A stretch of DNA of 64,000 nt from an uncultured Planctomycetales bacterium. GTDB taxonomy: Bacteria > Planctomycetota > Phycisphaerae > UBA1845 > PWPN01. A program made the translations under genes and the position numbers. The stretch is taken from contig CAZUAI010000006.1 of the NCBI GenBank assembly GCA_964617875.1, positions 42,877 to 106,876 of the forward strand, in the 5' to 3' direction. Under the pieces are notes generated by a model. The model was not told the origin of the DNA. It worked only from the letters and a program-made list of their open reading frames with translations, and searched no databases. Numbering within the stretch: the stretch's first letter is position 1; the number at the start of each line of letters is the position of its first letter. This document shows, piece after piece, positions 1 to 64,000 of this stretch.

Positions 1-398
1 GCCAGAACCGACTGGGCCTCCTCGACCGCCGCACGGGCCTTGGCCCGCTGGGCTTCGGCGATTCTGTCATCGAGCCGGAGGATCTCCTCCGTCTTGTGAA
101 CCGCCTGGCCCTCGACCACGGAAACGGTCCGCACCTGCCCGGCCACCTGGGCGGTCAGGATGGCGACCCGCTCGGGTATCGCCTCCAATACCCCGACCAG
201 ATCGATCGAGGGCTGCAGGGTCTCGACCGTGGCCGCGGCCGCGCGAACGGGCACCGGGGTTGCCGACGCGGCCTCTTCCGCCGATCCCTCCGTTTGCTTC
301 TGCTTGCAGCCGGCAAGGCCGCCGATCATGACGGCCAGAAGCAGACTCAGGAGGCGAACGCCGACCTGGCGAAACGACGACTTCACGTGCTCATTCAT
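1..398 (-). CDS. RND efflux membrane fusion protein (periplasmic adaptor, HlyD family), N-terminal part; 3' end lies beyond window start
   Basis: Minus-strand translation from ATG at 398 gives MNEHVKSSFRQVGVRLLSLLLAVMIGGLAGCKQ...VPVRAAAATVETLQPSIDLVGVLEAIPERVAILTAQVAGQVRTVSVVEGQAVHKTEEILRLDDRIAEAQRAKA. That is a lipobox signal followed by the typical MFP lipoyl/coiled-coil start. Its ATG overlaps the RND stop in ATGA. Confidence 0.6.
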   Translation of the reverse strand, partial: MNEHVKSSFRQVGVRLLSLLLAVMIGGLAGCKQKQTEGSAEEAASATPVPVRAAAATVETLQPSIDLVGVLEAIPERVAILTAQVAGQVRTVSVVEGQAVHKTEEILRLDDRIAEAQRAKARAAVEEAQSVL

Positions 399-3300
399 TG
401 CTTGCTCCAGGGCATTCCACTGCGGGGTTCCGCATGGGCGGCCGCCACCGACATGCCGGCGGCGGCCGGCGATCCGGCCCGCCCGAACAGCCTCGTGGCG
501 ATGTAGTAGAACACGGGCGTGGCGACCAACGAAAGGGCCAACGATATACACAACGCGCCGATGACGCCGACGGCGAGCGGTTGAAGCATCTGGGCTCCCG
601 TGCCCACGCCATACGCCAACGGCAACAGACCCAGGAATGTGGTCATCGAAGTCATGAGAACCGGCCGGAGGCGGCGCCGCCCCGACTGCACAAGGGCTTC
701 GGAAAGCGGCAGGCCGCGCGCCCTGAGATGCTCGACGAAGTCCAGCATCAGGATTCCGTTCTTGGCGACGATGCCGACCCCGATGATCGCTCCGAGGAAC
801 GACACGATATTGAAGGAGATGCCGGTGATCCACAGGGCCGCGGTGACGCCCGAGAGAGCGAGAACCGCTCCGGCCACGATCGCCAGGGGCTGAATGATGG
901 AGCGGAACTCGAGGAGCAATACCGCATACACGAGCAGGACCGCCACGATGAGCACGATGGTCAGGTTCCGGAAGGACTCCTGCTGCTGCTGGTACAGGCC
1001 CCCGTATTCGATGGAGGCGTCGGATGGAAGCTTCAGTGTCTCGGCCAGCCGGGCCCTGATCGCCGCCACGCCGCTGCCGAGATCCCGACCGGCAAAGCGG
1101 GCCGAGACCGCCGTGCACTGCCGCAGGTCTTCGCGGCGCATTTCGAGCAGCCCGGGGTGGTGGCTGACATCCGCCACATCGCCCAGCGTCACGCGCGCGC
1201 CGTTGGGCGACCGGATCGGAAGAAGGCTGATCGCCGCTTCGCGGTCCTGGCCCTCGCGTGCGAGCAGGACCCGAATGCCCAGCGTGCGGTCGCCCTGCAG
1301 TGCGTAGGAAGAGACCGTGCCCAGCAGTCCGGTTTCGATCGCGGCGCCGATCTGATCCACCGTGAGGCCCGCGCGGGCCGCTTCTTCGTTACGAACCCGG
1401 AAGCTCAGTGACGGACCGGCGACCACCAGTCCGTTGTTGACATCGACGATGCCCGGGATCTTTTCGATGGTCTCCGCGATCTCGGCCGCTTTCTGTTTCA
1501 CGAGGGCGGTATTGGTCGAGAATATCTTGATCTCGATCGGCTTGGGCGACCAGGTCAGGTCACCGATCAGGTCGCTGAGCACGCCGGGGAACTCTGTGTG
1601 GAGCGCCGGCTCGGCCGCCTGGATCTTCCCGCGAAGCTCGTCGATCACCTCTTCCGTGCTGCGTTTCCGGTCCGGCCGCAGCTTCACCAGGAAGTCCCCG
1701 GTGTTCGGCTCGGCGATCGCCAGGGCCAGACGGGCACCCGTGCGCCGCGAGAAGCTCTCGACCTCGGGGGCGCCGGCAAGGATCTGCTCCACGTGACGCA
1801 GCATCCGGTCGGTTTCGGAGAGGCTTGTTCCCGGCCGGGAGAAGTAGTCCAGCACGAACGCCCCCTCGTCCTGTTTCGGCAGGAAATCGGTTTCGACCTG
1901 GAAGTACAGGGCGATTCCGCCGGCAATGACCAGGACGATCACCGCAATCGAGACGCCCGGATGACGGAGCGCGCGGCGGACGGTCCATTCGTACCCGCCA
2001 ATCAGCCTCCGGAGGATGGGCCCTCCCTGTTCGAGTTCGTCCTGCGTGGGACCGGAACGGGGTCGAATCAGCAGCGCCGCCAGCGTGGGCGTCAGCGTGA
2101 CGGCGAGCAGGAGCGACCCGAGCAGCGAGATCACCATGGTCATGGCGAGCGCCCGGAAGAACACGCCCGGCACGCCGTCCAGATAGGCCAGCGGGATGAA
2201 GACCACGACGGGGGTAAGCGTGCTGCCGATGAGCGGCAGGCCGAGTTCATGAATGGCGACACGGACGGCCTGGCGTGGCGGAATGCCTGCGCAGATCTTC
2301 GCATGGATGGTCTCCACGACGACGATGGCGTCGTCGATGACCAGCCCGACCGCCGCGGCAATGCCGCCCAGGGTCATGAGGTTGAAGCTCATCCGGAAGA
2401 TCCGCATGCCCACCAGGGCCATCAGGATCGTCACGGGAATGGCCAGGGCGGTCACCACGGTCGTCGCGGTGTTCCGAAGGAACAGGTACAGCACGATGAT
2501 CGAGAGCGCCAGGCCGAAGATGATGCTCTCCCAGACGCTGCCGACGGCCTCCCGGACGAAGAGCGACTGATCGTAGAAGAAGGCCATCCGCATGTCCGGC
2601 GGCAGATCACGCTTCAGCGCCCGCATTTCGTCCTTCAGGGCGTCGGCGATGGCCACGGTGTTGCCGTCGGGCTGGCTGCGGATGTTCAGCAGGACGGCGG
2701 CCACGCCGTCGGCCGTGACGATGTTGAACTGGGGAGCCGCCCCGGCCCGAACGGTGGCAACGTCGCGGACGCGAACCGGCGACGCTCCCGCCGACGTGAC
2801 GACGACATCGCCGATCTCCTCCGGCGTACTGACCCGGCCATCGACCAGTGTCAGGTAGAGCTGATGCTTCTCTTCGTGCAACCCGGCCGCGGTGAACTTG
2901 TTGGTCCTGGCCAGCGCGTCGCTGACCTGCTCCAGGCTGAGGTGGTAGGCCTCCAGCCGCGCGGGGTCCACAACCACGTGGTATTCGGGCTCACGGCCTC
3001 CCACCAGATCCACGCGTGCCACGCCCCGGATTCGCAGGAAGCGCGGCTTGATCTGGTAGCGCGCCGCCTCCCACAAGTCCGTGATGCTTCGGGTCTTGCT
3101 CGTGAGACTGATGCCGATGATCGGAAACGCCGAGAACGTCAGGCGATGCACCGTGGTTTCGGCGGTTGCCGGCAAGGTGCTGCGGATCTGGGACAGGCGG
3201 CTCAACACATACAACTCCGCCTGGATCATGTCGGTTCGCCAGGTGAAGAACACGTTGACTTCGGCGGAGCCGCGTCCGGTCGAGGATCGGATGTTGACCG

Positions 3301-3586
3301 CGCCGGGGATGTCCTTCATGGCCTCTTCGATCGGCCGCGTGATCGTCGCCATCATTTCGTCGGCCGGCATGACGCCGTTGTCGATCAGGATGACCACCCG
3401 CGGGAAGTCCGTCTGGGGAAACACCGAGGAGGGCATCCGGTACGCGCAGTAGGCGCCGCCAAGGCACAAGACGATCGTCAGGAAGAGGATGGCCTTGCGA
3501 TGCCGCACGACGAAACCATCGTCGGCCGGCGCCGGAACATGCCCTTTGTCGGTCACGCCATGTTGGGAAGTACTCTGTCCTGTCAC
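395..3586 (-). CDS. RND family efflux pump inner-membrane permease (AcrB/CzcA/CusA superfamily, 1063 aa)
   Basis: Uninterrupted 1063-aa ORF with the 12-TM/two-large-periplasmic-loop layout and RND motifs (FLPKQDEG, GLPLSEALVQSG, MTSMTTFLGLLPLA). The codon at 3586 is GTG. The true start may be an internal GTG about 26 codons downstream. Confidence 0.9.
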   Translation of the reverse strand: MTGQSTSQHGVTDKGHVPAPADDGFVVRHRKAILFLTIVLCLGGAYCAYRMPSSVFPQTDFPRVVILIDNGVMPADEMMATITRPIEEAMKDIPGAVNIRSSTGRGSAEVNVFFTWRTDMIQAELYVLSRLSQIRSTLPATAETTVHRLTFSAFPIIGISLTSKTRSITDLWEAARYQIKPRFLRIRGVARVDLVGGREPEYHVVVDPARLEAYHLSLEQVSDALARTNKFTAAGLHEEKHQLYLTLVDGRVSTPEEIGDVVVTSAGASPVRVRDVATVRAGAAPQFNIVTADGVAAVLLNIRSQPDGNTVAIADALKDEMRALKRDLPPDMRMAFFYDQSLFVREAVGSVWESIIFGLALSIIVLYLFLRNTATTVVTALAIPVTILMALVGMRIFRMSFNLMTLGGIAAAVGLVIDDAIVVVETIHAKICAGIPPRQAVRVAIHELGLPLIGSTLTPVVVFIPLAYLDGVPGVFFRALAMTMVISLLGSLLLAVTLTPTLAALLIRPRSGPTQDELEQGGPILRRLIGGYEWTVRRALRHPGVSIAVIVLVIAGGIALYFQVETDFLPKQDEGAFVLDYFSRPGTSLSETDRMLRHVEQILAGAPEVESFSRRTGARLALAIAEPNTGDFLVKLRPDRKRSTEEVIDELRGKIQAAEPALHTEFPGVLSDLIGDLTWSPKPIEIKIFSTNTALVKQKAAEIAETIEKIPGIVDVNNGLVVAGPSLSFRVRNEEAARAGLTVDQIGAAIETGLLGTVSSYALQGDRTLGIRVLLAREGQDREAAISLLPIRSPNGARVTLGDVADVSHHPGLLEMRREDLRQCTAVSARFAGRDLGSGVAAIRARLAETLKLPSDASIEYGGLYQQQQESFRNLTIVLIVAVLLVYAVLLLEFRSIIQPLAIVAGAVLALSGVTAALWITGISFNIVSFLGAIIGVGIVAKNGILMLDFVEHLRARGLPLSEALVQSGRRRLRPVLMTSMTTFLGLLPLAYGVGTGAQMLQPLAVGVIGALCISLALSLVATPVFYYIATRLFGRAGSPAAAGMSVAAAHAEPRSGMPWSKQ

Positions 3587-3598
3587 GGATCACCGGCC

Positions 3599-3778
3599 TC
3601 AAAAAAAGTACGCCGCCAGAACCTGCCGCGCGAAGTCGCCGGCGAACACGACCAGCGATTGGGCCGTCGAATCCAGAGACAGCTGCGCCGCCTCTTCCTG
3701 ACAGCCGACCAGCCCCGGCAATGCGACCGCACAACCCATCATCGCCAGGCGATACCAATGGTGATGAGTCCTCTTCAT
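3599..3778 (-). CDS. small lipoprotein/lipopeptide (59 aa precursor, ~33-aa mature part) conserved next to OMF genes
   Basis: MKRTHHHWYRLAMMGCAVALPGLVGCQEEAAQLSLDSTAQSLVVFAGDFARQVLAAYFF, with an LVGC lipobox. Its ATG overlaps the upstream OMF stop (ATGA). AAGGAG lies about 13 nt upstream. A paralogue with the same C-terminal DFARQxLAAxxF sits at 60.7-60.96 kb. Confidence 0.45.
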   Translation of the reverse strand: MKRTHHHWYRLAMMGCAVALPGLVGCQEEAAQLSLDSTAQSLVVFAGDFARQVLAAYFF

Positions 3779-5355
3779 GGCTGGTTCCCGTCTCCTTCTG
3801 ACCGTGTGGCCGGAGCCGAAGTCGGTTGCGTGGCCGACATCGGGGGCAGACGGCCGCCGACGGCTCGCTCCAGCTCGGCCATCGCAATGGCGTAATCGCG
3901 CCACACCCCGACATAGGCCTGGCGCTGAACGATCAGCGACTTCTGGGCGTCAATCAGTACGAGGATGTCCTTCTCGCCGGCCCGATACGTCCGCCGGGCG
4001 GATTCCACGTTTTCGTCGGCCTGAGGCAACGCCTGATCCCGATAGAACCGCACCTGTTCGTCGGCGATTCGTGCGACGATGATGGCGTCCTGAACCTGCC
4101 GCGCGACGGAGTCCAGCAGCGTTTCGTAGTCCTTGCGTTGCTGCTCCGCCTTGTACCCGGCCCTGGCGATCTGCGCCTGATTCTGGTCCCAGATCGGGAG
4201 CGTGATCTGCAGGGAAGGACCGAGCAGCGAATCCACAATCGCCCGCCGCTCCGCATCGCGCTGGGCCCTGGACTGAATGGATGGCGCGGTGAGCCGGCCG
4301 TTCGCCACGGACTCCCGGGCCGTGTCGGCGAGGACGTTGCGCCCCGGCAGCGCCTTGCGGTCGGGCCGCTCCCACTCCACGCCCGCCGCCACGCTGGGAA
4401 AAACCTTGAGATACTGCTGCCGGACTTCATCTTCCGCGGCCTGGACCCGCAGTGCGGCAGCGCGGGCATCCAGCCGTTCGGTCATGGCGAAGAGGAGCAA
4501 GGCCCGCTCGTCCTGGCCAAGCGGAAACGCCGTCGGCAGATTGTCTCGCAGGGTCCACGGCTTCTCCCAACGGCTCAAGCCCAGCGTGTTCGCGAGGGCT
4601 GTTTCGGCCAGGCGCCGCTGCCGTTGAACGTCCATCTGCTGCAGCCTGGTTTCCAGCAGACTTGTCCGTACGAGGTTGACATCGAGCTTGCCGGTCTCGC
4701 CGGCGTTGAACCGATCCTGGGCGAGCTGGAGCGACTTTTCCACCAGGGCGACGTTCTCGTTCGCAATCGCCTCCGCCTGCTGAAGCGCCAGAAGCCGGTA
4801 GGTCTGGGACTTGGTGTCCGCCGCCAGGTCCACGGCCTGCTGCACGACCTTCAGGATCGTCTGCTCCAACTGTGCTTCGGCGATCTTCTTGCGGACCGGG
4901 ATCTGCCAGAGGTCCACCAGTTCCTGCCCGAAACCCATGGTCAGCTTTGTCCGCCCGCCCCCTTCGGGAAACTGAGCCACGAGCGAGAACGATGGATTGG
5001 TCAGCAGGCCCGCCTGAACCAGGTCGGCGCGGGATGCGCCGATTTCCTGAAAGGCGGACTGCAGCGCGGGGCTCTTCAGCAGGGCCAGTCGGACGGCTTC
5101 ATCGACGGTCAGCCCGTCGGCCAGCAGTGCGTCCAGCTTGTCCTTCACAAGGGCGTCGGCCGAGGGTTCGTACACGTCGGGCGTGCCCGTCCGCTCCGTG
5201 ACCGACTGCGACGCCCGGCGGAAATCCTGCGCGGGATCAACGGCCGCGCAGCCGATGGCCAGCATGGGAATGGAGATCGTGCAGACGGCAACGAGCGCGA
5301 TCCGGCCGGCGCCGGGACGATTCTTCAATGTCCTAATCATGGTTGGCGCGATCAA
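3775..5355 (-). CDS. outer membrane efflux protein (TolC/CzcC/NodT-type OMF lipoprotein)
   Basis: 526 aa with an LAIGC lipobox and two OEP repeats. AGGAGG lies 9 nt upstream of ATG 5355. The gene at 58.4-59.9 kb is a paralogue. Confidence 0.85.
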   Translation of the reverse strand: MIAPTMIRTLKNRPGAGRIALVAVCTISIPMLAIGCAAVDPAQDFRRASQSVTERTGTPDVYEPSADALVKDKLDALLADGLTVDEAVRLALLKSPALQSAFQEIGASRADLVQAGLLTNPSFSLVAQFPEGGGRTKLTMGFGQELVDLWQIPVRKKIAEAQLEQTILKVVQQAVDLAADTKSQTYRLLALQQAEAIANENVALVEKSLQLAQDRFNAGETGKLDVNLVRTSLLETRLQQMDVQRQRRLAETALANTLGLSRWEKPWTLRDNLPTAFPLGQDERALLLFAMTERLDARAAALRVQAAEDEVRQQYLKVFPSVAAGVEWERPDRKALPGRNVLADTARESVANGRLTAPSIQSRAQRDAERRAIVDSLLGPSLQITLPIWDQNQAQIARAGYKAEQQRKDYETLLDSVARQVQDAIIVARIADEQVRFYRDQALPQADENVESARRTYRAGEKDILVLIDAQKSLIVQRQAYVGVWRDYAIAMAELERAVGGRLPPMSATQPTSAPATRSEGDGNQP

Positions 5356-6568
5356 CTCGTCCTCCTGCCAGATACAGCATGAAGCCTGCTCCGGCGATCA
5401 TCAGAACCAAGGCGTACATGACGCCGAACTTGATGCCGAAGACCGTCCACAGCCAGCCCACCAGGATGCTGCTGATCAGATCGCCCATGCCGGTCACCAC
5501 GGCCAGCGCCCCGAACCCGCTGCCCCGGATGCTTGCGGGCAGGAGTTCGGCCGCGACGGCGTCCTCGACGGCCTCATACAGGCCGACGCCGGTGCCGCCG
5601 AGCGCGAACATGAGCGCCAGGCCGATGTAGCTGTCGACGCCCGCCATCATGCAGACGGCCGCCAGGGCCGCGGCCAGATAACCGGCCACGAGAAGCATCC
5701 GCTTGTTCGTGCGATCCGCCATCCATCCGCCGAGGTACGACCACGAGGCGTACAGCACGTTGTGCAGCGTGTAACCGGCCACGGAGAGGGTGGCGGCTTC
5801 GGCGGGTCCGATCCTGGGGGAAAGAACCGTCACCGTATACAGGATGTAGAAGGTGTCGGCAAAATCGCCCAGGCCGAACAGGCCGACGGCGCCGAGGAAC
5901 TCCTTGAATCGTGAGCCGAAGCCACCGAAGCTCTTGAGGAAAGGGGTGCTGACCGGCGTGCGGTCGGTCCGCTCGCGGACGAGGAATGCGATCGCGAGGA
6001 CCGCCACGATCGCCGGGAAGACGGAAAGCAGGATTACGCTGCGATGAGTGAGCCCCGCTCGCAAGAGGAACAGGACGGCCACCGGCGCCGCGATGGCACC
6101 GGTCGTATCCATCGCCCGCTCCAGCCCGAAGGCCCGGCCGTAGGTGGCCGGCGTCACGGCGTCGGCGAGCAACGCCTTTCGCGCCGGGGTGCGCAGGCCG
6201 CGTGAGACCCACGCCAGGACCCGGCCGCCCAGCACCACGAACCAGTTGCCTGCCAGGGCGATCACCACCGGGGAGAACGCCATGAAGCCGTAACCGCCGG
6301 CACAGAGGACCTTCCGGCGGCGGAGCCGATCCGCCAGCCAGCCGCCGTAGAGTTTCGCGAGGCTCGAGAAGCCGTCGGCGAAGCCCTCGATCGTCCCCAG
6401 GGCCCCGGCGGCAGCGCCCATGGAGGCCAGGAAGGCCGGCAGCGTGGACGTCACAGCCTCATGGCTCATGTCGCTGAACAGCGACGCAAGGCCGATGCCC
6501 ACGACAGTCCGATTCAGCCAATGTATGCCGGAACCGCGCGCCGTCCTGTCAGCGGCTGGATGACTCAT
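5333..6568 (-). CDS. MFS transporter
   Basis: About 411-421 aa with 12 predicted TM segments and a GxLaDrxGrR-like motif (GGWLADRLRRRK). The ATG at 6568 overlaps the upstream stop (ATGA). An alternative start is 6598. The 3' end overlaps the OMF start by 23 nt. Confidence 0.75.
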   Translation of the reverse strand: MSHPAADRTARGSGIHWLNRTVVGIGLASLFSDMSHEAVTSTLPAFLASMGAAAGALGTIEGFADGFSSLAKLYGGWLADRLRRRKVLCAGGYGFMAFSPVVIALAGNWFVVLGGRVLAWVSRGLRTPARKALLADAVTPATYGRAFGLERAMDTTGAIAAPVAVLFLLRAGLTHRSVILLSVFPAIVAVLAIAFLVRERTDRTPVSTPFLKSFGGFGSRFKEFLGAVGLFGLGDFADTFYILYTVTVLSPRIGPAEAATLSVAGYTLHNVLYASWSYLGGWMADRTNKRMLLVAGYLAAALAAVCMMAGVDSYIGLALMFALGGTGVGLYEAVEDAVAAELLPASIRGSGFGALAVVTGMGDLISSILVGWLWTVFGIKFGVMYALVLMIAGAGFMLYLAGGRVDRANHD

Positions 6569-7839
6569 TTGCGTTGTATTGGATCGGGTCGCGGACATGA
6601 GGGCAAGGCGGCCTCCGCTTCCTCCACGCGCAGCCATCCCGCGTGCAGGCACCACGCCATCGTCAGCCCCATGACAAACCCAAGGGCCACGTTGTTCAAC
6701 GCCAGGCAGGCGGCGGCGGTCAGCAGCATGGCGAACGCATCGGTCCGGCGGGTCTGATCGCGACACACGAGCGAAAGCTCCATGCCGCTGAATGCCAGCA
6801 TGACCCCGAGAATGCTGGCGGGGAAGGCACTGCACAGGGTCATGAGCGATGCGCCGACGAGTATGGCAAGGGTGATCTTCACGGCGCCAAGGAACAGGAT
6901 TGCACCGTTGGTTCGTGCTCCAAACCGATACTGTCCGGCCAGTCCGCCGGCTCCGTGGCACATCGGCATGCCGCCAAACCAGCAGGCCACGAGATTCATG
7001 ATGCCCACGGAAACGGCGACCTTGCGCGGCGCGGCCTGTCGTCCCGGGAACAGGTCCGCCGACAAGGCGGTTACCGCGATGACCGAGTTCAACGTCGTGA
7101 GGGGAATCTGCGGCAGGGCGACCTTCGGAAAGGCCGCGACGAAGTCCGCCCGGGCCGGCGGTTGCCAACCCGGCCATGTGAAACCGATGCCGAGCGACCC
7201 CAACACCTCCGGATGTGTCCATATCGCGACGGCCAGGCCCGCCGCAAACAGGAGAAGCGCCGCCGGGATCGTTCGCGAGAAGAAGAGCAGGAGGACCAGC
7301 AGCGCGGCCAGCAGGCCCGTCAGGCAGCTATCACCCGCGAACCACGTGCCGGTGCCGGCGACCATCTGGATGCCCTTGATCATCAGCGACAGGCCCAGCG
7401 CGAGCTGCAAGCCGCGGACTACGCTGCGGGGCACGACCCGGTTCAGCCAGTCGATCAGCCCGGTCAGCCCGAGCAGCAGCACCACCAGGCTGACTGTCGC
7501 GCCGGCGGCCAGGATCTGCGGCACGGTCAGCCCCTGGGTGATCGCCACGGTTGCGATGGCCTTCATGGGCTGCACGGCCATCGGGATGCTGAAGGTCAGG
7601 CCGGTGACGACGTTAAACAACCCGGAGAAGAACAACGCCGAGGCGAAGTTGAGCCCGTTCTGCGCCGCCATGCCGACAAGCAGCGGCAGGAACGTGCCCA
7701 GGTCGCCGAGGCTGCCGGCAATCTCATGCCGGTCGATTCGCGCGCACCCCAACGGCTGGAGAAACCGCGGCCATCCGGGCCGCGCCGTCTCAATCGCCGC
7801 GCGGGCCTCTACCGCACTGGACAAGAAGGCTGCCGCCAT
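6565..7839 (-). CDS. MOT1-family (MFS-related) putative sulfate/molybdate transporter
   Basis: HEIAGSLGDLGTFLPLLVGMAAQNGLNFASALFFSGLFNVVTGLTFSIPMAVQPMKAIATVAI matches the MOT1/PF16983 signature, as I recall it. Start is ATG 7839; a TTG at 7863 is the alternative. Confidence 0.7.
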   Translation of the reverse strand: MAAAFLSSAVEARAAIETARPGWPRFLQPLGCARIDRHEIAGSLGDLGTFLPLLVGMAAQNGLNFASALFFSGLFNVVTGLTFSIPMAVQPMKAIATVAITQGLTVPQILAAGATVSLVVLLLGLTGLIDWLNRVVPRSVVRGLQLALGLSLMIKGIQMVAGTGTWFAGDSCLTGLLAALLVLLLFFSRTIPAALLLFAAGLAVAIWTHPEVLGSLGIGFTWPGWQPPARADFVAAFPKVALPQIPLTTLNSVIAVTALSADLFPGRQAAPRKVAVSVGIMNLVACWFGGMPMCHGAGGLAGQYRFGARTNGAILFLGAVKITLAILVGASLMTLCSAFPASILGVMLAFSGMELSLVCRDQTRRTDAFAMLLTAAACLALNNVALGFVMGLTMAWCLHAGWLRVEEAEAALPSCPRPDPIQRK

Positions 7840-7916
7840 GACACCGCAGCCAGTCCACGACAAGCCTGCTCAACGTCGCCGCAATCACGGCCGCTCCGGG
7901 GGCTTGTCCGTCCCCG

Positions 7917-9203
7917 TCAGGCCTTGCCGGCAAACGGATTTCCGAAAACGGCCGCCTTGCCCAGTTCCGCCTCGATCTCCAGCAGCCGGTTGTACTTGGC
8001 GATCCGCTCGCTGCGGCACGCGGAACCGGTCTTGATCTGGCCGCCGCCCATCGCCACGGCGAAGTCGGCCATGAAGGCATCTTCGGTCTCGCCCGAGCGG
8101 TGCGACACGACGAAGCCCCAGCCGGCCTTGCGGCACATATCGATGGCCTCGATGGTCTCGGTCACCGTGCCGATCTGATTCAGCTTGATCAGCACGGCGT
8201 TGGTGGACTGTTCCTTGATGCCCCGCTCGATGAACTTCGTATTCGTGACGTACAGGTCGTCGCCGACGATCTGGATGCGCGAGCCCAGCGCGGCCGTGTG
8301 CTGTTTGAACCCGGCCCAGTCGTTCTCGGCCAGGCCGTCTTCGATCGAGACGATCGGGTACTTCTCCACCCAGCCCTTGTACAACGCCGTCATCTCGGCG
8401 CTGTTCTTCCTGCCCTGGCCCGACTTCGAAAGCTGGTAGGCCCCGTCCTCGAAGAAGGAGCTGGCCGCCGGGTCGAGCGCGATGGCCACGTCCTTGCCGG
8501 GTTTGTAGCCGGCGGCCTGGATGGCCTCCACGATTACCTCGCAGGCCTCGTCGTTGCTCTTGAGGTTGGGCGCGAACCCGCCCTCGTCGCCGACGCTTGT
8601 CGCGTAGCCTTTCTTGTGCAGGATGGACTTGAGGGCGTGGAAGGTCTCCGCGCCGTAGCGAAGGGCCTCGGCGAACGTCGGGGCGCCGACGGGCATGCAC
8701 ATGAACTCCTGGAAGTCCACGCTGTTGTCGGCGTGCTTGCCGCCGTTCAGGATGTTCATCATGGGCACCGGGATGCGGACCGCGCCCGTTCCGCCGAGGT
8801 AGGCGTAAAGGGGAAGATCCGCCGCCATCGCGGCCGCGCGGGCCACCGCCATGGACACGCCGAGGATGGCGTTCGCCCCCAGCTTGCCCTTGTTGGGCGT
8901 GCCGTCCAGTTCGATCATCAGGCGATCGATCTGGGCCTGGCGGTTCGGAGCCATGCCCACGATCTTCGGGGCAATGAGGTCATTGACGTTGGCGACGGCC
9001 TTGAGCACGCCCTTGCCGCCGTAGCGCTTCTTGTCGCCGTCCCGCAGTTCGACGGCCTCGTTCTCGCCGGTGGAGGCGCCGGACGGGACACAGGCCGCGG
9101 CCGTGATCCCGTTGTCCAGGGTCACCGAGACCCGCAACGTCGGATTGCCGCGAGAATCCAGAATCTCCAGGGCCCGTACCGATGCGATATTGCTGTTCAT
9201 CAT
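7917..9203 (-). CDS. eno: enolase (phosphopyruvate hydratase)
   Basis: 428 aa, [32 protein letters not shown]...[51 protein letters not shown] lies 3-4 nt upstream of ATGATG at 9203. No stop separates it from the upstream ORF. Confidence 0.95.
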
Positions 9204-9632
9204 TAACTCCTTTCTTGAATCATGACGCATTGTCATTGTGCGTAAACCAACAGATGCCGCAAGAGCCGCCTTGCGGATCATCGGATTCGGATGAAGCCTG
9301 AGTCCGGCCAGACACCGCCGGGCGGCGGCGGTTCCGATCCGGCCCAGGGCGGCGATGGCCGCCTGCGCCACGAACACCGCCTGCATGTCCCGCGTGTCCC
9401 GGGTCCGTTCGACCAGTTCGATCAACGGCGCGACGGCCCGGCGTTCCTTCCGCTGCCCCAGCAGGAGGGCGCATCGCTCGGGCGTGGTGGGCTCCGGATG
9501 GCGCAGCGAGACCATGAGCTTCTCCGGGTAGCTGAGCGAGCCCCAGTATTCCCTCAGGTTCAGGCCGCAGCGAGGGCAGCATTCGAGGTCCTCGGCAAAG
9601 TCGTCCCAGCAGCGGGGACAGAAGAACCGCAT
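9204..9632 (-). CDS. zinc-ribbon + HEAT-repeat (PBS-lyase-like) protein, in frame with eno and no stop codon between
   Basis: [30 protein letters not shown] (CPRC-x9-CPRC) followed by HPEP...LIELVE...ALGRIG...[18 protein letters not shown]-like repeats. The ORF reads ...RHDSRKEL directly into MMNSN of enolase. Confidence 0.55.
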
Positions 9633-9633
9633 C

Positions 9634-10344
9634 TCAGTCCATTCTCGCCCGTTGAAGCATCCGGGCCAGGTCCTCCCGAATCGGGGCCTCCACCGGCAAC
9701 GCACCGATGGCCTCCAGGGCGGGGGTCCGGTCGTATTCCGCCCGCCGGCTCTGAACCGCGCCGTCCTCCCACAGCGCATACGGCGCCCGCGCATCACCAT
9801 CCAGCGGCTGACCGAGCGAGCCGGGATTGACGATCTGCAGGGTTCCGTGGCGGCGGATCAGCGGGAGGTGCGTGTGGCCCGCCACGAGTAGGTCGGCCAG
9901 AACCCTGCCGGCGACGTCGTCGAGGATCGCATCGCATCCCTGGGGGGTCAGGCGGTAGTCGTACAGAGGGTCGATGGGCGTCGCATGCGTCACGGCGAAC
10001 GGAACGCCGCCGATTTCGCATCGCAGGCTCAGCGGAAGCCGGCCCAGCCACGCCAGGTCGTCCGGGCCCAGCTGCGCGCGGGTCCAGTCCCGCATGGCCA
10101 GGGCCAGGGGCTGCTTGGCCGGGCTGGCCTTGGGATCGGCCAGGAAGGCGACGGCATGGTCATGGTTGCCGCGCACGGCGATCGCCTCGTGCTGCCGAAG
10201 CCACGCCACCGCAGCCCCGGGGGCCGGACCGTAGTTCACCGTGTCGCCGGCGCAGATGACGTGGTCGAACCGCCCGGCGTCGCGTTCCACGGCGGCGAGG
10301 GCCCAGGGGTTGGCATGGATATCAGAAAGCATCAGAATCCGCAT
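9634..10344 (-). CDS. metallophosphoesterase (calcineurin-like, YfcE-type)
   Basis: [12 protein letters not shown]...GDTVNYGP...GNHD...GHTH motifs. Start is uncertain; the ORF extends to 10413, and 10344 is the first Met of the phosphoesterase fold. The stop lies 1 nt from the ZnR/HEAT ATG. Confidence 0.7.
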
Positions 10345-10536
10345 CGCCCAAACCATCTCCGAACCCGTGACCCATGGCGTCATCGTCGCCGTCGGCCCCC
10401 GGCCGGGACGCATCGCGTCCGCAGTATATCAAGGGGGACCGGGCGGCTGGGCATACCCGTACACGAACCCGGCCGGTTTTCGCTTCCGGTGGGGTTGCTT
10501 GCTGCCGCGCTCAGTCGGTGCGGACCCCCACCCAGG

Positions 10537-10603
10537 ACAGCGGGTAGGAGTCATCAGGCTCCCCGACGGGGAACCAATTCACGGCGGACTCCATCGCCCG
10601 CCG
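10537..10603 (-). ncRNA. fluoride riboswitch (crcB RNA motif), copy 1
   Basis: Minus-strand RNA GGGCGAUGGAGUCCGCCGUGAAUUGGUUCCCCGUCGGGGAGCCUGAUGACUCCUACCC matches the GGCGAUGGAGUyCGCC...CUGAUGAyUCCUrC consensus, with an inserted hairpin. It is one of three near-identical copies in the window. Confidence 0.8.
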
Positions 10604-10604
10604 G

Positions 10605-10633
10605 ATCTTAGCGTGAACGCTGTGGGGCCGCAA
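10605..10633 (-). promoter_or_regulatory. sigma70-like promoter for riboswitch copy 1 (-35 TTGCGG, 17-nt spacer, -10 TAAGAT)
   Basis: Minus strand reads CCTTGCGGccccacagcgttcacgcTAAGATccggcGGGCGAUGG. The same TTGCxx-17-TAxxAT architecture precedes copies 2 and 3. Confidence 0.5.
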
Positions 10634-10855
10634 GGACGCCTTCAGGGCGAGACGGGGCGCCGCGAAGGCCGAGCGGACGCCCGCCTTCGGTTGCCGGGCA
10701 GGCTTGACTTTGGACGCGCCCGGCGTACCGTGCCCGGTTTGCCGAGGCCGGGCGGTTGTGCGGCGCGTGATGATCTGCACGCCCCGGTTCGATGGAGCCT
10801 GCTTGCGGAACGAGACGACAGCCCCGAGTCGTACTGATCCCGGGATCCTCGCGCC

Positions 10856-13483
10856 ATGCCGATTCTGCCCAGCATCATACTGCCCAAGAACCTGGTGGCC
10901 GCCCTGAAACGTCACTCGTCGGACATCCGTGTTGCGCCGCTTCTGCTGGAAACGGCCTCCGTTGCGGCGCCTCTGGCTCTTGACAAGCTGGGGACAACAG
11001 CGAACGGGCTAAGCGAAGAAGCGGCTCAGGCGCGCCTGGAAGAGCACGGTCCGAATGTCGTTGCGCAGGAGCATCGGCACGGCAAGCTCGTCCTCCTGGG
11101 CAAGGCACTGATCAATCCCCTGGTGATCCTGCTGCTCATTCTGGCCGCGGTGTCGTTCCTCACCGGCGATAACCGCGCGGGAACCGTCATGTCGTTGATG
11201 GTCGTCCTCGGCGTGGTGCTGCGATTCGTTCAGGAATCGCGGGCCGATACCGCCGCGGCCAGACTGAAGTCCATGATCAGCGTAACCGCAACGGTCGTCC
11301 GCGAGGGGCGGACGCGAGAGATTCCGCTGGCCGATCTGGTGCCGGGCGATGTGGTCAGGCTTGCCGCCGGGGACATGATCCCGGCCGATCTTCGGCTCAT
11401 TTCCGCCAAGGATCTGTTTATCATACAGGCAAGCCTGACCGGCGAGTCGCTTCCCATTGAGAAGTTCGAGGTGACGGAATCGAACGGAAAACCAGCTCTT
11501 GAACTCCGGAATCTTTGCTTCCTGGGCACCAGTGTGGAGAGCGGAACGGCCACCGGGGTAGTCGTGGCCACCGGCTTGCAGACCTACCTGGGAACCATGG
11601 CCAGAGCCTTGGCCGGCGAGCAGGCACAAACCAGCTTCGACAAGGGGGTCAGTCGATTCACGTGGCTCATGATCCGCTTCATCGCCGTGATGGTGCCGCT
11701 GGTGTTTGTTATCAACGGCCTCACCAAGCATGACTGGCACGAAGCATTCTTCTTTGCGGTGGCGGTCGCGGTAGGCATGACGCCCGAGATGCTGCCGATG
11801 ATCGTGACCGTCTGCCTGTCGAAGGGCGCTCTGGCCATGTCCCGTCGCAAGGTCATCGTCAAGCGGCTCAACTCCATCCAGAATCTTGGTGCGATGGACG
11901 TGCTCTGCACCGACAAGACCGGCACGCTCACCATGGACCACGTGATTCTGGAGAAACATTGCGACGTCTTTCGGCGGGAGGATGATGGCGTCCTGATCCT
12001 GGCGTATCTCAACAGCCACTTCCAGACCGGCCTCAAGAATGTGCTGGACCGAGCCATCCTGGACCATCGGGAAGTCCACGACATGGTCTCCATCGCTGAC
12101 CACCTGAAAGTGGACGAGATCCCGTTCGATTTCTCGCGCAAGCTGATGTCCGTCGTCGTGCAGTTGCCGGAAGGAGGCCGTCGGCTCATCTGCAAGGGCG
12201 CGCCCGAAGTCGTCTTCCAGAGATGCAGCCAGTTTGAGGTTAAGGACCGGACGTACCCCATGCGGCAGGTCTACATTGACGATCTTCGCGAAGAGTACGA
12301 CGAACTCAGCGCCGATGGCTTCCGTGTGCTGGCCATTGCTCACAAGGATCTGGAGCCGAAGGCCGCCTATTCCCGAGAGGATGAGTACGACCTGACGTTG
12401 AATGGCTACGTGGCCTTTCTTGATCCTCCGAAGGATTCCGCCGGGCCCGCGATCGAGGCGCTTGGCAAGCACGGCGTCGCCGTCAAGGTTCTCACGGGAG
12501 ACAACGATCTGGTCAGCCGAAAGATCTGTCATGAGGTCGGCATCCCGAGCGAGGAGGTATTGCTTGGCCCGCAAGTCGAGGCCATGTCCGATGCCGAGCT
12601 GGCGCATGCCGCGGAGCACACGTCCCTGTTTGCCCGCCTTTCTCCGGCCCACAAACAGCGGATTATCCGTGCGCTGCAGGGGAACGGACACGTGGTCGGT
12701 TTTCTGGGCGACGGAATCAATGACTCGCCCGCCCTCCGCACCGCCGATGTGGGAATCTCCGTCGATACCGCCGTCGATATCGCCAAGGAAGCCGCCGACG
12801 CCATCCTGCTCGAAAAGAGCCTCATGGTGCTGGAGGAAGGCGTCCTCGAAGGACGCAAGGTCTTCGCCAACATCCTCAAGTACATCCGCATGGGAGCCAG
12901 CTCGAACTTCGGCAACATGTTCAGCGTGCTGGGGGCGAGCGTCTTTCTGCCGTTCGTGCCAATGGCCCCGATCCAGATCCTTACCAATAACCTGCTGTAT
13001 GACTTCTCGCAGGTTCCCATTCCGACGGACAACGTGGACCCCGAACAGATTGCCAAGCCCCGACCATGGTCGATGAATGAGATTACTCGGTTCATCCTCT
13101 TCATTGGCCCGTGCAGTTCGATTTTCGATTACACGACCTATTTCATCATGCTTTACGTCTTCCGTTGCTGGAGCCCCGACCGTGCGTCGTTGTTCCAAAC
13201 CGGCTGGTTCGTGGAATCCCTTATGACGCAGACGCTCATCATTCACATCATCCGGACCAACCGGATCCCGTTCCTGCAGAGCCGCGCCAGCCTGCCTCTC
13301 TCGATTACTACGCTGTTGATCATGGGTATCGGGATGTGGCTGCCGTTTTCACCTGTTGCATCTTCACTGGGCTTTACGCCACTGCCCGGTCTGTACTGGC
13401 CGCTGCTCTTCCTGACGTTGCTCTGCTACGGTTTGCTCACGCAGGCCGCCAAGACCTGGCTTCTGCGTAAGGCGTGGATCTGA
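10856..13483 (+). CDS. mgtA: magnesium-translocating P-type ATPase
   Basis: 875 aa with DKTGTLT, TGDN and GDGINDSPAL motifs and the typical MgtA N-terminus. Confidence 0.9.
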   Translation: MPILPSIILPKNLVAALKRHSSDIRVAPLLLETASVAAPLALDKLGTTANGLSEEAAQARLEEHGPNVVAQEHRHGKLVLLGKALINPLVILLLILAAVSFLTGDNRAGTVMSLMVVLGVVLRFVQESRADTAAARLKSMISVTATVVREGRTREIPLADLVPGDVVRLAAGDMIPADLRLISAKDLFIIQASLTGESLPIEKFEVTESNGKPALELRNLCFLGTSVESGTATGVVVATGLQTYLGTMARALAGEQAQTSFDKGVSRFTWLMIRFIAVMVPLVFVINGLTKHDWHEAFFFAVAVAVGMTPEMLPMIVTVCLSKGALAMSRRKVIVKRLNSIQNLGAMDVLCTDKTGTLTMDHVILEKHCDVFRREDDGVLILAYLNSHFQTGLKNVLDRAILDHREVHDMVSIADHLKVDEIPFDFSRKLMSVVVQLPEGGRRLICKGAPEVVFQRCSQFEVKDRTYPMRQVYIDDLREEYDELSADGFRVLAIAHKDLEPKAAYSREDEYDLTLNGYVAFLDPPKDSAGPAIEALGKHGVAVKVLTGDNDLVSRKICHEVGIPSEEVLLGPQVEAMSDAELAHAAEHTSLFARLSPAHKQRIIRALQGNGHVVGFLGDGINDSPALRTADVGISVDTAVDIAKEAADAILLEKSLMVLEEGVLEGRKVFANILKYIRMGASSNFGNMFSVLGASVFLPFVPMAPIQILTNNLLYDFSQVPIPTDNVDPEQIAKPRPWSMNEITRFILFIGPCSSIFDYTTYFIMLYVFRCWSPDRASLFQTGWFVESLMTQTLIIHIIRTNRIPFLQSRASLPLSITTLLIMGIGMWLPFSPVASSLGFTPLPGLYWPLLFLTLLCYGLLTQAAKTWLLRKAWI

Positions 13484-13787
13484 AATGAAGCGGCCGGCGA
13501 TGAATGCCGTATGACCGCGAGCGGGGCGGCATCACCATAGTGTTGCGGATCCCGACCAGATCACATAGAATCGGGTTGGCGATGGGGTTCGCCAGCGTCC
13601 CGACCCGCCGTGGCTCGGACCAACCGCCTGCCCGACGACAGGCTGATAACCCCTGCTGAACTGCGTGCTACGTTCCGGCAGGGTATCAGCCGCTCAATCT
13701 CAACTCTGTCGAACGACGACGCAGCCAGAAGGATCGCTCCGGCCGTTCTGCTTCGCGCTCGGGACGGAGCCTTCGGAGAGCGAGCGG

Positions 13788-15902
13788 ATGAACGAACATC
13801 ATCAACGGTGTATCGCCACCACACTGCGTCATATCGACGGCGTGTTCGCCGAGATCGAGGGGATTCTGGCCGCCATCGGCACGGGTTCGCCGCTGTCCCA
13901 GTACGCCCTGGACCTGGAGCCGATGCAGCGTGGGGTCGTCGAGGACCACCTGCACCGGATTCGGGAGGAGATGGTGGAGGCGATGAAACGGCTCGGCATT
14001 CCGCTGGACGGGCGTCGGACCAGCGCCTGCTGGTCCATCCGCAATCGCCTGCTCGGGGCGTCGATCGCGATCGCCGAGATGGAGCCGCCTCATCTTCGGG
14101 GGTACGGGGCACTGGATGCGCACGACAAGGCCGAGATCACGCGGGTCTGTGCGGAAATGGAACGGCTGATCGGCCGGGTCGATTCGTATCTGGCCCGCGT
14201 GCACGGCGGCGACCTGGCGCAACGAATCGCGCATCTGGAAGGTACGCCGGTGGATCGCGACTTGCTCACCACCCTGGAGCAGATCATCGGCAGGCACCAT
14301 CTGATCGAGCTGCGGCCCGCGCTCGACGTGATCCTCCATCGCCTGGAATCACCCCAGTTCGAGATCGCCTTTTTCGGTCGCGTCAGCTCCGGGAAATCCT
14401 CGCTGCTCAACCACATCCTCGGCGAAAGCGTCCTGCCCGTGGGCATTACCCCGGTGACCGCGGTGCCGACCCGGCTGCGACGCGGGGAGCGGCCGGAGAT
14501 GGTGGTTCACTTCGAGATCTCGTCGCCCGCCCGCCTGCCCATCGATCAGGTCGCCGAATTCGTGACGGAAGAAGGCAATCCGCGAAACCGTCGCCGGGTG
14601 AAGTGGGTTGAGGTGACGGTCTCCACGGCGCAGTGCTCCGAGGGCGTCGTGTTCGTGGACACTCCCGGCGTCGGATCGCTGGCCACCGTCGGCGCGGCCC
14701 AGACCATGGCGTACCTGCCGCGATGCGATCTCGGAGTCCTGTTGCTCGACGCCGGTTCGACCCTGCACCAGGAAGACCTCCGGATCCTGCAGGGTTTCGA
14801 GGAAGCGGCCATTCCGGCGATGGTCCTGCTCAGCAAGTGCGACCTGCTCCGCGCGGATGACCGGCAACGCATGATTCACTACGTCGAACAGCAGGTTCAC
14901 GAGGCCTTGGGGCTTTCGATCGTCGTGGCGCCGGTGAGTACCGTCGGCCCGGATGCGCATCTGGCCCACGAATGGTTCGAGGCGCATGTCCGTCCGATCA
15001 TGCGGAGGCACCGGGAGCTGACGGCCGCTTCGATTCGGCGAAAGGTCGGAGCGCTCCAGGAAACGCTTATCGCGACGTTGAGCAGTATGCTCCGCCGGAG
15101 AAGCGGCCGCTCCGCACCCGTAGCGCGTGACAGCGCCGAGGCGGCCCGGCTTCTGGAGGAGGCCGCGACGCGCATCGCCCGGTTCACGGAATGGGCCGCG
15201 GATTTCGATGCCCGCCGGACTTCGGAGGATGTGGCGCGGCTGATCGAAGACGCCGCCGTGCAGATGGTGCCGGGGCGGGGCGGCGGCCAGACCCCGCCGG
15301 TCGGTCTTCGCGACGTTCTGCTGACGCGGCTGGCGACCGAGGCGTCGTCGTTCCGGGACGGCGTCATCGGGTTGCAGGCCGACCTGACGAACACGTTGAT
15401 TCAGCTGGGCGAAAAGGTCGGCAGCATCGGAGGCCCTGAGGCCCGGAGGCTGGAGATGTCCCTGACCCCGCTTCCGCCGGCCCGCGAGGAGAATCTGGCC
15501 GCGATTCCCGACATTCGTCCGTCGAAGTTGCTCATGTCGTGGCGATGGCTTGCGCGGGCAAGGCTGCGTGCGGGCCTGCGTCGTCACTGCCGTTGGCCGA
15601 TCGAGACGGCGCTTGGCGATCATCGTCGCGAGTTGCGAACGTGGTTGAAAACCAACCTGGACCGCCTCGTGGAGGCCTACGAAACCCATGCCGGTGTGTA
15701 CCGGGAGGAACTGCGCCGCGCCACCGAGGCGTCGGGAGACGGCGGACGCGCCGAAGATTCCTCACTGGAAGAGGATCTGGACAGGTTGCAACGGCTCGCG
15801 GGACGGTTCCGCGAGCCGCAAAGCCCGTCCACCGCGGGCGAGCCGGCAGAGTCGGCCCCGACCGGACAGGGCGACGGGACGGTTCCGGTGCAGGCCTGTT
15901 GA
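13788..15902 (+). CDS. dynamin-like GTPase (DLP-C) with ~190-aa helical N-terminal extension
   Basis: P-loop GRVSSGKSSLLN, G3 DTPGVGS, G4 SKCD. cGGAGAG lies 7 nt before ATG 13788. The ORF is open from 13665. Confidence 0.7.
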   Translation: MNEHHQRCIATTLRHIDGVFAEIEGILAAIGTGSPLSQYALDLEPMQRGVVEDHLHRIREEMVEAMKRLGIPLDGRRTSACWSIRNRLLGASIAIAEMEPPHLRGYGALDAHDKAEITRVCAEMERLIGRVDSYLARVHGGDLAQRIAHLEGTPVDRDLLTTLEQIIGRHHLIELRPALDVILHRLESPQFEIAFFGRVSSGKSSLLNHILGESVLPVGITPVTAVPTRLRRGERPEMVVHFEISSPARLPIDQVAEFVTEEGNPRNRRRVKWVEVTVSTAQCSEGVVFVDTPGVGSLATVGAAQTMAYLPRCDLGVLLLDAGSTLHQEDLRILQGFEEAAIPAMVLLSKCDLLRADDRQRMIHYVEQQVHEALGLSIVVAPVSTVGPDAHLAHEWFEAHVRPIMRRHRELTAASIRRKVGALQETLIATLSSMLRRRSGRSAPVARDSAEAARLLEEAATRIARFTEWAADFDARRTSEDVARLIEDAAVQMVPGRGGGQTPPVGLRDVLLTRLATEASSFRDGVIGLQADLTNTLIQLGEKVGSIGGPEARRLEMSLTPLPPAREENLAAIPDIRPSKLLMSWRWLARARLRAGLRRHCRWPIETALGDHRRELRTWLKTNLDRLVEAYETHAGVYREELRRATEASGDGGRAEDSSLEEDLDRLQRLAGRFREPQSPSTAGEPAESAPTGQGDGTVPVQAC

Positions 15903-15914
15903 ATCGGCAGATCG

Positions 15915-17705
15915 TCAACCGGGCAGAAAGGCTGCCTCCGGGCGCCAGGGGAAACACAGACTCCGTTGGCCGACAAGCTGCGTCAATGCGCGTCGATGGG
16001 CCTCGGTCTCGTCGCGGTTTTCGAGGCTGCGCCGCAGGGCGTCGTGCTTTATCGCGAAGCTCTGCATGTCCTCGGCCAGCGCGCCGAGGTGTCGTGCGGC
16101 TTCCCGCAGCAGGAACCGGCGTGTTTCGCCGTCCGGCACCAAGACGATGAGAGGTGCCAGATGCCGCAGGCAGACGCCGGAAGACCGGGCATAAGCCTCG
16201 CGGCCTCCTGCATCGGCCAACAGGGTCGCCAGCCGCTGCGTGCCGTCGCGCTCGTGGTCCGCCAGCAGCCGGCAGACACGGCAGGCGGCCTGCCGGCCGG
16301 TGAGTTCGTCGAACGCGGCCTCCGGCCCGTTCTCGTTTGCCGCGAAAGCCGACAGGGCGGTCGTCCGTTTCTCCAGCAACGCGAAGTAGCCCACGCTCAG
16401 GCCCCGGGGCGAGGAGATGCCGGCGAGCTGCCAGGTGTGCAACGGGCAGAAGCCGCCCTCTTCGGCGAAGGACTGCTGAGCGGCTTCATCGGTCGCGAGA
16501 GCGTGCTGCCATCGTCGGAGGAAATCGAAGGCCGCTTCGGTCAGGTGGTTGCAGACGGGGCAGGTTCCCGCACGGAGCGCGGCCACGATCTCCGATTCTT
16601 CGATGGGTTCGGCCGGTTTCGTCCGCGGCGTCGGCGATGAACACGGCGGACCTCCCCGCGCCGCGGCCGGAGGCGTCGGCGTCGCGTCAACCTGACCCGC
16701 GAGAATCCCCTCGCGCAGCCGTTGAATGGCGGTTCGCCGCTCGACGGCTTCCGGGTGCTGCTGGCCTGCGATAAGTCCCTCGGCACGATCCAGGATCGCG
16801 GCCAGGAACGTCGTGGTCCGCTGGTCGGTCAGGAAATCCGCCAGCGCCGCCTCCAGGGCCGGAAGCCCGCTCTGTGCCAATCCGTGTGCGTCCCGCGCGG
16901 CTCGGGCCGCCAGCGCCGCCCGCGACGACAGGGGAAACAGGGGCGGCCGCGCCGCGCCCATCCGACGGGAGAGATTGTCGCCGATGAACCGCAGGGCAGC
17001 CTCCCGCTCCGCGTTCGCCAGCAGGTCCATCTTGTTGACGACGAAGAAGACCTTGCGGACATGCGCGCGGAGGCGGTCCAGGAACTCCAGTTCCGTCGCG
17101 GCCAGCGGACCGTCGGCGCTGGTCACGAACAGAACCGCATCGCACTGGGGGACGAAGGCATACGTCGTTGCGGTGTTCGCTTCGATGGCCGAGCCGATGC
17201 CGGGCGTATCCACGAACTCCAATCCACGCCGCAGGAAGGGCGACGGGAACTCCACGTATACCGCCTTGATTCGCTTCCGGTTGGCCGGATTGCCCGTCTC
17301 CGTCACGTACTCGGGCAGCGCCGAAATCGGGGCTTCGTCATCGAACGACCGGTTCTGACGGGAAATGACCAGCCGTTCCTCCGGACCGAACCGCAGGATG
17401 GTAATGGCGGACGTGAGCGGCAGGATGCCCGTCGGCAGAAGCTCCCGGCCGACGATGGCGTTCATGAGCGAACTCTTGCCGCGTTTGAACTGGCCCACAA
17501 CGGCCAGGGTGAAGCGGTCTTCGGCCAGCTTGACCATCAATTCATGGCAGGCGGCGACCCGGTCATCCCCGCCGTGCCGGCCGAGCCAATGGTCCAGGGC
17601 GCGAACCTGCCGTGCCACCGCCTGCCTGGCCCGCACGTAGGCCCTCAGACGCGACGAATCGGACTCGAGCGGGGACACCGCCGGACTCGTGGGCGACGGC
17701 ATCAT
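15915..17705 (-). CDS. dynamin-like GTPase (DLP-B) with Cys-rich C-terminal domain
   Basis: GQFKRGKSSLMN, DTPGIGS, NKMD. The C-terminus carries CPVC...CPLH...CRVC...CLRH. Its ATG overlaps the DLP-A stop (ATGA). Confidence 0.8.
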   Translation of the reverse strand: MMPSPTSPAVSPLESDSSRLRAYVRARQAVARQVRALDHWLGRHGGDDRVAACHELMVKLAEDRFTLAVVGQFKRGKSSLMNAIVGRELLPTGILPLTSAITILRFGPEERLVISRQNRSFDDEAPISALPEYVTETGNPANRKRIKAVYVEFPSPFLRRGLEFVDTPGIGSAIEANTATTYAFVPQCDAVLFVTSADGPLAATELEFLDRLRAHVRKVFFVVNKMDLLANAEREAALRFIGDNLSRRMGAARPPLFPLSSRAALAARAARDAHGLAQSGLPALEAALADFLTDQRTTTFLAAILDRAEGLIAGQQHPEAVERRTAIQRLREGILAGQVDATPTPPAAARGGPPCSSPTPRTKPAEPIEESEIVAALRAGTCPVCNHLTEAAFDFLRRWQHALATDEAAQQSFAEEGGFCPLHTWQLAGISSPRGLSVGYFALLEKRTTALSAFAANENGPEAAFDELTGRQAACRVCRLLADHERDGTQRLATLLADAGGREAYARSSGVCLRHLAPLIVLVPDGETRRFLLREAARHLGALAEDMQSFAIKHDALRRSLENRDETEAHRRALTQLVGQRSLCFPWRPEAAFLPG

Positions 17706-19555
17706 CGCTGATCCTGTTCTCGGGCGGCCGTTGTCGCAAGACGCTCCTTGAGCCCCCGCAGGCCGGCGACCGCCGCCTCGAGCCGCGCGATTTCCGGGGC
17801 AACCGTCGCCGAGTCTTCCGTGCGACGTCGTCGAGCGGCGCCAAGGGCCCGGCGAGTCGCTTCAATCGTCTGCCGAAGGCTGTCTTCCAGGGCGTCACGG
17901 AAGTCCTGGATGCTTGTCCTGAGATTCTCCAGGGTACTCCATCGAAGATCTCCGATGTTGCGAGTCACGAGGTACTCCACCTGGTCCGCGAGTCGCCGCC
18001 GAATGCGGGAATGCCGCAAGCGCCGCGGAAGCACTCTGTCGATCCAGTCCGTGGGAATCGAGCCGGGTCCCTGAATCGCCCACTTGTGAACGCGCCAGCA
18101 GGGCTGTTCCACCTTCGCCAGGGCGATCTCGCGGTGCTGCGGCTCATACGGAACGTCGAAGACCTTCGCAATGGAGGCGTGAACCGCGGCGACCAGTTCG
18201 GCCGCCCGGCGCTGATGGGGCCGCAGGGCCTCGTGCAGTTCGCGCTCGCAAAGCTGATGGGCGGCACCGAACTCCCGCTCGAAAAAACCGGGGATGGCCG
18301 CGGCAATGGCCTCGCGGGCGGTCTCCTCCGACCACCGGTTCCCGTCCCGAATCTCGCATTCGCGGAGGACTTTCGTGAAGAACTCGATGCTTCCGGGCAG
18401 CATCGCATCGGCGCGCATCTTGACGGCTTCCGCCAGACGCTGTTCGTCCCTGGCAAGGCGGTCGAGGGCCACGATGCGCCGTTCCTCGATTTCGGTCAGG
18501 CTGTTCTCGAAGCGACCGATGCGGTCGTCGAGGTCGGCCAGCGGCATCTGCAGGGACCGCAGAGTCAGTTCCAGGCGATGCTGGACATCGGCGAGAATGT
18601 CCCCCGCCTGGCGGGCCACCGCGCGGCTGAGCACGTCTTTCTTCTCGGTGAGCAGGAAGCTGACGATCTGCTCTTCGATCGCCGCCACGCCGCTCCGTTC
18701 CCAGGCGGCGTCATCCTGCCCCTGGCGAGCCGCCAGGCCCTGGCGGGCCGAGGCGCAGAAGATCGGCGGCGGCGAGGTGAACCCGACGTGCTCGCAGAGC
18801 GCCCGCTGGAGAAACCGTACGGCCTCGTCCCGCTCGGCCGCGTCGAGGTAATCCACCTTGTTCAGGATGAAGAACAGGCGGGCCAGTTTGCGGCGCGCGA
18901 GCTTGAGAAACTCCACCTCGACCTCGGTGATCGGCGGATCCGCGGACACCACGAACATCGCCGCATCGCACTGCGGGAGAAAGTTGACGGTCGCCTCGGT
19001 GTTGTGGCGAAAGGTCGAACCGATGCCGGGCGTATCGATCAGCGAGAGGCCCCGACGCAGCACCGGCGCGGGATACGCGGCTTCGATCAACCGGACCCCC
19101 AGGTGGTTGCGCGGGTTCGCGCTTTCGGCGACAAAACGCGCGAGGAAACCCGCCAGGGCCGCGGCGTCCGGCCCGAGGAGCCGCTCTTCCGGCTTCCCGT
19201 TTTCGAATACCACCCGGGCCGCCGGCTGCTCGCCGCCGTGCAGAAACGTCGGGATGGACGTGACCGGCACAACGGCGGCAGGCAGGACGGGGGCTCCCAG
19301 CAACGCATTGATCAACGTGCTCTTGCCGCGTTTGAACTGGCCGAGCACGGCCAGATGACAGCGTTCCTCCCGCAGACGTTCGTGCAGAGCGAGAATGCGA
19401 TGCCGGTCGGCCCCGAATTCCTCGCCCATCGCCCCCACCTGACCGGCGGCTTCCTGCAGGAGGGTTGGCAGTTGGACGGACTCCGCGACATGCCGGGCCG
19501 TCGTCTCCGGCCGGTTGTCCGAATCCGCGTCGGCATGGAGGACGAAATCAGTCAT
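17702..19555 (-). CDS. dynamin-like GTPase (DLP-A)
   Basis: GQFKRGKSTLINALLG, DTPGIGS, NKVD, and a long coiled-coil stalk. Overlaps the TPR gene's stop by 8 nt. Confidence 0.8.
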   Translation of the reverse strand: MTDFVLHADADSDNRPETTARHVAESVQLPTLLQEAAGQVGAMGEEFGADRHRILALHERLREERCHLAVLGQFKRGKSTLINALLGAPVLPAAVVPVTSIPTFLHGGEQPAARVVFENGKPEERLLGPDAAALAGFLARFVAESANPRNHLGVRLIEAAYPAPVLRRGLSLIDTPGIGSTFRHNTEATVNFLPQCDAAMFVVSADPPITEVEVEFLKLARRKLARLFFILNKVDYLDAAERDEAVRFLQRALCEHVGFTSPPPIFCASARQGLAARQGQDDAAWERSGVAAIEEQIVSFLLTEKKDVLSRAVARQAGDILADVQHRLELTLRSLQMPLADLDDRIGRFENSLTEIEERRIVALDRLARDEQRLAEAVKMRADAMLPGSIEFFTKVLRECEIRDGNRWSEETAREAIAAAIPGFFEREFGAAHQLCERELHEALRPHQRRAAELVAAVHASIAKVFDVPYEPQHREIALAKVEQPCWRVHKWAIQGPGSIPTDWIDRVLPRRLRHSRIRRRLADQVEYLVTRNIGDLRWSTLENLRTSIQDFRDALEDSLRQTIEATRRALGAARRRRTEDSATVAPEIARLEAAVAGLRGLKERLATTAAREQDQR

Positions 19556-19976
19556 GGCACTCCGAATCTGTCGGGAAATCGGCGGGGACGGAATCCGCTT
19601 GCGTCATGCCGGCCGAATCTGCCTCCGGCTCAGGGGGCTCCTGCCCCGGCCAGAAGTGGCGCCACATGCGGCGAACTGTGGCATCGTCCCGGCGTTCGCG
19701 AAAGAGCTGGGCCAGCAGGGCGCGGGCTTCGTCCATGCGGTTCAGATGGGTCAACGCAACGGCCCAGTGAACCTTGAACGACGGCTCAAAGGGGTTTACG
19801 TATACGGCGCGTCGGAATTGGGACTCGGCCAGTTCGAAGGCCTCGCGCTGGAGGAAATAGCAACCCATATCGTCGCGGTCGTAGCCCAGATAGTGGCTGG
19901 GCCGCAGGACTTCCTCGCGGATGATCTGCGGGTCGCGAGTGCGGTGTCGCCTTTTCGGCTCGTCCGGGAGGCTCAT
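19548..19976 (-). CDS. small TPR-repeat protein
   Basis: MSLPDEPKRRHRTRDPQIIREEVLRPSHYLGYDRDDMGCYFLQREAFELAESQFRRAVYVNPFEPSFKVHWAVALTHLNRMDEARALLAQLF. The ORF is open to 20030; the start was chosen at the first Met after the terminator. Confidence 0.55.
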   Translation of the reverse strand: MSLPDEPKRRHRTRDPQIIREEVLRPSHYLGYDRDDMGCYFLQREAFELAESQFRRAVYVNPFEPSFKVHWAVALTHLNRMDEARALLAQLFRERRDDATVRRMWRHFWPGQEPPEPEADSAGMTQADSVPADFPTDSECHD

Positions 19977-20018
19977 GGTCCGCCATACCTCCGTGCCGCA
20001 GGCCGACGGCCTGCCAAC

Positions 20019-20058
20019 AGAAAACCCCACACAGGAATCGTCCTGGCGGGGTTCCCGT
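20019..20058 (-). terminator. intrinsic terminator forming the expression platform of fluoride riboswitch copy 2
   Basis: Minus-strand RNA CCCCGCCAGGACGAUUCCUGUGUGGGGUUUUCUG: GC stem plus U tract between the aptamer and the TPR start. Confidence 0.5.
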
Positions 20059-20085
20059 TACACGATGGCCCCTACCCAGGTCGAT

Positions 20086-20139
20086 TCGGGCAGGAGTCAT
20101 CAGGTCGGCAGGACCGCTTAACGGCGGACTCCATCGCCA
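20086..20139 (-). ncRNA. fluoride riboswitch (crcB RNA motif), copy 2
   Basis: UGGCGAUGGAGUCCGCCGUUAAGCGGUCCUGCCGACCUGAUGACUCCUGCCC, followed by a conserved CCUGCCCGaAUCGACCUGGGuAGG hairpin. Confidence 0.8.
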
Positions 20140-20144
20140 TAGAT

Positions 20145-20173
20145 ATTTTAGGCCCGGCGGGCGTCGTGTGCAA
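20145..20173 (-). promoter_or_regulatory. sigma70-like promoter for riboswitch copy 2 (-35 TTGCAC, 17 nt, -10 TAAAAT)
   Basis: Minus strand reads CCTTGCACacgacgcccgccgggccTAAAATatctaUGGCGAUGG. Confidence 0.55.
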
Positions 20174-20188
20174 GGGCCGTCTTTTGTC

Positions 20189-20539
20189 TCAGGCCTTTGC
20201 GCCCACGCCGTTCGCCCGGTACTTGATCACGCGGACTTTTTCCAGCGTGATGAGTCCTTCCACCACCATCTCATCGATGTAGGGCAGGAGCAGATTGACC
20301 TTCTCCTCGCTGTCCACGATCTCGATGATAAAGGGGAGGTCTTCCGACAGCCGCAGGATCTTCGTCGTGTGCAGCCGGCTGTGGGCGCCGAAGCCCATCG
20401 GGCCGCGAAGCACCGTCGCCCCGGCCAGATGAAGCTCGCGGGCCTTCATCACGATGGCCTCGTACAGCGGCTTGCCGTGCCACTTGTCGTTCTCGCCGAT
20501 GAAGATGCGCAGCAACTGCGCTTCGCCTTCCAGTTTCAT
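20189..20539 (-). CDS. DUF190 (PII-like) protein, common CrcB neighbour
   Basis: MKLEGEAQLLRIFIGENDKWHGKPLYEAIVMKARELHLAGATVLRGPMGFGAHSRLHTTKILRLSEDLPFIIEIVDSEEKV. Confidence 0.75.
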   Translation of the reverse strand: MKLEGEAQLLRIFIGENDKWHGKPLYEAIVMKARELHLAGATVLRGPMGFGAHSRLHTTKILRLSEDLPFIIEIVDSEEKVNLLLPYIDEMVVEGLITLEKVRVIKYRANGVGAKA

Positions 20540-20542
20540 TCA

Positions 20543-20956
20543 TCACCTCACCACCGTCACGGTGCACGGCGCGTAACTCAGGACCCGCTTGGAGACCGAA
20601 CCCAGCAGCCAGCGCTGGAACCGGCTCTTGCCTCGATGGCCCATCACGATCATGTCGGCCTGGCGCTCGGCGGCCTGATGGACGATCTGATCGGCCGGAT
20701 GGCCTACCACGACGGCCGTTTCGAGAGGAATCCCTGCCGCCTTCGCGGCCTCGCGAAAGACGACGAAGTCCTTCTCGAAGTGCTCCGTCGCCGCATCCAG
20801 CAGGGCGGGTGTCTCCACCGACGTGGGCGGTTCCGACGGCTGGGCTACCGACACGACGGTCACGCTGGCACCGAATGCCCTGGCCAGTTCCAGCGCGAAC
20901 TGGAATGCCCGTTTCGCCGACTCGGATCCGTCATGAGCTGCAAGAATGGTTTTCAT
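20543..20956 (-). CDS. universal stress protein (UspA family)
   Basis: 137 aa, MKTILAAHDGSESAKRAF...ADMIVMGHRGKSRFQRWLLGSVSKRVLSYAPCTVTVV. Confidence 0.85.
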   Translation of the reverse strand: MKTILAAHDGSESAKRAFQFALELARAFGASVTVVSVAQPSEPPTSVETPALLDAATEHFEKDFVVFREAAKAAGIPLETAVVVGHPADQIVHQAAERQADMIVMGHRGKSRFQRWLLGSVSKRVLSYAPCTVTVVR

Positions 20957-20965
20957 GGTTACCTC

Positions 20966-22219
20966 TCACGATTCAGAAGGGACGGGCTCACCATCCGCCG
21001 TCGCGGTTGCCACAGCCGCCTGGCCGCCGGCCGATGCCGTGCCCTGTCCTGTGACTCCAGTGCGTTTCGACAGCAGGTCCCGCGGAATGAAGAAGGCATT
21101 GGCGATCAGCGTCGGGATCACGGCGCTGGCCACCACCGCCGCAACGAGATACGAGTACTGGCTCTGCGTGATGACATTGTGCGTCAGCCCGAAGAGCGCG
21201 GAGATCGTCCCGAACGTCAGCCCCGTGGACATGAGCAGCGTGGTGTACACGGCCTGGCGGTACTCGTAGCGAAACGCCCTGGTGGTGGGGTACACGCCCA
21301 CGCACTTGCTCACCACCTTGGCGACCAGCAGGATCAGGAAGGTCGCCGGGGCCGCAAGCAGGGCCGGAACCGAAACGAAGGAACCGGCCCGGATGAAGTA
21401 GAACGGCGTCAGCATTCCGAACGTCAGCGTGCGCAGCCGGCGAACCAGGACGTGATCCTTGCCCACGGTGCCAGCGAGGACCATGCCGATCATGTACGCG
21501 GGCAAGACCGCCTCGCTGTCGGCCCACGCCGCCAGGGCTCCCATGCTGAACAGCAGCAGCAGCAGGTACTTCGCCTCCAGTTCCGAGGGGCGGTTGCCGT
21601 ATCGTTTGAAGAACCACGGCGTCAGAAAGGGGATGACGGCGAAGACCACGACGCTCGATCCGACGAACACGCCCGTGCGCATCGTGAACGGCGAGAAGAT
21701 CAGACCGAGAGCAATCACCGTGCCGAGGTCGTTGATGAAGCAGGCGGCCAAAACGGCCTTGCCGAAATCCGTCTTGTTGAAGCCCAGTTCGAGCATGACC
21801 GCATAGACGACGGCGACCGAGGTTGTGGACAGGGCCACCCCCGCCAGCCAGCTCGCCATCGGGGTCCAGTGCAGCACATAGTACGCCACGGCCGCGCACC
21901 CCAGGAACGGCGCGAAAAAAGCGACCAGGCCGACGACGGTGGCCTCCTTCCACTTGGCGCGGAACACCGTCGGGTCCAACTCGGCCCCGGCCAGAAACGT
22001 CAGGACGATGGCACCCGTCCCCGACAGGAACTTGATCCAGGGTTCGTGTGCTCCCAGCGCCGCCGTTCCGGCGAGAGCACCGATGATCAGTTGGGCGACC
22101 GTGCCCACCACGATCTCGGAGAGGGCCGTCGCCACGCGAAGCCAGATCGAAAGGAGCGTGGCGAGCAGGGCGAGTCCCAGCCACAACGCCGCCGTAAGCC
22201 AGACGTCGGTCATGTGCAT
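20966..22219 (-). CDS. cation:proton (Na+/H+) antiporter, CPA family
   Basis: 417 aa, 12-13 TM, typical NhaP/Kef-type membrane domain. Confidence 0.8.
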   Translation of the reverse strand: MHMTDVWLTAALWLGLALLATLLSIWLRVATALSEIVVGTVAQLIIGALAGTAALGAHEPWIKFLSGTGAIVLTFLAGAELDPTVFRAKWKEATVVGLVAFFAPFLGCAAVAYYVLHWTPMASWLAGVALSTTSVAVVYAVMLELGFNKTDFGKAVLAACFINDLGTVIALGLIFSPFTMRTGVFVGSSVVVFAVIPFLTPWFFKRYGNRPSELEAKYLLLLLFSMGALAAWADSEAVLPAYMIGMVLAGTVGKDHVLVRRLRTLTFGMLTPFYFIRAGSFVSVPALLAAPATFLILLVAKVVSKCVGVYPTTRAFRYEYRQAVYTTLLMSTGLTFGTISALFGLTHNVITQSQYSYLVAAVVASAVIPTLIANAFFIPRDLLSKRTGVTGQGTASAGGQAAVATATADGEPVPSES

Positions 22220-22289
22220 CGACCTCCTGCCGCAGCCTTCCCCTCCGCCTGACCGCCCTCGACGGCCTTCCGGTCCGCATTCGTGGCCG

Positions 22290-22676
22290 TCACATGATTC
22301 CGAACCATCTCTCTGCCGCCCGGTAGCCCACCAGGACGGCGCAGAAGCCCAGGGTCACGCTCAGCAACAGGTTCATAATCGCCCGAAGGCCCTGCCCGTC
22401 GTTGGCCATCGCGAAGGTCTCCCACCCGAACGAGGAAAACGTCGTGAAGCCGCCCAGCACGCCGACGGTCAGACCGATGCGATAATCCTGGCGAATCAGA
22501 ATCGGACCGCTGAAGACGTAGTTCAGGAAACCAATCACCAGACATCCGATAATATTGACCGTCAGGGTCCCCACCGGAAAGGAACCATTGGACAGCCTCT
22601 GGCCCCAGCCCTGAACCAGGTAACGAAGCACGGAACCGAAGCCGCCGCCCATGGCCACCATCACGATCTTCACCAT
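22290..22676 (-). CDS. crcB: fluoride ion channel CrcB/Fluc
   Basis: MVKIVMVAMGGGFGSVLRYLV...TLTVNIIGCLVIGFL...GLTVGVLGGFTTFSSFGWET. GAGGAAG lies 8 nt upstream of ATG 22676. The ORF is open to 22706. Confidence 0.9.
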   Translation of the reverse strand: MVKIVMVAMGGGFGSVLRYLVQGWGQRLSNGSFPVGTLTVNIIGCLVIGFLNYVFSGPILIRQDYRIGLTVGVLGGFTTFSSFGWETFAMANDGQGLRAIMNLLLSVTLGFCAVLVGYRAAERWFGIM

Positions 22677-22706
22677 CCAACGCTTCCTCGCATGCCGGTC
22701 CGCCAA

Positions 22707-22760
22707 ACAAGAAACCCTACGCAGGCATTCGGCCCGGCAGGGTTCATCTACAAGGTCTCC
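22707..22760 (-). terminator. candidate terminator-type expression platform of riboswitch copy 3
   Basis: Minus-strand RNA CCCUGCCGGGCCGAAUGCCUGCGUAGGGUUUCUUGUUU: stem with one G-U, then a U-rich tract, placed between the aptamer and the crcB SD. Confidence 0.45.
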
Positions 22761-22782
22761 GTGGCGCGGACCCTGCCCAGGT

Positions 22783-22842
22783 CGATGCGGGCAGGAGTCA
22801 TCAGGTCAGCGCGACCGGTTAAGGGCGGACTCCATCGCCGCC
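22783..22842 (-). ncRNA. fluoride riboswitch (crcB RNA motif), copy 3, canonical position upstream of crcB
   Basis: CGGCGAUGGAGUCCGCCCUUAACCGGUCGCGCUGACCUGAUGACUCCUGCCC. Confidence 0.85.
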
Positions 22843-22845
22843 GCT

Positions 22846-22874
22846 ATACTATCCTCTGGCACGACAAGTTGCAA
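22846..22874 (-). promoter_or_regulatory. sigma70-like promoter for riboswitch copy 3/crcB operon (-35 TTGCAA, 17 nt, -10 TAGTAT)
   Basis: Minus strand reads CTTGCAActtgtcgtgccagaggaTAGTATagcggcGGCGAUGG. Confidence 0.55.
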
Positions 22875-22970
22875 GGGCGGCGGTTGGCCGGTCTTCACGT
22901 GCCCTTAAGGTTCGCTTCGGTACTCTGGGATCGGCGAACGACCGCGCAGCGAAGATAATCGAGGCATTCG

Positions 22971-23624
22971 ATGCGGGTGCTGGTCATTGAAGACGAGCCC
23001 GATCTGTTGGAGGCACTGGTCCAGGCGCTCCGGGAGGCCGGGTATGCCGTGGACCAGGCCTCCGACGGACCGGACGGCCTGTTCAAGGCGGCCGGGACGG
23101 GGTACGACGCGATTGTGCTCGATCTGATGCTGCCGGGCATGAGCGGGTGGGACGTCCTGCGCGAACTCCGAAAGACCATGTCGACGCCCGTTCTCATCCT
23201 GACGGCCCGCGATACGCTGCCCGACCGGGTGAGGGGCCTCGACGCCGGGGCCGACGACTACCTCACCAAGCCGTTCGAACTGCCCGAATTGAAGGCCCGC
23301 CTGCGGGCACTGATTCGTCGTGGGGCCGGCCAGGCGGCGCCGGTGATTGCGATCGGAGATGTGACGGTCCATACGGCCGAGCGCACCGTCCGCAAGGCCG
23401 GGCAGGTGGTGGCCCTCACGCCGACGGAATATGCCCTGGTGGAACTCCTCGCGCTGCACAAAGGAAAGCTGGTCACACGAACGATGATCTACGAGCACCT
23501 GTTCGACGAGGAGAGCGACACCCTGTCCAACCTCGTCGATGTTCACGTCGCCAATGTGCGAAAGAAGCTTGGCCGGGATTTCATCACGACCCGCCGGGGC
23601 GAAGGGTACCAGGTTCATGTTTAG
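22971..23624 (+). CDS. OmpR-family response regulator
   Basis: 217 aa, receiver domain (DLMLPGMSGWDV, LTKPF) plus a winged-helix C-terminus. Confidence 0.9.
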   Translation: MRVLVIEDEPDLLEALVQALREAGYAVDQASDGPDGLFKAAGTGYDAIVLDLMLPGMSGWDVLRELRKTMSTPVLILTARDTLPDRVRGLDAGADDYLTKPFELPELKARLRALIRRGAGQAAPVIAIGDVTVHTAERTVRKAGQVVALTPTEYALVELLALHKGKLVTRTMIYEHLFDEESDTLSNLVDVHVANVRKKLGRDFITTRRGEGYQVHV

Positions 23625-25095
23625 GTCCATCCAATGGACGCTCCAGCTGTGGCACGCGGGCCTGCTGGCCGTCGTGCTGATCGGTTTCGGCGTGGCCTCG
23701 TTCTTCGGCATTTCCCGATCCCGGTTTCAGGAACTGGACGCCGAGCTTGAGCGAGCGGTTCAGCTGCTGGCGGCCGGTTTTCGCCCGCCCAAGCTGCCGG
23801 GCCCGCAGTCGCGGCCGACGGCCCCGTCCGATGCGGCGGACGACGGCGCGTGCGACGCGTGGCGGGAACTCCCGATGCCGGAGTTCGAACTGCCCGCCGC
23901 TCTGGCAGCGCGGTTCGCGAACGGGCGGCCGGAATCGGACTACTACGTGATCTGGGACTTCGAAGGCAAGGTCCTGATGTCGTCGAGCGATCGCGCCGCG
24001 ATTGACGTGCCGTACCCCGGGCCGCGTCCCGAGAGGTCCGCGCGGCCGCCGGCGCCCGGCCCGCCTCAGATCCGGGGGCGGGGCGAGTTTCGCGAGGCGT
24101 ACGTGAACGGTCCCCTGTGGACGCGGATCCTGATCGGCACGTCCACGCGTCCGACGCAGACCGAATTACGGCGCCTGGCCTTCCTGCTGGCGGCGATCGG
24201 CGCCGGCGTGCTGGTCGTCGGGTTGGCAGGCGGGTGGCTGGTCTCTCTGCGCGCCGTGAGGCCGATCCGCGCGATCACAAGGGTGGCGCGGGAGATCTCC
24301 GCGTCGAACCTGTCCCGCCGCATCCCCGCCGACAAGCTCCAAAGCGAACTCGGGAGCCTCGCCGCCGTTCTGAACGAGATGTTTGCCCGGCTTGACGCGG
24401 CGTTTCAGCAGCAGGTCCGCTTCACGGCCGACGCGTCCCACGAGCTTCGCACGCCGCTGTCCGTCATCCACACCCATGCCCAGCTGGCCCTTTCGCGGGA
24501 GCGATCGGCCGACGAGTACCGCAAGACGATTGAGACGTGCCAGCGGGCATCCAGCCGGATGAAGGATCTCGTGGACTCGCTCCTGCTCCTGGCCGGTGCC
24601 GACGCCGGCCGGCTCTCGCTGAACCGGCAGCGTGTCGACCTGCGGACCGTTGTGGAAAACTGCATCGCCATGGTGGCCCCTCTGGCCGACGCCAGGGGCG
24701 TTGTCATCGAAGGCGACTTGCGTCCCGCGGAGCTGAGCGTTGACGCGTCTCGGGTCACCCAGGTCACCACGAACCTTCTTACCAATGCAATCCGGTACAA
24801 CCGCAGGGACGGTCGTGTCGCCGTCTCACTGAAGATGAACGACGCCGGGGCGGTGCTGACGATCAGCGATACGGGTCTCGGGATCCCCGTCGAGAACCAA
24901 CCGCATATCTTCGAGCGCTTCTACCGCGTCGACAAGGCCCGGAGCCGCGAAGAAGGCGGCAGCGGCCTGGGGCTGGCCATCTGCAAGGCCATCGTCGAGG
25001 CGCACGGCGGGGCGATTTCGTTTCGCAGCGAACCCGGCCGGGGGACCACGTTCGAAGTCCGGCTGCCGCGTGGTGCCTCTTCGGGCCCGGATTGA
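23617..25095 (+). CDS. sensor histidine kinase (HAMP-HisKA-HATPase)
   Basis: Two TMs, H-box SHELRTPLS, G-boxes DTGLGIP and GGSGLGLAI. The start overlaps the regulator's stop. Confidence 0.85.
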   Translation: MFRSIQWTLQLWHAGLLAVVLIGFGVASFFGISRSRFQELDAELERAVQLLAAGFRPPKLPGPQSRPTAPSDAADDGACDAWRELPMPEFELPAALAARFANGRPESDYYVIWDFEGKVLMSSSDRAAIDVPYPGPRPERSARPPAPGPPQIRGRGEFREAYVNGPLWTRILIGTSTRPTQTELRRLAFLLAAIGAGVLVVGLAGGWLVSLRAVRPIRAITRVAREISASNLSRRIPADKLQSELGSLAAVLNEMFARLDAAFQQQVRFTADASHELRTPLSVIHTHAQLALSRERSADEYRKTIETCQRASSRMKDLVDSLLLLAGADAGRLSLNRQRVDLRTVVENCIAMVAPLADARGVVIEGDLRPAELSVDASRVTQVTTNLLTNAIRYNRRDGRVAVSLKMNDAGAVLTISDTGLGIPVENQPHIFERFYRVDKARSREEGGSGLGLAICKAIVEAHGGAISFRSEPGRGTTFEVRLPRGASSGPD

Positions 25096-25243
25096 CCCCG
25101 TCGCCGAGACGATCCAGCGTCAAGCCGCATTTCTGTGACCCATCTTCATCTCGCCTTAAGGTTCGCCGTGGTAGGATCCGGTGGAACGATCGAGCGATGC
25201 GTTGGCGGGAGTTGCGCGAAGAGCCGACGGCTCGGGACTGACG

Positions 25244-26626
25244 ATGAAAAAGATCCTGGCGTTCATCCTTCTCGCGGGTTTGCTCGTCGGGGGCGGCGCG
25301 GGCTACTGGCGCCGCGGCAGCACCACGGCCGTGTCCTTTCGCACGGAGCCGGTCCGGCGGGGAGACATGGTCGTCTGCATCAGCGCCACCGGCACCGTGG
25401 AGCCGGAGGAGGTCATCGACGTCGGCGCGCAGGTCGCCGGCCAGATCCTGTCGTTCGGCAAGGACGCCAACGGGCGAACGGTGGACTACGGTTCTCCGGT
25501 CGAAGCGGGCACCGTCCTGGCGAGAATCGATGATGCCCTTTACACCTCCGAGGTGACGCAGGCCGGGGCGCAGGTCTTGTCGGCGCAGGGGGGGCTGAGG
25601 CGCGCCGAGGCCGACCTGGAGCAGGCGAAGGCCAGGCTCTTCCAGGCCGAGCGAAACTGGGAGCGCGCTCAGCAGCTCGGTTCCTCGTCGGCCCTGGCAG
25701 GCACGGAGTATGACAATTACAGGGCGGGCTACGACTCGGCAAAGGCGAGTGTCGAGATTGCCGAGGCGGCGATCGTTCAGGCCAGGGGCGGCCTTGCCCA
25801 GGCCGAGGGCATGCTGGACCGCGCGAAGCGCAATCTCGGCTACACCACGATCACGTCGCCGGTCAAGGGCGTCATCATCGATCGGCGCGTCAACATCGGC
25901 CAGACCGTCGTCGCGAGCCTGAACGCCCCCAGCCTTTTCCTGATCGCCAAGGACCTCACCCGCATCCAGGTCTGGGTGGCCGTGAACGAGGCGGACATCG
26001 GCCGCCTGCGTCCCGGCCAGCCCGTGACATTCACGGTGGATGCGTTTCCGGGCGAGTCATTCAAGGGGCAGGTTGGCAAGATCCGTCTGAATGCCTCCAT
26101 GACACAGAACGTCGTCACCTACACGGTGGAGGTGGTGGCCGACAATCCCGACGGACGACTGCTGCCGTACCTCACGGCGAACGTCAAGTTCGAACTGAGT
26201 CGCCATGACAACGTGCTGATGGTGCCCGCCGCCGCGTTGCGATGGACGCCCGCCCGGGAGCAGGTCTCGCCGGAGGCTCGCCGGGCCCTCGAGGAGCCGC
26301 GTGCCGCTGCCGTGTCGGCAGTCGTTTCGCCATCCGCACTGCTCGCGGCGCCGTCGTCCGGAGCGGCCTCGCAGCCTGCATCCGTGCCGGGCGACGGACA
26401 GGAGCAGGGCGTGGTCTGGGTTCCGGATGGACCGTATGTGCGGCCCGTCTTCGTCCGCGTGGGCCTGACCGACGACGTCATGACGGAGGTTCAGGGCGCC
26501 GGCGTGGCGGAAGGCGTAAACGTCGTGACGGGTCAGGACGAGGGCGAGACCGCCTCGACCGGCAGCAACCCGTTCCTGCCCAAGATACCAAGGGGCGGAA
26601 AGGGCGGGCCGCCGCCGCCCATGTAG
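25244..26626 (+). CDS. efflux periplasmic adaptor (MacA/HlyD family)
   Basis: MKKILAFILLAGLLVGG signal, coiled-coil hairpin, YTTITSPVKGVI. Confidence 0.8.
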   Translation: MKKILAFILLAGLLVGGGAGYWRRGSTTAVSFRTEPVRRGDMVVCISATGTVEPEEVIDVGAQVAGQILSFGKDANGRTVDYGSPVEAGTVLARIDDALYTSEVTQAGAQVLSAQGGLRRAEADLEQAKARLFQAERNWERAQQLGSSSALAGTEYDNYRAGYDSAKASVEIAEAAIVQARGGLAQAEGMLDRAKRNLGYTTITSPVKGVIIDRRVNIGQTVVASLNAPSLFLIAKDLTRIQVWVAVNEADIGRLRPGQPVTFTVDAFPGESFKGQVGKIRLNASMTQNVVTYTVEVVADNPDGRLLPYLTANVKFELSRHDNVLMVPAAALRWTPAREQVSPEARRALEEPRAAAVSAVVSPSALLAAPSSGAASQPASVPGDGQEQGVVWVPDGPYVRPVFVRVGLTDDVMTEVQGAGVAEGVNVVTGQDEGETASTGSNPFLPKIPRGGKGGPPPPM

Positions 26627-26638
26627 GCGGGTCGCCGA

Positions 26639-27406
26639 TTGCCGTGGCCGTACCCGATGCCAATGATCCGGCTTCATGACATCTGCAAGACGTACCACAT
26701 CGGCGAAATCAGCCTGCCGGTGCTGAAGAATGTCTCCCTGAGCGTCGAGCGCGGCGAGCTGGTTGCCCTTATGGGCGCCTCCGGCTCGGGCAAGAGCACG
26801 TTGATGAACATCCTGGGCTGCCTCGACCGGCCGACTTCCGGCCGGTACTGGCTTGACGGCCGGGACGTGTCGGGGCTCTCGGTCGTCGAGCGGGCGATGG
26901 AAAGGAACCGGAGGATCGGCTTCGTCTTTCAGAATTTCAACCTTCTGCCGCGTACGAGCGCATTGGACAATGTGGCCATGCCGCTTTCTTACGCGGCTGA
27001 GCACCTTTCCGAGCGCGAGTGCCGCCGCCGCGCACAGGAGATGCTTTGCCGGTTCGGCCTGCAGGATCGACTGCATCACGAGCCGTCGCAGCTCTCGGGC
27101 GGCCAGCAACAGCGGGTGGCCATCGCCCGCGCGCTGATTCACCGGCCTCCTCTGCTGTTCGCCGACGAGCCGACCGGCAACCTGGACTCCCGAACGAGCG
27201 TCGAGGTCCTTCGCATGTTTCAGCGTCTGAACGAGGAAGACGGTCTGACCATCATCCTGGTGACGCACGACGCGAACGTGGCCAGGTTCGCCCGGCGGGT
27301 CATTCATATTCGCGACGGCACGATCTCCGACGGATCCTTCTCCGACGACGGCCCCGTGCAGCCGGTTTCCGGAGCGGAGTGCGTGGAGGGAGGAGCCTGC
27401 ATATGA
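26639..27406 (+). CDS. ABC transporter ATP-binding protein (MacB/LolD type)
   Basis: GASGSGKST Walker A, LSGGQQQRVAIARAL signature. An alternative start is 26663. Confidence 0.85.
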   Translation: MPWPYPMPMIRLHDICKTYHIGEISLPVLKNVSLSVERGELVALMGASGSGKSTLMNILGCLDRPTSGRYWLDGRDVSGLSVVERAMERNRRIGFVFQNFNLLPRTSALDNVAMPLSYAAEHLSERECRRRAQEMLCRFGLQDRLHHEPSQLSGGQQQRVAIARALIHRPPLLFADEPTGNLDSRTSVEVLRMFQRLNEEDGLTIILVTHDANVARFARRVIHIRDGTISDGSFSDDGPVQPVSGAECVEGGACI

Positions 27407-28770
27407 GAATCCTGCGTACCACCCGGACCGCCCTGCGGGCGCTGCGGCGGAACCCGATGCGGGCGACGCTGACGACGCTGGGGATCGTGATCGGCGTCGG
27501 GGCGGTGATCGCCATGATGGAAATCGGCGCGGGCTCCGCGGCGCAGATCCAGAAGGGCATCTCCAGCATGGGGGCCAACGTGTTGCTCATCATGCCGGGG
27601 ACCGCGTCCACGGCCGGCGTGAGCACCGGCAGCGTGACCACGCTCACCCCGCAGGACTGCGACGCCATTGTCCGCGAGTGCCCGGCCATCCGGACGGCTG
27701 CCCCGGTCGTGCGGGCCCGCACGCAGGTGGTCTGCGGCAGTCGCAACTGGCAACCCAATTCGATCTACGGGACGACGGCGGCCTTTCTGGAAGTGAGGCA
27801 ACTGGGCCCCATGGCGCAAGGGAGCATGTTCACGGACCGGGACATTCTCAATGGGAACCGCGTGTGCGTCATCGGAAAGACGCTGGTGCGGGAGCTGTTC
27901 CAGGGCCAATCGCCCATCGGGAGGGAGATCCGCGTCAAGAACGTGACGTTTCGGGTCATCGGGGTGCTGCGGAGCAAAGGGGCCAACATGATGGGGATGG
28001 ACCAGGACGACATCCTGATTGCGCCCTGGTCCACGATCAGGTCCCGCGTGACCGGTTCCACGCTGGAGAACGCCAGCCAGAGCATCAGCAGCGGGTCCGG
28101 CAGCAGTTCCGTCAACACCCTGAGCAACCTTTACCCCAGCGGCCAGACGAGCCTGTATCCCCAGCGCAGCGAGGCCCAGATCGCCAACTACCCGATGCCG
28201 GTGCGCTTCACGAACGTCGATCAGATTCTTGCGACCGCCCGGAACACCCAATCCATTCCCGCGGCCATGCGGCAGGTGAGGGACGTGCTGCGCCGCCGTC
28301 ATCGCCTCGGCGCTGAAGACGCCGACGATTTCGACCTGCGCGACATGACGGAGATGAGCAACGTGCTCACCTCCACGACCACGCTGATGACCAACCTGCT
28401 GCTGTGCGTGGCGACGATCTCGCTCGTCGTCGGCGGCGTCGGGATCATGAATATCATGCTGGTCTCGGTGACGGAGCGCACCCGCGAAATCGGGCTGCGC
28501 ATGGCCGTGGGCGCCCAGCCGCGCGACATTCTGCGACAGTTTCTGGTCGAGGCCGTCGTCCTGTGCCTGCTCGGCGGGGCAATCGGGATTTCGCTGGGGC
28601 GGGGAGCCTCGACACTGGTCCGGCTGCTGCTCGGCTGGCCGACGGCAATCTCCGTGGGAGCGATCCTCGCGGCGGTGCTGGTTTCCGCGAGCGTCGGGAT
28701 GCTGTTCGGCTATTACCCGGCATGGAAGGCCTCCCGTCTCGATCCGATCGAGGCGCTGCGCTACGAATGA
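27403..28770 (+). CDS. ABC transporter permease (FtsX/MacB-type)
   Basis: MRILRTTRTALRALRRNPMRATLTTLGIVIGVGAVIAM... with a C-terminal FtsX domain. ATGA overlap with the ATPase. Confidence 0.85.
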   Translation: MRILRTTRTALRALRRNPMRATLTTLGIVIGVGAVIAMMEIGAGSAAQIQKGISSMGANVLLIMPGTASTAGVSTGSVTTLTPQDCDAIVRECPAIRTAAPVVRARTQVVCGSRNWQPNSIYGTTAAFLEVRQLGPMAQGSMFTDRDILNGNRVCVIGKTLVRELFQGQSPIGREIRVKNVTFRVIGVLRSKGANMMGMDQDDILIAPWSTIRSRVTGSTLENASQSISSGSGSSSVNTLSNLYPSGQTSLYPQRSEAQIANYPMPVRFTNVDQILATARNTQSIPAAMRQVRDVLRRRHRLGAEDADDFDLRDMTEMSNVLTSTTTLMTNLLLCVATISLVVGGVGIMNIMLVSVTERTREIGLRMAVGAQPRDILRQFLVEAVVLCLLGGAIGISLGRGASTLVRLLLGWPTAISVGAILAAVLVSASVGMLFGYYPAWKASRLDPIEALRYE

Positions 28771-28780
28771 GGAATGCAAG

Positions 28781-30406
28781 ATGGCGGATACAGATGCGCG
28801 ACGTGTCGCACTCCGTGCCGCAGGGCTCGGTCTGCTCTGCGCCCTGGCTTCCGGATGCGCCGTCGGACCGGATTACAGGCGCCCGGACCTGCCCGTGCCG
28901 GCCGGGTGGACCGGCCTGCGATCGGACGCGGCAGCGACGCAGCCCGCAACCCCGACGACCCGGCCGACCGGCGAGCCTTGTGATGTCGCCGCGTGGTGGA
29001 AGAGGCTGAACGATCCGACGCTGGACTCGCTGATCGACCGGGCCGTCCGGTCCAACCTGGACCTGAAGATCGCCACCGCTCGTGTCCGCGAGGCAAGGGC
29101 ACAGCGCAACGTGGCGGCCTCCGCCCTCTGGCCGCAGATCGCCTCGTCGGGCCACTACAACTACAGCGGGGCCAGCCTGAACGCCGGTCCCGAGTCCTCA
29201 GGCAACACCAGCGTGCTCAAGGACGCGCGGAACACGGCCATCAACGCGGCCGTCCGGTCACTGACGTCCGGCCAGGGGATCGACCCCGCACAGATCGCTT
29301 CAAGCACGGCCAACCAGGTTGTCTCGCAGGTCATCAACAGGAAGCTCACGGACGACGCCGGGACTTCGCACCGCGGCCAGAACATGTTTCAGGCGGGGTT
29401 CGACGCGAGTTGGGAGCTGGATGTCTTCGGCGGCACGCGTCGCGGAGTCGAGGCGGCCGACGCGGATGCCACGGCCGCCGCCGATGATCGACGGGGTGTG
29501 ATCGTGTCGCTGGTATCGGAGGTGGCGCTCAACTATGCGCAGTTGAGGGGATACCAGAAACGATTGGCGATCGCCCTGCAGAACGTCGAGGCGCAGCGCA
29601 AGACGGTCGAGCTGACACAGGAGCGGCTCTCGGCCGAATTCGCGAGCAGGTTGGAGGTGGCGCAGGCCCGAACGCAGCTCGCCACCACGGCATCGCAGGT
29701 CCCCGTCCTGGAGGATGCCATTCGTCAGACCATCTACCGCCTGGGCGTCCTGCTTGGGCTCCCGCCGGGCGCGCTCCTGCCCGAACTGGAGAAGGCGGCG
29801 GCGCTTCCCGCGAACCCGCCCGACGTGCCCATCGGCCTGCCTTCGGACCTGCTTCGCCGCCGACCGGACGTGTGTTCCGCCGAACGCCAACTGGCGGCGG
29901 CCACCGCGCGGATCGGGGAGGCCGTCGCCGATCTGTTCCCGAAGTTCTCTCTCACGGGCGCCTTCGGAACCCAGAGTCGGGATGCCCGCTACGTGCTCGA
30001 TCGCAACAGCCTCACGTGGTCGGTCGGACCGGCGGTCTCCTGGCCGATCTTCCAGGGCGGCCGGATCGTGGCGAACATCGAGATACAGAACGCCCGCCAG
30101 GAGCAGGCTCTGGCTGCATACGAGCAGACGGTGTTGAACGCGCTGAAAGAAGTGGAGACCGCGCTCTCCGCCTACTCGAATGAACAGCTGCGCCGCCAGA
30201 CGCTTCAGGAAGCCGTTCAGACGAGCCGGCAGGCGACCGAGTTGAGCATGCAGCTCTACGTCCGCGGAATGACGGCGTTTCTGAACGTGCTCGAAGCGCA
30301 ACGCGCGACGTACGTGTCCGAGGAGGCCCTCGTTCAGAGCGACACGGCCATCATCACCAGCCTGATCGCCCTGTACAAGGCCCTCGGCGGGGGGTGGGAG
30401 GGCTGA
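28781..30406 (+). CDS. efflux outer membrane lipoprotein (NodT/TolC family)
   Basis: [14 protein letters not shown] lipobox followed by the NodT signature, and two OEP repeats. Confidence 0.85.
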
Positions 30407-30515
30407 AGACGCTCCATCGCCGCGGCCGCGTTCCGGGCGACGGCCGCGTTGCCGCCGGCGGGGGCCGCGCCATGCGGACCCATCCGGAGTCCCTCCGGAG
30501 GGATCGCGGCGGGGG

Positions 30516-31982
30516 TCACACGCGCGGCAGGTCGCCGGGGCCCTTGGTCGGCAGTTCGGTGTGGCCCATGAGGAAGCGGTCCACGCCGCGGGCCGCCTCG
30601 CGGCCTTCGCTGATCGCCCAGACGACGAGCGACTGGCCCCGCCGCATGTCGCCCGCCGCGAAGACGCCCGGCACGTTCGTCATGTATTCGGCGTCCGTCG
30701 CGACGTTGCCCCGCGCGTCGAGCTTCACGCCGAGCTGCGCGATCGGGCCGCCGGGCTCCGGTCCGACGAAGCCCATCGCCAGCAGCACGAGGTCCGCCGG
30801 CCAGTCGCGGTCGCTGCCGGCCACCTCGCGCATCTGCGGCCCCCGGCCGTCGGGGGCCGGCACGAACTCGACGTCCACCGTGTGGAGCCGCCGGACGCGG
30901 CCGCCCGCACCCGCAAACTCCTTCGTCAGGATGCTCCAATACCGCTCGCAGCCTTCTTCGTGCGAGCTGCTTGTGCGGAGCTTCATCGGCCAGTAGGGCC
31001 ACGGCTGGCCCGGCGGCCGGCCTTCGGGCGGCCTGGGCAGCAGCTCGAACTGTGTGACCGACCTCGCCCCGTGCCGGTTCGACGTCCCGACGCAGTCGCT
31101 GCCGGTGTCGCCGCCGCCGATGACGATCACGTGCTTGTCCGTTGCGAGGATCGGCCGTGCGTCCGCCAGGGTGTCGCCGGCGACGCGGCGGTTCTGCTGC
31201 GTGAGGAAGTCCATCGCAAAGTGGATGCCGTCGAGGCCGCGGCCCGGAATCGGCAGGTCGCGCGGCTTCGTGGCCCCGCCGCAAAGCACGATTGCGTCGA
31301 ACGGCTCGAGCTGCGAAACGGGGAAGTCCCGCCCGACGTCGACGCCCGGCCGGAAGAGGATGCCCTCGTCCTCCAGGATCTTCAGGCGCCGATCGAGAAC
31401 CCACTTCTCGAGCTTGAAGTCGGGGATGCCGTACCGCAGCAGGCCGCCGATGCGGTCCGCCCGTTCGAACACGACGACGGAGTGCCCGGCGCGGTTGAGC
31501 TGCTGCGCGCAGGCGAGGCCCGCCGGCCCGGAGCCGATCACCGCGACCATCTTGCCCGTGCGGTGCTTCGGCGGCTCGGGGCGGATCCAGCCGGCCTCGA
31601 AGGCGTGCTCGGCGACGGCGTACTCGATCCGCTCGATCGTCACCGGCGGTTCGTTGATGCCCAGCACGCACGCCTCTTCGCACGGCGCGGGGCAGACGCG
31701 GCCGGTGAACTCGGGGAAGTTGTTCGTCGCGTGCAGCTCGGCGATCGCCGGCTCCCACAGGCCGCGGTAGACGAAGTCGTTCCAGTCGGGGATGAGGTTT
31801 CCCAGCGGACAGCCCGGGTGGCAGAACGGCACGCCGCAGTCCATGCACCGCGCCGCCTGGCGTCGCAGCCGCTCCTCGGGAAAGGGCATGTAGACGTCAA
31901 GCGAGTCGCGGAGGCGCTCCTCGACCGGACGCCGTTCGGGCGTTTCACGCGGGTATTCACGGAAACCGGTGGGCTTACCCAT
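30516..31982 (-). CDS. gltD: glutamate synthase small subunit
   Basis: [10 protein letters not shown]...[10 protein letters not shown]...[17 protein letters not shown]...[10 protein letters not shown]. Confidence 0.9.
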
Positions 31983-32107
31983 TCGTGACACCGTCCTTCC
32001 TCTTCCAGGCGCGACTCCGGCCCCCGGACCCGGCCGGCGGGCGAACCTTCGCCGCCGCGGGCACGCCGCCCCGGAGAACCGCCCGCCCCCCGCGCTCCCG
32101 TACGTCG

Positions 32108-35100
32108 CTATGCATACGCCGGCACCGGTCCTTTCTGGTGCGGTCGGCCCTCGGCCGCCAGCCGCTGCAGCGCCCGCTTGTAGTCGGTCGGCATCACCTT
32201 TACGAAGTCCTCGAGCGCCTCGTCCCAATGGTCGAGCACGGCCTTCGCCCGCGCGCTCTCCGTGTACAGGAAGTGATTCTCGATCAATTCCCGCAGGTCG
32301 GCGATGTCGTCCGCGTCGGTCACCTTCTCCAGCTCCACCATTTCGAGGTTGCACCGGACCCGGCCGAAGTCGCCGGCCTCGTCCAGTACGTAGGCGATGC
32401 CGCCGCTCATGCCCGCGGCGAAGTTCCGCCCCGTCGGGCCCAGGACCGCCACGCGCCCGCCGGTCATGTACTCACACCCGTGGTCGCCCACGCCCTCGAC
32501 GACCGCCCGCGCGCCGCTGTTGCGGACGCAGAACCGTTCGCCCGCCAGCCCGCGGATGTACGCCTCGCCGCCGGTCGCGCCGTAGAGGGCGACGTTGCCG
32601 ATGAGGATGTTCTCCTCCGCGACGAAGGTCGCCTCGCGCGGCGGGCGGATGATGAGCTTCGCCCCCGAGAGCCCCTTGCCGAAATAGTCGTTCGCGTCGC
32701 CCTCGACGCGCATCGTCAGACCCCGCGCGCCGAACGCGCAGAAGCTCTGCCCGGCCGAGCCGCGGCAGCGGACCACGATGGTGTCGTCCGGCAGGCCGTC
32801 CGCGCCGTGCCGCCGCGAGATCTCGCTGCTGAGCATCGTGCCGACCGTGCGGTGGACGTTGCGGATCGGCAGGTCGATCTCGACCCGTTCGCCGCGTTCC
32901 AGCGCCGGCCGGGCCCTCTCGATCAGGCCGTGGTCGAGCGCCGCCTCGAGCCCGTGCTCCTGCTGCGTGAGGCAGTGCTTGCCGACATAGGCCGGCACCT
33001 CGGGCTGGTACAGGATGTTCGAGAGGTCGAGCCCCCGGGCCTTCCAGTGATCGACGGCCTTGCGCGGCTCCAGCTTGTCCGACCGTCCCACCATCTCGTG
33101 GATCGTCCGGAAGCCGAGGCTCGCCATGATCTGCCGCAGCTCCTCCGCGACGAAGTAGAGGAAGTTGATCACGTACTCCGGTTTGCCGGTGAACTTCCGG
33201 CGCAGCTCGGGATCCTGCGTCGCGACGCCGACGGGGCACGTGTTCAGGTGGCACTTCCGCATCATGACGCAGCCGGAGACGACCAGCGGGGCCGTCGCGA
33301 AGCCGAACTCCTCGGCCCCGAGGAGGCAGGCGATCGCGACGTCGCGGCCGGTCTTGAGCTGCCCGTCGCACTCGACGACGATGCGGCTCCGCAGATCGTT
33401 CAGCACGAGCGTCTGGTGCGTTTCGGCGAGGCCCAGCTCCCACGGCAGGCCGGCGTGCTTGATCGACGACTGCGGCGAGGCGCCCGTGCCCCCGTCGTGT
33501 CCGCTGATGAGCACGACGTCGGCCTTGCCCTTTGCCACGCCCGCCGCCACGATCCCCACGCCGACCTCGGCGACCAGCTTCACGCTGATCCGCGCCCTGG
33601 GGTTGGCGTTCTTCAGGTCGTGGATGAGCTGCGCGAGATCCTCGATCGAGTAGATGTCGTGGTGCGGCGGCGGGGAGATGAGCTGGACGTACGGCGTCGA
33701 GTGGCGGACCCTGGCGATCCAGGGGTAGACCTTCTCGGCCGGAAGCTGGCCGCCCTCGCCCGGCTTGGCGCCCTGGGCCATCTTGATCTGCAGCTCGTTC
33801 GCGTTGACGAGGTAGTGGTTCGTCACGCCGAAGCGCGCCGACGCCACCTGCTTGATCGCGCTGTTTCGCCAGGTACCGTCCGGCTCCGGCGTGAAGCGGG
33901 CGGGGTCCTCGCCGCCTTCGCCGCTGTTGCTCCGGCCGCCGATGCGGTTCATCGCGATCGCCAGCGTCTCGTGCGCCTCCTGGCTGATCGAGCCGTACGA
34001 CATCGCGCCGGTCTTGAACCGTTTGACGATCTCCGTCCACGGCTCGACCTCGTCGAGCGGGATCGGCTTGTCCAGCGTCTTGAACTCGAGCAGGCCGCGG
34101 AGCGTGCACAGCGCCCGGCTCTGGTCGTTGATCAGCGCGGCGTATTCGGCGTAGGTCTTCGCGTTGTTTTCGCGCGTGGCCTGCTGCAACCGGGCGATCG
34201 TGAGCGGGTTGAAGAGGTGGCGTTCGCCGTTCCGCCGCCACTGGTACTGCCCGCCGACGTCCAGATCGAGCACGGCGGCGACCTCCCGCGGCGGGTAGGC
34301 CCGCTCGTGCCGCCGCCGGGCCTCGAGCGCGACCGTCTCGAGGCCGATCCCCCCGATGCGCGACGGGGTCCAGGGGAAGTACGTGCGGATCAGCTGTTCG
34401 CTCAGGCCGACGGCCTCGAACACCTGCGCCCCGCGGTAGCTCTGGAGCGTCGAGATGCCCATCTTCGACATCGTCTTGAGGACGCCCTTGTCGGCCGCCT
34501 TCACGTAGTTCTTCTTCGCCGTCTCGGCCGAGACCTCCGTCAACTGTCCCGTGGCGACCATGTCCTCGATGCTCTCGAAGGCGAGATACGGGTTGATCGC
34601 CCCGGCGCCGTAGCCGAACAGCAGACAGAAGTGATGCACCTCGCGCGGCTCGCCGCTCTCGATCACCAGGCCGCACTGCGTCCGGCGACCCTCGCGGACG
34701 AGGTGATGGTGCACCGCGGACGTCGCCAGCAGCGCCGGAATCGGGGCATTGTCGCGGTCCGCGGGCCGGTCGGAGAGGATCAGGATCGAGTAGCCGTTCC
34801 GCACCGCCCACGACGCCCGGGCACAGAGTTCGTCCAGCGCCGCCTCCATCGCCCCCGCGCCGCCCCGCGCCTCGAACACGATCGGCAGCGTGATCGAGGC
34901 CAGCCCCTCGGCCTTCAGCGCCCGGATCCGCTCCAGTTCTTCGTTGGTGAGGATGGGCCGGTCCACCCGGAGCTGGCGGCAGTGGCGCGGCGTCTCCTGG
35001 AACAGGTCCTGCTCCGCGCCCAGCGTCGAAATGTACGACGTCACCAGTTCCTCGCGGATGGCGTCGAGCGGCGGGTTCGTCACCTGGGCGAAGAGCTGCT

Positions 35101-36664
35101 TGAAGTAGTCGTAGAGCAGCCGCGGCCCGTCGGACAGCACGGCCAGCGGCGTGTCGTTTCCCATCGAGCCGACCGGCTCCTGCCCCTGCCGGGCCATGGG
35201 GCCGATCAGGATCTTCAGGTCCTCGAGCGTGTAGCCGAAGGCCCGCTGCCGTGTCCTGAGCGGCTCGGACGGCGCCGGGGCCGGAGCGGCCTGCGGCAGA
35301 CCGTCGAGCCGGACAAGGTTCTCGTTCAGCCAGGCACGGTAGGGCTTGCGCCGGGCCATCGCGTCCTTGATTTCGGCGTCGTCGATGATGCGGTGCTGCT
35401 CCATGTCCACCAGGAACATGCGCCCCGGCTGAAGGCGGCCCTTCTGGAGCACGTTTGCCGGGTCGATGTCGAGCACGCCGGTCTCGGAGCCCATGACGAC
35501 GAGCCCGTCCTTCGTCACCGTGTAGCGCGACGGACGCAGGCCATTGCGATCGAGCACGGCGCCGATGCAGCGCCCGTCGGTGAACGGGATCGACGCCGGG
35601 CCGTCCCACGGCTCCATCAGGCACGCGTGGTATTCGTAGAACGCCCGCTTCTCGTCGCTCATCGTCTCGTGGTTCTGCCACGCCTCGGGGATGAGCATCA
35701 TGATGGCGTGCGGCAGCGACCGCCCGGTGTGGTAGAGCAGCTCCACCGCGTTGTCGAGGATGGCCGAGTCGCTCGCGCCGGGCGTGAGGATCGGGAAGAG
35801 CTTCTCCATGTCGTGGCCGAAGGCGTCGGAGCGGAACATCGTCTGCCGCGCGTGCATCCAGTTGATGTTGCCGCGCAGCGTGTTGATCTCCCCGTTGTGA
35901 CAGAGGAAGCGGAACGGGTGCGCGAGGTCCCACGTCGGGAACGTGTTCGTGCTGTACCGCTGGTGAACGAGGGCCAGCCCGCTGGCCAGGAGCGGATCGG
36001 ACAGGTCGGGGAAGTACGTCTCGACCTGGTCGGCCAGCAGCAGGCCCTTGTAGACCATCGTGCGGCACGACAGGCTCGGGATGTAGAAGAACTTCTTTTC
36101 GGGCAGGCCCGATTCGCGTATCGCCCGCTCGACGACCTTGCGGATGACGTAGAGCACGCGCTCGAACTGTGCCGCGTCCCGGACGCCCGCCCCCCGGCCG
36201 ATGAAGACCTGCCGGATGAACGGTTCGACGGCGCGGGCCGTCGTCCCGAGCGGGGCGTTGTTCGTCGGCACGTCCCGCCAGCCGAGGAACTGCTGTCCTT
36301 CGCGACGGACCACCTCTTCCACGGCGTCCGTGCAGAACTTGCGCTGGTCGCGGTCCCGGGGCAGGAACACGAGCCCGGCACCGTACTCCTGCGGATCGGG
36401 CAGGCGGATGCCCACGTCGCCCGCGCGGGCCTTCAGGAAGGCGTGCGGGGTCTGCATCAGGATGCCGGCCCCGTCGCCCGTCTTCGGGTCGCAGCCGCAG
36501 GCCCCGCGGTGCGTCAGATTCACCAGGATCCGCAGCGCTTTCTCGATGATGTCGTGCGATGCTTCGCCGCTCAGCCGGCAGACGAGCCCCACCCCGCACG
36601 CATCGCGCTCGAACTGCGGGTCGTAGAGTCCCTGTTTCGGCGGCATGCCTGCGTGTCCGGTCAT
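32108..36664 (-). CDS. gltB: glutamate synthase large subunit
   Basis: [15 protein letters not shown] amidotransferase N-terminus, FMN/Fe-S central domain, GxxGG C-terminal domain. The start could be 36646. Confidence 0.9.
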
Positions 36665-37608
36665 GGTCGCACCACCGCCCCCGCCAGCACGGCGTCGCGC
36701 CGCTCCGTCCGCCGATCGTCGGCCACCCCGTTCGGGCTCGTCAGCATCTCGATGAAGCCGGTCATCACCGGCGTCAGCACCTTGCCCCGACGCCGGATGA
36801 TGCACAGCGGCCGCACCAGCTCCAGACCGTCCACCGGAACCACCATCAACGCCCCCGTCTCGACCTCGCGCCGCACCGTCGGCTCCGGCAGGATCGACAC
36901 GCCCGCCCCGATCTCGACGCCGCGCTTGATCGCCTCGATGTTGTCAAACTCCATCACCACGTGGACGTGGACCTTCGATTCACGCAGGTAGCGGTCCACG
37001 TGCCGACGAACCGCCAGGTCCGAGTCGAACGCGACAAAGTTCTCGCCCTGCAACTGGCTCAGGTGGATGCGTCCTTGTCGCACGAAGGGATGCCCCGGGT
37101 GGCACACCAGGACCATCGGCTCATCCCGCCAGGGCACCGCGATGAACTCCCGCGGCGCCCGCGGACAGGAGATCAACCCCAGGTCGGCCTCGTCGTTGAG
37201 CACCCTTTCGCACACCTTGTCCGGGTGGGTGTAATCCAGCCGGATCGTCCCGCTCGGCCACCGCGCCTGAAACTCGTGCACGTACCGCTGCATGTCGTAC
37301 AGGCCGACGGAGTAGATGGACGCCACAATGAGACGACCGGCGACATCCGCCTGAAACGACTTCGTGCGGGCTTCGAGCGCCGCGTAACGCTCGACCAGGT
37401 CCCGGCAGCCCTCGTAGTACACGCGGCCTTCGGGCGTCAGTTCGAGCGGCCGCTTCGACCGGTCGATCAACCGCACGCCCAGACGCTTCTCGATCTGGAG
37501 AACCGCCTGGCTCGCCGCCGACTGCGTGATCCCCGCAGCGGACGCCCCGCGCGAGAAACTTCGCTGCCGAACCACGTCGCAGAAGATCTTCATGCATTCA
37601 AACGTCAT
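36661..37608 (-). CDS. LysR-family transcriptional regulator, co-directional with gltBD
   Basis: HTH ...[34 protein letters not shown] with a LysR substrate domain. Its stop overlaps the gltB start (ATGA). A start at 37593 is possible. Confidence 0.8.
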
Positions 37609-38014
37609 GACCCAACGCCCACCCGCCCGTGATGAACACGCCAGCGGCACACAGTATTCTAATTAGTGATATCAATGCACGCAAGAGCCTTCTATGAATG
37701 AATCTGATGAAGAGGGCGGAACGTTTGGTACGCTCTTACCCGGAAGAAATCAGATAAGCCCTTTTATGGCAATACCTTATACGAATAGTGGCTGTTCGCA
37801 TGGCCAGGCGGCGATAAGATCCATGGCTCGCAATGCTCATCCTCAATACGCTGGACCAGGCACCCGGGGGCCGCCTGGCCGGGCGGCGTCTATCGCGGTC
37901 TGACCGTCCGGACGGCTGTGGCAAGGCCGCCGTCGGGGGTGCGGCGGGGGCCCCGTGGATCGTTGACGAAACGGGCATTTCCTAGTACAAGGTACTGCGG
38001 CAGTCTGGGGGAGG

Positions 38015-40405
38015 GTGCCTGCCGGCGGCGGGTGTGAACGTAACCGACAAGGACTGGACCACGCTGGGCATTCCGTGAAACGCTACTGGCCTATTATTGT
38101 TGCGGCAGCCGCACCGGCGGTCGTCGTGTTCTTGATCTACCTCACGGCACCGGCAAGCGAGGGCGCGCGTGCCAAGCTCCAGCAGGATATCGATCAGGAG
38201 CTGGCCAAGGCCCGCCGGCTGCTGGCGGCCTATGAGCCGACGCAGCAGATGCTCCTGGCCGGCGAGCAGCGGCTCACCGGCAAGGAGGGGCCGTTCGAGA
38301 TCACGGATGCGCGGCTGCAGAAGATGTCGTCTGCGTGGGACAAGTCATCTTCGTACGTCGAGCAGGAGAGCCCGATCAAGCCGGTCTCGGCGGACCTGCA
38401 GCGGGCACTTGGCGAGGCGGCCGATCTTTGCCGGCGGCGCGTGGGGGGGGCCGAGAAGCAGCCCTCGGCGGAGGCGGCGAATGACGCGGCCGGCGCCCGC
38501 CGTCTCGTGACGGACTGGCTCCAGGCCAACGAGAGCCGGCTCAAGGACGCGATCCGGATCGTGGATGCGGCGATGGGCCTGAGCACGTCTTCCGGCGAGG
38601 AGACGTTGTCGGGCCGCGAGGACGTCGAGGCGAACCGGCTGCGGGCGATCCTCGCGTATCACTACGCCGAGTCGCTCCGAAGGGAGGCGCTGCTGGATCG
38701 CAGCCGGGTCGAACGGCTGAGCGAACGGCTTCTGAGCCTCCACGGCGACTGGATCGGCGTGACGGCGGATATCGCCGTCGCCGAGCGTGCCCTGGAGGGC
38801 TCATCGGATGCGATGCCCGCCTCGGGCGCGGCGACGGCGGCATCGGCGTCGGCCCCGGCCACGGCGAAGGCGAGAGAGACGGCGAAGGCGCAAGGCGGGG
38901 CTCCGGCAGAGTCCAGGGGCACTGCGGCCGCGCCGGCGAAAAGCAGTAAAGTCCTCGGCAAGGTTTTCGGCGCGATCCGCGGCACGGTATCCGACGCGCT
39001 GCCGGGCGGAAAGATCGCGGCCGCTTCCGAACCGGCGAAGGCGGCCCCGACGCCCGCAGCCGAAGAACCCGCCGCCGAGCCGTCAGCTCCGATTGCCGTG
39101 GAACTCGAGCCGCTCCAGCGGATCCAGCCGCTGCGCGACCGGATTGCCGACCTCGAACGCCAGAAGGCCGAGGCCCTCAAGCGGGCCAAGGGGCTCGAGA
39201 CGAAGATCACGGAGGAACTCACGCCGCCGCGCGACAGACTGGCCGGTGAGATCCGGCAGAGACGAGAAGCCGCCGCCGCCGCCGAGACGAAGATGGCGGA
39301 GATGGAGAACAAGGGCTTCGATCCCAGGAACGCCGGGGCGCTGAACCAGCGGACCGCCGAATACGAGGCCCAGTCGAAGATCGCCCGCGAGGCCTCGCGG
39401 CAGGCCGATCTGCTTGAATTCGGCGGCTACACGAACGCGACGCTCGTCACGGAGACCGAGGACTGGCACACCGCGCGGATCGCGCCCGCCAGGGCGGGGG
39501 AGCCGCTCGCGGCACAGAAGTGCCTGCGCCAGTACGATCAGGAAATCCGCCTCGCGACGGCCGCGATCCAGGGCGAGCAGAGGGCCGTCGAGGTCCTGGA
39601 CAAGCGGCTTCAGACGCTGCGGACGCTGCAGGCTTACTACGACGCGCAACTGAAGGGCGGGGCCATGCCGGCCTCGACGCAACCGGCGGCCACGCAGATG
39701 GTCGTGCCCGGACTCCGCGGCCGTCACGACGAGATTGTCGGCGAGGCGAAGTCGCTGGTCGCGCTCCTCGATGCCGCCGCCAAGGCCGCCGACGCGAACG
39801 ACGATGCGGCGATCGCCGAGCTGGGCCGCGGCATCAGTGCCGCGAAACAGGCGCGGCAGAGCGCCGAGAAGCGAACTCGCGAGGCGCAAGGCGCGCAACC
39901 CCAGGGCGGCGAGCCAAACCCGCGGCTGCAGAGAATCGAGCAGGAAGACTGGCGCGCCGGCGATGCCGATGCCATCCTCGGCGATCTCCAACTGCTGCTG
40001 GCAACCGTGCATTACCAGCGGGCCCTGGCGAGGGAGCGGCTCGCGGCCGTCCTCGACTCGGTGGCACGAATGGGCCTGACCGTGGATGCGGCGGCGGCGC
40101 GGACGGCGGCCGCCGCGGACAAGCCCGCGGCCCTGAACGCGGCGCAGGACGCCCAGAAGGCCTACACGGACGCTGAGCCCCGGTTGAAGAAGGACTGGAC
40201 CGTGCACATGAACCTGGCGGCCGCCTACTACCTTCTCTCGCAGCTTACCCAGGGCCCGCAGGCGAGCCAGTTTCTCGAAAGCGCCCGCAAGGAGTACGCC
40301 GCCGGCACCAGCGGGGCCGATGAAAAGAACCCGGACCGCAAGCCCTACGCGGATCGCGCCGAGGCCATCCGAAAGGCCCAGGCGAAGCCCAAACGCCCGG
40401 GATGA
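38015..40405 (+). CDS. membrane-anchored Ala/Glu/Arg/Gln-rich coiled-coil protein, hypothetical
   Basis: 796-aa ORF. One N-terminal TM (YWPIIVAAAAPAVVVFLIYL), then long low-complexity helical sequence. GTG start with adjacent GGGGGAGG; the start is uncertain. Confidence 0.55.
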   Translation: MPAGGGCERNRQGLDHAGHSVKRYWPIIVAAAAPAVVVFLIYLTAPASEGARAKLQQDIDQELAKARRLLAAYEPTQQMLLAGEQRLTGKEGPFEITDARLQKMSSAWDKSSSYVEQESPIKPVSADLQRALGEAADLCRRRVGGAEKQPSAEAANDAAGARRLVTDWLQANESRLKDAIRIVDAAMGLSTSSGEETLSGREDVEANRLRAILAYHYAESLRREALLDRSRVERLSERLLSLHGDWIGVTADIAVAERALEGSSDAMPASGAATAASASAPATAKARETAKAQGGAPAESRGTAAAPAKSSKVLGKVFGAIRGTVSDALPGGKIAAASEPAKAAPTPAAEEPAAEPSAPIAVELEPLQRIQPLRDRIADLERQKAEALKRAKGLETKITEELTPPRDRLAGEIRQRREAAAAAETKMAEMENKGFDPRNAGALNQRTAEYEAQSKIAREASRQADLLEFGGYTNATLVTETEDWHTARIAPARAGEPLAAQKCLRQYDQEIRLATAAIQGEQRAVEVLDKRLQTLRTLQAYYDAQLKGGAMPASTQPAATQMVVPGLRGRHDEIVGEAKSLVALLDAAAKAADANDDAAIAELGRGISAAKQARQSAEKRTREAQGAQPQGGEPNPRLQRIEQEDWRAGDADAILGDLQLLLATVHYQRALARERLAAVLDSVARMGLTVDAAAARTAAAADKPAALNAAQDAQKAYTDAEPRLKKDWTVHMNLAAAYYLLSQLTQGPQASQFLESARKEYAAGTSGADEKNPDRKPYADRAEAIRKAQAKPKRPG

Positions 40406-40408
40406 CCT

Positions 40409-42292
40409 ATGGCAGACGAGCCGAAGCGGTTGCCGCCGGCCGGACCCCCATGGTGGTCGTCTCCTCTCGCACGTTTCCACGTTCCGGCCTTCCCACTTGT
40501 GAGGTCTTCGCGGCTCCCGACGCGGCGATACGCCGCATGGGGGTTGGTCGTCCTGCTGATCGCCGCATCCCCCGTCGCCGCTCACCCCCTGGGCAACGAC
40601 ACCATCACGCACTTCAGCGTTCTGTTCATCAATCCGAATCGCATCGAGCTGGACTTCCATCTGGATTTCGCCGAGATCCCCGCGAACGCCGCCCGCGAGT
40701 CGGAGATCGACGCCGACCGCGACGGCATCGACACGGCCGACGAACAACGGGCGTGGCTGGACCGAAAGGCCGTCGAGCACCTGCGCGACCTGCGCCTGGA
40801 GCTTGACGGCAGCGCCCTCGCGATCCGGCTGCTCGGCGAGGCACCGGCCTCGGGCCCGGCGTCCGCCCCGGCCGGCCCGCCGACGACGGGCGTCACGCGG
40901 ACGATCATGTCGATCGCGGGCGTCGCCGGGATGCCGACGTACCGGCTGATGATCCGCTACGTCGCCGACCTGCCCGCGGACCTGGGGACACGGCCGCACA
41001 CGCTCACGTACCTTGATGCGAGCTATCCGAGGAACCCCGGCCTGAAGCGTGTGCTCATCGGGCGTTCCGACGCCATCGTCATCGACGAGAAGGACCGCCA
41101 ATACCTGGACGAACCGCCCGACCCGTTTCTCTACGAACTCTACGACCCGTCCCGGATGCCGCAGGAACGCGAGGGCCGGGTGGTCTTCCGCATCGTCGCC
41201 CGGCCGGTCGAGACGCCGCGCCAGGACTCGTGGGCCCGATTCACGGACCCGCGCAACGACCCGGCGCGGACCGACCAGTACCGGCGGCAGGCAAAGCGAA
41301 TCGAAGGTCTCTTCGCCGGCGGCCTGTCGTTGCCGGTGCTTGCCCTGGTGGCCGCGCTCTGTTTCGGCTACGGCGCCTATCACGCCCTGATGCCCGGCCA
41401 CGCCAAGACGATCGTTGCCGCCTACCTGATCTCGATGCGCGGCACATGGCTGCACGCCGTCGCGCTGGCCGTCATCGTCACGCTGACGCACACGGCCCTG
41501 GTGATCGTCGTCGGCCTCGTGTTTCTCAAGGTCAGCGCGCCGGCCGGTTCGCGCCTCCAATTGTGGCTCGGGCTCTCCGCCGGCCTGATGATCGCCGGCA
41601 TGGGCGCGTGGCTCCTGTTCCGCGCCGTCAGCGGCCGGCTGCGGCTTCACCACGCCCACGCAACGGGCCACGACCATCATGAGCATGACCACCACGATCA
41701 TCACCACGCACACAGCCACGAGCACGGCCACTCCCACCACCACCACGCCGGCGCCCACGATCACGGCCGCAGTGGGCCCCAGACCCGGCGCGGCTGGCTC
41801 CGGACGCTGTTCACGCACAGCCACCCGCCGCCCCCGGTCGGCACGCACGGCCATGCCCACGACCACGATCACGAACACGCACACGGCCCGCCGGGTTCGG
41901 CCGGCACCGCTTCGGCAACCGCGGCGGTCGGCCCGCAGTTGACCTGGCGGCTGCTGGTGTGGCTGGGCGTCAGCGGCGGGATCGTGCCGTGCCCGGCGGC
42001 CGTCTGGATCATGCTCCTCGGCATCGCCCAGGGGAAGCCCGGCGCCGGCCTGTTCGCGGTTCTCATGTTCGGCGCGGGGCTGGCCTTGACCCTCATGCTG
42101 ATCGGCCTTCTGGCCCTGTCCAGCCGCCGTTTCGCCGAGCGGCTCATGGGCACGGAGGGTTCGCAGCGATGGCTGCTGGGCGTGCTCCCGGCGATGGGCG
42201 GTCTGGTGGTCCTGGCCCTGGGGGGCGTCATCACGGCCAACTACGCCATGATCATGGCGCGGGGCGAGCCGCTCATCGCGGGCTTCGGCTGA
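40409..42292 (+). CDS. DUF1007-like periplasmic domain fused to NicO/RcnA-family Ni/Co transporter with His-rich loop
   Basis: Signal peptide ...LVVLLIAASPVAA/HPLGND, HAxMPGHAK motif, the loop HHAHATGHDHHEHDHHDHHHAHSHEHGHSHHHHAGAHDHG, and a second half with GIVPCPAA. The start may be an internal GTG near 40499. Confidence 0.75.
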   Translation: MADEPKRLPPAGPPWWSSPLARFHVPAFPLVRSSRLPTRRYAAWGLVVLLIAASPVAAHPLGNDTITHFSVLFINPNRIELDFHLDFAEIPANAARESEIDADRDGIDTADEQRAWLDRKAVEHLRDLRLELDGSALAIRLLGEAPASGPASAPAGPPTTGVTRTIMSIAGVAGMPTYRLMIRYVADLPADLGTRPHTLTYLDASYPRNPGLKRVLIGRSDAIVIDEKDRQYLDEPPDPFLYELYDPSRMPQEREGRVVFRIVARPVETPRQDSWARFTDPRNDPARTDQYRRQAKRIEGLFAGGLSLPVLALVAALCFGYGAYHALMPGHAKTIVAAYLISMRGTWLHAVALAVIVTLTHTALVIVVGLVFLKVSAPAGSRLQLWLGLSAGLMIAGMGAWLLFRAVSGRLRLHHAHATGHDHHEHDHHDHHHAHSHEHGHSHHHHAGAHDHGRSGPQTRRGWLRTLFTHSHPPPPVGTHGHAHDHDHEHAHGPPGSAGTASATAAVGPQLTWRLLVWLGVSGGIVPCPAAVWIMLLGIAQGKPGAGLFAVLMFGAGLALTLMLIGLLALSSRRFAERLMGTEGSQRWLLGVLPAMGGLVVLALGGVITANYAMIMARGEPLIAGFG

Positions 42293-42337
42293 TCGGCGGG
42301 GGGGCATGGCCGACCTGCGTACGAGGCGGGGCCGCCC

Positions 42338-42366
42338 GTTGTGCAAACGAAGGTTATCGGGTATAC
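42338..42366 (+). promoter_or_regulatory. candidate sigma70 promoter (TTGTGC-17-TATACT) ahead of the zinc-ribbon ORF and trpE
   Basis: Reads ccgTTGTGCaaacgaaggttatcgggTATACTgcaa. It would give a ~160-nt leader. Confidence 0.4.
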
Positions 42367-42534
42367 TGCAATACGGAAGCTGACGGCAACGGCCTTCGGC
42401 AGTTCGACATGATGTCCGGAACGAGCACGCCGTCAGGTGACCTTCTCGGCGATGGTGCCGGTGACCTTCGGCGAGGCGTTGTTGCCTGAGCCCCCAGGAG
42501 GGGGCCGTGCGGGCGAGGCACAGGAGGTAGGCCC

Positions 42535-42720
42535 GTGAGCAAACGCATCGTCAACAACTCCAAGCCGGATCCCTTTGCCGGCCAGACCGCCCGCACCCGC
42601 ATCTGCCTTGTCTGCGACCGAACGTTCCTCTCCAGCGGCCCCGGGAACCGGATCTGCCCGCGGTGTTCGCACCGCCGCCGTTCCGACACGCCGATCCACA
42701 CGCACACGATGCGGGGCTGA
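42535..42720 (+). CDS. small C4 zinc-ribbon protein (61 aa)
   Basis: GTG start with GGAGG 8 nt upstream. ICLVCDRTF-x13-ICPRCSH is a C-x2-C-x13-C-x2-C arrangement. Confidence 0.5.
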   Translation: MSKRIVNNSKPDPFAGQTARTRICLVCDRTFLSSGPGNRICPRCSHRRRSDTPIHTHTMRG

Positions 42721-42802
42721 GGAACCGGAACCCGCGCCGTTGCGCTGCGGCGCACCAGGAGCGGCTTGACCCCTTTTCCCCGCGGCCGATACCATACCCG
42801 GC

Positions 42803-44305
42803 ATGCCGAAGTTCTTTCCCGCGTTCGACGAGTTCACGCGCCTGGCGGCCCAGGGCAACATGATCCCCGTGTATGCCCAGCTGATCGGGGACCACCTGAC
42901 GCCCGTGACGGCCTTCGCCAACATCGCGCGGACGACCGACCACGCCTTTCTGCTCGAGAGCGTTGTCGGCGGCGAGAAGATCGCGCGGTATTCGTTTATC
43001 GCGGCCTCGCCGTACGCCGTCTTTGAGGCCACGCGCGAGAACGTGCGCATCAGCATGGAGCGGGGCGTCCGCAAGCTGACGACGGCCGACCCGCTCACCG
43101 AACTCGAGAAGCTGCTGAAGGACTGCCGCGCGGTTCACCTGCCGCGGCTGCCGCGGTTCGTCGGCGGGGCGGTGGGGTACGCGGCGTACGACATGGTGCG
43201 GTACTATGAGCGCCTGCCGGACGCCCCGGCGGACGACCGCAACCTTCCCGACCTGCTCTTCGGGCTTTACGACACGATGGTCATCTTCGACCACGTGCAG
43301 AAGACGATCCTCGTCGTCAGCCACGCGCACATCGACCGCGAGGGGGACCGGCTCGGCTACGAAAACGCGTGCGCCCGCATCGAGCAGACGATCGAGACGC
43401 TGTCGCAGCCGGCCGACATGAGCATCGGGCACATCGCCGTCACGGGCGATCCGACGCTCGGCTTCCAGAGCAACTTCACCCGGGCCGCCTTCGAGAAGGC
43501 CGTCGGTTCGTGCAAGGAGTACATACGCGCGGGCGACATCTTCCAGGTCGTGCTGTCGCAGCGGCTGGACCTCGAGACGCAGGCCGACCCGTTCAACATC
43601 TACCGCGCGCTGCGGATCGTGAACCCGTCGCCGTTCATGTTCTACCTCAAGAGCCCGAAGGTCGTGCTCGTCGGCTCGTCGCCGGAGATCATGTGCCGTG
43701 TCGAGGACGGCGTCATCACGAACCGCCCGCTGGCCGGCACCCGGCGCCGCGGACGGACGGACGAGGAGGACCTGGCCCTCGAGCACGAGCTGCTCGCCGA
43801 CCCGAAGGAGCGGGCCGAGCACATCATGCTCGTGGACCTCGGCCGCAACGACGTCGGCCGCGTGGCCGAGCTGGGCAGCGTGGAGCTGAGCGACGTGATG
43901 ACCATCGAGCGTTACAGCCATGTGATGCACATCTGCAGCAACGTGAGCGGGCGCCTCGCCCGGGGCCGGACGTGCTTCGACGCCCTGCGGGCGGCTCTGC
44001 CTGTCGGCACGGTGAGCGGGGCGCCGAAGATCCGCGCCATGGAGATCATCGACGAGTTCGAGCCGACGCGGCGAGGGCCGTACGCGGGCGCCGTCGGCTA
44101 CATCGACTTCGCCGGCAACATGGACACCTGCATCGCGCTGCGGACGATGGTGATTACCCCCGGCGAGCGCGGCAACCGCGTCTACATCCAGGCCGGCGCG
44201 GGCATCGTCGCCGACTCCGAACCCGCGCTCGAGTACGAAGAGACGATCAACAAGGCCAAGGGCATGCTGCGGGCCGTCGAGATCGCCGAGAAGGGCTTCC
44301 AGTAA
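42803..44305 (+). CDS. trpE: anthranilate synthase component I
   Basis: 500 aa with LLESVVGGEKIARYSF, chorismate-binding domain, GAVGYIDFAGNMDTCIALRT. Confidence 0.95.
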   Translation: MPKFFPAFDEFTRLAAQGNMIPVYAQLIGDHLTPVTAFANIARTTDHAFLLESVVGGEKIARYSFIAASPYAVFEATRENVRISMERGVRKLTTADPLTELEKLLKDCRAVHLPRLPRFVGGAVGYAAYDMVRYYERLPDAPADDRNLPDLLFGLYDTMVIFDHVQKTILVVSHAHIDREGDRLGYENACARIEQTIETLSQPADMSIGHIAVTGDPTLGFQSNFTRAAFEKAVGSCKEYIRAGDIFQVVLSQRLDLETQADPFNIYRALRIVNPSPFMFYLKSPKVVLVGSSPEIMCRVEDGVITNRPLAGTRRRGRTDEEDLALEHELLADPKERAEHIMLVDLGRNDVGRVAELGSVELSDVMTIERYSHVMHICSNVSGRLARGRTCFDALRAALPVGTVSGAPKIRAMEIIDEFEPTRRGPYAGAVGYIDFAGNMDTCIALRTMVITPGERGNRVYIQAGAGIVADSEPALEYEETINKAKGMLRAVEIAEKGFQ

Positions 44306-44532
44306 ACCCACTTCCTTCAAGGCGGCGAACCGGCCGCATTGCCGGGGACGTTCGACCGGGTCAAGGGCGGCCGGCCGGCTGTCACACATGGATGCCCCTG
44401 GGATTTGCTTATCTTGGGGCTGGCCGGACGAGCGGCGTGAGCGTATCATAATCCGTCAGACGCCATCGGCGATTGCGCGTTGTGTGACGAGGTGTCACAG
44501 GCCCGCGGGCGGGCGCGTTCCGGAGTCGCGTT

Positions 44533-45054
44533 ATGGACAATCAGGAATCGGCTGCAGTCGGCCAGGCCCCGCTCGCCGAACGGCGCTGCCCGGTAACCGG
44601 CCGGGAGACAGTTCACCGCGACAGATTCGTGGAACGTCTGGTTCGCGTCATTCGCTGGGCGGTCCGGGTGCTGGCCGTCCTGATGGTCTTCGTGATCATC
44701 ATGGGCGTGATCGACGTGATCTGGGTCCTTTACCAGCGACTCGTCGCTCCGCCGTTCATGCTCCTCGAGATCAGCGACATCCTGGGAACCTTCGGCGCCT
44801 TCATGGCCGTGCTGATCGCCATCGAGATCTTCGTCAACATCACCATTTATCTGCGCGAGGACGTGATCCACATCCGGATCGTCATGGCGACCGCCCTGAT
44901 GGCGATTGCCCGGAAGGTGATCATCCTGGACATGAAAGAGGTGAGCATGCATGAGATGCTCGGCCTGGCCGCCGTTACCCTGGCGATGAGCATCGGTTAC
45001 TGGCTGGTCGTGGGAAACCCGTTTGCGTCCAGGGCTCCGGCAGACAATCATTGA
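44533..45054 (+). CDS. psiE: PsiE-family membrane protein (phosphate-starvation-inducible)
   Basis: 173 aa, 4 TM, DILGTFGAFMAVLIAIEIFVNITIYL. Confidence 0.7.
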   Translation: MDNQESAAVGQAPLAERRCPVTGRETVHRDRFVERLVRVIRWAVRVLAVLMVFVIIMGVIDVIWVLYQRLVAPPFMLLEISDILGTFGAFMAVLIAIEIFVNITIYLREDVIHIRIVMATALMAIARKVIILDMKEVSMHEMLGLAAVTLAMSIGYWLVVGNPFASRAPADNH

Positions 45055-45159
45055 TCGGCGTCGCGCCGGCGGCTCGCGGCGCGAGACGGAACAGGGTATA
45101 GTCGATCGCAGGCGGTCACGAAGCAACGTGACGGCGTTTCATCCTGGCGAGGTGCTCTG

Positions 45160-46059
45160 ATGAAGAATCTCAAGAAACTCGGCGTGTACCTGAGTGACGA
45201 ACCGGGCGACAGGGAGGCCCTGGCGTTCGCCAGCCTGCTCGCGAAGCTGGGGAAACCCGAGTCGATCGATTGCCTGCACGTGCGCGGCATCGAGGATCCG
45301 GTGGAGACGCCGCCTCCGGCGCCCGAGATCCTGCGCCAGAACGTTCTGGAGGTCTTCTCCGAGGATCTGGCCAAGGGCGTCCAGGTCCACGTGTCCGAGG
45401 CGACCGGTCTTCAGGAGATGCTTCGTACGGCGCGGGACCACGATCTGGACATGATTGTCGTCGGACGCCGCCTGCCGCACGATCAGCTGGCGGTGGGGAC
45501 GGCTTTCTACCGGCTGGCGCGGAAGACACCGTGCGACGTGCTGGTTGTTCCCGCCGGTGCGCACCCCCATCTCAGCCGTCTGCTGGTTCTGGTGGACGGT
45601 TCCGAGCACTCCCGGATGGCGCTGGAGACGGCGCTCTACATCGCAAGGCTCAGCAGGAGCAAATCGCAGGTGCTGGCGCAGTCCGTGTACGGCGTCCCCT
45701 ACGGCCACCAGTATACCGGGATGAACATCGAGCAGGCACAGCGTCACCGGGAAGCACTGCAGCGGAAGAGGATCGAAGAGTCTCTGGCGAATATCGACAC
45801 CAGCGGCGTGGCTTTCGACATCGTCTACACCTGCTCCATGAACACGGCCGCCGCCGCCCACGATATGGCTTCGGCAAGAAGCATGGACGTCATTGTGGTC
45901 GGAAGCCGCGGAGCGACGCTGCCGGCCATCGCCCTGCTCGGGGGCACGACCGAACGGGTTCTGCTGGAGGCCCCCGTTCCGGTGCTGGTGGTCAAGCGCA
46001 AGGGCGAGACCTTCCGGTTCCTCGACGCGCTCCTCGAGAACTTCCAGCCCGGGTCGTGA
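45160..46059 (+). CDS. tandem-domain universal stress protein
   Basis: Two UspA domains (DMIVVGRRL...CDVLVVP and DVIVVGSRGATL...VPVLVV). Confidence 0.85.
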   Translation: MKNLKKLGVYLSDEPGDREALAFASLLAKLGKPESIDCLHVRGIEDPVETPPPAPEILRQNVLEVFSEDLAKGVQVHVSEATGLQEMLRTARDHDLDMIVVGRRLPHDQLAVGTAFYRLARKTPCDVLVVPAGAHPHLSRLLVLVDGSEHSRMALETALYIARLSRSKSQVLAQSVYGVPYGHQYTGMNIEQAQRHREALQRKRIEESLANIDTSGVAFDIVYTCSMNTAAAAHDMASARSMDVIVVGSRGATLPAIALLGGTTERVLLEAPVPVLVVKRKGETFRFLDALLENFQPGS

Positions 46060-46285
46060 GACGGGCGGTTCATGCCGCCCGGAGGGAAGGTGCCGGGCGC
46101 AACACGGGGCAGGATCAACCCGGTTCGGCACGCTGGTCGCGCGGACCGCGCGGGGGACGGCGGCCGGCATCGCGTCGTCCACAACCCTCGCAACGACGGA
46201 CCGCCTGAAAGCGAGCGGGCAACGCGAGAGTGTCCTTGCGTCTTGCAGGGGCCGGCGAGGAATCCGACGGCCCGGGTCCGCCGCG

Positions 46286-47539
46286 TCAGCCGTTGAACTC
46301 GTGTACGGCGTCGATCATCGCCACGATGTTGGCCACGGGCGTGCGGGCCTGGACGTTGTGAATCGCGTCGAAGACGAACCCGCCGCCCTTCGCGAAGATC
46401 TCGCACCGTTCCAGCACCTGCCGGCGGACCTCGGCGGGCGTGCCGAACGGCAGGACCTTCTGCGTGTCCACGCCGCCGCCCCAGAACGTCAGCCGGTCGC
46501 CGTAGGCCTTCTTGAGGTGCGCGGCGTCCATGCCCGCCGCCGAGCACTGCACCGGGTTGAACACGTCGAAGCCGGCCTCGATGAACTGGTTCAGGAACTT
46601 CTCGACCGCGCCGCACGAGTGCTTGAACGACTTCCATGTCGTGTTCGTGTGGATCCAGTCGTTCACCCGCTTGTAGTAGGGCATGTAGAGTTCGGCGAAC
46701 GTCGCCTCGGAGCAGAATGCCGACGTCTGCGTGCCGAAGTCCGTGCCGCAGACGAAGACGCAATCCACCGCGTTGCCGACGCGGGCGTGGATCTTCGCGA
46801 GGTTTGCCAGGGCCATCTCGCACTGCCTGGCGAACACCGTGTGGATGTAGTCCTGCCGCGTGACGGTCGAGACGTACCATTCCTCGATGTCGCGGATGCC
46901 CTTCGGGTGCTTGAGGAACGGGGCCGGGACGAGGGCGATGTCGCCGAAGGCCGTGCCGCCGAACGTGGCGACGACGCCGCGTCCGGTGGCGGACGCCCGT
47001 TTGACCTCGCGCTCGAAATGCACAAGGTCGGCATCGGCGATCGGGCCGAACTCTTCGAGGTTGTCTTCGGGGTCGAGCCGGCTGTCGTCGATGGGCGGCT
47101 GGCGGACGATCGTGTCGAAGAAATAGCTGCCGGCGGGCATCCGGCCGCTCGGCGGCGCGGACCGGTCTCCGCCCGGGTAGATGAACACGTCGCCCTTGGC
47201 GTCGGTCGTGGTCTCGAACCGCCCGGGGACGAGCACGTCCAGCCCGAACGGCGTCCGCCACTCCTTCCAGTCCGTGTTCGGGAAGCCGAACATGTTGTTG
47301 CGCGGCACGACGCCGGCGAGGTCGAGTCCCATCGCATCGGCCAGGTCATCATCCACCCAGCCGAGCATCTGATAGGGCTCGTGCACCTTCACGAGCTGCT
47401 TCGCGAGGCCGTAGTGCTCCCGCAGCGCGGCGACGGCCGTCACGTGCATCCCGGTGACGGCGGTCCCGCCGAAATCCATGGGCACCCTGTCCGGCTGCCG
47501 GTGATTCAGCGCCGCAACCACGCGTTCCTTGCTGGTCAT
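46286..47539 (-). CDS. uroporphyrinogen decarboxylase (URO-D)-family protein
   Basis: MTSKERVVAALNHRQPDRVPMDFGGTA... matches the URO-D/MtaA-like fold. Confidence 0.75.
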   Translation of the reverse strand: MTSKERVVAALNHRQPDRVPMDFGGTAVTGMHVTAVAALREHYGLAKQLVKVHEPYQMLGWVDDDLADAMGLDLAGVVPRNNMFGFPNTDWKEWRTPFGLDVLVPGRFETTTDAKGDVFIYPGGDRSAPPSGRMPAGSYFFDTIVRQPPIDDSRLDPEDNLEEFGPIADADLVHFEREVKRASATGRGVVATFGGTAFGDIALVPAPFLKHPKGIRDIEEWYVSTVTRQDYIHTVFARQCEMALANLAKIHARVGNAVDCVFVCGTDFGTQTSAFCSEATFAELYMPYYKRVNDWIHTNTTWKSFKHSCGAVEKFLNQFIEAGFDVFNPVQCSAAGMDAAHLKKAYGDRLTFWGGGVDTQKVLPFGTPAEVRRQVLERCEIFAKGGGFVFDAIHNVQARTPVANIVAMIDAVHEFNG

Positions 47540-47787
47540 GTCCGAAGTCCCTCGTATGGCCGATCGAGGATTATCGTGCAGGATTACCCGCGGGACAAGC
47601 GGCGGAACGGGATGGCGGCTGAGGCGTCGTAAGCCGTCCGGCCATTCGCATACGGCACGCGCTCACCGTCAGGGCAGCGCCGCACGCCGGCGCCCTGCGG
47701 GACGCCGGCGGTCGTGCCCACGGCGCTTCGATCGCCCGCGGCGATTCGGCAGGTCGATTCTTCCCCCGGAAGCCGCTGATGCGGCGG

Positions 47788-49200
47788 TCAGTCCCTGGGA
47801 CACTCGTTCTTGAACCACCAGATCGCCGACGGGATGCCGATCACGGCACCGCCGACGTGCGTGATGCCCTGGCCCGGGCGGCCGATCGGGTGGAACCGCA
47901 GCCAGTCGCCCGCGCCCGCCGCCTTGAACGTGTTGTACGTCATCTCCGAGTTCGCGTACGGCACGCAGTCGTCGTCGGGCGATGCCATCATCAGCATCGG
48001 CCGTTCCGGGAACCAGCCCGACCACAGGTTGTTCGCCGTCAGGATCCGGCCGACTTCGCTCGTCTCGTAGACGGCATCCTCGAGCTGCTGCGCCACCCAG
48101 CTCGCGTTCATCATGCTCCGCGGGTTGACCTGGCCTGCTCCGACGCCCATCCGCTGCTCGATGAGCGTGTCGGCGTCGTCGCCCGTCAAGGAGCCGTCCA
48201 TCCACGTCACGAGGTCCGGCAGCAGCAACGAGTTGATGGACGCGTTCGGGTCGAACGGGCCGTCGGGATAGACCGCGTGATACCCCAGGATCATGTACGG
48301 CAGGAAGAACGGCCGTGCGAAGTGCAGATCGCGGTCCAGCATCATGTGCCGCATGGCCCCGGTCAGGTCGAACGGCCCCGCCATGCACGCCGAGCCCGTA
48401 AGCCGCAGCCCGGGATACCGGTCCGCGTTGAGCTGCAGCTCTTTGACGGTCGCCATCGCGGCGTAGCCGCCCTCGGAATAACCGAGAATGTAGAGGCGGC
48501 CGTCCCACTGGTAGCGAAGGCTGAGTTCCCAGTCGAAGGCTTCGTTGACGGCCCGGATCATGTCCGTGACGGCATACGCCAGAGACTTCTCATGGCAGTA
48601 GGGGTGGTAGGCATTCGGGTCCGCCCCGCCCATGCCGGGCAGGTCGGGCATCGCGACGGCGAACCCGCCGAACAATGCCCCCGCCGCGCCGAAGACCCAT
48701 TCGTCGCCCCTGTTGCGGGACGGCACGCGGTCCCGCTCGAGTTCCGTTCCGTGCGGATACGCGATGAGCGAGACCGATCGCCGCCGCCACTCAAACAGGC
48801 CCGGCCGCGGCAGGTACAACATGCCCGTCAGCGTGATCGGCCGGCCGTTCGCGTCGCGCGAACGGTACGTGACGGGGTAATGCACCACCGAATGGGCGAG
48901 CGCCGTCTGCAGCAACTCCAGCCACTTGTCGTACCACGCGCCGACCTGATCGATCTCGTCGCCGATCCGGTTGCTGACCTCCTCCGGCGGGAAGCCGAGC
49001 TTGTCGGTGACGAGCGGGTCGTGCGTCTGCCGAACCTCCTCCGGCGACTCGCAATCCCACTGTCCCAGATTCACCAGATATTGGTGCCCTTCCGGCGGCG
49101 GCAGCGGGATCGGGATGTCTCCGCATCCTCCATCGAGGACGGCGGCGGTGAGAATGGCCCAGAGCATGATGGTGCGGGCGTAACGCCGCTCCTGTGGCAT
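47788..49200 (-). CDS. secreted alpha/beta-hydrolase (lipase-like, GYSEGG nucleophile elbow)
   Basis: Signal peptide TIMLWAILTAAVLDGGCGD, GxSxG motif GYSEGG. The ORF is open to 49248. Confidence 0.65.
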   Translation of the reverse strand: MPQERRYARTIMLWAILTAAVLDGGCGDIPIPLPPPEGHQYLVNLGQWDCESPEEVRQTHDPLVTDKLGFPPEEVSNRIGDEIDQVGAWYDKWLELLQTALAHSVVHYPVTYRSRDANGRPITLTGMLYLPRPGLFEWRRRSVSLIAYPHGTELERDRVPSRNRGDEWVFGAAGALFGGFAVAMPDLPGMGGADPNAYHPYCHEKSLAYAVTDMIRAVNEAFDWELSLRYQWDGRLYILGYSEGGYAAMATVKELQLNADRYPGLRLTGSACMAGPFDLTGAMRHMMLDRDLHFARPFFLPYMILGYHAVYPDGPFDPNASINSLLLPDLVTWMDGSLTGDDADTLIEQRMGVGAGQVNPRSMMNASWVAQQLEDAVYETSEVGRILTANNLWSGWFPERPMLMMASPDDDCVPYANSEMTYNTFKAAGAGDWLRFHPIGRPGQGITHVGGAVIGIPSAIWWFKNECPRD

Positions 49201-49366
49201 GAGAGGTGCTCCCACGAAGGCTTGACCCGCACGGCGATTGCGTGACACTTCGTGCCTGGATTATCGGCCGGTGCCGGGTCCTCCTTGATGCGGGAAACGG
49301 ATTTCGGCGGCCGGAAACGGCAGCACGTCGCGGCGGGGGCGACGGCCGATAATCGCCGCCGTCTCG

Positions 49367-51229
49367 TCAGTTCTTCGACGTCGTCGGGGAGCTTTTCCGC
49401 AGCACGACCGGGTGCATGTAGAGGCGCTGCAACGGGTCTTCCTCGAAGCAGACCTGTACGTAGCGCAGCCCTTCGACGACGTCGGGCAGCGACAGCCTTA
49501 CCGGCAGGTCCACGCTTCTGGCCGGCGGCAGTGAGATCGGCCCCGCGGGCGTTTCGCTCGTGCCGGCGATCAGCGTCTGGCCGTTCAGCCGTACAATGGG
49601 ATGCAGCGTCAACGGCTCCGCCGACGTGTTGCGCAGCCGCACGAGGAGCTTCCCGCCGGACACCAGCGGCGCGGCGCGTGATCCGACGCCGACGGCGTCG
49701 AACCGCAACTCATCGTCGGCGTCGAACTCGACCGACACCGGGAGCGGCGCGGGCAAGTCGCGGTCCGTGGATGCGGCAATCCGCACGCCGCCGCGGTCGG
49801 GCACATCCGCGCCGATCTCACAGAGCCAGTACGCACCGGCGTCCACGGCCTGCACCAGCCGGCCGCCGGCGATGCGCGGGCTTGAGCCGTGCGCCTTGGC
49901 GAGCCGCAGCGTCACCCGGCAGTCGGCAAACGGCTGGTTGAGCGAATTGCGCACAACGGCGGTGGCGTTGGCGGGGATGCGGCCGCCGTCGCCGGTGATG
50001 GTCACGCCGAGCCCGCCGGCGGCGACGGAGTGTTGGACGGCCCCCTCCGCATGGTCGGCGGGATACACGTACGAGACCTGCTCGCCGTTCACCTCGATGA
50101 CGCGGTAGTGGCTCGTGCCGGAGGCCCGGCCCAGGCGGCACGTGCTCGCCGGGTGCGTGCGAATGTAGTGAACGCCCGGCAGTTCCGCGAGCGCGGCGGC
50201 GTGCTCGCGGCCGTCCCAGTCGCTGTCGCCGCCGCACAGCAGCATGCGGATGCGGTGCGTCCGCACGAACCGGTCGGGCGGTTCCGTGCCCGCGAACAGG
50301 TGCAGCACCTTCGGATCGTCGCCGTTCATCGCGAGGAACGCGAACGTGCTCTCGGGGCGGTCGGCGAGGTCGCGCCGCACGAAATCGAGCTGGCCGGCGT
50401 CCGGCGGGCGGGTTCGGTCGCTCCACAGGAGAACGCCGTGATACGCCCCATAGTCGAACGCTCCGATCGGCGAGACGCCCATCGCAGAAGCCAGGCGTGC
50501 CTCGTCGTCGCGGCCGGCGAAGACCAGGTAGGCCGGCGCGTGGAAACGGGCGAAGTAGTCGAGCACGCGAGCGCTGCGTTTTGTTTCGTCGCCGGCCGGG
50601 TCCGGCGCCAGATAATCGCCCGTGGCAATGATGAACTCCGGCGCGAGCAGGTTGATCTCCTCCGGCAAACGCGGGTCGAAGTCCGGCGCCGTCGGATCGC
50701 TGACGTTCATGCTCGACAGGTGGACGAAGCGGAACCGGGTCTTGAACTCCCGCACGACTTTCACGCACCGCCGGCTCGTGAGCGTGCCGTCGGCGCTCCG
50801 CAGACGCAGGTCGTAGAGGCCCTCGGGCGCGTTCGGCGGGACCTGCAGCACGGTGGAGGCGTTCCGCTGCGGCTGCACGGCCAGTTGTTCGGCCGACGCG
50901 AACGGGATCGACACCTCCGGGGCCTGTGCGTGCACGAGCGAGACGTAGACGTCGCCGCCGAATGCGTCGCCCAGACGGAGGAGGAAGTAGAAGCGGTCGC
51001 CGGGCCGCACGATGATCGGCCGTGCCTGCGAGGGCTCGAGGATGGCCGCTCCGCCGGGCCCGCCGCTCGCGGGCTGCGATGTCAACGTCCGCGCGGCCGT
51101 CACTGCGGCCGGGGCCGGGGCGGTCGTGGGTCTGTGACTGCCGCCCGCACGGCCCATCGGTCCCGCCGACATGTCGCAGCCGACGAAGAGCAGGCAGAGA
51201 GCACAACCGACGTGACGTCGCAGTGTCAT
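49367..51229 (-). CDS. exported metallophosphoesterase lipoprotein
   Basis: Lipobox LLFVGC, calcineurin-like motifs (GDYLAPD, FAGRDDE), C-terminal beta-rich domain. Confidence 0.7.
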   Translation of the reverse strand: MTLRRHVGCALCLLFVGCDMSAGPMGRAGGSHRPTTAPAPAAVTAARTLTSQPASGGPGGAAILEPSQARPIIVRPGDRFYFLLRLGDAFGGDVYVSLVHAQAPEVSIPFASAEQLAVQPQRNASTVLQVPPNAPEGLYDLRLRSADGTLTSRRCVKVVREFKTRFRFVHLSSMNVSDPTAPDFDPRLPEEINLLAPEFIIATGDYLAPDPAGDETKRSARVLDYFARFHAPAYLVFAGRDDEARLASAMGVSPIGAFDYGAYHGVLLWSDRTRPPDAGQLDFVRRDLADRPESTFAFLAMNGDDPKVLHLFAGTEPPDRFVRTHRIRMLLCGGDSDWDGREHAAALAELPGVHYIRTHPASTCRLGRASGTSHYRVIEVNGEQVSYVYPADHAEGAVQHSVAAGGLGVTITGDGGRIPANATAVVRNSLNQPFADCRVTLRLAKAHGSSPRIAGGRLVQAVDAGAYWLCEIGADVPDRGGVRIAASTDRDLPAPLPVSVEFDADDELRFDAVGVGSRAAPLVSGGKLLVRLRNTSAEPLTLHPIVRLNGQTLIAGTSETPAGPISLPPARSVDLPVRLSLPDVVEGLRYVQVCFEEDPLQRLYMHPVVLRKSSPTTSKN

Positions 51230-51443
51230 GAAACGCCTCCGTGCCGATCACGATTCGCCGGGCTTCCGGCGCCAGAGATTAGACGAGGCGGGGCACAAGA
51301 GTGCAAATCCGGCACGGGTCCTTGTCTGCCACGCTGCCGAAGCGGAACCACGTCTGCCTGCCATTCGCAAATGCGGAGGGTGTTGCGCACGGGTGGCGAT
51401 GGGAGAAGGCGGATCGTGGCGATCCGCGCCTTCCGGTCGCGGT

Positions 51444-53078
51444 CTACCGATCCGGCAGGGCGCTACCGGCCGGATCGATGCGCGCGAGACACTCGTCGCC
51501 GCTCCGGAGCAGCACCGCCAGCCGTCCGGGGTAGTTGTCGCGGGCGATTGCCAGCGGCGCTTTGCCGCAGAGGAGGAAGACGGCGGGTCGCGGGTGGTTC
51601 GCAAAGTCCACGACATCGACCGCGTGTTCGATGAACTTCACCCCGAGCGGCCGCGCGAGGTACCACGACAGCGCGTACCGGTCGCCGGGGCCGATCACCA
51701 GCAGGTCGGCGTCAGGAGCCTTCTCCGCCACGACGGCCGCGAACCGCTGCGTCGATGACCGGCGGCATAACGCCGGCCCTTCAAGGAACGCCGCGTCGGC
51801 CGCCAGCACCCCGGCGCCAAGCACCAGTGCGGACCACGCGGCATTCGCCCGCCGCCGCGTCATCAGCCATGCGGCGAGCACGATGAGGACCGCCAGCCCT
51901 GCCGATCGCTCCGCCAGTGTTGCCCACGGCCGGGTGTCAGGCAGTTGCCGGTTGATCAGCGACAGCGTGAGCAGCGAAACGGCCATGACCGCGAGCGTCG
52001 TCCCGAGGATCCACCACACCTCGGCCGTCCGCTCGCGATTCAGGACCCGATCAAGGTACTCCCCGCTGATGAGGGCCAGGGCGGGGAAGGCCGGCAAGAC
52101 ATACACCGGCAACTGCGTGTGCGAGAACACGAACGGGACCACGCCGAAGCCCGCCCACCACAGGCAGAGCTGCGTCCCGGGCGATACGGGCCGATCCGTG
52201 TTTCTCCTCAGGGGAAGCCGGCGAATCAGCGCCGCGGCCAGGACCGCCGTCCACGGCACGAAACCGCCCAGCGCAATCGCCGGTGGGTACAGCACCATCC
52301 CTGTTCGGCCATACAGATCCGTCGAAGCTCGCAGGACGTGATGCCGCCAGAAGAACGCGGTCAGATAGCCGGGATTTCGGGCACCCATGTAGGCAAACCA
52401 CGGCGCCGCCATCGCCACGACCAGCAACAATCCGGCCGGCAGCCCGCTCCGGCGAATGGCCGCCCAGTCCCGCCGGACGGCCAAGAATGCCCCGATTGCC
52501 CCCAGCGGTAGCAGCAGCCCGATCAAGCCCTTCGTCAGCACCGCCGCCGCGAGACACGCGTAGCCGGCGAGCAGGTTCCACCGCGACGCTCGGGCGAAGT
52601 GAACGCGGCACCAGAAGAACACCGCGCCGGTGATGAACGCGGTCAGCCACATGTCCATCCTCACGAAACGGCCGGCCACGACCATGACAACCGATGTCGC
52701 CAGCATGCCGGCGGCGAGCCAGGCCGCGCGCCCGGACAGAAGCGTTCGTCCCAGACCGTACGTCAGGCCGACGACCGACGCCCCGGCGACGGCCGCCAGC
52801 AACCGGCCTGCCGTCTCCGTCTGGCCGAACACGCGAAAGGCGGCCGCCAGCATCCAGAAATACAGGATCGGCTTGTCGAAGTACGGTTCGTTCGTCAGCG
52901 GCCGGCGCGGCACGAGCCAGTCGCCGCTCGTCAGCATCGTCCGCGCGATCCACGCACAGCGCGATTCGTCGGGATCGACGAAAACCATGCCGCCTGCGTT
53001 GAGGGCGTAAAGAGCGCATGCCCCGATCACGAGGAGCATGCACACCATCGCGGACGAGCGCCGTTCAGGCATGGTCAC
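51444..53078 (-). CDS. glycosyltransferase family 39 (ArnT/PMT-like, undecaprenyl-phosphate-sugar dependent)
   Basis: Multi-TM with the FVDPDESRCAWIARTM...YFDKPILYFW motif region. Confidence 0.8.
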   Translation of the reverse strand: MTMPERRSSAMVCMLLVIGACALYALNAGGMVFVDPDESRCAWIARTMLTSGDWLVPRRPLTNEPYFDKPILYFWMLAAAFRVFGQTETAGRLLAAVAGASVVGLTYGLGRTLLSGRAAWLAAGMLATSVVMVVAGRFVRMDMWLTAFITGAVFFWCRVHFARASRWNLLAGYACLAAAVLTKGLIGLLLPLGAIGAFLAVRRDWAAIRRSGLPAGLLLVVAMAAPWFAYMGARNPGYLTAFFWRHHVLRASTDLYGRTGMVLYPPAIALGGFVPWTAVLAAALIRRLPLRRNTDRPVSPGTQLCLWWAGFGVVPFVFSHTQLPVYVLPAFPALALISGEYLDRVLNRERTAEVWWILGTTLAVMAVSLLTLSLINRQLPDTRPWATLAERSAGLAVLIVLAAWLMTRRRANAAWSALVLGAGVLAADAAFLEGPALCRRSSTQRFAAVVAEKAPDADLLVIGPGDRYALSWYLARPLGVKFIEHAVDVVDFANHPRPAVFLLCGKAPLAIARDNYPGRLAVLLRSGDECLARIDPAGSALPDR

Positions 53079-53086
53079 GACCCCGC

Positions 53087-54100
53087 TCAGGGGACCTTCC
53101 GTTGTTCCTTCACGGCCACCAGACCCTGACGCAGGAACGTCGTCACCAGGTCATTGAACACGGCCGGCTGGTCCACCATCACCTCATGGGCCGCGTCGGG
53201 CACGATGACAAGACGCGCATCCGGCAGGCCCTGGCGAAGGCTTCGGGCCTCGCTGTGCAGGTGAATGCAGTCACGCGCGCCCCAGATCAGCAAGGTCGGC
53301 TGTCGCACACGGCCGAGCCGATCCAGGCACGAGTGGAAGAAGATGCTCCGCAGGGCGCGGCTGGAGGCCCGCCCCTCCGGCGCATAGCGAGCCGCGTCGG
53401 CCCGGACCGCCATCTGGTATCGGAACATCGCCTGCGTGACCGGCGTCTGCCGGATGAACATCTTCGAGTAGATGTCGGGCCAGTTCCGCCGCAGGTGGTC
53501 GGTGACGACGGCGTCGTTCCACAGGGCGTACAGGCCGCCGGCCAGCAGGAAGCCCGGCGGCGGCCACGCCCCGCTCGATCCCATGAGGACCAGCTTGTCC
53601 ACGCGCTCCGGCTGCTCCAGTGCGATCAGCAGGGCCAGGTGGCCGCCCAGCGACCCGCCGATCAGGCTCGTCCGGCGAATCCCCTTCGCGTCCATGAACG
53701 ACAACAGCCGGTCCCGCATCCAGAGCAGATCGTACGAGACATCGGGCTTGTCCGACTTGCCGAAGCCCGGCGGATCGACCGCGATGACGTGGTACTGTTC
53801 CGCCAGCACGGGGACGTTCAACTGCCAGAAATCGATCGACGTTGCCAGGCCGGGGAGGATCAGGACCGTCTCCCCCTGCCCGCGCTCCTGGTAGCACAGC
53901 CGCAGGCCGTCAACGTCGATGTACTTTTCGCCCAGCGCGTATTTGTGGCCGGCCAGAAGGGCGTCGTCGCGATAGGGCGCGACCTGCAGCTCCGTGCAGC
54001 CGCTCAGTACCGCGACGGCCGTCCCGGCTCCGAAGACAGCCAGGCGCCATCGGCGGCGTGAGCCATTGAATCTCCGCAGTCCATGCTCGAGGCTTGTCAC
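53087..54100 (-). CDS. alpha/beta-hydrolase fold lipoprotein
   Basis: Lipobox VLSGC, GGSLGG nucleophile motif, HEVMVDQP. Confidence 0.8.
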   Translation of the reverse strand: MTSLEHGLRRFNGSRRRWRLAVFGAGTAVAVLSGCTELQVAPYRDDALLAGHKYALGEKYIDVDGLRLCYQERGQGETVLILPGLATSIDFWQLNVPVLAEQYHVIAVDPPGFGKSDKPDVSYDLLWMRDRLLSFMDAKGIRRTSLIGGSLGGHLALLIALEQPERVDKLVLMGSSGAWPPPGFLLAGGLYALWNDAVVTDHLRRNWPDIYSKMFIRQTPVTQAMFRYQMAVRADAARYAPEGRASSRALRSIFFHSCLDRLGRVRQPTLLIWGARDCIHLHSEARSLRQGLPDARLVIVPDAAHEVMVDQPAVFNDLVTTFLRQGLVAVKEQRKVP

Positions 54101-54524
54101 TTTCTCGCTCTTCGACTTTCCTGCCTGCGGCAGGCACGCTCAATTTCCCACGTTCTTAACGTTGTTGATCGCGCCCCGGCCCCCGGTCGCGGGCATAGTA
54201 GCAAATCTCACGACCGCGGCAATCGCACGCTTGAGGCAGGCGGCCGTTTTCGATCGTGTTGACAGCGGCCGAAACCGTCATTCCGGGTCAAAGGATCGAA
54301 GGCATCATCGCGCAGGAAATGTTCGCCGGGAGTTTGGGCGACCTGAACGCGGGGGAGTGCGGGGCGGGCCTGGTGCACGGTCCGAGGAGCCCCCGGAGGG
54401 GCCCGGCCGAGTCGGCCCGGCCTGAGACATTTGCCAACCCGGGCGGGTGGGGCGACAATACCACCGCGGTAGTTCATGGCGTGGTTCCGATCCTCGTTTC
54501 CCCGAAAGGTGCGCAGGGAGTCGC

Positions 54525-55313
54525 GACATGTCGATCGAGCTGCTGGCGATCATGCCGAATCTCTTCGCCTGGTACAACGTCGTCTTCATCGCGTGCTTCG
54601 GCATCGGTCTGTTCTTCACGCTCATCCAGTTGATCGGCCTCGGCCACAGCGATGTGGGGGCCGACCACGACATGGACCACGACATCGGTCACGATCCGGA
54701 TCACGACGTCGACCACGGCGTCGATGTTCATCCGCACGTGGAGGCGTCCGGCGATCCGGACGCTCACGCGGACATCCACGGCGACGCCCATGCCGATGCC
54801 CACACGGACGCCCCGGAGCACGCGGCGGACGGAGCCGGCGAGGCGATCGGCGCTGCCCAGGCCGTCTCGCAGTTCGTCGGCGTCGGGCGGGTGCCCATGT
54901 CGGCGATCTTCATGACGCTGTTCTACACGGTCGGGATCACGGGCTGGATCTCCAATGCGATGCTTCGCTCGCAGTACCGGTCCGACCGGGCGCTCTTCTT
55001 CACGAGCCTCGCTTTGGCGCTGATCGCCGGGATCCTCGTGATGCGGATCGCCAGCGGCCTGCTGGGCCGGTATCTGCCGGCCGTGTTGACCAGCGCGTTG
55101 AATCGTCGTCAGATGGTGGGGCTTCTGGGCGAGGCCGCGCTGCCGATCAGCGAGCGTTTCGGGCGTGCGTCCGTCAAGGACAAGTACGGGACGCTGCATC
55201 AGGTGAACTGCAAGGTGCCCGCGGGGGTGGAGCCGATCCCCAAGGGCACCCGGGTCGTGTTAACCAAGTACCTGCCGGGCGAGGATATGTACTTCGTCGG
55301 GCGGGCCGGCTGA
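54525..55313 (+). CDS. NfeD-like membrane protein with Asp/His-rich insert and C-terminal OB domain
   Basis: AGGGAG lies 8 nt upstream of the start. TM1, then HSDVGADHDMDHDIGHDPDHDVDHGVDVHPHVEASGDPDAHADIHGDAHADAHTD, two more TMs, and an NfeD OB-fold (GTLHQVNCKVP...GTRVVLTKY). Confidence 0.7.
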   Translation, partial: DMSIELLAIMPNLFAWYNVVFIACFGIGLFFTLIQLIGLGHSDVGADHDMDHDIGHDPDHDVDHGVDVHPHVEASGDPDAHADIHGDAHADAHTDAPEHAADGAGEAIGAAQAVSQFVGVGRVPMSAIFMTLFYTVGITGWISNAMLRSQYRSDRALFFTSLALALIAGILVMRIASGLLGRYLPAVLTSALNRRQMVGLLGEAALPISERFGRASVKDKYGTLHQVNCKVPAGVEPIPKGTRVVLTKYLPGEDMYFVGRAG

Positions 55314-55331
55314 GAAAGGGAGGTTGCCGTC

Positions 55332-57284
55332 ATGGGAACCGCGTTGCTGTTCATCGTGATCGGGTTGGGTCTGGTGGCCGGGGGCGTGATGGGCACGGGG
55401 CAGCTCAGCCCGGGCGTGTGTGCTGCGATGACGGCCGTCGGCGGCGCGATCGTCGTGTTCACGTCGCTCGGGATGGCCTATTCGCGGCTCTATCGCAAGC
55501 CGACGGCCAACCAGGCCTTCGTGCGGACCGGCTCCGGCCGGGCCCGGGTGATCCTCGACGGCGGCATGTTCGTGATCCCGATCATGCACCGTGTCGTCGA
55601 GGTGAGCCTGGAGACGATGCGGCTCGACGTGAAGCGGGCCGGGCCCGACGCCCTGATCACGAAGGACAACCTGCGCGTGGACATTGCGAGCGAGTTCTAC
55701 ATCCGGGTCGCGCCGACGGAGGACGACATCCTCGCGGCGGCCCGCTCGCTCGGCGAGAAGAGCGTCAGCGCGCAGGCCGTCAGCGAGCTGGTCTACGAGA
55801 AGCTCGTCAGCGCGCTGCGGTCGGTCGCGGCGACGAAGGAACTGCTGGAGCTGCACGTCAAGCGGGACGAGTTCGCCGGGTCGGTGCAGGAGAACCTGGC
55901 CAACGACCTCCGGCAGAACGGCCTGACGCTCGAGACGGTCACGATCAGCCAGCTCGACCAGACGCCGCCGGAGAACCTGAACGCGAACAACGTGTTTGAT
56001 GCGCAGGGACTCCGCAAGATCACGGAGGTCACGCAGACGCAGAACATCGAGCGGAACCGGATCGAGCGCGACGCCCAGCGGGCGATCAAGGAGAAGGACG
56101 TCAACACGCGCAAGGAGATCCTGTCGCTGGAGCGCGATCAGGCGGAGGCCGAGGCCGCCCAGGCGACCGAGGTCGCGAACGTTCGCGCGGCGAAGCAGCG
56201 GGAGCAGGAGCAGTACGCGATTGAGCAGCGCAAACAGGTCGAGCTGGCCGCCGTCGCCAAGGACGAAATGGTCAAGAAGGCCGAGATCGCCAAGAACCAG
56301 CAGATCCAGGCGGCCGACGTGGCCCGCGAGCGCGTCGTGAAGACCGCATCCGTCGAACGCGACAAGGCCGTGCAGGAGGCCGAGATCGCCAAGGAGAAGG
56401 CCATCGAGGTCGCCCGCCGCCAGGTCGAGATCGCCGTGGCCGAGCAGGAGGCGGTGCGCGCCGCCGCCGAGGCCAAGGCCAAGGCCGCCGATGCCGAGCG
56501 CGAGGCCCAGGCGCAGAAGGTCCAGACGGTCGCCGTCACCGCCGAGGCCGATCGCGAGGCCCAGAGAAAGATGATCGAGCAGCGGCAGGCGGTGGACATC
56601 GACAAGTACCGCCAGCAGACCGAGGCGGACGTCCGGGCGTACGAGCAGGTGAAGAAGGCCGAGGGCGAGGTCCAGGCCGCGGAGAAGCAGAAGCAGGCCC
56701 GGCTCGTCCTCGCCGAGGCCGACGCCAAGGCCTCGCAATTGCGCGCCGGCGGCGACCAGGCGGTCAAGATGGTGGACGTCAACGTCGATCGCGAGCGCGT
56801 GGCCGTCGAGCAGGCGCGGGTGAACGTCGAACGGCAGGAGCTGGAGAACAGGCAGACGTTCAGCGAGGCCGCCCTCAAGTTCGAGGTGCAGAAGCTCGAG
56901 ATCCAGGCGAGCGCGGAGGTGCAGAAGGCGTTCGCCCAGGCGATCGGCGAGATGCTCAGCAAGGCCCAGATGCAGATCTTCGGCGACCCGTCCACGTTGA
57001 CGGCGATGACCAGCCGGTTCATGACGGCGGTGGGCTACGGCCAGATGTTCAACGGCCTGCGGGCGTCGCTGCCGGCCGAGGCGAAGGACGTGATCGCGCA
57101 GCACCTCGGCGGCCTGGCGCCGTCGCTGGCCGGCGCGCTTCGCAAGGCGACGGGCCACGACATCGACGCGGCCACGCTCGCCGAGGCCATCCAGTCGGTC
57201 GTGGAGACGCAGGCCGCCAGGCCGACCGCCGGCGACGGGCACGAAAAGGCGCAGACCCCGGCGGCTCCGGGCAAGAAGGCGTAG
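55332..57284 (+). CDS. flotillin (SPFH/band-7 family)
   Basis: N-terminal TM, SPFH domain, long EA-rich coiled coil, C-terminal flotillin tail. Confidence 0.85.
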   Translation: MGTALLFIVIGLGLVAGGVMGTGQLSPGVCAAMTAVGGAIVVFTSLGMAYSRLYRKPTANQAFVRTGSGRARVILDGGMFVIPIMHRVVEVSLETMRLDVKRAGPDALITKDNLRVDIASEFYIRVAPTEDDILAAARSLGEKSVSAQAVSELVYEKLVSALRSVAATKELLELHVKRDEFAGSVQENLANDLRQNGLTLETVTISQLDQTPPENLNANNVFDAQGLRKITEVTQTQNIERNRIERDAQRAIKEKDVNTRKEILSLERDQAEAEAAQATEVANVRAAKQREQEQYAIEQRKQVELAAVAKDEMVKKAEIAKNQQIQAADVARERVVKTASVERDKAVQEAEIAKEKAIEVARRQVEIAVAEQEAVRAAAEAKAKAADAEREAQAQKVQTVAVTAEADREAQRKMIEQRQAVDIDKYRQQTEADVRAYEQVKKAEGEVQAAEKQKQARLVLAEADAKASQLRAGGDQAVKMVDVNVDRERVAVEQARVNVERQELENRQTFSEAALKFEVQKLEIQASAEVQKAFAQAIGEMLSKAQMQIFGDPSTLTAMTSRFMTAVGYGQMFNGLRASLPAEAKDVIAQHLGGLAPSLAGALRKATGHDIDAATLAEAIQSVVETQAARPTAGDGHEKAQTPAAPGKKA

Positions 57285-57344
57285 GGCGGCCCCGGCGGCG
57301 GCCCACGGCAGTGCGGGCTCCTGCCTGCCGTGCGTTCAGCGATA

Positions 57345-58238
57345 TCACCAGCCCAGACGGGCCATCAGGCTTCGGAGCGGGTCGCTGCCGCCGTAGAAGA
57401 ACGGGTGGATCCAGGGAATCACGATGATGTAGCTGATGTTGAACCAGGCGACGACGTCGTACGGGACCGAACCGCGGGGGAAGCGCCAGGGGGCGAGGTG
57501 CTTCCACGGCGGGGGCAGCGGGCCGCGGTTGGCCGGGGCGCCGCCGGCGGCTTTCGCGGCGAGTTCGGCCCGCGTGTAGAGGATCCGCCGGAGGACGGTG
57601 AAGGCCGGGAGCGTCGCCTGCTGCCAGAGAAGGCCGGGGATATGGCAGAACGTCATGCCGATGAGCAGCCCGACGCAGCGTTCGCCGCGAAGCCACCAGC
57701 CGACGGAACAGTCGTCGATGAGTTCCTCGGCACGGGCCTTCACGTAGCTGATGAGGAACGTGTTGCACAAGGCCGCGACGGAGAGGGCGACATAGGTGGC
57801 GTTGCCGGCCAGGGCGAAGTGGGCGGCGCAGGCGAAGTAGATCGCGCAGTCGCTGAACCGGTCGAGCGTCGAGTCGAGGACGCCGCCGAACGGCGTGGCC
57901 ATACGGCCGATGCGGGCGACCGCGCCATCGAGCATGTCAAACGCGCAGGCCGCGAAAAGAAAAACGAACGCGGCCACGGGCCACCCGCTCGAAGGTGTCG
58001 GCGCGCCGGGGTGCGCCTCCCACGGCGCACGGTGGCCGGCGCCGAAGAACAGACAGATCGCCGAACCCACGGTGACGAGGAAACCGGCGACCGTCAGCCG
58101 GTTCGGCGTGGCGCCGCACCGGACGCACGCCCGGGCCACCTGGTCGCGGGCGGCGGCCACCGTGGCCCCGATGGCCCACGTGCTCCCCCGCGCGTCGCCG
58201 CGCTGATGAAGGGCCGCGAAGTCCTTGCTTTCACCCAC
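57345..58238 (-). CDS. CDP-alcohol phosphatidyltransferase family protein
   Basis: DMLDGAVARIGRMATPFGGVLDSTLDRFSD matches D-G-x2-AR-x8-G-x3-D-x3-D. Confidence 0.8.
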   Translation of the reverse strand: MGESKDFAALHQRGDARGSTWAIGATVAAARDQVARACVRCGATPNRLTVAGFLVTVGSAICLFFGAGHRAPWEAHPGAPTPSSGWPVAAFVFLFAACAFDMLDGAVARIGRMATPFGGVLDSTLDRFSDCAIYFACAAHFALAGNATYVALSVAALCNTFLISYVKARAEELIDDCSVGWWLRGERCVGLLIGMTFCHIPGLLWQQATLPAFTVLRRILYTRAELAAKAAGGAPANRGPLPPPWKHLAPWRFPRGSVPYDVVAWFNISYIIVIPWIHPFFYGGSDPLRSLMARLGW

Positions 58239-58401
58239 GGCAAACGTACTCCATTGCGGCGTATTCTACCGATTTTGTGCCGCCCGCAAAACCTCATCGA
58301 GGGCCGTCGGGCCCCCGCCCACCGCGCGCGGGCGGCCCATGCGCGTGCGGCCGCTCACGGTTGTGACACCGGATCGTCCATCGGGTACCATCAGGGCCAC
58401 T

Positions 58402-59946
58402 ATGCGATGCTTGGCCCGCGGCGCGTGGCGATACCTGGGCATGGCACTGCCGGTTGTGATGGCCGGCTGCGCCACGGTCGATCCGAAGCCGGATTTCACG
58501 CGCGCGGCCGACCTCGTTGCCGAGCGCACCGGCGCGGGCGAGGTGTACGATCCCGACCCCCGGGCGGAGGACCTCATTGCCGAACGGACGCAGCAGCTTC
58601 TTCAGGACGGCCTGTCCGTCGATGAGGCTGTGCAGGTCGCGCTCCTGAATCACAGGGGCTTTCAGGCCATGTTCCAGGAGATCGGCGCCTCCCGGGCGGA
58701 CGTCGTCCAGTCGCAACTCATCTCGAACCCTGCCGTATCGCTTCTGTTCAAGTTTCCGGAAGGCGGGGGCCGGTCGAGGATCGAGTTCGGTCTCGCCCAG
58801 GAACTGGTCGATCTGTGGCAGATCCCCGTGCGACGGAAGATCGCCGAGGCCCACCTGCAACGGACGATCGCCGCCGTCGTGCAACGCGGGGTGGAAATCG
58901 CCGGCGAGGCGAAAACGCAGTATTACCGGGTGCTGGGCCTGGAGGCCGGCGAGAAGGCCGCCGGCGAGAGCCTTGCGATCGCCGAAAAGTCGGCCGCTTT
59001 TGTGGAGACGCAGCACAAGGCCGGAGCGGCCAGCCAGCTTGACGCCGATCTCGCCAGGGCGGGCGTGATGGACGTGCGGCTCGACCTCATGGCGATCGAG
59101 AAGGACCGCCGGTCGGCGCAGGTTGACCTGGCCCGGGTGCTTGGCCTCATCGACGCCGATCGTGGCTGGCGCCTGCGGGACAACCTGCCCGCACCCGTGC
59201 AACTCCCTTCTCTCGAACGTCTGATCGCGACCGCGCGCCTGGAGAGGATGGACCTTCGAATCGCCTCGTTCGAGCTGGAACAGGCCGAGAACGAGCTGAT
59301 CCAGACGCACCTCCAGGTGTTCCCGAGCGTCTCTCTCGGCCTGACCATGGAGCGGCCCGAAGGCCGCGCCAGTCCGGGCCGCAAGATCCTGGCCGACACC
59401 GCCCGCGAGTCGGTCGCCGCGGGCGGCCTGACGGCGCCGGGCATCCAGAGCCGGGCCGAGCGAGCCCAGGCGCGGCGGGAAATCATCGACCTCGTGATGG
59501 GGCCTTCGCTGGACGTCACGATTCCGATCTGGGACCAGAATCAGGCCCAGATGGCCAGGGCGCGCTTCCAGGTGGCCAGGGCGCGGAAACAGCTCGAGGA
59601 GGTGTCTCAGGCCGCCCGGCACGACGTCGAGCACGCCTGGACGGCCGCCGAGCAGGCCGCGACGCTTATCCAGTTTTTCGAGCAGGAAGCTTTGCCGCTC
59701 GCCGAGCGGACCGCCCGCGGGGCAAGAGTGTTGTACGAGAAAGGCGATCAGAGCCTCCTCGTGCTTCTTCAGGCACAGGCGTCGCTCATCGAGCGGCGAC
59801 GCGCCTACATCAACGGCCTCAGCGAGTATGCGGCCGCGCTTGCCGCCCTGGAAAAGGCCGTCGGTGTCCGTCTGGCCTCGATCCCCGGGAGCCTGCCGAT
59901 AAGGACCGACAAGGCGGCCCCGGCTTCGTCCCAACCCGCGCCCTGA
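58402..59946 (+). CDS. outer membrane efflux protein, paralogue of the gene at 3775-5355
   Basis: Lipobox VVMAGC. Long identical stretches with OMF1 (QEIGASRAD, FPEGGGR, QELVDLWQIPVRRKIAEA). The ORF is open from 58225. Confidence 0.8.
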   Translation: MRCLARGAWRYLGMALPVVMAGCATVDPKPDFTRAADLVAERTGAGEVYDPDPRAEDLIAERTQQLLQDGLSVDEAVQVALLNHRGFQAMFQEIGASRADVVQSQLISNPAVSLLFKFPEGGGRSRIEFGLAQELVDLWQIPVRRKIAEAHLQRTIAAVVQRGVEIAGEAKTQYYRVLGLEAGEKAAGESLAIAEKSAAFVETQHKAGAASQLDADLARAGVMDVRLDLMAIEKDRRSAQVDLARVLGLIDADRGWRLRDNLPAPVQLPSLERLIATARLERMDLRIASFELEQAENELIQTHLQVFPSVSLGLTMERPEGRASPGRKILADTARESVAAGGLTAPGIQSRAERAQARREIIDLVMGPSLDVTIPIWDQNQAQMARARFQVARARKQLEEVSQAARHDVEHAWTAAEQAATLIQFFEQEALPLAERTARGARVLYEKGDQSLLVLLQAQASLIERRRAYINGLSEYAAALAALEKAVGVRLASIPGSLPIRTDKAAPASSQPAP

Positions 59947-60028
59947 AGCCGCGGATCGTGCCGGTCAACTGCTGCGGCCGCGCAGCCCTGCGGCCGGGAC
60001 CGGCGGAACCGGGCATGACCGCATGCCG

Positions 60029-60548
60029 TCACCGTTCCGCGCGGAAAAGCGAGTGGCAGGCGTTGCACGTGGAATATACCGTGGCGATCTGCTGTTCGGC
60101 CTGCTCGACGTTCGAGAGGGGCCCCTGGCCGAGCGCGGCGGCTTCGTCCGAGAGCTTCTTCGCGAGATTGAGGTAGACGTCCTTCTCCTGCGCGTTCAGA
60201 CCGAGACCGTCCGCGGTCGCCGGAAGCGCGGCGGCCGACGCCGCCATGTCCCTGGCCAGTGATCGGATCTCCTCGAAGTAGCGTTCGCGCCCCCTGGGGG
60301 AGTCGATATGCTCAACGGGCGCGTGGTAGCGCATTTTCTGCATGATCTGCCGCACGCCCTGGCTGCTCACGGCGTGCATCGCCGGCGTACCGGTACGGAC
60401 GAGCCGTTGTCGTTCCCGCGGGGGCGGCCCGCCGCACGAGCAGACGGCAACGGCCATCAGCCCGGAAATGGCAAGCCCGCCGATAACGATCATCGCGTGA
60501 CCGCGAACGGCCGGCCGATCCGCTGCCGAGGGGTTGGCGGCGCCCATG
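60029..60548 (-). CDS. cytochrome c family lipoprotein (cytochrome c'-like; C-terminal CNACH heme motif)
   Basis: Signal/lipobox MIVIGGLAISGLMAVAVCSC, helical body, single CxxCH near the C-terminus. The start may be 60493. Confidence 0.5.
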
Positions 60549-60755
60549 ATTTCGAGTCTATCGGCGCGGCCGCCCCGGGTCAACGCGGCGTGCGGTGCGG
60601 AAGACGCCGGGCGAAACCCGTTCCGGGCGGTTGACGTGCGGCACTCGCGTGCTATGATCCGCTCACCTGCCGCCGTATCAGGAAGACCGGCAGGTCCGCG
60701 CTCGCAAGGGAGGCCGCAAGTGGAGTCTTGTCGTCGAAGCCCCGTCCGGCGCAGT

Positions 60756-60956
60756 CTGTCCGCACGGACGAAGAAGCCCGTCCGCTTTCCGCACGGTCCG
60801 TTCGCGATCGTCGGAATCCTCGCCGTCCTGGCGGCAGCGGGCTGCGAAGCTGCGCAGGACGGCCTCGATCCGTCGCAGCTTCTGCCGACATTCAACGACC
60901 TGATCACGTTCGTCGAGGACTTCGCACGGCAGGCGCTGGCGGCGTTTCTCTTCTGA
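60756..60956 (+). CDS. small lipoprotein/lipopeptide, paralogue of 3599-3778
   Basis: ...FAIVGILAVLAAAGCEAAQDGLDPSQLLPTFNDLITFVEDFARQALAAFLF. No in-frame ATG near the signal; a CTG at 60756 or an upstream ATG at 60654 is possible. Confidence 0.4.
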   Translation: MSARTKKPVRFPHGPFAIVGILAVLAAAGCEAAQDGLDPSQLLPTFNDLITFVEDFARQALAAFLF

Positions 60957-60995
60957 CGCGTGCAGTACGTCGAACCCCCGGGGGCGTACCGGACA

Positions 60996-62375
60996 TCATG
61001 GCGGCGAAAGGCGGATGCGAATCCCCGTATCCGTCGGCTGCCTGTCTCTTTCGTCCGCATCACGATCGACGTCGCCGCCGTCGTCGGTTCCGTTCTCGCC
61101 CACGCTGTACACGACATACGCCTTGTCGTCCGCCCGGTACAGAAGCGGCCTGCCTGTGAACGGGTCGGACGGGATCGTTTCGGCAAACTGCGGAACCATC
61201 ACGTCAAGGCCCGGCGGCACGCAGCCGTGCGTTCGGCGATACCGCTCGATCATGACGGCCACGGCGGCGCACCGGGTATCCGCCACGCTTCGCGCTGTCA
61301 GGACGGCCAGCCGCGTCAACGCCGGCGTAAGGAGCTGACCGAACATCGACTTCGCCGACTCGTTCGTACCTGCGTCACGCAGGGACTCGTGCAGCGGCTT
61401 GCGGGAGTCCTGCACCTGCTTGCCCATGTCACGCAGATAACCGACGGCCCAGTGCTTCGCCAGGGGGCGGCTCCAGAAGCCCGAGGCCGGCCATTGTCCC
61501 TCCAGGTTTGCGCCGCCTTCCTCCGGCAGGCGCGAGCCCACGGCGCCGGCAACCAGGTCGCGCATCATCTCGACGCCGTAGACACGCTCGGCCAGTATCA
61601 CCCGCTCGAGCGGTCGCGGTACGTCTGTTGCCGTCAACGCCTCCTGCAGGCGAGCCAACGCAGCGTCCGAAGGCCGATTCGTTTCCAGGACAATCCTGGT
61701 GTCCCAACAGGCGAGGCCCGCAATCGACACTCTGTTCAGGTGGGCAATCAGGATCGGCTGCCGGTCGAACACCCGCTGCATCCGGATCAGGCCGATCAAT
61801 GAGTTCACCGCCCCGTCGCCGTCGCCGTCGGCAGCGCGGACCAGCGCGCGCAGGCCGAGGGGCTTCGCCACGGCCCGCACCCGGCTGAGCCGTTCGAGGC
61901 TGCCCCCGATGCCGCACTGCACGCCGATCTTGAAGCCGCAGGCCGGCCGCTCGGCCCCGCGGTCGAGCATGTCCAGAGCCAGGGCGTTGTCGGCCAGGTG
62001 TCGCTCGATCCGTTGGGTGACGTCCGAAGCCGGGCGGCTCGTCGGCGACTTCCGGAGGGCGTTCCCGTAGGCCTCGTAGGCGTCCCACAACTCGCTCGCC
62101 GTTCTCCCACGCACAAGCGCAAGGGCCGCTTCGTAAAACGGCCCGGCGTCGTCTTCCTCGCTCACCTCGGGCCAGCCCGCGTCGAGGTCCCTGAACGTCA
62201 GCGGCTCTCCGGCCGCCTTGATCGCGGCAATCTCCGCGTTCAGCCGCCTCGTTTCGACGTATCCCCAGATCACGTTGGCCGTGAACGCGATCACGCCGAG
62301 CATGCCCAGGACGATCCCTAGACGACGCGCGATGCGTCGCCACCTTGGTTTCGTTCCGTTCGGCCCTGTGTTCAT
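60996..62375 (-). CDS. membrane-anchored hypothetical protein downstream of the ECF sigma/anti-sigma pair
   Basis: N-terminal TM RLGIVLGMLGVIAFTANVIWGY, large extracytoplasmic domain. The ORF is open to 62645. Confidence 0.5.
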   Translation of the reverse strand: MNTGPNGTKPRWRRIARRLGIVLGMLGVIAFTANVIWGYVETRRLNAEIAAIKAAGEPLTFRDLDAGWPEVSEEDDAGPFYEAALALVRGRTASELWDAYEAYGNALRKSPTSRPASDVTQRIERHLADNALALDMLDRGAERPACGFKIGVQCGIGGSLERLSRVRAVAKPLGLRALVRAADGDGDGAVNSLIGLIRMQRVFDRQPILIAHLNRVSIAGLACWDTRIVLETNRPSDAALARLQEALTATDVPRPLERVILAERVYGVEMMRDLVAGAVGSRLPEEGGANLEGQWPASGFWSRPLAKHWAVGYLRDMGKQVQDSRKPLHESLRDAGTNESAKSMFGQLLTPALTRLAVLTARSVADTRCAAVAVMIERYRRTHGCVPPGLDVMVPQFAETIPSDPFTGRPLLYRADDKAYVVYSVGENGTDDGGDVDRDADERDRQPTDTGIRIRLSPP

Positions 62376-62758
62376 CGGTTGCCTCCCCATACGCTCGCAG
62401 GGGCGTCCTGACGCAGACGGCGTGCGGCCCGCGCGCCGTCGCAGGCAAGCGCCAGTTCGAAATAGCGACGGCCGGAACCATGGCCGTCGAGCATCTGCGC
62501 GGCTTCCTCGGCCTCGGCCGTCCAGCCGATCGTTCCCACGCCGAGGGCCGCCGCCGTCTCGCGATTCAGACGCTCGCCGGCCAGATACAGCCCGCAACTC
62601 AGCACCAGCATGGCCGCCATCGACAGCCAGCCGGCCATTCTCCACCGCGACCGACGGGGCCGATCGCCCTCCAGCATGCGCGCCCGCAACCCGGCAGGCG
62701 GTCCTGCCGGCCGGTAACGGGCCAGCAGCGCCTCGATGCCCTGATCGTCATATTCCAT
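62372..62758 (-). CDS. putative anti-sigma factor (single TM)
   Basis: Overlaps the sigma gene's end. Single TM (WLSMAAMLVLSCGLYLA). This is the position typical of an anti-sigma gene. Confidence 0.5.
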   Translation of the reverse strand: MEYDDQGIEALLARYRPAGPPAGLRARMLEGDRPRRSRWRMAGWLSMAAMLVLSCGLYLAGERLNRETAAALGVGTIGWTAEAEEAAQMLDGHGSGRRYFELALACDGARAARRLRQDAPASVWGGNR

Positions 62759-63323
62759 AAGAGCCTCCGTCGGCGGCGCGTTCGGCGCCCAGTCGCTCGC
62801 GGAGCTTCTCGATCGCGTAGCGATACCGGCTCGCCGCCGTGTTGATGGAGACGCCCAGCCAATCGGCGATCTCCTGAAACGTCCTGTCTTCGTAAACCTT
62901 CAAGTGAACCACCTCGCGTTGCTCCGCGGGCAGCGCCCGCAGGGCCGCTTCAAGCCGCCGGCGCTCGTCGTCGTCGATCCCGCCGGGGGTCGTCGCCTCC
63001 AGCATCGCGGCCGCAGAGGCCGCCTCGATCGGCTCCGGCCGTCGCCGCCGCTGGTCCAGTAGTCGCCAGCACTCGTTCCGTACGGCCGTTCGCAGGTACT
63101 CGCGGCACGACTCGATCGCGAGCACGCGCCGCCCCATGCCCGCCAGTTTCACGAAGGCCTGCTGAACCGCATCCTCGGCCGCGGTCGGGTCCGCCAGGAC
63201 CATCAGGGCGTAGCGGTACAGGTCGTTCGCGCAGGCGTCGTAGGCCGCCGCAAGAAACGCGCGAGGATCGCGGGCCCGCAGGCTCGGCGACAGTCCCCCG
63301 GCCTGTACGTGCCCGTCGCTCAT
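62748..63323 (-). CDS. ECF (sigma-70 group 4) RNA polymerase sigma factor
   Basis: Region 2 (LYRYALMVLADPTAAEDAVQQAFVKL) and region 4 (EQREVVHLKVYEDRTFQEIADWLGVSINTAASRYRYAIEKLR). Confidence 0.85.
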   Translation of the reverse strand: MSDGHVQAGGLSPSLRARDPRAFLAAAYDACANDLYRYALMVLADPTAAEDAVQQAFVKLAGMGRRVLAIESCREYLRTAVRNECWRLLDQRRRRPEPIEAASAAAMLEATTPGGIDDDERRRLEAALRALPAEQREVVHLKVYEDRTFQEIADWLGVSINTAASRYRYAIEKLRERLGAERAADGGSYGI

Positions 63324-63568
63324 GCCTTCCTGACTATAGACCTGACACATGGCCCGTTTTGTCTACGCCGCCGTTGTTGATGACGCGGCATGGCCGGCGG
63401 GCAAGAACGGCTCGGCGGATGCCCCGCCGTCGTCGCGTGCCGTGTCCCTCGCCTGCGCTTCGGGCTCAATGGGTGCCTTGTCGGCCATGCACACATTGTC
63501 CGGGCGCCGGCCGCAACCCCGCAACCAGTCCGGCGGGCACGGCGCGGGTGTCCGGGGGTACGGCGCGG

Positions 63569-64000
63569 GTGTCAGGAACCTTCGGCGGCGTCGGCGGCCG
63601 ATCCGTCGGTACCGCGTTGGCAGCGAAGGCTCCGCGGGATCGGGGCGCGGTTCCTGACACCCTTGCTGCCGGCGTGGCGTGCGAACGAAGTGTCAGGAAC
63701 CCGCGGCGGCGTCGGCGGCCGATCCGTCGGTACCGCGTTGGCAGCGAAGGCTCCGCGGGATCGGGGCGCGGTTCCTGACACCCTTGCTGCCGGCGTTGCG
63801 TGCGAACGAAGTGTCAGGAACCCTCGGCGGCGTCGGCGGCCGATCGGTCGGTACCGCGTTGACAGCGAAGGCCCCGCGGGATCGGGGCGCGGTTCCTGAC
63901 ACCCTTGCTGCCGGCGTGGCGTGCGACCGAAGTGTCAGGAACCCTCGGCGGCGTCGGCGGCCGATCCGTCGGTACCGCGTTGGCAGCGAAGGCTCCGTGG
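63569..64000. repeat. tandem array of 121-bp repeats (at least 3.5 copies, continues past window end), each with 12-bp inverted-repeat arms
   Basis: Unit: GTGTCAGGAACC-N68-GGTTCCTGACAC-CCTTGCTGCCGGCGTGGCGTGCGAACGAA. Copies start at about 63569, 63690, 63811 and 63932, with more than 95% identity. 121 is not a multiple of 3. Confidence 0.85.

Follow-up and report, generated by a model that had tools for sequence, protein, structure and literature searches.

On the minus strand of the window (the whole stretch of 64,000 nucleotides analysed here), the gene for a protein with a zinc ribbon and HEAT repeats (ZnR-HEAT) was found to run into the enolase gene in one reading frame, with no stop codon between them. 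The continuous ORF of ZnR-HEAT, linker and enolase encodes 571 aa and spans 7917-9632 (minus strand), the first in-frame stop being TGA 7919-7917; read directly from 9632 to 7917, this confirmed what a preliminary description of the DNA had claimed. The explanation that we consider likely is a natural loss of the stop codon in a translationally coupled gene pair of a riboswitch-controlled operon, giving fused as well as free enolase. The production of both enolase products, the ratio between them and a contact between the HEAT part and enolase are what we infer from the locus.

All parts of the operon lie on the minus strand, in the order riboswitch, YfcE-type phosphoesterase, ZnR-HEAT, enolase. 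The fluoride riboswitch aptamer (crcB motif, Rfam RF01734) was placed at 10538-10607 (minus strand), with the phosphoesterase start 193 nt downstream, and was matched over its full length (model positions 1-64 of 64) with 37.9 bits versus a gathering score of 34 and E = 6.5e-7 in a search of the whole window. It scores lowest among the four RF01734 copies that the window holds. The core nucleotides GGCGAUGGAGUCCGCC and CUGAUGACUCCUAC are both conserved, as are the P1 and P3 helices; P3 is longer, and AAUUGG is present instead of the AACCG linker. No intrinsic terminator was recognised downstream of the aptamer in a simple scan, and a promoter and terminator scan of the region after the aptamer and of the ZnR-HEAT/enolase junction found nothing. 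The operon sits in a fluoride island in which CrcB, a Na+/H+ exchanger and Usp stand behind further riboswitches. The earlier claim of a riboswitch preceding a phosphoesterase, ZnR/HEAT and enolase set held, with each gene assignment borne out by profile searches, and we regard the operon as fluoride-riboswitch-controlled, induction by fluoride itself being predicted.

The YfcE-family metallophosphoesterase (236 aa plus stop) is encoded at 9634-10344 (minus strand), from ATG 10344 to TGA 9636-9634. Its start was picked by homology, and other in-frame ATGs lie upstream at 10356, 10383 and 10413. It matched Pfam Metallophos_2 (83.3 bits) and TIGR00040 YfcE (63.5 versus a cut-off of 56.25), the DIH, GD, GNHD and GHTH motifs appear in its translation, and it is 57-74% identical to the phosphoesterases that adjoin ZnR-HEAT in L001, L008, L015, L021 and L125.

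The ZnR-HEAT gene begins at ATG 9632, 1 nt past the phosphoesterase stop. Residues 1-126 encoded by the fused ORF (9255-9632, minus strand) make up its zinc-ribbon and HEAT-repeat core, which was recognised by the match to HEAT_2 (PF13646, 35.1 bits versus a gathering score of 27.7) and by alignment to the family, in which it was aligned with 34 and with 117 members. The zinc ribbon is putative: PF12773 DZR scored 16.7 bits, under its cut-off of 27.3, and the four candidate zinc-ligand Cys residues (C5, C8, C19 and C22, in a CPxC...CPxC arrangement) are all intact. Against the family profile the module scored 145.8 bits over its full length, where the family median is 185 and the 116 profile-building members range from 157 to 203. 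It is the most divergent complete, unscrambled member, and only L029, which has a scrambled N-terminus, scored lower (132.5 bits). The window copy bears a 6-aa insertion, and ERCAL replaces the conserved IRAAW; within the signature KLIxALxHPEPTTPxRAAWILG it keeps position 45, P46, E47, T50, P51, R53 and L58, with the near-invariant A54 changed to C and the consensus W56 to L. A start at ATG 9800 (627-aa ORF) was rejected, since the reading from there runs over the phosphoesterase in a different frame and the homologues without exception start M-x-F/Y-F/Y-C-P. The possibility raised earlier that the ZnR/HEAT ORF is a spurious upstream extension is countered by homologues in the hundreds and by a core GC3 of 0.85, a composition typical of coding sequence.

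Enolase (427 aa plus stop; 7917-9200, minus strand) was identified by TIGR01060 (663.7 bits versus 300) and by Pfam (Enolase_N 197.8 bits, Enolase_C 408.9 bits), with ATG 9200 as the start by homology. Its catalytic motifs, VGDD among them, are present, and it is 75-92% identical to the enolases of related fluoride loci. Long antisense ORFs over enolase (e.g. 8100-9206, plus strand) were dismissed as artefacts of high GC content.

Core and enolase are joined by an AT-rich tail or linker (aa 127-144; 9201-9254, minus strand), which was read directly and is stop-free in frame. The AAGGAG Shine-Dalgarno sequence (SD) described earlier inside the junction was found at 9207-9212 (minus strand), 3 nt before ATG 9203 and 6 nt before ATG 9200, so that the internal SD and ATG of enolase fall within a linker of 14-18 residues. 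The assembled junction (9190-9270 region) reads GAGTTAATGATG. Gain or loss of one base in this AT-rich stretch would be enough to bring back a stop, with a TAATG overlap as the outcome. The tail has a GC content of 0.39 and a GC3 of 0.35; the low GC3 of its last 17 codons was considered as a sign of recently non-coding origin and was rejected as decisive, because the coding tails of unfused relatives also drop in GC3, less strongly. By our own estimate, the chance of meeting no stop in about 17 AT-rich codons of one frame is about 0.4, which is not improbable. The absence of a stop is thus plausible by chance alone, and its significance rests on comparison with relatives, not on single-sequence statistics.

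The ZnR-HEAT family, defined by alignments A2 and A4 of the present analysis, is unnamed, about 130 aa long, and has at least 381 members in many phyla. In 117 members, C5, C19 and C22 never vary, and at least 90% have C8. Profile and structure searches found neither an NCBIfam model nor a solved natural member of the family. A fluoride riboswitch was located within a few kb of ZnR-HEAT in 36 of the 52 loci scanned (25/34 from genomes and 11/18 from metagenomes). The genes commonly found beside ZnR-HEAT encode dynamin-like GTPases, the phosphoesterase and enolase. Over 101 non-redundant loci the dynamin-like GTPase was the commonest of these (56, versus 24 for enolase), and enolase was directly adjacent in 17, mostly with overlapping stop and start. 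Besides enolase, the module has a HAD-type hydrolase and a dynamin-like GTPase as fusion partners. In the searchable literature, no papers were found that bring the fluoride riboswitch together with HEAT repeats or with dynamin(-like) proteins; a mention may exist in the supplements of Baker et al. 2012 or of the Annual Review article about fluoride exporters.

Genomes and metagenomes of uncultured bacteria yielded at least five further lineages with a ZnR-HEAT-enolase fusion, 539-567 aa long: L009/P0126 (L009, L039/L040), P0124 (L041), P0125 (L042/L043), P0123 (L128) and P0136, where L009 and P0126 were counted as one. For P0125 and for P0126, identical DNA came from two independent assemblies each, and the fusion is kept in both L009 and L039, which differ in 14% of bases. 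The 571-aa ORF of the window is 70-73% identical to the fused P0123-P0126 over 99% of its length. The linkers of the fusion lineages vary in length and sequence, and an SD 5-8 nt ahead of the enolase ATG is retained in each fused junction that was read as DNA. In L039, L041, L042/L043 and L128 a riboswitch precedes the fusion gene, either immediately or with other genes in between. Quick NJ trees of both domains showed fused and unfused members interspersed, which suggests several independent origins of the fusion.

The fused state is a minority one: it accounted for 1 in 12 ZnR-HEAT-to-enolase junctions in a ZnR-HEAT-seeded sample. Unfused junctions showed a 4-nt ATGA overlap in six lineages, one 17-nt overlap, and gaps of 14, 52 and 301 nt. 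In the closest syntenic relative (L125), which has identical synteny behind its riboswitch, the frame is shared and a TAA stands in it, separated by 3 nt from the enolase ATG, and this agrees with the earlier suggestion that a stop was lost. The closest enolase relative (L124) is without any ZnR-HEAT gene. An exact look-up gave no other record of the 571-aa product, which left no near-identical genome against which to compare the junction, and no closely related genome for the comparison was found. The preliminary description had proposed that a stop between the two ORFs in closely related genomes would speak against the fusion; stops were seen only in relatives that are just 44-55% identical in the ZnR-HEAT gene. 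Its other suggestion, a fusion made alongside free enolase, was borne out as to the gene, five other lineages having an uninterrupted ORF with the enolase SD and ATG inside, and stays a prediction as to the two products. Lost stop and fusion are compatible readings, and the comparison at the level of sequence supports both. When a profile of the six fusions was run against 1.84 billion representatives at 50% identity, the N-terminal module was left uncovered in the best 150 matches. Fused proteins have probably been absorbed into clusters with free-enolase representatives; this search is uninformative on the frequency of the fusion.

In the AlphaFold2 model of the ZnR-HEAT core (pLDDT 91.5), the chain is all-helical from residue 26 and has an alphaRep/HEAT-like fold. 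With Foldseek, the HEAT part (residues 36-126) matched alphaRep chains with a TM of about 0.56-0.8 and an rmsd of about 2 Å, and the family profile matches alphaRep, DOHH, CpcE and MTH187. Modelled as a whole with AlphaFold2, the fusion consists of two well-predicted domains with a disordered linker between them (pTM 0.71; pLDDT <50 at residues 131-144). No confident packing between the ZnR-HEAT and enolase domains appeared in this single-chain model, which neither supports nor contradicts docking.

Under the favoured explanation, binding of fluoride by the aptamer would switch the operon on. Ribosomes that initiate at ATG 9632, probably through coupling to the phosphoesterase stop that lies 1 nt ahead of it, would find no place to terminate and would produce the 571-aa protein, in which some 14 residues of flexible linker connect the zinc-ribbon/HEAT module to a complete enolase. 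Ribosomes loading on the AAGGAG of the linker would start at ATG 9200 or 9203 and give ordinary free enolase. The fusion would then be a natural, recurrent outcome of a frame-labile junction, which in relatives is an ATGA overlap or a gap of 3-14 nt. It may be tolerated because both proteins share one fluoride-response module and because enolase can be extended at its N-terminus.

An error of sequencing or assembly, by which an indel of 1-2 nt joined in frame two genes that a stop separates in the true genome, appears quite improbable. It would fit the junction having the highest AT content of the region (38-48% GC), the TGA and TAA codons that occur in each of the other two frames no more than 40 nt from the enolase ATG (the +1 frame across the enolase start reads TAA TGA TGA), the stop in most relatives, and the lack of any other record of the exact product. 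However, no homopolymer in the tail exceeds 3 nt, the reading frame agrees with homologues right up to the tail, and the architecture recurs in the five other lineages, two of them with identical copies from independent assemblies. Decay of the upstream gene was weighed as well: selection on ZnR-HEAT would be relaxed, only free enolase would matter, and the fusion would be a tolerated by-product. The low score, altered signature and insertion of the window copy are what decay would leave, as are the L124 locus, which dispenses with the gene, and the enolase SD and ATG kept in every fusion read as DNA. A zinc-ligand Cys is gone from fused P0125 and P0126, so the N-terminal module may be decaying and not functional; the loss in 2/6 fused versus 1/116 unfused members gave p = 0.006 in Fisher's test, with an unfused set biased towards well-conserved members. 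A test of profile-score decay gave p = 0.007 for fused members against the profile-building set, which is biased; with an independent unfused set as the reference the difference fell short of significance (p = 0.26), and the fused P0123, P0124 and L009 score like typical family members. With a window core that has coding-type GC3, all four Cys, nearly all invariant residues of the family and a confident predicted fold, and with an ATG that remains coupled to the phosphoesterase stop, we consider decay unlikely.

Selection for the fusion itself, as a "Rosetta stone" of a ZnR-HEAT protein that binds enolase non-covalently and whose tethering secures 1:1 assembly under fluoride stress, is likewise doubtful. 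The adjacency of the two genes in 17 of 101 loci, mostly with overlapping stop and start, the interspersion in the trees and the fold shared with the alphaRep protein binders argue for it, and the Cys loss in fused copies could mean that a docking role of the ribbon is now redundant. Against it, the dynamin-like GTPase and not enolase is the commonest neighbour, fusion is rare among the junctions, and the AlphaFold model lacks confident intramolecular docking; the fusions of the module to other partners suggest that fusion may just reflect tight gene packing. A broader and rather speculative proposal is that ZnR-HEAT is a fluoride-stress adaptor that docks enolase, dynamin-like GTPases, the HAD-type hydrolase and the YfcE phosphoesterase, which are Mg-dependent and handle phosphoryl groups. 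If so, the fusions to three partners would be Rosetta stones of those contacts, and the clients might be made less fluoride-sensitive or be gathered at a dynamin-remodelled membrane site. This would add a layer of fluoride resistance at the protein level beyond export and simple over-expression.

Enolase is a classic target of fluoride, and its control by fluoride riboswitches is textbook knowledge, the usual account being "make more of the inhibited enzyme". Its gene is among those recognised as associated with fluoride riboswitches (PMC11139923, which cites Baker et al. 2012). The locus resembles the enolase operons of RF01734 as outlined there, with an upstream aptamer and co-directional genes in an operon with enolase. 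Here, in contrast, enolase is third, behind a YfcE-type phosphoesterase and ZnR-HEAT, and is fused to the latter. With the PBS-lyase-type HEAT-like repeat proteins (alphaRep, MTH187, CpcE/F, deoxyhypusine hydroxylase), which are protein-binding scaffolds, the module shares fold and repeat sequence, whereas the ZnR-HEAT family carries in addition a putative zinc ribbon (CPxCW...CPxCG) at its N-terminus and a family-specific HPEPTTPxRAAWILG signature, has only about three repeats, and occurs in a fluoride-riboswitch context. As in coupled ATGA or TAATG pairs that have become Rosetta-stone fusions, the fused state here corresponds to a stop loss or a small change of frame, and residues of the linkers (K-E from AAGGAG, K-G-G from AAAGGAGG) are the translation of the former ribosome-binding site. 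What differs is that all fusions read as DNA keep the downstream ribosome-binding site and start; the locus is therefore more than a plain fusion and potentially makes two enolase isoforms. Long and short isoforms from in-frame internal initiation are familiar from IF2 alpha/beta, ClpB and CheA-L/S, in which an SD and ATG likewise lie in frame inside a longer ORF and the shorter product shares the C-terminal catalytic body. Unlike those cases, two separate genes are fused here, and both isoforms are predicted.

Riboswitch-controlled enolase travels with three partners, ZnR-HEAT, the YfcE-type phosphoesterase and dynamin-like GTPases, in many uncultured Planctomycetota, Desulfobacterota-type, Verrucomicrobiota, Acidobacteriota, Bacteroidota and Chloroflexota; no discussion of any of the three was found in the searchable fluoride literature. 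Through the recurrent fusion, a new protein family is linked to the way bacteria respond to fluoride. The fusion also offers the testable hypothesis that the HEAT module acts on or with enolase, for which the fused genes could themselves serve as constructs. In annotation, such loci will be called either an oversized "enolase" or enolase alone, and both hide the second gene.

The studied operon is encoded entirely on the minus strand. Rfam recognised a full-length fluoride riboswitch (RF01734) at 10538-10607 with 37.9 bits against a gathering score of 34, the lowest of the four copies in the window. The start of a 236-aa YfcE-family metallophosphoesterase is found 193 nt downstream (ATG 10344, TGA 9636-9634; Metallophos_2 83 bits, TIGR00040 63.5 versus 56.25). 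One base past its stop, the ATG at 9632 opens an ORF whose residues 1-126 comprise a CPxCW...CPxCG zinc ribbon and then HEAT-like repeats (HEAT_2 35.1 versus 27.7 bits), here called ZnR-HEAT. No in-frame stop occurs through an AT-rich tail and the ATGs at 9203 and 9200 until the stop at 7917, giving a product of 571 aa. Its downstream part is a complete enolase (TIGR01060, 663.7 bits), for which ATG 9200 is the start by homology, and a Shine-Dalgarno (SD) sequence, AAGGAG (9212-9207), is positioned 6 nt ahead of it. The preliminary description had proposed this riboswitch-headed gene set, a ZnR/HEAT frame entering eno without a stop and an SD for enolase within the junction; the Rfam, Pfam and TIGR profile scores, the ORF and the SD bear it out.

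Enolase is followed on its own strand by an MFS_MOT1-type (molybdate-transporter-like) permease (6565-7863) and then by an MFS_1 transporter (5333-6700). An MFS gene also follows enolase in two related loci, L125 and L124, and the operon may therefore extend beyond enolase into the MFS genes.

The ORF upstream of enolase is a genuine gene. The first search gave four homologues of 130-169 aa, and a genome scan gave 30 loci in MAGs labelled Deltaproteobacteria/Syntrophobacteraceae, Planctomycetota, Verrucomicrobiota, Acidobacteriota, Bacteroidetes, Chloroflexota and Methylomirabilis. A profile search at E<1e-5 returned 381 members, almost all of them 123-150 aa long, with an invariant cysteine pattern and the striking signature KLIxALxHPEPTTPxRAAWILG. 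The core of the window's copy has a coding-type composition (GC3 0.85). Neither the absence of homologues nor the poor codon statistics previously envisaged for a spurious ORF were found. Its AlphaFold2 model reached a pLDDT of 91.5. No NCBIfam model for the family and no solved structure of a natural member were found, and the sole structural relatives were alphaRep-type HEAT-like binders, MTH187, CpcE and deoxyhypusine hydroxylase. One copy, at L029 5279-5686, has a scrambled N-terminus (MARFLLYRLLGGFRERLWPMPSCGLDI) at the expected first CPxC, scores only 132 bits and is probably frameshifted or decaying.

The nearest relative with conserved synteny, L125 (GCA_964401335.1), has the order riboswitch, phosphoesterase, ZnR-HEAT (142 aa), enolase, MFS transporter. 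Its ZnR-HEAT ORF terminates ...AAGGAGCAGTAA, followed by 3 nt (TCC) and an in-frame enolase ATG; the window reads ...AAGGAGTTAATGATG at the matching site, is 3 nt shorter and has the TAA out of frame. The fused and unfused states therefore differ by a point change or small indel. The comparison of orthologous loci called for in the preliminary description did reveal a stop codon. L125 is no near relative, however, sharing with the window 91% identity in enolase, 64% in the phosphoesterase and 44% in ZnR-HEAT. L125 is best taken as illustrating the unfused state, not the state of the window's immediate ancestors. The most similar enolase (92%) is that of L124, yet this locus is without any ZnR-HEAT gene.

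An indel error particular to the window's assembly is an alternative that we consider improbable; the missing stop is not unique to the window. An uninterrupted fusion like the window's is present in L009, a Deltaproteobacteria MAG (566-567 aa, according to which start codon is taken). A search with the 571-aa product ranked fused proteins highest (P0123, 567 aa; P0124, 561; P0125, 565; P0126, 567, of the L009 lineage), with P0136 (539 aa, N-terminally cut) at rank 14; all five share 70-73% identity with the window product across nearly its whole length. P0125 and P0126 are each represented by identical DNA from two independent assemblies, and the fusion is kept in both L009 and L039, which have diverged at 14% of bases without any indel. 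Linkers vary in length and sequence among fusions, and quick NJ trees built for each of the two domains (no support values) scatter the fused members among unfused ones, which together suggest that fusion arose in several independent events. Where ZnR-HEAT directly precedes enolase as a separate gene, stop and start most often overlap by 4 nt as ATGA (six lineages); a 17-nt overlap also occurs, as do gaps of 14, 52 and 301 nt, and the 301-nt gap contains a riboswitch of its own. An SD 5-8 nt ahead of the enolase ATG was kept in every fused junction read as DNA, and it is this SD that is translated as K-E and K-G-G in the linkers. The best-supported reading, which we regard as probable, is that a translationally coupled gene pair in an operon under a fluoride riboswitch has lost its intervening stop codon naturally. 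Stop loss in such a pair would yield an N-terminally extended enolase, and the kept SD and ATG would be predicted to yield free enolase too.

Two further explanations are compatible with a real fusion ORF, and neither is likely. One is that the N-terminal module is decaying. The window's ZnR-HEAT scored 145.8 bits versus 157-203 for the 116 profile-building sequences, making it the most divergent complete, unscrambled member; it carries a 6-aa insertion and reads ERCAL where IRAAW is conserved. A zinc-ligand cysteine is lost in P0125 and P0126, i.e. in 2/6 fused versus 1/116 unfused members (Fisher p = 0.006), the unfused set being top-scoring hits and hence biased; against an independent unfused set, the difference in profile score was not significant (p = 0.26). 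GC3 falls from 0.84 to 0.35 over the last 17 codons, more than in relatives, but the trend is family-wide. The other, positive selection for tethering, we hold to be similarly doubtful. In the AlphaFold2 model of the fusion (pTM 0.71), a linker with pLDDT <50 (residues 131-144) separates two well-folded bodies, and confident domain docking was not found. ZnR-HEAT has other fusion partners as well: a HAD-type hydrolase that follows it in P0066 and P0074 (291 aa; the latter at L126 3627-4502, in the order dynamin-like GTPase, fusion, P-type ATPase, enolase), and a dynamin-like GTPase whose C-terminus it extends (P0069). The fusion may therefore be partly a product of tight gene packing rather than of a specific enolase bond. 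In P0038 the module has an added C-terminal zinc-ribbon domain.

Of 34 genome loci, 25 have a fluoride riboswitch that passes the Rfam threshold no more than 4-6 kb from the ZnR-HEAT gene, as do 11 of 18 metagenome loci; several riboswitch-less loci end close to the gene. Since genomes carry only a few fluoride riboswitches each, the association looks, on informal judgement, very strong. Among 101 non-redundant ZnR-HEAT loci, with genes recognised using the window's own proteins, the commonest neighbours were dynamin-like GTPases (56 loci, 33 adjacent), followed by YfcE phosphoesterase (27, 14 adjacent) and enolase (24, 17 adjacent). The riboswitch-enolase link is already known: a 2024 review (PMC11139923) counts exporters, Na+/H+ antiporters, pyrophosphatase, HAD-type phosphoesterases, enolase, formate hydrogen lyase and others among the genes associated with the riboswitch. 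Dynamin goes unmentioned in it and its relevant passages contain no HEAT-repeat protein, and a literature search found no paper joining either 'HEAT repeat' or 'dynamin' to 'fluoride riboswitch'. The apparent novelty lies in ZnR-HEAT as a widespread fluoride-regulon member, its dynamin-like GTPase company and its repeated fusion to enolase.

The window holds a 15-kb fluoride island, with four riboswitches within ~12.3 kb (10500-22900). The other copies are at 13569-13662 (+), 20084-20147 (-) and 22785-22848 (-); the first is 94 nt long versus the 64-nt model, owing to some 25 nt inserted between P1 and the linker, and still scores 44.3 bits. They head, respectively, a third dynamin-like GTPase (13665-15902, +), a TPR protein with two dynamin-like GTPases (20030-15915, -), and CrcB, a Na+/H+ exchanger and Usp (22706-20543, -). 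A P-type cation ATPase without its own riboswitch (10856-13483, +) lies between these units. Dynamin-like GTPases are often directly behind a fluoride riboswitch (window 13665-19555; L001, L003, L039, L041, L125, L126).

The fusion gene comes first after a fluoride riboswitch in L042/L043 and L128. Group II intron RNA domains (RF02012, RF00029) are found between a DUF190-CBS gene and the fusion-heading riboswitch (L042 1902-2685; L043 27-939), and a further group II intron match adjoins a fluoride riboswitch in L035 (7931-8060). Between L009 360-2063 and L039 7001-8704, codons differ at 19/120 positions in the ZnR-HEAT part and 184/425 in the enolase part, a mosaic pattern that suggests recombination inside the fused gene. 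The enolases of the window (7917-9200, -), L001, L009, L013, L015, L016, L019, L029, L124 and L125 are 75-92% identical to one another and come from MAGs with the labels Planctomycetota, Deltaproteobacteria and Terriglobia, suggesting that fluoride-island enolases form a horizontally mobile clade; the riboswitch-linked enolase of L031 differs (only 58% identity). The phosphoesterase-enolase spacer of L001 (~7400-7500) contains a tandem 7-nt repeat (GCGAGTT-like, ~12 copies).

Follow-up and report, generated by a model that had tools for sequence, protein, structure and literature searches.

The window, the 64,000-nt stretch of DNA that was analysed (G+C 67%; source genome probably from the Phycisphaerae or other Planctomycetota), carries several fluoride riboswitches close together, and the question is what they control and how. 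The best explanation, in which we have good confidence, is that window positions 395-22874 form a fluoride-response island of roughly 22 kb and about 16 genes, driven by four fluoride riboswitches, each at or adjoining its own probable transcription start. The riboswitch class and most of the cargo are already known; the new point, on the basis of full-text searches, is the link to dynamin-like proteins (DLPs), whose genes the first-pass annotation did not recognise as notable cargo.

Four aptamers were found with the Rfam model RF01734 (gathering score 34 bits; E-values from 3e-11 to 6.5e-7). RS3 (22785..22848, minus strand; E 3e-11) scored 51.1 bits, and 60.7 bits with our own covariance model; RS2 (20084..20147, minus strand) scored 49.5 bits and RS4 (13569..13662, plus strand) 44.3 bits. 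RS1 (10538..10607, minus strand), which has a longer P2, scored 37.9 bits, and 47.4 bits with our own model. The three minus-strand sites had been named as fluoride riboswitches by the first-pass annotation; all exceed the gathering score and contain the quoted strings GGCGAUGGAGUCCGCC...CUGAUGACUCCU(G/A)CCC, and the count of three missed RS4. The description "near-identical" holds for RS2 and RS3 only (89% across the aptamer); RS1 shares 77-79% identity with these two and RS4 about 50%. The copies are related cassettes, not near-identical ones. RS4 contains an extra ~25-nt hairpin between P1 and the AACCGCC linker, as seen by alignment with DLP-C-associated aptamers, and in the pseudoknot it carries G-C in place of the A-U of the other copies. 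The pseudoknotted fold, on which the assignment had been staked beforehand, is kept: an alignment of 140 aptamers, among them the four from the window, retains P1, P2 and the pseudoknot, with compensatory changes. The five pseudoknot pairs are 99.9% paired in this alignment, the search model of which contained no pseudoknot, and compensatory changes occur at three of the five. Contrary to what had been claimed, the aptamers are not unusually dense compared with related loci. At least two aptamers within about 14-22 kb were found in 34/80 DLP-A and 38/80 DLP-C loci, and eight in one related locus; such density is normal for fluoride islands of this kind.

Each aptamer is preceded by a promoter-like element, located by pattern search, of two hexamers 17 nt apart: TTGCAA and TAGTAT for RS3 (22846..22874, minus strand; it ends 6 nt before P1), TTGCAC and TAAAAT for RS2 (20145..20173, minus strand), TTGCGG and TAGAAT for RS4 (13543..13571, plus strand), and TTGCGG and TAAGAT for RS1 (10605..10633, minus strand). 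The distance from the -10-like hexamer to the first G of P1 is exactly 6 nt in all four copies, and TAnnAT-N6-GGCGAUGG is common to all. A search of the window for TTGC-N19-TAnnAT-N6-GGCGATGG gave 4 matches, and 100 shuffles gave none; for TTGC-N19-TAnnAT by itself, 5 matches were counted where 0.19 would be expected. The common promoter-like architecture proposed earlier for three sites was borne out by these searches, and RS4 has the same spacing. The RS2 element begins 15 nt past the DUF190 stop codon, so RS3 transcripts can run into RS2.

Domain searches also confirmed the three operons that had been assigned. The RS3 unit begins with crcB (Fluc fluoride channel; 22290..22676, minus strand; Pfam CRCB; NCBIfam TIGR00494, 101 bits vs cutoff 80), immediately 3' of the aptamer. 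The likely crcB start is ATG 22676, with GAGGAA ahead of it (22689-22684); position 22706, where the ORF begins by mechanical calling, falls within the terminator U tract. The following minus-strand genes encode a cation/proton antiporter (20966..22219; Pfam Na_H_Exchanger), relatives of which lie beside aptamers in 42/160 related loci, a universal stress protein (USP; 20543..20956; Pfam Usp, E 8e-37) and a DUF190 protein (COG1993; 20189..20539; Pfam DUF190, E 1.5e-41), which recurs in related loci, often in three copies. The RS1 unit encodes a YfcE-family metallophosphoesterase (9634..10413, minus strand; Pfam Metallophos_2; NCBIfam TIGR00040, 63 bits vs cutoff 56) and a 571-aa zinc-ribbon (CPRC-x12-CPRC), HEAT and enolase fusion (7917..9632, minus strand; TIGR01060, 662 bits), the true start of which is ATG 9632, 1 nt past the phosphoesterase stop codon. 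Enolase is a classic fluoride-inhibited enzyme, and the phosphoesterase-enolase pair is found again in related loci. The RS1 unit possibly continues into co-directional, Pfam-assigned genes at 395..7863 (minus strand) for a MOT1-like permease (7863-6565), an MFS protein (about 6530-5333), an outer-membrane factor (5355-3775) and an AcrB-type RND pump (3586-395); in one related locus (L089) a 71% identical AcrB relative stands directly behind an aptamer. An MgtA-type Mg2+-importing P-type ATPase (10856..13483, plus strand; Pfam; NCBIfam TIGR01524, 1150 bits vs cutoff 611) is located between RS1 and RS4, divergent from RS1 and with no aptamer of its own upstream. The CrcB exporter, antiporter, USP, DUF190 protein and extra enolase with phosphoesterase are known fluoride-defence cargo.

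The cargo of RS2 and RS4 is different: three soluble DLPs, GTPases of the IniA/BDLP type, and a small TPR-like protein. The latter (142 aa; 19548..19976, minus strand; gene call from ATG 19976) is encoded by the first gene of the RS2 unit, shows weak Pfam TPR matches and has relatives in 7 related loci. It is followed by DLP-A (617 aa; 17702..19555, minus strand), which has Pfam Dynamin_N and PDB profile matches to 2J68, 5OWV and 6J72; its AF2 model (pLDDT 78) has IniA as the best Foldseek match (E 2e-21), with BDLP also matched. DLP-B (596 aa; 15915..17705, minus strand), the start of which overlaps the DLP-A stop by 4 nt, combines a dynamin-like G domain with a Cys-rich DUF6062-like C-terminal half. 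The RS4 unit consists of DLP-C (704 aa; 13788..15902, plus strand), which has a conserved 190-aa N-terminal extension and is convergent with DLP-B, the stop codons being 12 nt apart; both DLP-B and DLP-C were assigned by Pfam and PDB profile matches. The G1, G3 and G4 motifs are invariant in the DLP-A and DLP-C families. No transmembrane or strongly hydrophobic segment was predicted in DLP-A, DLP-B or DLP-C, and we infer their membrane association from the fold alone.

To place this arrangement, relatives of DLP-A (best-scoring 80 of 587 loci, from about 15 phyla including methanogenic archaea) and DLP-C (best-scoring 80 of 134 loci, metagenomic) were compared. Fluoride aptamers are present in 72/80 of these DLP-A loci. 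In 59/80 an aptamer lies on the same strand no more than 400 nt upstream (median 109 nt), and in 7 more at 401-1000 nt. Four of the eight loci without an aptamer belong to the Chloroflexota (Dehalococcoidia, Chloroflexia), and one of the eight ends 80 nt upstream of the gene. Nine upstream DLP-A aptamers, including those of two archaeal loci and one cultured isolate, were confirmed by Rfam's own model. Among the best 80 DLP-C loci, 67 have aptamers, and 65 of the 72 informative ones have a same-strand upstream aptamer; one cluster of distances, near 1320 nt, is accounted for by the gene order riboswitch, antiporter, DLP-C. Overall, about 80-90% of the sampled bacterial and archaeal loci have the DLP-A or DLP-C relative directly behind a fluoride aptamer, and the cultured Neomoorella glycerini has the same aptamer-dynamin arrangement. 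Judging from these sequences, the dynamin-fluoride aptamer link is both widespread and ancestral rather than a local accident. Full-text literature searches for fluoride, riboswitch and dynamin together gave nothing, and none of the papers covered describes this pairing.

Folding was used to analyse the leaders downstream of the aptamers. In RS3 the pseudoknot 3' strand CUCCUGCCC pairs with GGGCAGG in an anti-antiterminator hairpin (22770..22797, minus strand; -18.5 kcal/mol), upstream of a terminator stem and UUUCUUGUUU tract (22705..22744, minus strand; -21.4 kcal/mol); the terminator 5' arm ACCCUGCC is able to pair with GGGCAGGGU as an antiterminator (-24.3 kcal/mol). RS2 has the corresponding hairpin of CUCCUGCCCG with UGGGUAGGGG (20069..20096, minus strand; -16.6 kcal/mol), the terminator AACCCCGCCAGGA...UCCUGUGUGGGGUU followed by UUUUCUGUU (20015..20053, minus strand; -25.4 kcal/mol), and the alternative antiterminator pairing of AUCGACCUGG-GGGG with CCCC-CCAGGACGAU (-21.8 kcal/mol). 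The 3' hairpin CCUGCCCG(c/a)AUCGACCUGGG(c/u)AGG that had been described as common to RS2 and RS3 is real by folding, as are their terminator-like platforms, which are bulged terminator stems with U tracts. The RS1 equivalent of this hairpin is CCUACCC/GGGUGGG, with one G-U pair. The RS1 platform (10461..10552, minus strand) comprises an anti-antiterminator (10552-10523; -20.4 kcal/mol), an antiterminator in which GGUGGGG can pair with CCCCACC (-27.1 kcal/mol) and a terminator-like stem (10496-10466; -13.1 kcal/mol) with the weak U tract CGUGU only. RS4 has a 16-bp sequestering hairpin of GGCUGAUAACCCCUGCUG with CGGCAGGGUAUCAGCC (13641..13692, plus strand; -29.4 kcal/mol), which overlaps the 3' strands of P2 and the pseudoknot.

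In this class, the pseudoknot that the P1 loop (GGAGU) forms with the 3' tail (ACUCC) is locked by fluoride, which three Mg2+ ions hold in place. The folds suggest that RS1-3 are ON switches made from three competing hairpins. Without fluoride, the free 3' tail (CUCCUrCCC) would pair with the middle segment (GGGyrGGG) and leave the downstream terminator free to form (OFF). With fluoride, the tail would be held in the pseudoknot and the middle segment would pair with the terminator 5' arm, a near-repeat of the aptamer tail, giving read-through (ON). When leader prefixes were folded with a free or a blocked aptamer, this exchange between tail:middle and middle:terminator-arm pairing was seen. 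The minimum-energy fold of the full leader with the aptamer blocked retains the RS2 and RS3 terminators, so the model needs kinetic, co-transcriptional control. The single RS4 hairpin would compete directly with P2 and the pseudoknot. The same three-part layout is found upstream of the DLP-A relative in N. glycerini, where the U7 terminator is canonical; the closest relative (L083) has the tail:middle hairpin and the terminator, with a middle:terminator-arm pairing of only about 5 bp by hand pairing.

It is possible, if somewhat doubtful, that at RS1 and RS4, and perhaps at all four, fluoride works through Rho access, RNA stability or translation initiation and not through intrinsic termination. 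No U tract follows the RS4 hairpin, which ends 96 nt before the DLP-C start codon (13788), and only CGUGU follows the RS1 stem; for this high-GC lineage, a simple consensus scan listed terminators at none of the four sites. However, the stems of RS2 and RS3 are long, GC-rich and succeeded by U tracts, the same layout includes canonical U6-U7 terminators in the L083 and N. glycerini relatives, and the folds contain no RBS-sequestering pairing that depends on the aptamer state. That the sites are chance matches, or a dispersed repeat that senses nothing, is refuted by the RF01734 E-values, the shuffles, none of which matched the promoter-plus-aptamer pattern, and the compensatory pseudoknot changes, and has a negligible probability; only the high G+C content of the window speaks for it, and the crcB gene next to RS3 also speaks against it.

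Hitch-hiking, in which the dynamin genes merely adjoin fluoride genes without aptamer regulation, would suit a modular island of highly variable gene order. We consider it very improbable: a same-strand aptamer stands a median of about 110 nt upstream in 59/80 DLP-A and 36/72 DLP-C loci, the DLP is the first gene past it in most cases, and the N. glycerini terminator U tract abuts the DLP start codon. Our best guess for function under aptamer control is that the DLPs protect or remodel the cytoplasmic membrane under fluoride/HF stress, a role that would parallel that of the stress-induced DLPs IniA and DynA. They might instead be induced as replacement or decoy targets, like enolase. GDP-metal-fluoride complexes lock dynamin-family G-domain dimers; with GDP, MgF3-, AlF4- and BeF3- trap these domains as a transition-state dimer. 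Fluoride would then poison cellular GTPases, and additional or fluoride-tolerant DLPs would make up for this, or the trapped form would itself be the active one. Examples of such locked dimers among the structural matches listed are mitofusin "transition-like state" entries (5GOM, 9KFF) and an OPA1 GDP-AlFx assembly (8EEW). The G1, G3 and G4 motifs are invariant in both DLP families, and the rest of the regulon consists largely of fluoride-inhibited enzymes and back-ups, here enolase and phosphoesterase and in Enterobacter ppaC, eno and gpmA (PMC5533749). Still, we regard this as unlikely, as these genomes have no known housekeeping DLP to be replaced, the DLP sequences contain nothing that identifies fluoride tolerance, and three different DLP families with TPR, ZnR-HEAT and DUF6062 partners speak for a dedicated machine and not for a spare part.

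The closest RF01734 (crcB motif) systems are the Bacillus cereus crcB and Thermotoga petrophila aptamers (Weinberg 2010, PMC2864571). The window aptamers share the conserved cores of the class, GAUGG and CUGAUGA, together with P1, P2 and the pseudoknot (PMC2864571), and also the ON switch ahead of crcB and the overlap of the expression platform with the pseudoknot 3' strand. In those two systems the terminator overlaps the aptamer directly, whereas the RS1-3 platforms rely on three hairpins (tail:middle, middle:terminator arm, terminator) and RS4 has its extra hairpin between P1 and P2. Two window copies head dynamin-like GTPase genes, which are absent from the published riboswitch-associated genes examined. 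The Enterobacter cloacae FRM island GI3 is described as containing a fluoride riboswitch together with six genes, ppaC, uspA, eno, gpmA, crcB as well as orf5249 (PMC5533749). Like GI3, the window has a riboswitch-driven multi-gene fluoride-resistance island with crcB, USP and extra fluoride-inhibited enzymes including enolase; unlike GI3, it has four riboswitches, about 16 genes, three DLPs and a ZnR-HEAT-enolase fusion, and lacks ppaC and gpmA.

The DLPs resemble Campylobacter DLP1/DLP2 (5OWV), Nostoc BDLP (2J68) and B. subtilis DynA in combining a Dynamin_N G domain with a helical bundle. DLP-A and DLP-B are coupled in one operon as in paired bacterial DLPs, from which they differ in that DLP-B has the Cys-rich DUF6062 domain, a separate gene after the DLP-A relative in N. 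glycerini, in place of the usual helical stalk, and in that a hydrophobic paddle or transmembrane hairpin is not predicted in the window DLPs. IniA is induced by chemical envelope stress, namely cell-wall-acting drugs, via protein regulators. IniA, from the mycobacterial iniBAC operon (PDB 6J72/6J73), is the best structural match of the DLP-A model at about 20% sequence identity, and both are soluble and without transmembrane segments; unlike IniA, DLP-A would have fluoride as its inducer, read by RNA.

An Rfam scan of the entire window at gathering thresholds returned a single family, RF01734, four times. The four fluoride riboswitches were designated RS1 to RS4, and all of them exceed the curated gathering score of 34 bits: RS3 at 22848-22785 (minus strand, 51.1 bits), RS2 at 20147-20084 (minus strand, 49.5 bits), RS4 at 13569-13662 (plus strand, 44.3 bits) and RS1 at 10607-10538 (minus strand, 37.9 bits). 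The first-pass annotation had described three near-identical copies. Its three sites and the sequence strings quoted for them are present and pass the gathering score, but RS4 was overlooked, and 'near-identical' was too strong: aptamer identity is 89% between RS2 and RS3 only, 77-79% between RS1 and these two, and about 50% for RS4. RS3 lies 109 nt 5' of the crcB start codon (ATG 22676), and RS1, RS2 and RS4 head operons whose gene families recur beside aptamers in 160 related loci.

Pairing was counted on an alignment of 140 aptamers from the window and related loci. The matches were collected with our own covariance model, built from 66 aptamers with P1 and P2 only; the pseudoknot was absent from the model and was added to the structure only for counting. 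This model found seven loci that a regular-expression scan had overlooked. P1 was paired in 99.3% and P2 in 89.8% of cases and all eight pairs vary on both sides, values that are biased towards these helices since the alignment was fitted to them. The pseudoknot between the P1 loop (GGAGU) and the 3' tail (ACUCC) was 99.9% paired over its five pairs, with compensatory changes at three of them: G-C to A-U in 16 sequences and A-U to G-C in 12, RS4 (GGGGU/ACCCC) being among the latter. When the 3' partners were shifted by 1-3 columns, overall pairing fell to 37-60%. The pseudoknotted fold on which the first-pass annotation had staked its claim is thus kept, and the four elements are predicted fluoride riboswitches with a conserved fold. 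RS4 has an extra hairpin at 13595-13621, between P1 and the AACCGCC linker. Many aptamers associated with relatives of DLP-C, the dynamin-like GTPase gene under RS4, have an additional hairpin in the same interval that ranges from 3 to 11 bp and keeps its pairing although the sequences differ (among others L083 4306-4396, L084 5414-5506 and L097 5088-5171); it looks like an optional 'P1a' stem of one fluoride-aptamer sub-lineage.

A shared promoter-like architecture had also been reported, and it holds for all four copies. The pattern TTGC-N19-TAnnAT-N6-GGCGATGG matched four times in the window, once per aptamer, and never in 100 shuffles; its TTGC...TAnnAT half by itself matched five times in 64 kb, four of them at aptamers. 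The RS2 element begins 15 nt past the DUF190 stop codon, and it was the only one of these sites listed by a consensus promoter/terminator scan, which was superseded by the pattern statistics for promoters and by folding for the expression platforms. The fifth match (TTGCGT...TAGAAT, N17 spacing, 37656-37684, minus strand) stops 5 nt short of the mechanical start of a LysR-family regulator ORF (37650-36661) and may be a genuine promoter of this kind, perhaps one that gives a leaderless mRNA.

The RF01734 scores, the zero matches in shuffles and the covariation of the pseudoknot rule out both a dispersed repeat and chance motifs. Recent duplication of near-identical cassettes was rejected as well: RS2 and RS3, 89% identical in the aptamer, 72% in the platform and 66% in the promoter region, are the only close pair. 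RS4 clusters with those aptamers that accompany DLP-C relatives elsewhere, which suggests that every switch moves together with its gene.

In the platforms of RS1, RS2 and RS3, folding pairs the tail CUCCUrCCC (the 3' strand of the pseudoknot and the following four bases) with a middle segment, GGGyrGGG, for which a terminator arm competes. The tail:middle pairing was calculated at -16.6, -18.5 and -20.4 kcal/mol for RS2, RS3 and RS1, respectively, the middle:terminator-arm pairing with the aptamer blocked at -21.8, -24.3 and -27.1 kcal/mol, and the terminator stem at -25.4, -21.4 and -13.1 kcal/mol. RS2 and RS3 have a stem with a U tract and an alternative antiterminator when the aptamer is blocked; the RS1 stem has a weak U tract. 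The terminator-like platforms described for RS2 and RS3 were recovered by folding; the consensus scan, defeated by bulges in the stems and breaks in the U tracts, listed no terminator at any of the sites. In prefix (co-transcriptional) folds the middle segment swaps between both pairings and exposes the antiterminator. In full-length minimum-energy folds the RS2 and RS3 terminators persist with the aptamer blocked; purely thermodynamic switching was rejected on this result, and the switch must be kinetic. Kinetic switching is established for transcriptional fluoride riboswitches. RS4 has a single 16-bp hairpin (-29.4 kcal/mol) that shares sequence with P2 and with the pseudoknot strand and lacks a U tract behind it. 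The three-part layout of RS1, RS2 and RS3 also precedes the relative of DLP-A (the first dynamin-like gene under RS2) in Neomoorella glycerini, where the U7 tract of the terminator abuts the start codon. The leader in L083 has a tail:middle hairpin and a U-rich terminator; by hand pairing its middle:terminator-arm helix is weak, about 5 bp. We infer the platform mechanism from these predicted folds.

The genes were mapped by combining third-position GC, Pfam, NCBIfam and the public gene call. RS3 precedes crcB, a cation/H+ antiporter, a USP gene and DUF190. The crcB product scored 101.4 bits with TIGR00494 (cutoff 80.45) and 94.8 bits with Pfam CRCB, and is predicted at equivalog level to be a CrcB/Fluc fluoride channel for which ATG 22676 is the likely start. 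RS2 precedes genes for a 142-aa TPR-like protein, DLP-A (617 aa) and DLP-B (596 aa, a dynamin G domain joined to a Cys-rich DUF6062-like half). RS4 precedes DLP-C (704 aa). RS1 precedes a YfcE-family phosphoesterase gene and an enolase gene whose product carries a CPRC-x12-CPRC zinc ribbon and HEAT repeats at its N terminus (ZnR-HEAT module, 9632-9190, minus strand); the fusion starts at ATG 9632, 1 nt past the phosphoesterase stop codon, and four transporter genes follow the enolase in the same direction, reaching position 395. DLP-C (plus strand) and DLP-B (minus strand) are convergent, with stop codons 12 nt apart (15902-15915) and no space for terminators; transcripts that fluoride induces from RS4 and RS2 would run into one another at this junction or overlap there as antisense RNA.

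Between RS1 and RS4 lies a gene for an MgtA-type Mg2+-importing P-type ATPase (10856-13483, plus strand; TIGR01524, 1150 bits) without an aptamer of its own. Fluoride sequesters Mg2+ and the fluoride aptamer requires Mg2+, so the place of this gene in the island may be more than coincidence. Loci such as L059 and L151 also have P-type ATPase genes near their aptamers, though more distant ones (27-52% identity). Elsewhere the window carries ordinary chromosomal genes, among them those for glutamate synthase, MacAB-TolC and anthranilate synthase, and annotations assign the nearest protein relatives to Phycisphaerae, Planctomycetia and Thermoguttaceae. About 22 kb from the island, with no aptamer nearby, are genes for a PsiE-family protein and a USP with tandem domains (44533-46059, plus strand). 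At 54447-57284 (plus strand) lies a pair of genes, the first with a weak YqiJ_N (NfeD-like) hit and the second, encoding 650 aa, with a weak hit to SPFH/Band 7; this would be a membrane-microdomain pair unrelated to the island.

Dynamin_N (PF00350) was found above the gathering score in DLP-A, DLP-B and DLP-C, and an NCBIfam search returned no model naming the three proteins. The G1, G3 and G4 motifs are invariant in the alignments of DLP-A (GQFKRGKST, DTPG and NKxD) and DLP-C (GRVSSGKSS, DTPG and SKxD). Sequence comparison gave matches to Nostoc BDLP, Campylobacter DLP1/2, IniA and the mitofusins for each of the three. An AF2 model of DLP-A (pLDDT 78), the only one of the three modelled, predicts a G domain and a long helical bundle of the neck/trunk type (helices 305-466 and 511-615), with full-length Foldseek matches to IniA (E 2e-21) and BDLP (E 2e-19). 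A conserved Trp-rich loop (467-510, with P485, W487 and W492) is placed at the predicted tip of the bundle, a low-confidence region of the model. No transmembrane-grade hydrophobic segment was detected in any of the three. DLP-B has DUF6062 in place of the helical bundle: its C-terminal half (15915-16610, minus strand) is Cys-rich (CPVC...CPLH...CRVC...CLRH) and stands where dynamins usually have their stalk. N. glycerini encodes DUF6062 separately, in the gene directly after its DLP-A relative (L162 7817-8536), and a 785-aa DLP-A relative, P0065, bears a HEAT_2 domain.

DLP-A relatives number in thousands. An alignment of 24 relatives was used as query against one genome per GTDB species, and the best 80 of 587 loci were kept. 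These come from Planctomycetota, Thermodesulfobacteriota, Firmicutes, Nitrospirota, Acidobacteriota, Spirochaetota/Leptospira, Alphaproteobacteria, Thermotogae, Armatimonadota and others, and 11 of the 80 are Methanomicrobia archaea. Among these best 80, our covariance model found 136 aptamers in 72 loci; a same-strand aptamer lay within 400 nt upstream of the tblastn match in 59 (median 109 nt) and 401-1000 nt upstream in a further seven. The Rfam model confirmed DLP-upstream aptamers in eight loci, two of them archaeal, and an aptamer in the complete genome of cultured N. glycerini, where the order is aptamer, DLP-A, DUF6062 and the distance from aptamer to DLP gene is about 70 nt (L162; CP046244.1, near 3,206,950-3,207,020). 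Eight of the 80 loci lacked an aptamer; one of these breaks off 80 nt before the gene, and Chloroflexota account for four, all MAGs (L015, L032, L034 and L066; three Dehalococcoidia and one Chloroflexia), in which either the RNA was lost or replaced in the phylum or it diverged beyond the model.

For DLP-C, the best-scoring 80 of 134 metagenomic loci were fetched with the DLP-C alignment and held 118 aptamers in 67 loci. In the 72 informative loci the aptamer was upstream within 400 nt in 36, at 401-1500 nt in 22, mostly in the order riboswitch, antiporter, DLP-C, and farther in seven. DLP-B-like genes stood behind aptamers in several loci. Fluoride-riboswitch control of the three families, conserved across domains, is strongly supported by these computations. 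At least two aptamers were present in 34 of the 80 DLP-A loci and 38 of the 80 DLP-C loci, with a maximum of eight in one locus, so the window is typical and the density that the first-pass annotation called unusual is normal.

Recurrent neighbours of the aptamers in the related loci are genes for enolase, the antiporter, USP and DUF190 (the last often in triplicate), as well as the phosphoesterase-enolase pair. DUF190 is a single copy in the window (20189-20539); three tandem paralogues occur in many fluoride islands (L021 6889-7900, L112 4109-5150, L127 2946-4000, and L132, L138, L141, L156, L158 and L160). Of 160 loci, 16 have the ZnR-HEAT module, either on its own or as a fusion; it is often the first ORF behind an aptamer and precedes DLP-B-like, TPR, enolase or ATPase genes (for instance L025 3895-4251, L053 3908-4264, L085 693-1040 and 4267-4590, and L151 2765-3118). 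DUF6062-like sequences were found in 28 of 160. In L089, a metagenomic contig, an RND pump gene (2898-1, minus strand), 71% identical to the window's AcrB (395-3586, minus strand), stands directly behind an aptamer (3002-3087, minus strand); by analogy the AcrB-type pump at the far end of the window's island may be part of the fluoride response as well. Neither the MOT1-like permease nor the MFS gene had a tblastn match in the first 80 related loci, and the two are therefore not conserved island members.

The accepted fluoride response is export together with back-up copies of inhibited enzymes. A predicted membrane-remodelling GTPase that follows fluoride riboswitches at most of the loci sampled, bacterial and archaeal alike, points to membrane or envelope integrity as a further target of toxicity. 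To our knowledge, the physiological roles of bacterial dynamins are poorly defined, and we know of no inducing condition for most of them. It is conceivable, though we hold it rather improbable, that the three families of soluble GTPases make up an effector system dedicated to fluoride stress and conserved in lineages as far apart as Planctomycetota, Firmicutes and methanogenic archaea, whose small, recurrent partners would be the zinc-ribbon/HEAT protein, the TPR-like protein and DUF6062. The cellular role of the DLPs could be membrane protection, or they could be GTPases that fluoride traps. In the boldest version fluoride would act twice, inducing the DLP genes through the RNA and then, as GDP-MgF3- or GDP-AlF4-, locking DLP G-domain dimers in the assembled membrane-bound state. 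If an effector system of this kind exists, these would be the first prokaryotic dynamins whose chemical inducer is defined and can be supplied experimentally, and the predicted DLP phenotype would be fluoride tolerance. Since a riboswitch names its signal directly, DLP function can be tested with NaF in cultured carriers of the arrangement, such as N. glycerini (CP046244.1); a Leptospira biflexa-labelled MAG (L077) is a further lead. The ZnR-HEAT module, DUF6062 and the small TPR-like protein are three uncharacterised families that become candidate members of the fluoride regulon.

A literature search found no report joining fluoride, riboswitch and dynamin or dynamin-like; the 2012 Science gene tables (Baker et al.) lay outside its scope, and a prior listing there is possible. 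Searches for bacterial dynamin with fluoride gave only usages of PMSF, PVDF or AlFx and no link to fluoride stress, and dynamin-like protein with riboswitch gave nothing relevant. Neither Weinberg 2010 (PMC2864571) nor Sherlock & Breaker 2020 mentions dynamin or GTPase. Earlier work had already described this riboswitch class and its ON logic, together with much of the cargo (crcB, enolase, USP, antiporters) (PMC2864571, PMC7266159, PMC5533749, PMC9971707). The finding of the first-pass annotation is thus correct and, as originally stated, ordinary; the notable part is the added fourth switch and the cross-domain fluoride-riboswitch control of three DLP families. In N. glycerini two MutS_V-domain genes, with MFS, USP and Na/H exchanger genes, adjoin the riboswitch-DLP-DUF6062 unit (L162 8565-11599, minus strand). 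These MutS_V genes echo the unexplained mutS association noted in the first description of the crcB motif (PMC2864571).

Follow-up and report, generated by a model that had tools for sequence, protein, structure and literature searches.

Three dynamin-like GTPases as candidate effectors of a riboswitch-controlled fluoride-response island in a planctomycete

The physiological role of most bacterial dynamin-like GTPases (DLPs) is unknown, as the conditions under which they are used are unknown. The locus described here, from an uncultured Planctomycetales bacterium, places the genes for three of them (DLP-A, DLP-B and DLP-C) among fluoride riboswitches and raises the question of what such GTPases could do for a cell under fluoride stress.

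Layout and control of the island

The three genes are housed in a fluoride-response island of about 15 kb, at 7.9-22.8 kb of the window (the whole stretch of 64,000 nucleotides that was analysed), together with four fluoride riboswitches and genes for CrcB, a Na+/H+ exchanger, a universal stress protein (USP), DUF190, a metallophosphoesterase and enolase (Table 1). The riboswitches were scored with Rfam model RF01734 (gathering score 34) and with a second model of our own, R1; all four lie 5' of their genes and on the same strand. The DLP genes form two convergent transcription units, each headed by its own riboswitch. An earlier note on this DNA had taken fluoride control to be peculiar to the DLP-A/DLP-B pair. 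The riboswitch upstream of the pair is indeed present, but the peculiarity is not, as DLP-C has one too and the control is conserved in all three families across phyla. The other three riboswitches and the TPR-like gene are additions to that note.

Table 1. Features of the fluoride-response island, with positions in the window.
Feature	Position	Strand	Evidence
Enolase ORF with in-frame N-terminal HEAT-repeat segment	7917..9800	-	Enolase_C 408, Enolase_N 197, HEAT_2 31.5 bits
Metallophosphoesterase gene	9634..10413	-	Pfam Metallophos_2 82.9 bits
Riboswitch 4, heads metallophosphoesterase and HEAT-enolase genes	10538..10607	-	Rfam 37.9 bits; R1 44.9 bits
Riboswitch 3, heads DLP-C	13569..13662	+	Rfam 44.3 bits
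DLP-C, 704 aa, dynamin-like GTPase with conserved 190-aa helical N-terminal domain	13788..15902	+	Dynamin_N 80.4 bits
Spacer, 12 nt, between convergent stops TGA 15900-15902 / TCA 15915-17	15903..15914	.	sequence
DLP-B, 596 aa, dynamin G domain fused to DUF6062	15915..17705	-	Dynamin_N 102.2 bits; DUF6062 33.7 bits
DLP-A, 617 aa, full-length IniA/BDLP-like dynamin-like GTPase	17702..19555	-	Dynamin_N 86.5 bits
TPR-like protein gene, 142 aa	19548..19976	-	weak TPR_19/TPR_16 matches
Terminator-like hairpin and U-tract, GGGAACCCCGCCAGGA-CGAU-UCCUGUGUGGGGUUUUC UGUU	20016..20056	-	sequence
Riboswitch 2, heads TPR > DLP-A > DLP-B	20084..20147	-	Rfam 49.5 bits; R1 63.7 bits
Promoter-like site TGCACA-16-TAAAAT, ends where riboswitch 2 begins	20145..20172	-	consensus scan 9/12; pattern match only
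DUF190 gene, common partner of CrcB	20189..20539	-	Pfam DUF190 141 bits
Universal stress protein gene	20543..20956	-	Pfam Usp 127 bits
Na+/H+ exchanger gene	20966..22219	-	Pfam Na_H_Exchanger 119 bits
CrcB/Fluc fluoride channel gene	22290..22706	-	Pfam CRCB 94.8 bits
Riboswitch 1, heads CrcB > Na+/H+ exchanger > USP > DUF190	22785..22848	-	Rfam 51.1 bits; R1 62.6 bits

The DLP-A/B operon begins with the gene for the TPR-like protein, which overlaps the start of DLP-A by 8 nt; an orthologue (56% identical) immediately precedes DLP-A in the nearest relative, and gene calls on other assemblies also give a protein of 142 aa. The stop of DLP-A and the start of DLP-B overlap as ATGA, which bears out the suggestion that the two are translationally coupled, and independent gene calls on other assemblies return the same 617-aa DLP-A and 596-aa DLP-B. 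The real start of the enolase ORF is probably downstream of 9634. A 430-aa ORF (20988-22280, minus strand) with tblastn matches elsewhere was considered as a conserved unknown protein and rejected as a shadow frame of the Na+/H+ exchanger gene: it has no Pfam match and a junk-like composition, and the tblastn matches in fact mark the exchanger gene.

The terminator-like hairpin in the leader of riboswitch 2 is its putative expression platform. The MFE fold of this leader has a z of -5.6, and an alternative hairpin sequesters the 3' pseudoknot strand of the aptamer; we infer the switching logic that is set out below. Riboswitch 3 is a long variant in which a 25-nt hairpin is inserted after P1 and the pseudoknot is compensated (GGAGU/ACUCC to GGGGU/ACCCC, the DLP-C type). 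The same long variant is found in front of DLP-C homologues elsewhere, with covariation in the inserted stem. For its expression platform a clear terminator was not found, and the fold is no better than that of shuffles (z = -1.2).

The gap between the stop codons of DLP-C and DLP-B is exactly 12 nt, as had been pointed out, and with so few nucleotides between them each of the two induced transcripts must extend into the 3' end of the other. The junction contains no terminator-like site and no fold better than shuffles, and the convergent arrangement is absent from the nearest relatives. As it is not conserved there, we regard it as probably incidental, and on these three grounds a functional role for the junction was dropped.

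Architecture of the three GTPases

All three proteins lie above the Pfam gathering score of Dynamin_N (27 bits; Table 1) and contain the GxxxxGKS, DTPG and N/SKxD motifs. In a profile search of the PDB, BDLP, CjDLP1/2, IniA and the mitofusins were matched with E-values of 1e-37 to 1e-10, against 1e-13 to 1e-5 for EngA/Der/Era, and the NCBIfam EngA model gave 35-44 bits against a cut-off of 306. The PDB profile and fold searches rule out EngA/Era-type small GTPases, and the description of the three as intact, genuine dynamin-family GTPases holds.

The earlier note had assigned the standard BDLP layout to both members of the pair; DLP-A has this layout, whereas DLP-B carries DUF6062 in place of the stalk. 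DLP-A (G1 GQFKRGKS, G3 DTPG, G4 NKVD) gave an AF2 model with a pLDDT of 86.4, whose top Foldseek match is IniA (6J72, E 5.7e-23 across 606 columns), followed by BDLP. The stalk helices of the model span residues 305-336, 339-407, 410-466, 511-580 and 582-615. The loop at the stalk tip, modelled at low confidence, is Trp-rich: P485 and W487 are invariant, and W492 is at least 90% conserved.

DLP-B is a G-domain paralogue of DLP-A (39% identity) in which the G domain is followed by one helix, a Pro-rich linker and DUF6062 (PF19538, residues 458-580; 33.7 bits against a gathering score of 27, or 37.5 bits for the isolated domain). Its profile match to BDLP is confined to residues 65-342, and the fusion of G domain and DUF6062 is kept in more than 100 DLP-B homologues among the matches listed. 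The protein has two invariant Cys3His motifs of the form CxxC...CxxH (C382/C385/C420/H423 and C475/C478/C512/H515). DUF6062 has no match among PDB sequences and only weak matches of zinc-finger type in Pfam.

The start of DLP-C at ATG 13788 is preceded by GGAGAG, and its homologues begin with the same MNE.H. The protein has intact G motifs (G1 GRVSSGKS, G3 DTPG, G4 SKCD) and an AF2 model (pLDDT 83) with a helical stalk, for which Foldseek places IniA first (4e-17) and BDLP second. Full-length homologues, of which there are more than 100, align with 91-100% of the protein and extend through its N-terminal 190 aa; the proposed extension of about 190 aa is real and conserved. The homologues, the intact motifs and the confident model rule out a pseudogene. 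The N-terminal domain has no Pfam match, and its homology to the extension of CjDLP1 is not demonstrable (TM 0.25, and again no Pfam match).

The riboswitch link in relatives

Conservation was counted in loci gathered through DLP homologues, 80 for DLP-A and 80 for DLP-C. A fluoride riboswitch lies upstream on the same strand in 71 of the 80 DLP-A loci (within 250 nt in 53); the loci are spread over more than 10 bacterial phyla and include six Methanomicrobia/Methanobacteriota MAGs. For DLP-C the count is 61/80, with 10 of the 19 negatives having no upstream sequence, and all six additional loci of DLP-B relatives are in riboswitch-headed operons; among four unrelated plasmid DLP clusters, used as a control, no fluoride riboswitch was found. 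Rfam confirmed 18/18 model matches in nine sampled loci, and the 80-locus set gave about 130 motif matches against about 2 per shuffle. In the P1/P2 alignment of 51 DLP-associated riboswitches, 89% of the cells are paired and seven pairs change on both sides, a number equalled in 0/500 shuffles. The islands carry the canonical fluoride regulon (CrcB, Na+/H+ antiporter, enolase, MutS-like, HAD, PPase, FHL and USP). We regard the fluoride regulation of the DLP genes, and their membership of the regulon, as very probable.

A cluster of three dynamin-family genes could also serve in anti-phage defence, like Leo/Eleos or DynA, a likeness drawn in the earlier note, and a PADLOC scan does return LeoA/LeoBC matches of 19-63 bits. 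These matches, however, cover only parts of the models, and the curated NCBIfam families stay far below their cut-offs (LeoA/HP0731, 16-17 bits against 325; DynA, as the DynmDynABac equivalog, 43-68 bits against 1600). Each unit is controlled by a fluoride riboswitch, here and in more than 130 related loci, and the neighbourhood is a fluoride regulon, not a defence island; plasmid DLP clusters in a defence-like context, adjoining cas1/2 or UvrD, lack the riboswitch. The likeness to Leo/Eleos and DynA was abandoned, and we consider a defence role extremely unlikely. A DNA-related role like that of Escherichia coli CrfC, exerted jointly with the regulon's MutS-like ATPases, is suggested by the MutS_V pairs that are often nearby and at times in one operon with DLP-B, and by weak, partial CrfC matches. 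Those matches, confined to the P-loop region, reach 24-31 bits (cut-off 1146), whereas in structure IniA and BDLP match best; such a role is very unlikely.

The regulon described for fluoride riboswitches comprises crcB, CLC-F, Na+/H+ antiporters, enolase, PPase, HAD, MutS-like and formate hydrogen lyase genes (PMC2864571, PMC11139923). It shares the riboswitch class and the neighbours with the DLP locus, and neither dynamin-like GTPases nor DUF6062 appear in the gene lists of these two papers. In the searchable literature, which does not cover Baker et al. 2012, the terms 'fluoride riboswitch' and 'dynamin' never occur together; a search of it for the riboswitch combined with GTPase gave nothing relevant, and DUF6062 is not mentioned. 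The link between fluoride riboswitches and dynamins across phyla and in methanogenic archaea thus goes without mention in that literature.

A possible role in fluoride stress and its relation to known systems

We propose that the three DLPs are fluoride-induced, IniA-like GTPases that protect the membrane and act as effectors of the fluoride-response island, a reading to which we give a probability of roughly 55%. The membrane-protecting function itself is put forward by analogy and is tentative and less likely than not. Fluoride riboswitches usually act as ON switches. A rise in cytoplasmic F- would lead the aptamer to lock its 3' pseudoknot strand; in the leader of the TPR/DLP-A/DLP-B operon, the locked aptamer would prevent the downstream terminator hairpin and allow read-through, and DLP-C would be induced in parallel from the opposite strand. 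DLP-A and DLP-C, whose G motifs are intact and whose four-helix stalk bears a conserved loop at its tip, would be mechanochemical GTPases of the IniA/BDLP type, most likely peripheral on the cytoplasmic membrane by analogy with the stress-induced IniA/IniC and with DynA, and their GTP-driven assembly would repair or remodel the membrane during fluoride stress. DLP-B, in which the stalk is swapped for a Cys3His metal-binding module, may be a partner or regulator that works through G-domain heterodimerisation. DLP-A is mostly found alone behind its riboswitch, without DLP-B or DLP-C, so the three are unlikely to form an obligate three-part machine. None of the three proteins has a transmembrane or strongly hydrophobic segment, and outside the G domain there is no hydrophobic segment at all; we therefore infer membrane binding only from the position and conservation of the tip loop.

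The recurrent neighbours in relatives are mostly cytosolic (enolase, metallophosphoesterase, MutS-like ATPases, cytidylate-kinase-like and HEAT proteins), and a cytosolic role would therefore be equally compatible with them. The substrates of the DLPs, above all of DLP-B with its Cys3His domain, could be proteins poisoned by Mg-F or Al-F complexes (enolase and phosphoesterases, for example), which the DLPs would remodel or reactivate at the expense of GTP; alternatively, the DLPs could handle the metal ions involved. Enolase directly adjoins DLP-A in about 12 of the 80 loci; the same operons repeatedly contain standalone DUF6062, HEAT-repeat proteins and metallophosphoesterases, and the invariant CxxC...CxxH motifs of DUF6062 and the missing hydrophobic anchor point the same way. 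However, the stalk and tip-loop architecture of the membrane-active IniA and BDLP is complete in DLP-A and DLP-C, adjacency to enolase is far from universal, and we know of no dynamin-family member that acts as a protein chaperone. On balance, we think a cytosolic role unlikely.

A further explanation is compensation: as GDP-AlF4-/MgF3- traps dynamin-type GTPases, the island could supply extra or fluoride-tolerant copies, an idea already put forward for enolase and pyrophosphatase under riboswitch control, or sinks for metal fluorides. The riboswitch regulon does include additional copies of fluoride-sensitive enzymes such as enolase and PPase (PMC11139923), and P-loop NTPases are unusually abundant in the islands, among them DLPs, MutS_V pairs, AAA_16 and cytidylate-kinase-like proteins. 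The three families are, however, nearly always linked to the riboswitch, which argues for dedicated genes and not for duplicates of housekeeping DLPs, and stoichiometric trapping presumably could not buffer millimolar fluoride; we judge compensation to be distinctly unlikely. In a bolder form of the effector proposal, the DLP families and DUF6062 would be bacterial and archaeal fluoride-resistance effectors whose mechanochemical cycle is gated by fluoride directly. F- would first induce them through the riboswitch and then, as GDP-MgF3-/AlF4- in the active site, drive G-domain dimerisation and assembly. The toxic ion would in this view serve at once as inducer and as allosteric activator of a machine for membrane or metal-fluoride protection, which the Cys3His module of DLP-B would tie to metal status. 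This is speculative and, in our estimation, improbable.

Fluoride is a defined chemical signal that seemingly induces three DLP families, in methanogens as well as across many phyla, and it provides a simple inducer and a testable phenotype (fluoride tolerance, membrane integrity). Neomoorella glycerini and Moorella sulfitireducens are cultured carriers, and a conjugative Burkholderia cenocepacia plasmid bears a fluoride island with a DLP-C-like gene and four fluoride riboswitches; the cultured carriers make the system open to experiment. The riboswitch regulon has been used as a guide to the damage done by fluoride, and mechanochemical GTPases and a Cys3His domain, as very consistent members of it, point to a target or defence layer that is missing in current reviews and that could be membrane or metal-fluoride handling.

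Among known systems, LeoABC/Eleos and Bacillus subtilis DynA resemble the locus in their clustered dynamin-family genes and differ in context and regulation; DynA consists of two fused DLP halves, about 1190 aa in total, whereas the DLPs here are separate proteins of 596-704 aa. The co-operating pair DLP1/DLP2 of Campylobacter jejuni (PDB 5OWV) is the top profile match of DLP-C (3.4e-18). In this match the G domain of chain 5OWV_A (residues 277-383) is about as far from the N-terminus as that of the DLP-C profile (positions 270-374), and this suggests an N-terminal extension of comparable length, but the superposition is poor (TM 0.25) and the C. jejuni genes are not controlled by a riboswitch. 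The BDLP of Nostoc punctiforme (PDB 2J68/2J69), from the BDLP/mitofusin clade, is the top profile match for DLP-A (4e-30) and DLP-B (8.7e-37), and we take its P-loop to be of the same G..KRGKS type as theirs. At 695 aa it exceeds them in length, and where it has a hydrophobic paddle DLP-A has a short Trp-rich loop; DLP-B has no trunk. The best structural match of DLP-A and DLP-C is IniA from the iniBAC operon of Mycobacterium (PDB 6J72/6J73), which at about 600 aa is similar in size and likewise combines a G domain with a helical stalk that has a tip loop, and lacks a transmembrane segment, although the sequence identity is only 17-21%. IniA and IniC are also two DLP paralogues within one stress-induced operon. 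A role in membrane maintenance under chemical stress has reportedly been proposed for IniA. The DLP locus, however, has no IniB, DLP-B bears DUF6062 and not a stalk, and the DLPs span many phyla and archaea; the inducers of IniA/IniC are cell-wall drugs, acting through a protein regulator, whereas that of the DLPs is fluoride, sensed by an RNA.

Architecture of the three dynamin-like proteins

The earlier note's description of the three-gene cluster is correct: the ORFs, the 12-nt spacer between the convergent stop codons of DLP-C and DLP-B (15903-15914) and the Pfam Dynamin_N scores (80, 102 and 86 bits for the trio against a cut-off of 27) all agree with it, and G1, G3 and G4 motifs are found in each protein. 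The DLP-A stop overlaps the DLP-B start in an ATGA, and the first gene of their operon encodes a TPR-like protein with 56% identity to its positional counterpart in the nearest relative. Profile searches of PDB sequences group the trio with the Nostoc punctiforme bacterial dynamin-like protein (BDLP), C. jejuni DLP1/2, the mycobacterial protein IniA and the mitofusins (E 1e-37 to 1e-10). For all three, these matches outrank EngA, Der and Era, and the proteins therefore belong to the dynamin family and not to the small GTPases of the EngA/Era type. DLP-C is not a pseudogene either, since its homologues span the full length of the protein, including the N-terminal domain.

The AF2 model of DLP-A (pLDDT 86, pTM 0.76) has long helices after the G domain, with a low-confidence loop (467-502) at the tip of the stalk in which P485 and W487 are invariant and W492 is at least 90% conserved; its best Foldseek matches are IniA (E 5.7e-23 over 606 aligned columns) and BDLP. 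The DLP-C model (pLDDT 83) shows an all-helical N-terminal region of 190 residues, the G domain and a stalk, and has the same top matches. DLP-A matches DLP-B at 39% identity from the N-terminal helix through the G domain to the first stalk helix, and the G domain of DLP-C shares 30-32% identity with both. DLP-B had been credited with the standard BDLP layout, which is wrong, because only residues ~65-342 match BDLP; a proline-rich linker and a DUF6062 domain follow. The latter carries two invariant CxxC...CxxH motifs (C382/C385/C420/H423 and C475/C478/C512/H515), and the fusion is kept in more than 100 homologues of ~590 or 870 aa among the matches listed.

Fluoride riboswitches of the three families

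The Rfam fluoride riboswitch matches were combined with Pfam results to map the genes around them (see table). The pair DLP-A/DLP-B does lie under a fluoride riboswitch, as had been noted, but so does the opposing DLP-C arm, and the window holds four such elements. With its own riboswitch before each convergent unit, both arms are very probably fluoride-controlled units of a ~15-kb fluoride-response island. A promoter-like site precedes the riboswitch of the TPR/DLP-A/DLP-B unit and a strong hairpin ending in UUUUCUGUU comes between it and the TPR-like gene. The minimum-energy fold of this leader (z = -5.6) also holds a hairpin predicted to sequester the 3' pseudoknot strand of the aptamer, features that would fit the usual antitermination (ON) logic of fluoride riboswitches. 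In the DLP-C leader no clear terminator is seen after the riboswitch, and the fold does not beat shuffled sequences (z = -1.2).

Features of the fluoride island and long riboswitch variants in loci fetched for comparison (L numbers)
Feature	Sequence	Position	Strand	Remarks
Enolase ORF	window	7917-9800	-	under riboswitch; in-frame HEAT segment upstream, no stop between
Fluoride riboswitch	window	10538-10607	-	Rfam; heads metallophosphoesterase and enolase with HEAT segment
P-type cation ATPase	window	10856-13483	+	E1-E2, Cation_ATPase_N, Cation_ATPase_C; between two riboswitch units
Fluoride riboswitch	window	13569-13662	+	Rfam; long variant; heads DLP-C, converging on minus-strand units
DLP-C	window	13788-15902	+	704 aa, counted from ATG behind GGAGAG
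DLP-B	window	15915-17705	-	596 aa
DLP-A	window	17702-19555	-	617 aa
TPR-like ORF	window	19548-19976	-	142 aa; 8-nt overlap with DLP-A start
Fluoride riboswitch	window	20084-20147	-	Rfam; heads TPR, DLP-A, DLP-B
Na+/H+ exchanger	window	20966-22219	-	417 aa; real gene; same-strand overlap with 430-aa ORF
Fluoride riboswitch	window	22785-22848	-	Rfam; heads CrcB, Na+/H+ exchanger, USP, DUF190
Long variant	L162	5907-6001	-
Long variant	L081	4153-4247
Long variant	L082	5411-5508
Long variant	L083	1399-1496
Long variant	L091	1751-1847
Long variant	L093	1834-1925
Long variant	L144	5785-5871
Long variant	L152	5085-5173

The fluoride link was evaluated by fetching 80 genomic loci with DLP-A relatives (33-69% identity) and detecting riboswitches by a motif scan followed by a covariance model built from 51 upstream elements. 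Their source taxa include Planctomycetota, Verrucomicrobiota, Desulfobacterota, Bacillota (Moorella relatives), Nitrospirota, Chloroflexota, Spirochaetota (Leptospira), Acidobacteriota and Alphaproteobacteria, and six of the 80 are Methanomicrobia/Methanobacteriota MAGs. DLP-A homologues occur in Neomoorella glycerini and Moorella sulfitireducens, both of them cultured. Together with the window they contain 135 riboswitches by the covariance model. A same-strand riboswitch lies upstream of the DLP-A homologue in 71 of the 80 loci, and in 53 no more than 250 nt separate it from where the protein match starts. Composition-matched shuffles of the set gave ~2 motif matches per shuffle against ~130 observed, the upstream elements show strong covariation in P1 and P2, and Rfam's own model confirms all 18 matches in nine sampled loci, archaeal ones included. 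For DLP-C relatives, a riboswitch lies upstream on the same strand in 61 of 80 metagenomic loci (within 300 nt in 33), and 10 of the 19 negative loci have less than 250 nt of upstream sequence. DLP-B relatives within the DLP-A set are likewise riboswitch-linked, and all six further relatives sit in riboswitch-headed operons. As controls, four DLP clusters were taken from plasmids where the surroundings are unrelated (Lysinibacillus, a cyanobacterial plasmid by cas1/2, Paenibacillus by UvrD, and Anabaena), and none of them carries a riboswitch. A Burkholderia cenocepacia conjugative plasmid, by contrast, has four in a fluoride island and encodes a dynamin-family protein of 701 aa with an alignment to DLP-C that spans residues 4 to 431. 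On these counts and the empty controls, the association is specific to the DLP-A, DLP-B and DLP-C families, and chance is very unlikely to explain it.

The riboswitch of DLP-C belongs to a long variant: 25 nt are inserted after P1, and the pseudoknot carries a compensated change (GGGGU/ACCCC). Such elements, 85-100 nt in length with an extra hairpin between P1 and the AACCGCC linker, occur mainly ahead of DLP-C homologues, and the inserted stem covaries (GUCCCGA/UCGGAC, GCCCCGG/CCGGGGC and GCCUCGA/UCGAGGC, for example). In a second long type it is P2 that is extended. Except for the one with the inserted hairpin, the window riboswitches are ordinary members of RF01734.

As no terminator-like feature was found at the 12-nt junction, the induced transcripts must either overlap at their 3' ends, as the earlier note had required, or be stopped by Rho. 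Compared with its relatives, the junction is peculiar to this genome, and nothing suggests a selected function for it. The main interest is rather that fluoride control has been conserved across three DLP families.

Gene content of the islands

In the closest relative, whose DLP-A is 72% identical, a single long operon runs from a riboswitch through CrcB, Na+/H+ exchanger, USP, DUF190, standalone DUF6062 and the TPR-like gene to DLP-A; DLP-C is divergent behind its own 95-nt riboswitch, and DLP-B is absent. All three DLP types occur in a further island, in a different order again, and in most phyla DLP-A is solitary behind its riboswitch, often with enolase next. Across 160 loci, which were picked for having DLPs so that the counts do not measure DLP frequency among all riboswitches, the first genes behind riboswitches include DLPs (84), Na+/H+ antiporter-like genes (14), MutS-like ATPases (12) and 250-aa AAA-like proteins (11) and, more rarely, phosphoesterases, enolase, HEAT, NUDIX, formate-hydrogenlyase-like subunits, USP, CrcB and DUF190. 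This list is the canonical fluoride regulon plus DLPs.

In the window, HEAT_2 occupies residues 94-182 of the enolase ORF; elsewhere the HEAT protein (~130-170 aa) exists separately, ahead of enolase or behind its own riboswitch, and it looks like a further unrecognised member of the regulon that is fused to enolase here. The P-type ATPase has no riboswitch of its own within the island; comparable ATPases occur in a few related loci (L023, L038 and L055). At 65-70% G+C, the window also contains a 430-aa ORF (20988-22280, minus strand) that tblastn "finds" in related high-GC loci; it is a shadow frame of the exchanger.

Some islands hold five to seven fluoride riboswitches per 10-18 kb (L080, L071, L061, L170 and L001), often one per gene in same-strand tandem, and several DLP-C genes have the riboswitch of the next gene directly behind them. 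By the gene tables of L161-L170 and the gene clustering, the fluoride islands have unusually many P-loop NTPases besides DLPs: MutS_V-only pairs, double cytidylate-kinase-like proteins and ~250-aa AAA_16-like ATPases. Standalone DUF6062 proteins recur in fluoride islands, and FGE-sulfatase-domain proteins lie upstream of the 870-aa DLP-B forms.

Islands are also found on plasmids of cultured bacteria. That of B. cenocepacia, a blood isolate (NZ_CP073671.1 104417-117316, L172; four riboswitch matches), carries DUF190, HAD, two pyrophosphatases, MutS-like, enolase and hydrogenase/NuoH-like genes with the DLP-C-like protein (WP_212267544.1); a Lichenicola cladoniae plasmid (NZ_CP053712.1, L174) has a dynamin-family gene divergent from riboswitch-crcB-USP. 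Phage-type integrase genes adjoin two islands (L163:21754-21845 and L165:7567-9042), which suggests that fluoride islands can be mobile; this would be in keeping with their spread over different phyla and to archaea. The island in the window shows neither an integrase nor a tRNA beside it.

Function and comparison with known systems

That all three DLP genes are riboswitch-controlled members of a conserved fluoride regulon is, at the sequence level, well supported. As to function, the best-supported reading is membrane protection: DLP-A and DLP-C would act like IniA, DynA or BDLP as peripheral membrane-remodelling GTPases, keeping envelope integrity under chemical stress, and DLP-B may be a G-domain partner with a metal-binding module. 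Against this, the proteins lack a hydrophobic anchor (no hydrophobic segment was found outside the G domain in any of the three) and their neighbours are mostly cytosolic. DUF6062 and the adjacency to enolase would instead favour cytosolic repair or metal-fluoride handling. Other rivals to membrane protection are compensation or decoy for fluoride-trapped GTPases and a CrfC-like DNA role beside the MutS-like proteins. Anti-phage defence, which a likeness to Leo/Eleos and DynA had brought to mind, is argued against by both the family models and the context. The earlier observation is confirmed, and its interpretation is supported in part.

In the paper that first described the motif (PMC2864571), the associated genes are mutS and those for K+/Cl- transport and formate hydrogen lyase; a 2024 review names exporters, Na+/H+ antiporters, pyrophosphatase, HAD, enolase, formate hydrogen lyase and chorismate mutase (PMC11139923). 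GTPases and dynamins are unmentioned in these two papers, the string "GTP" not occurring in the review; Baker et al. 2012 with its supplementary gene tables lay outside the comparison and could mention them. A search of the literature library returned no paper with "fluoride riboswitch" and "dynamin" together, and none for "DUF6062". What is new is a conserved, previously unremarked fluoride-RNA input to DLPs of bacteria and archaea, together with the domain fusion in one DLP family. The locus belongs to neither Leo/Eleos nor DynA; its closest known proteins by structure are IniA and BDLP, and as a system it most resembles the stress-induced iniBAC operon.
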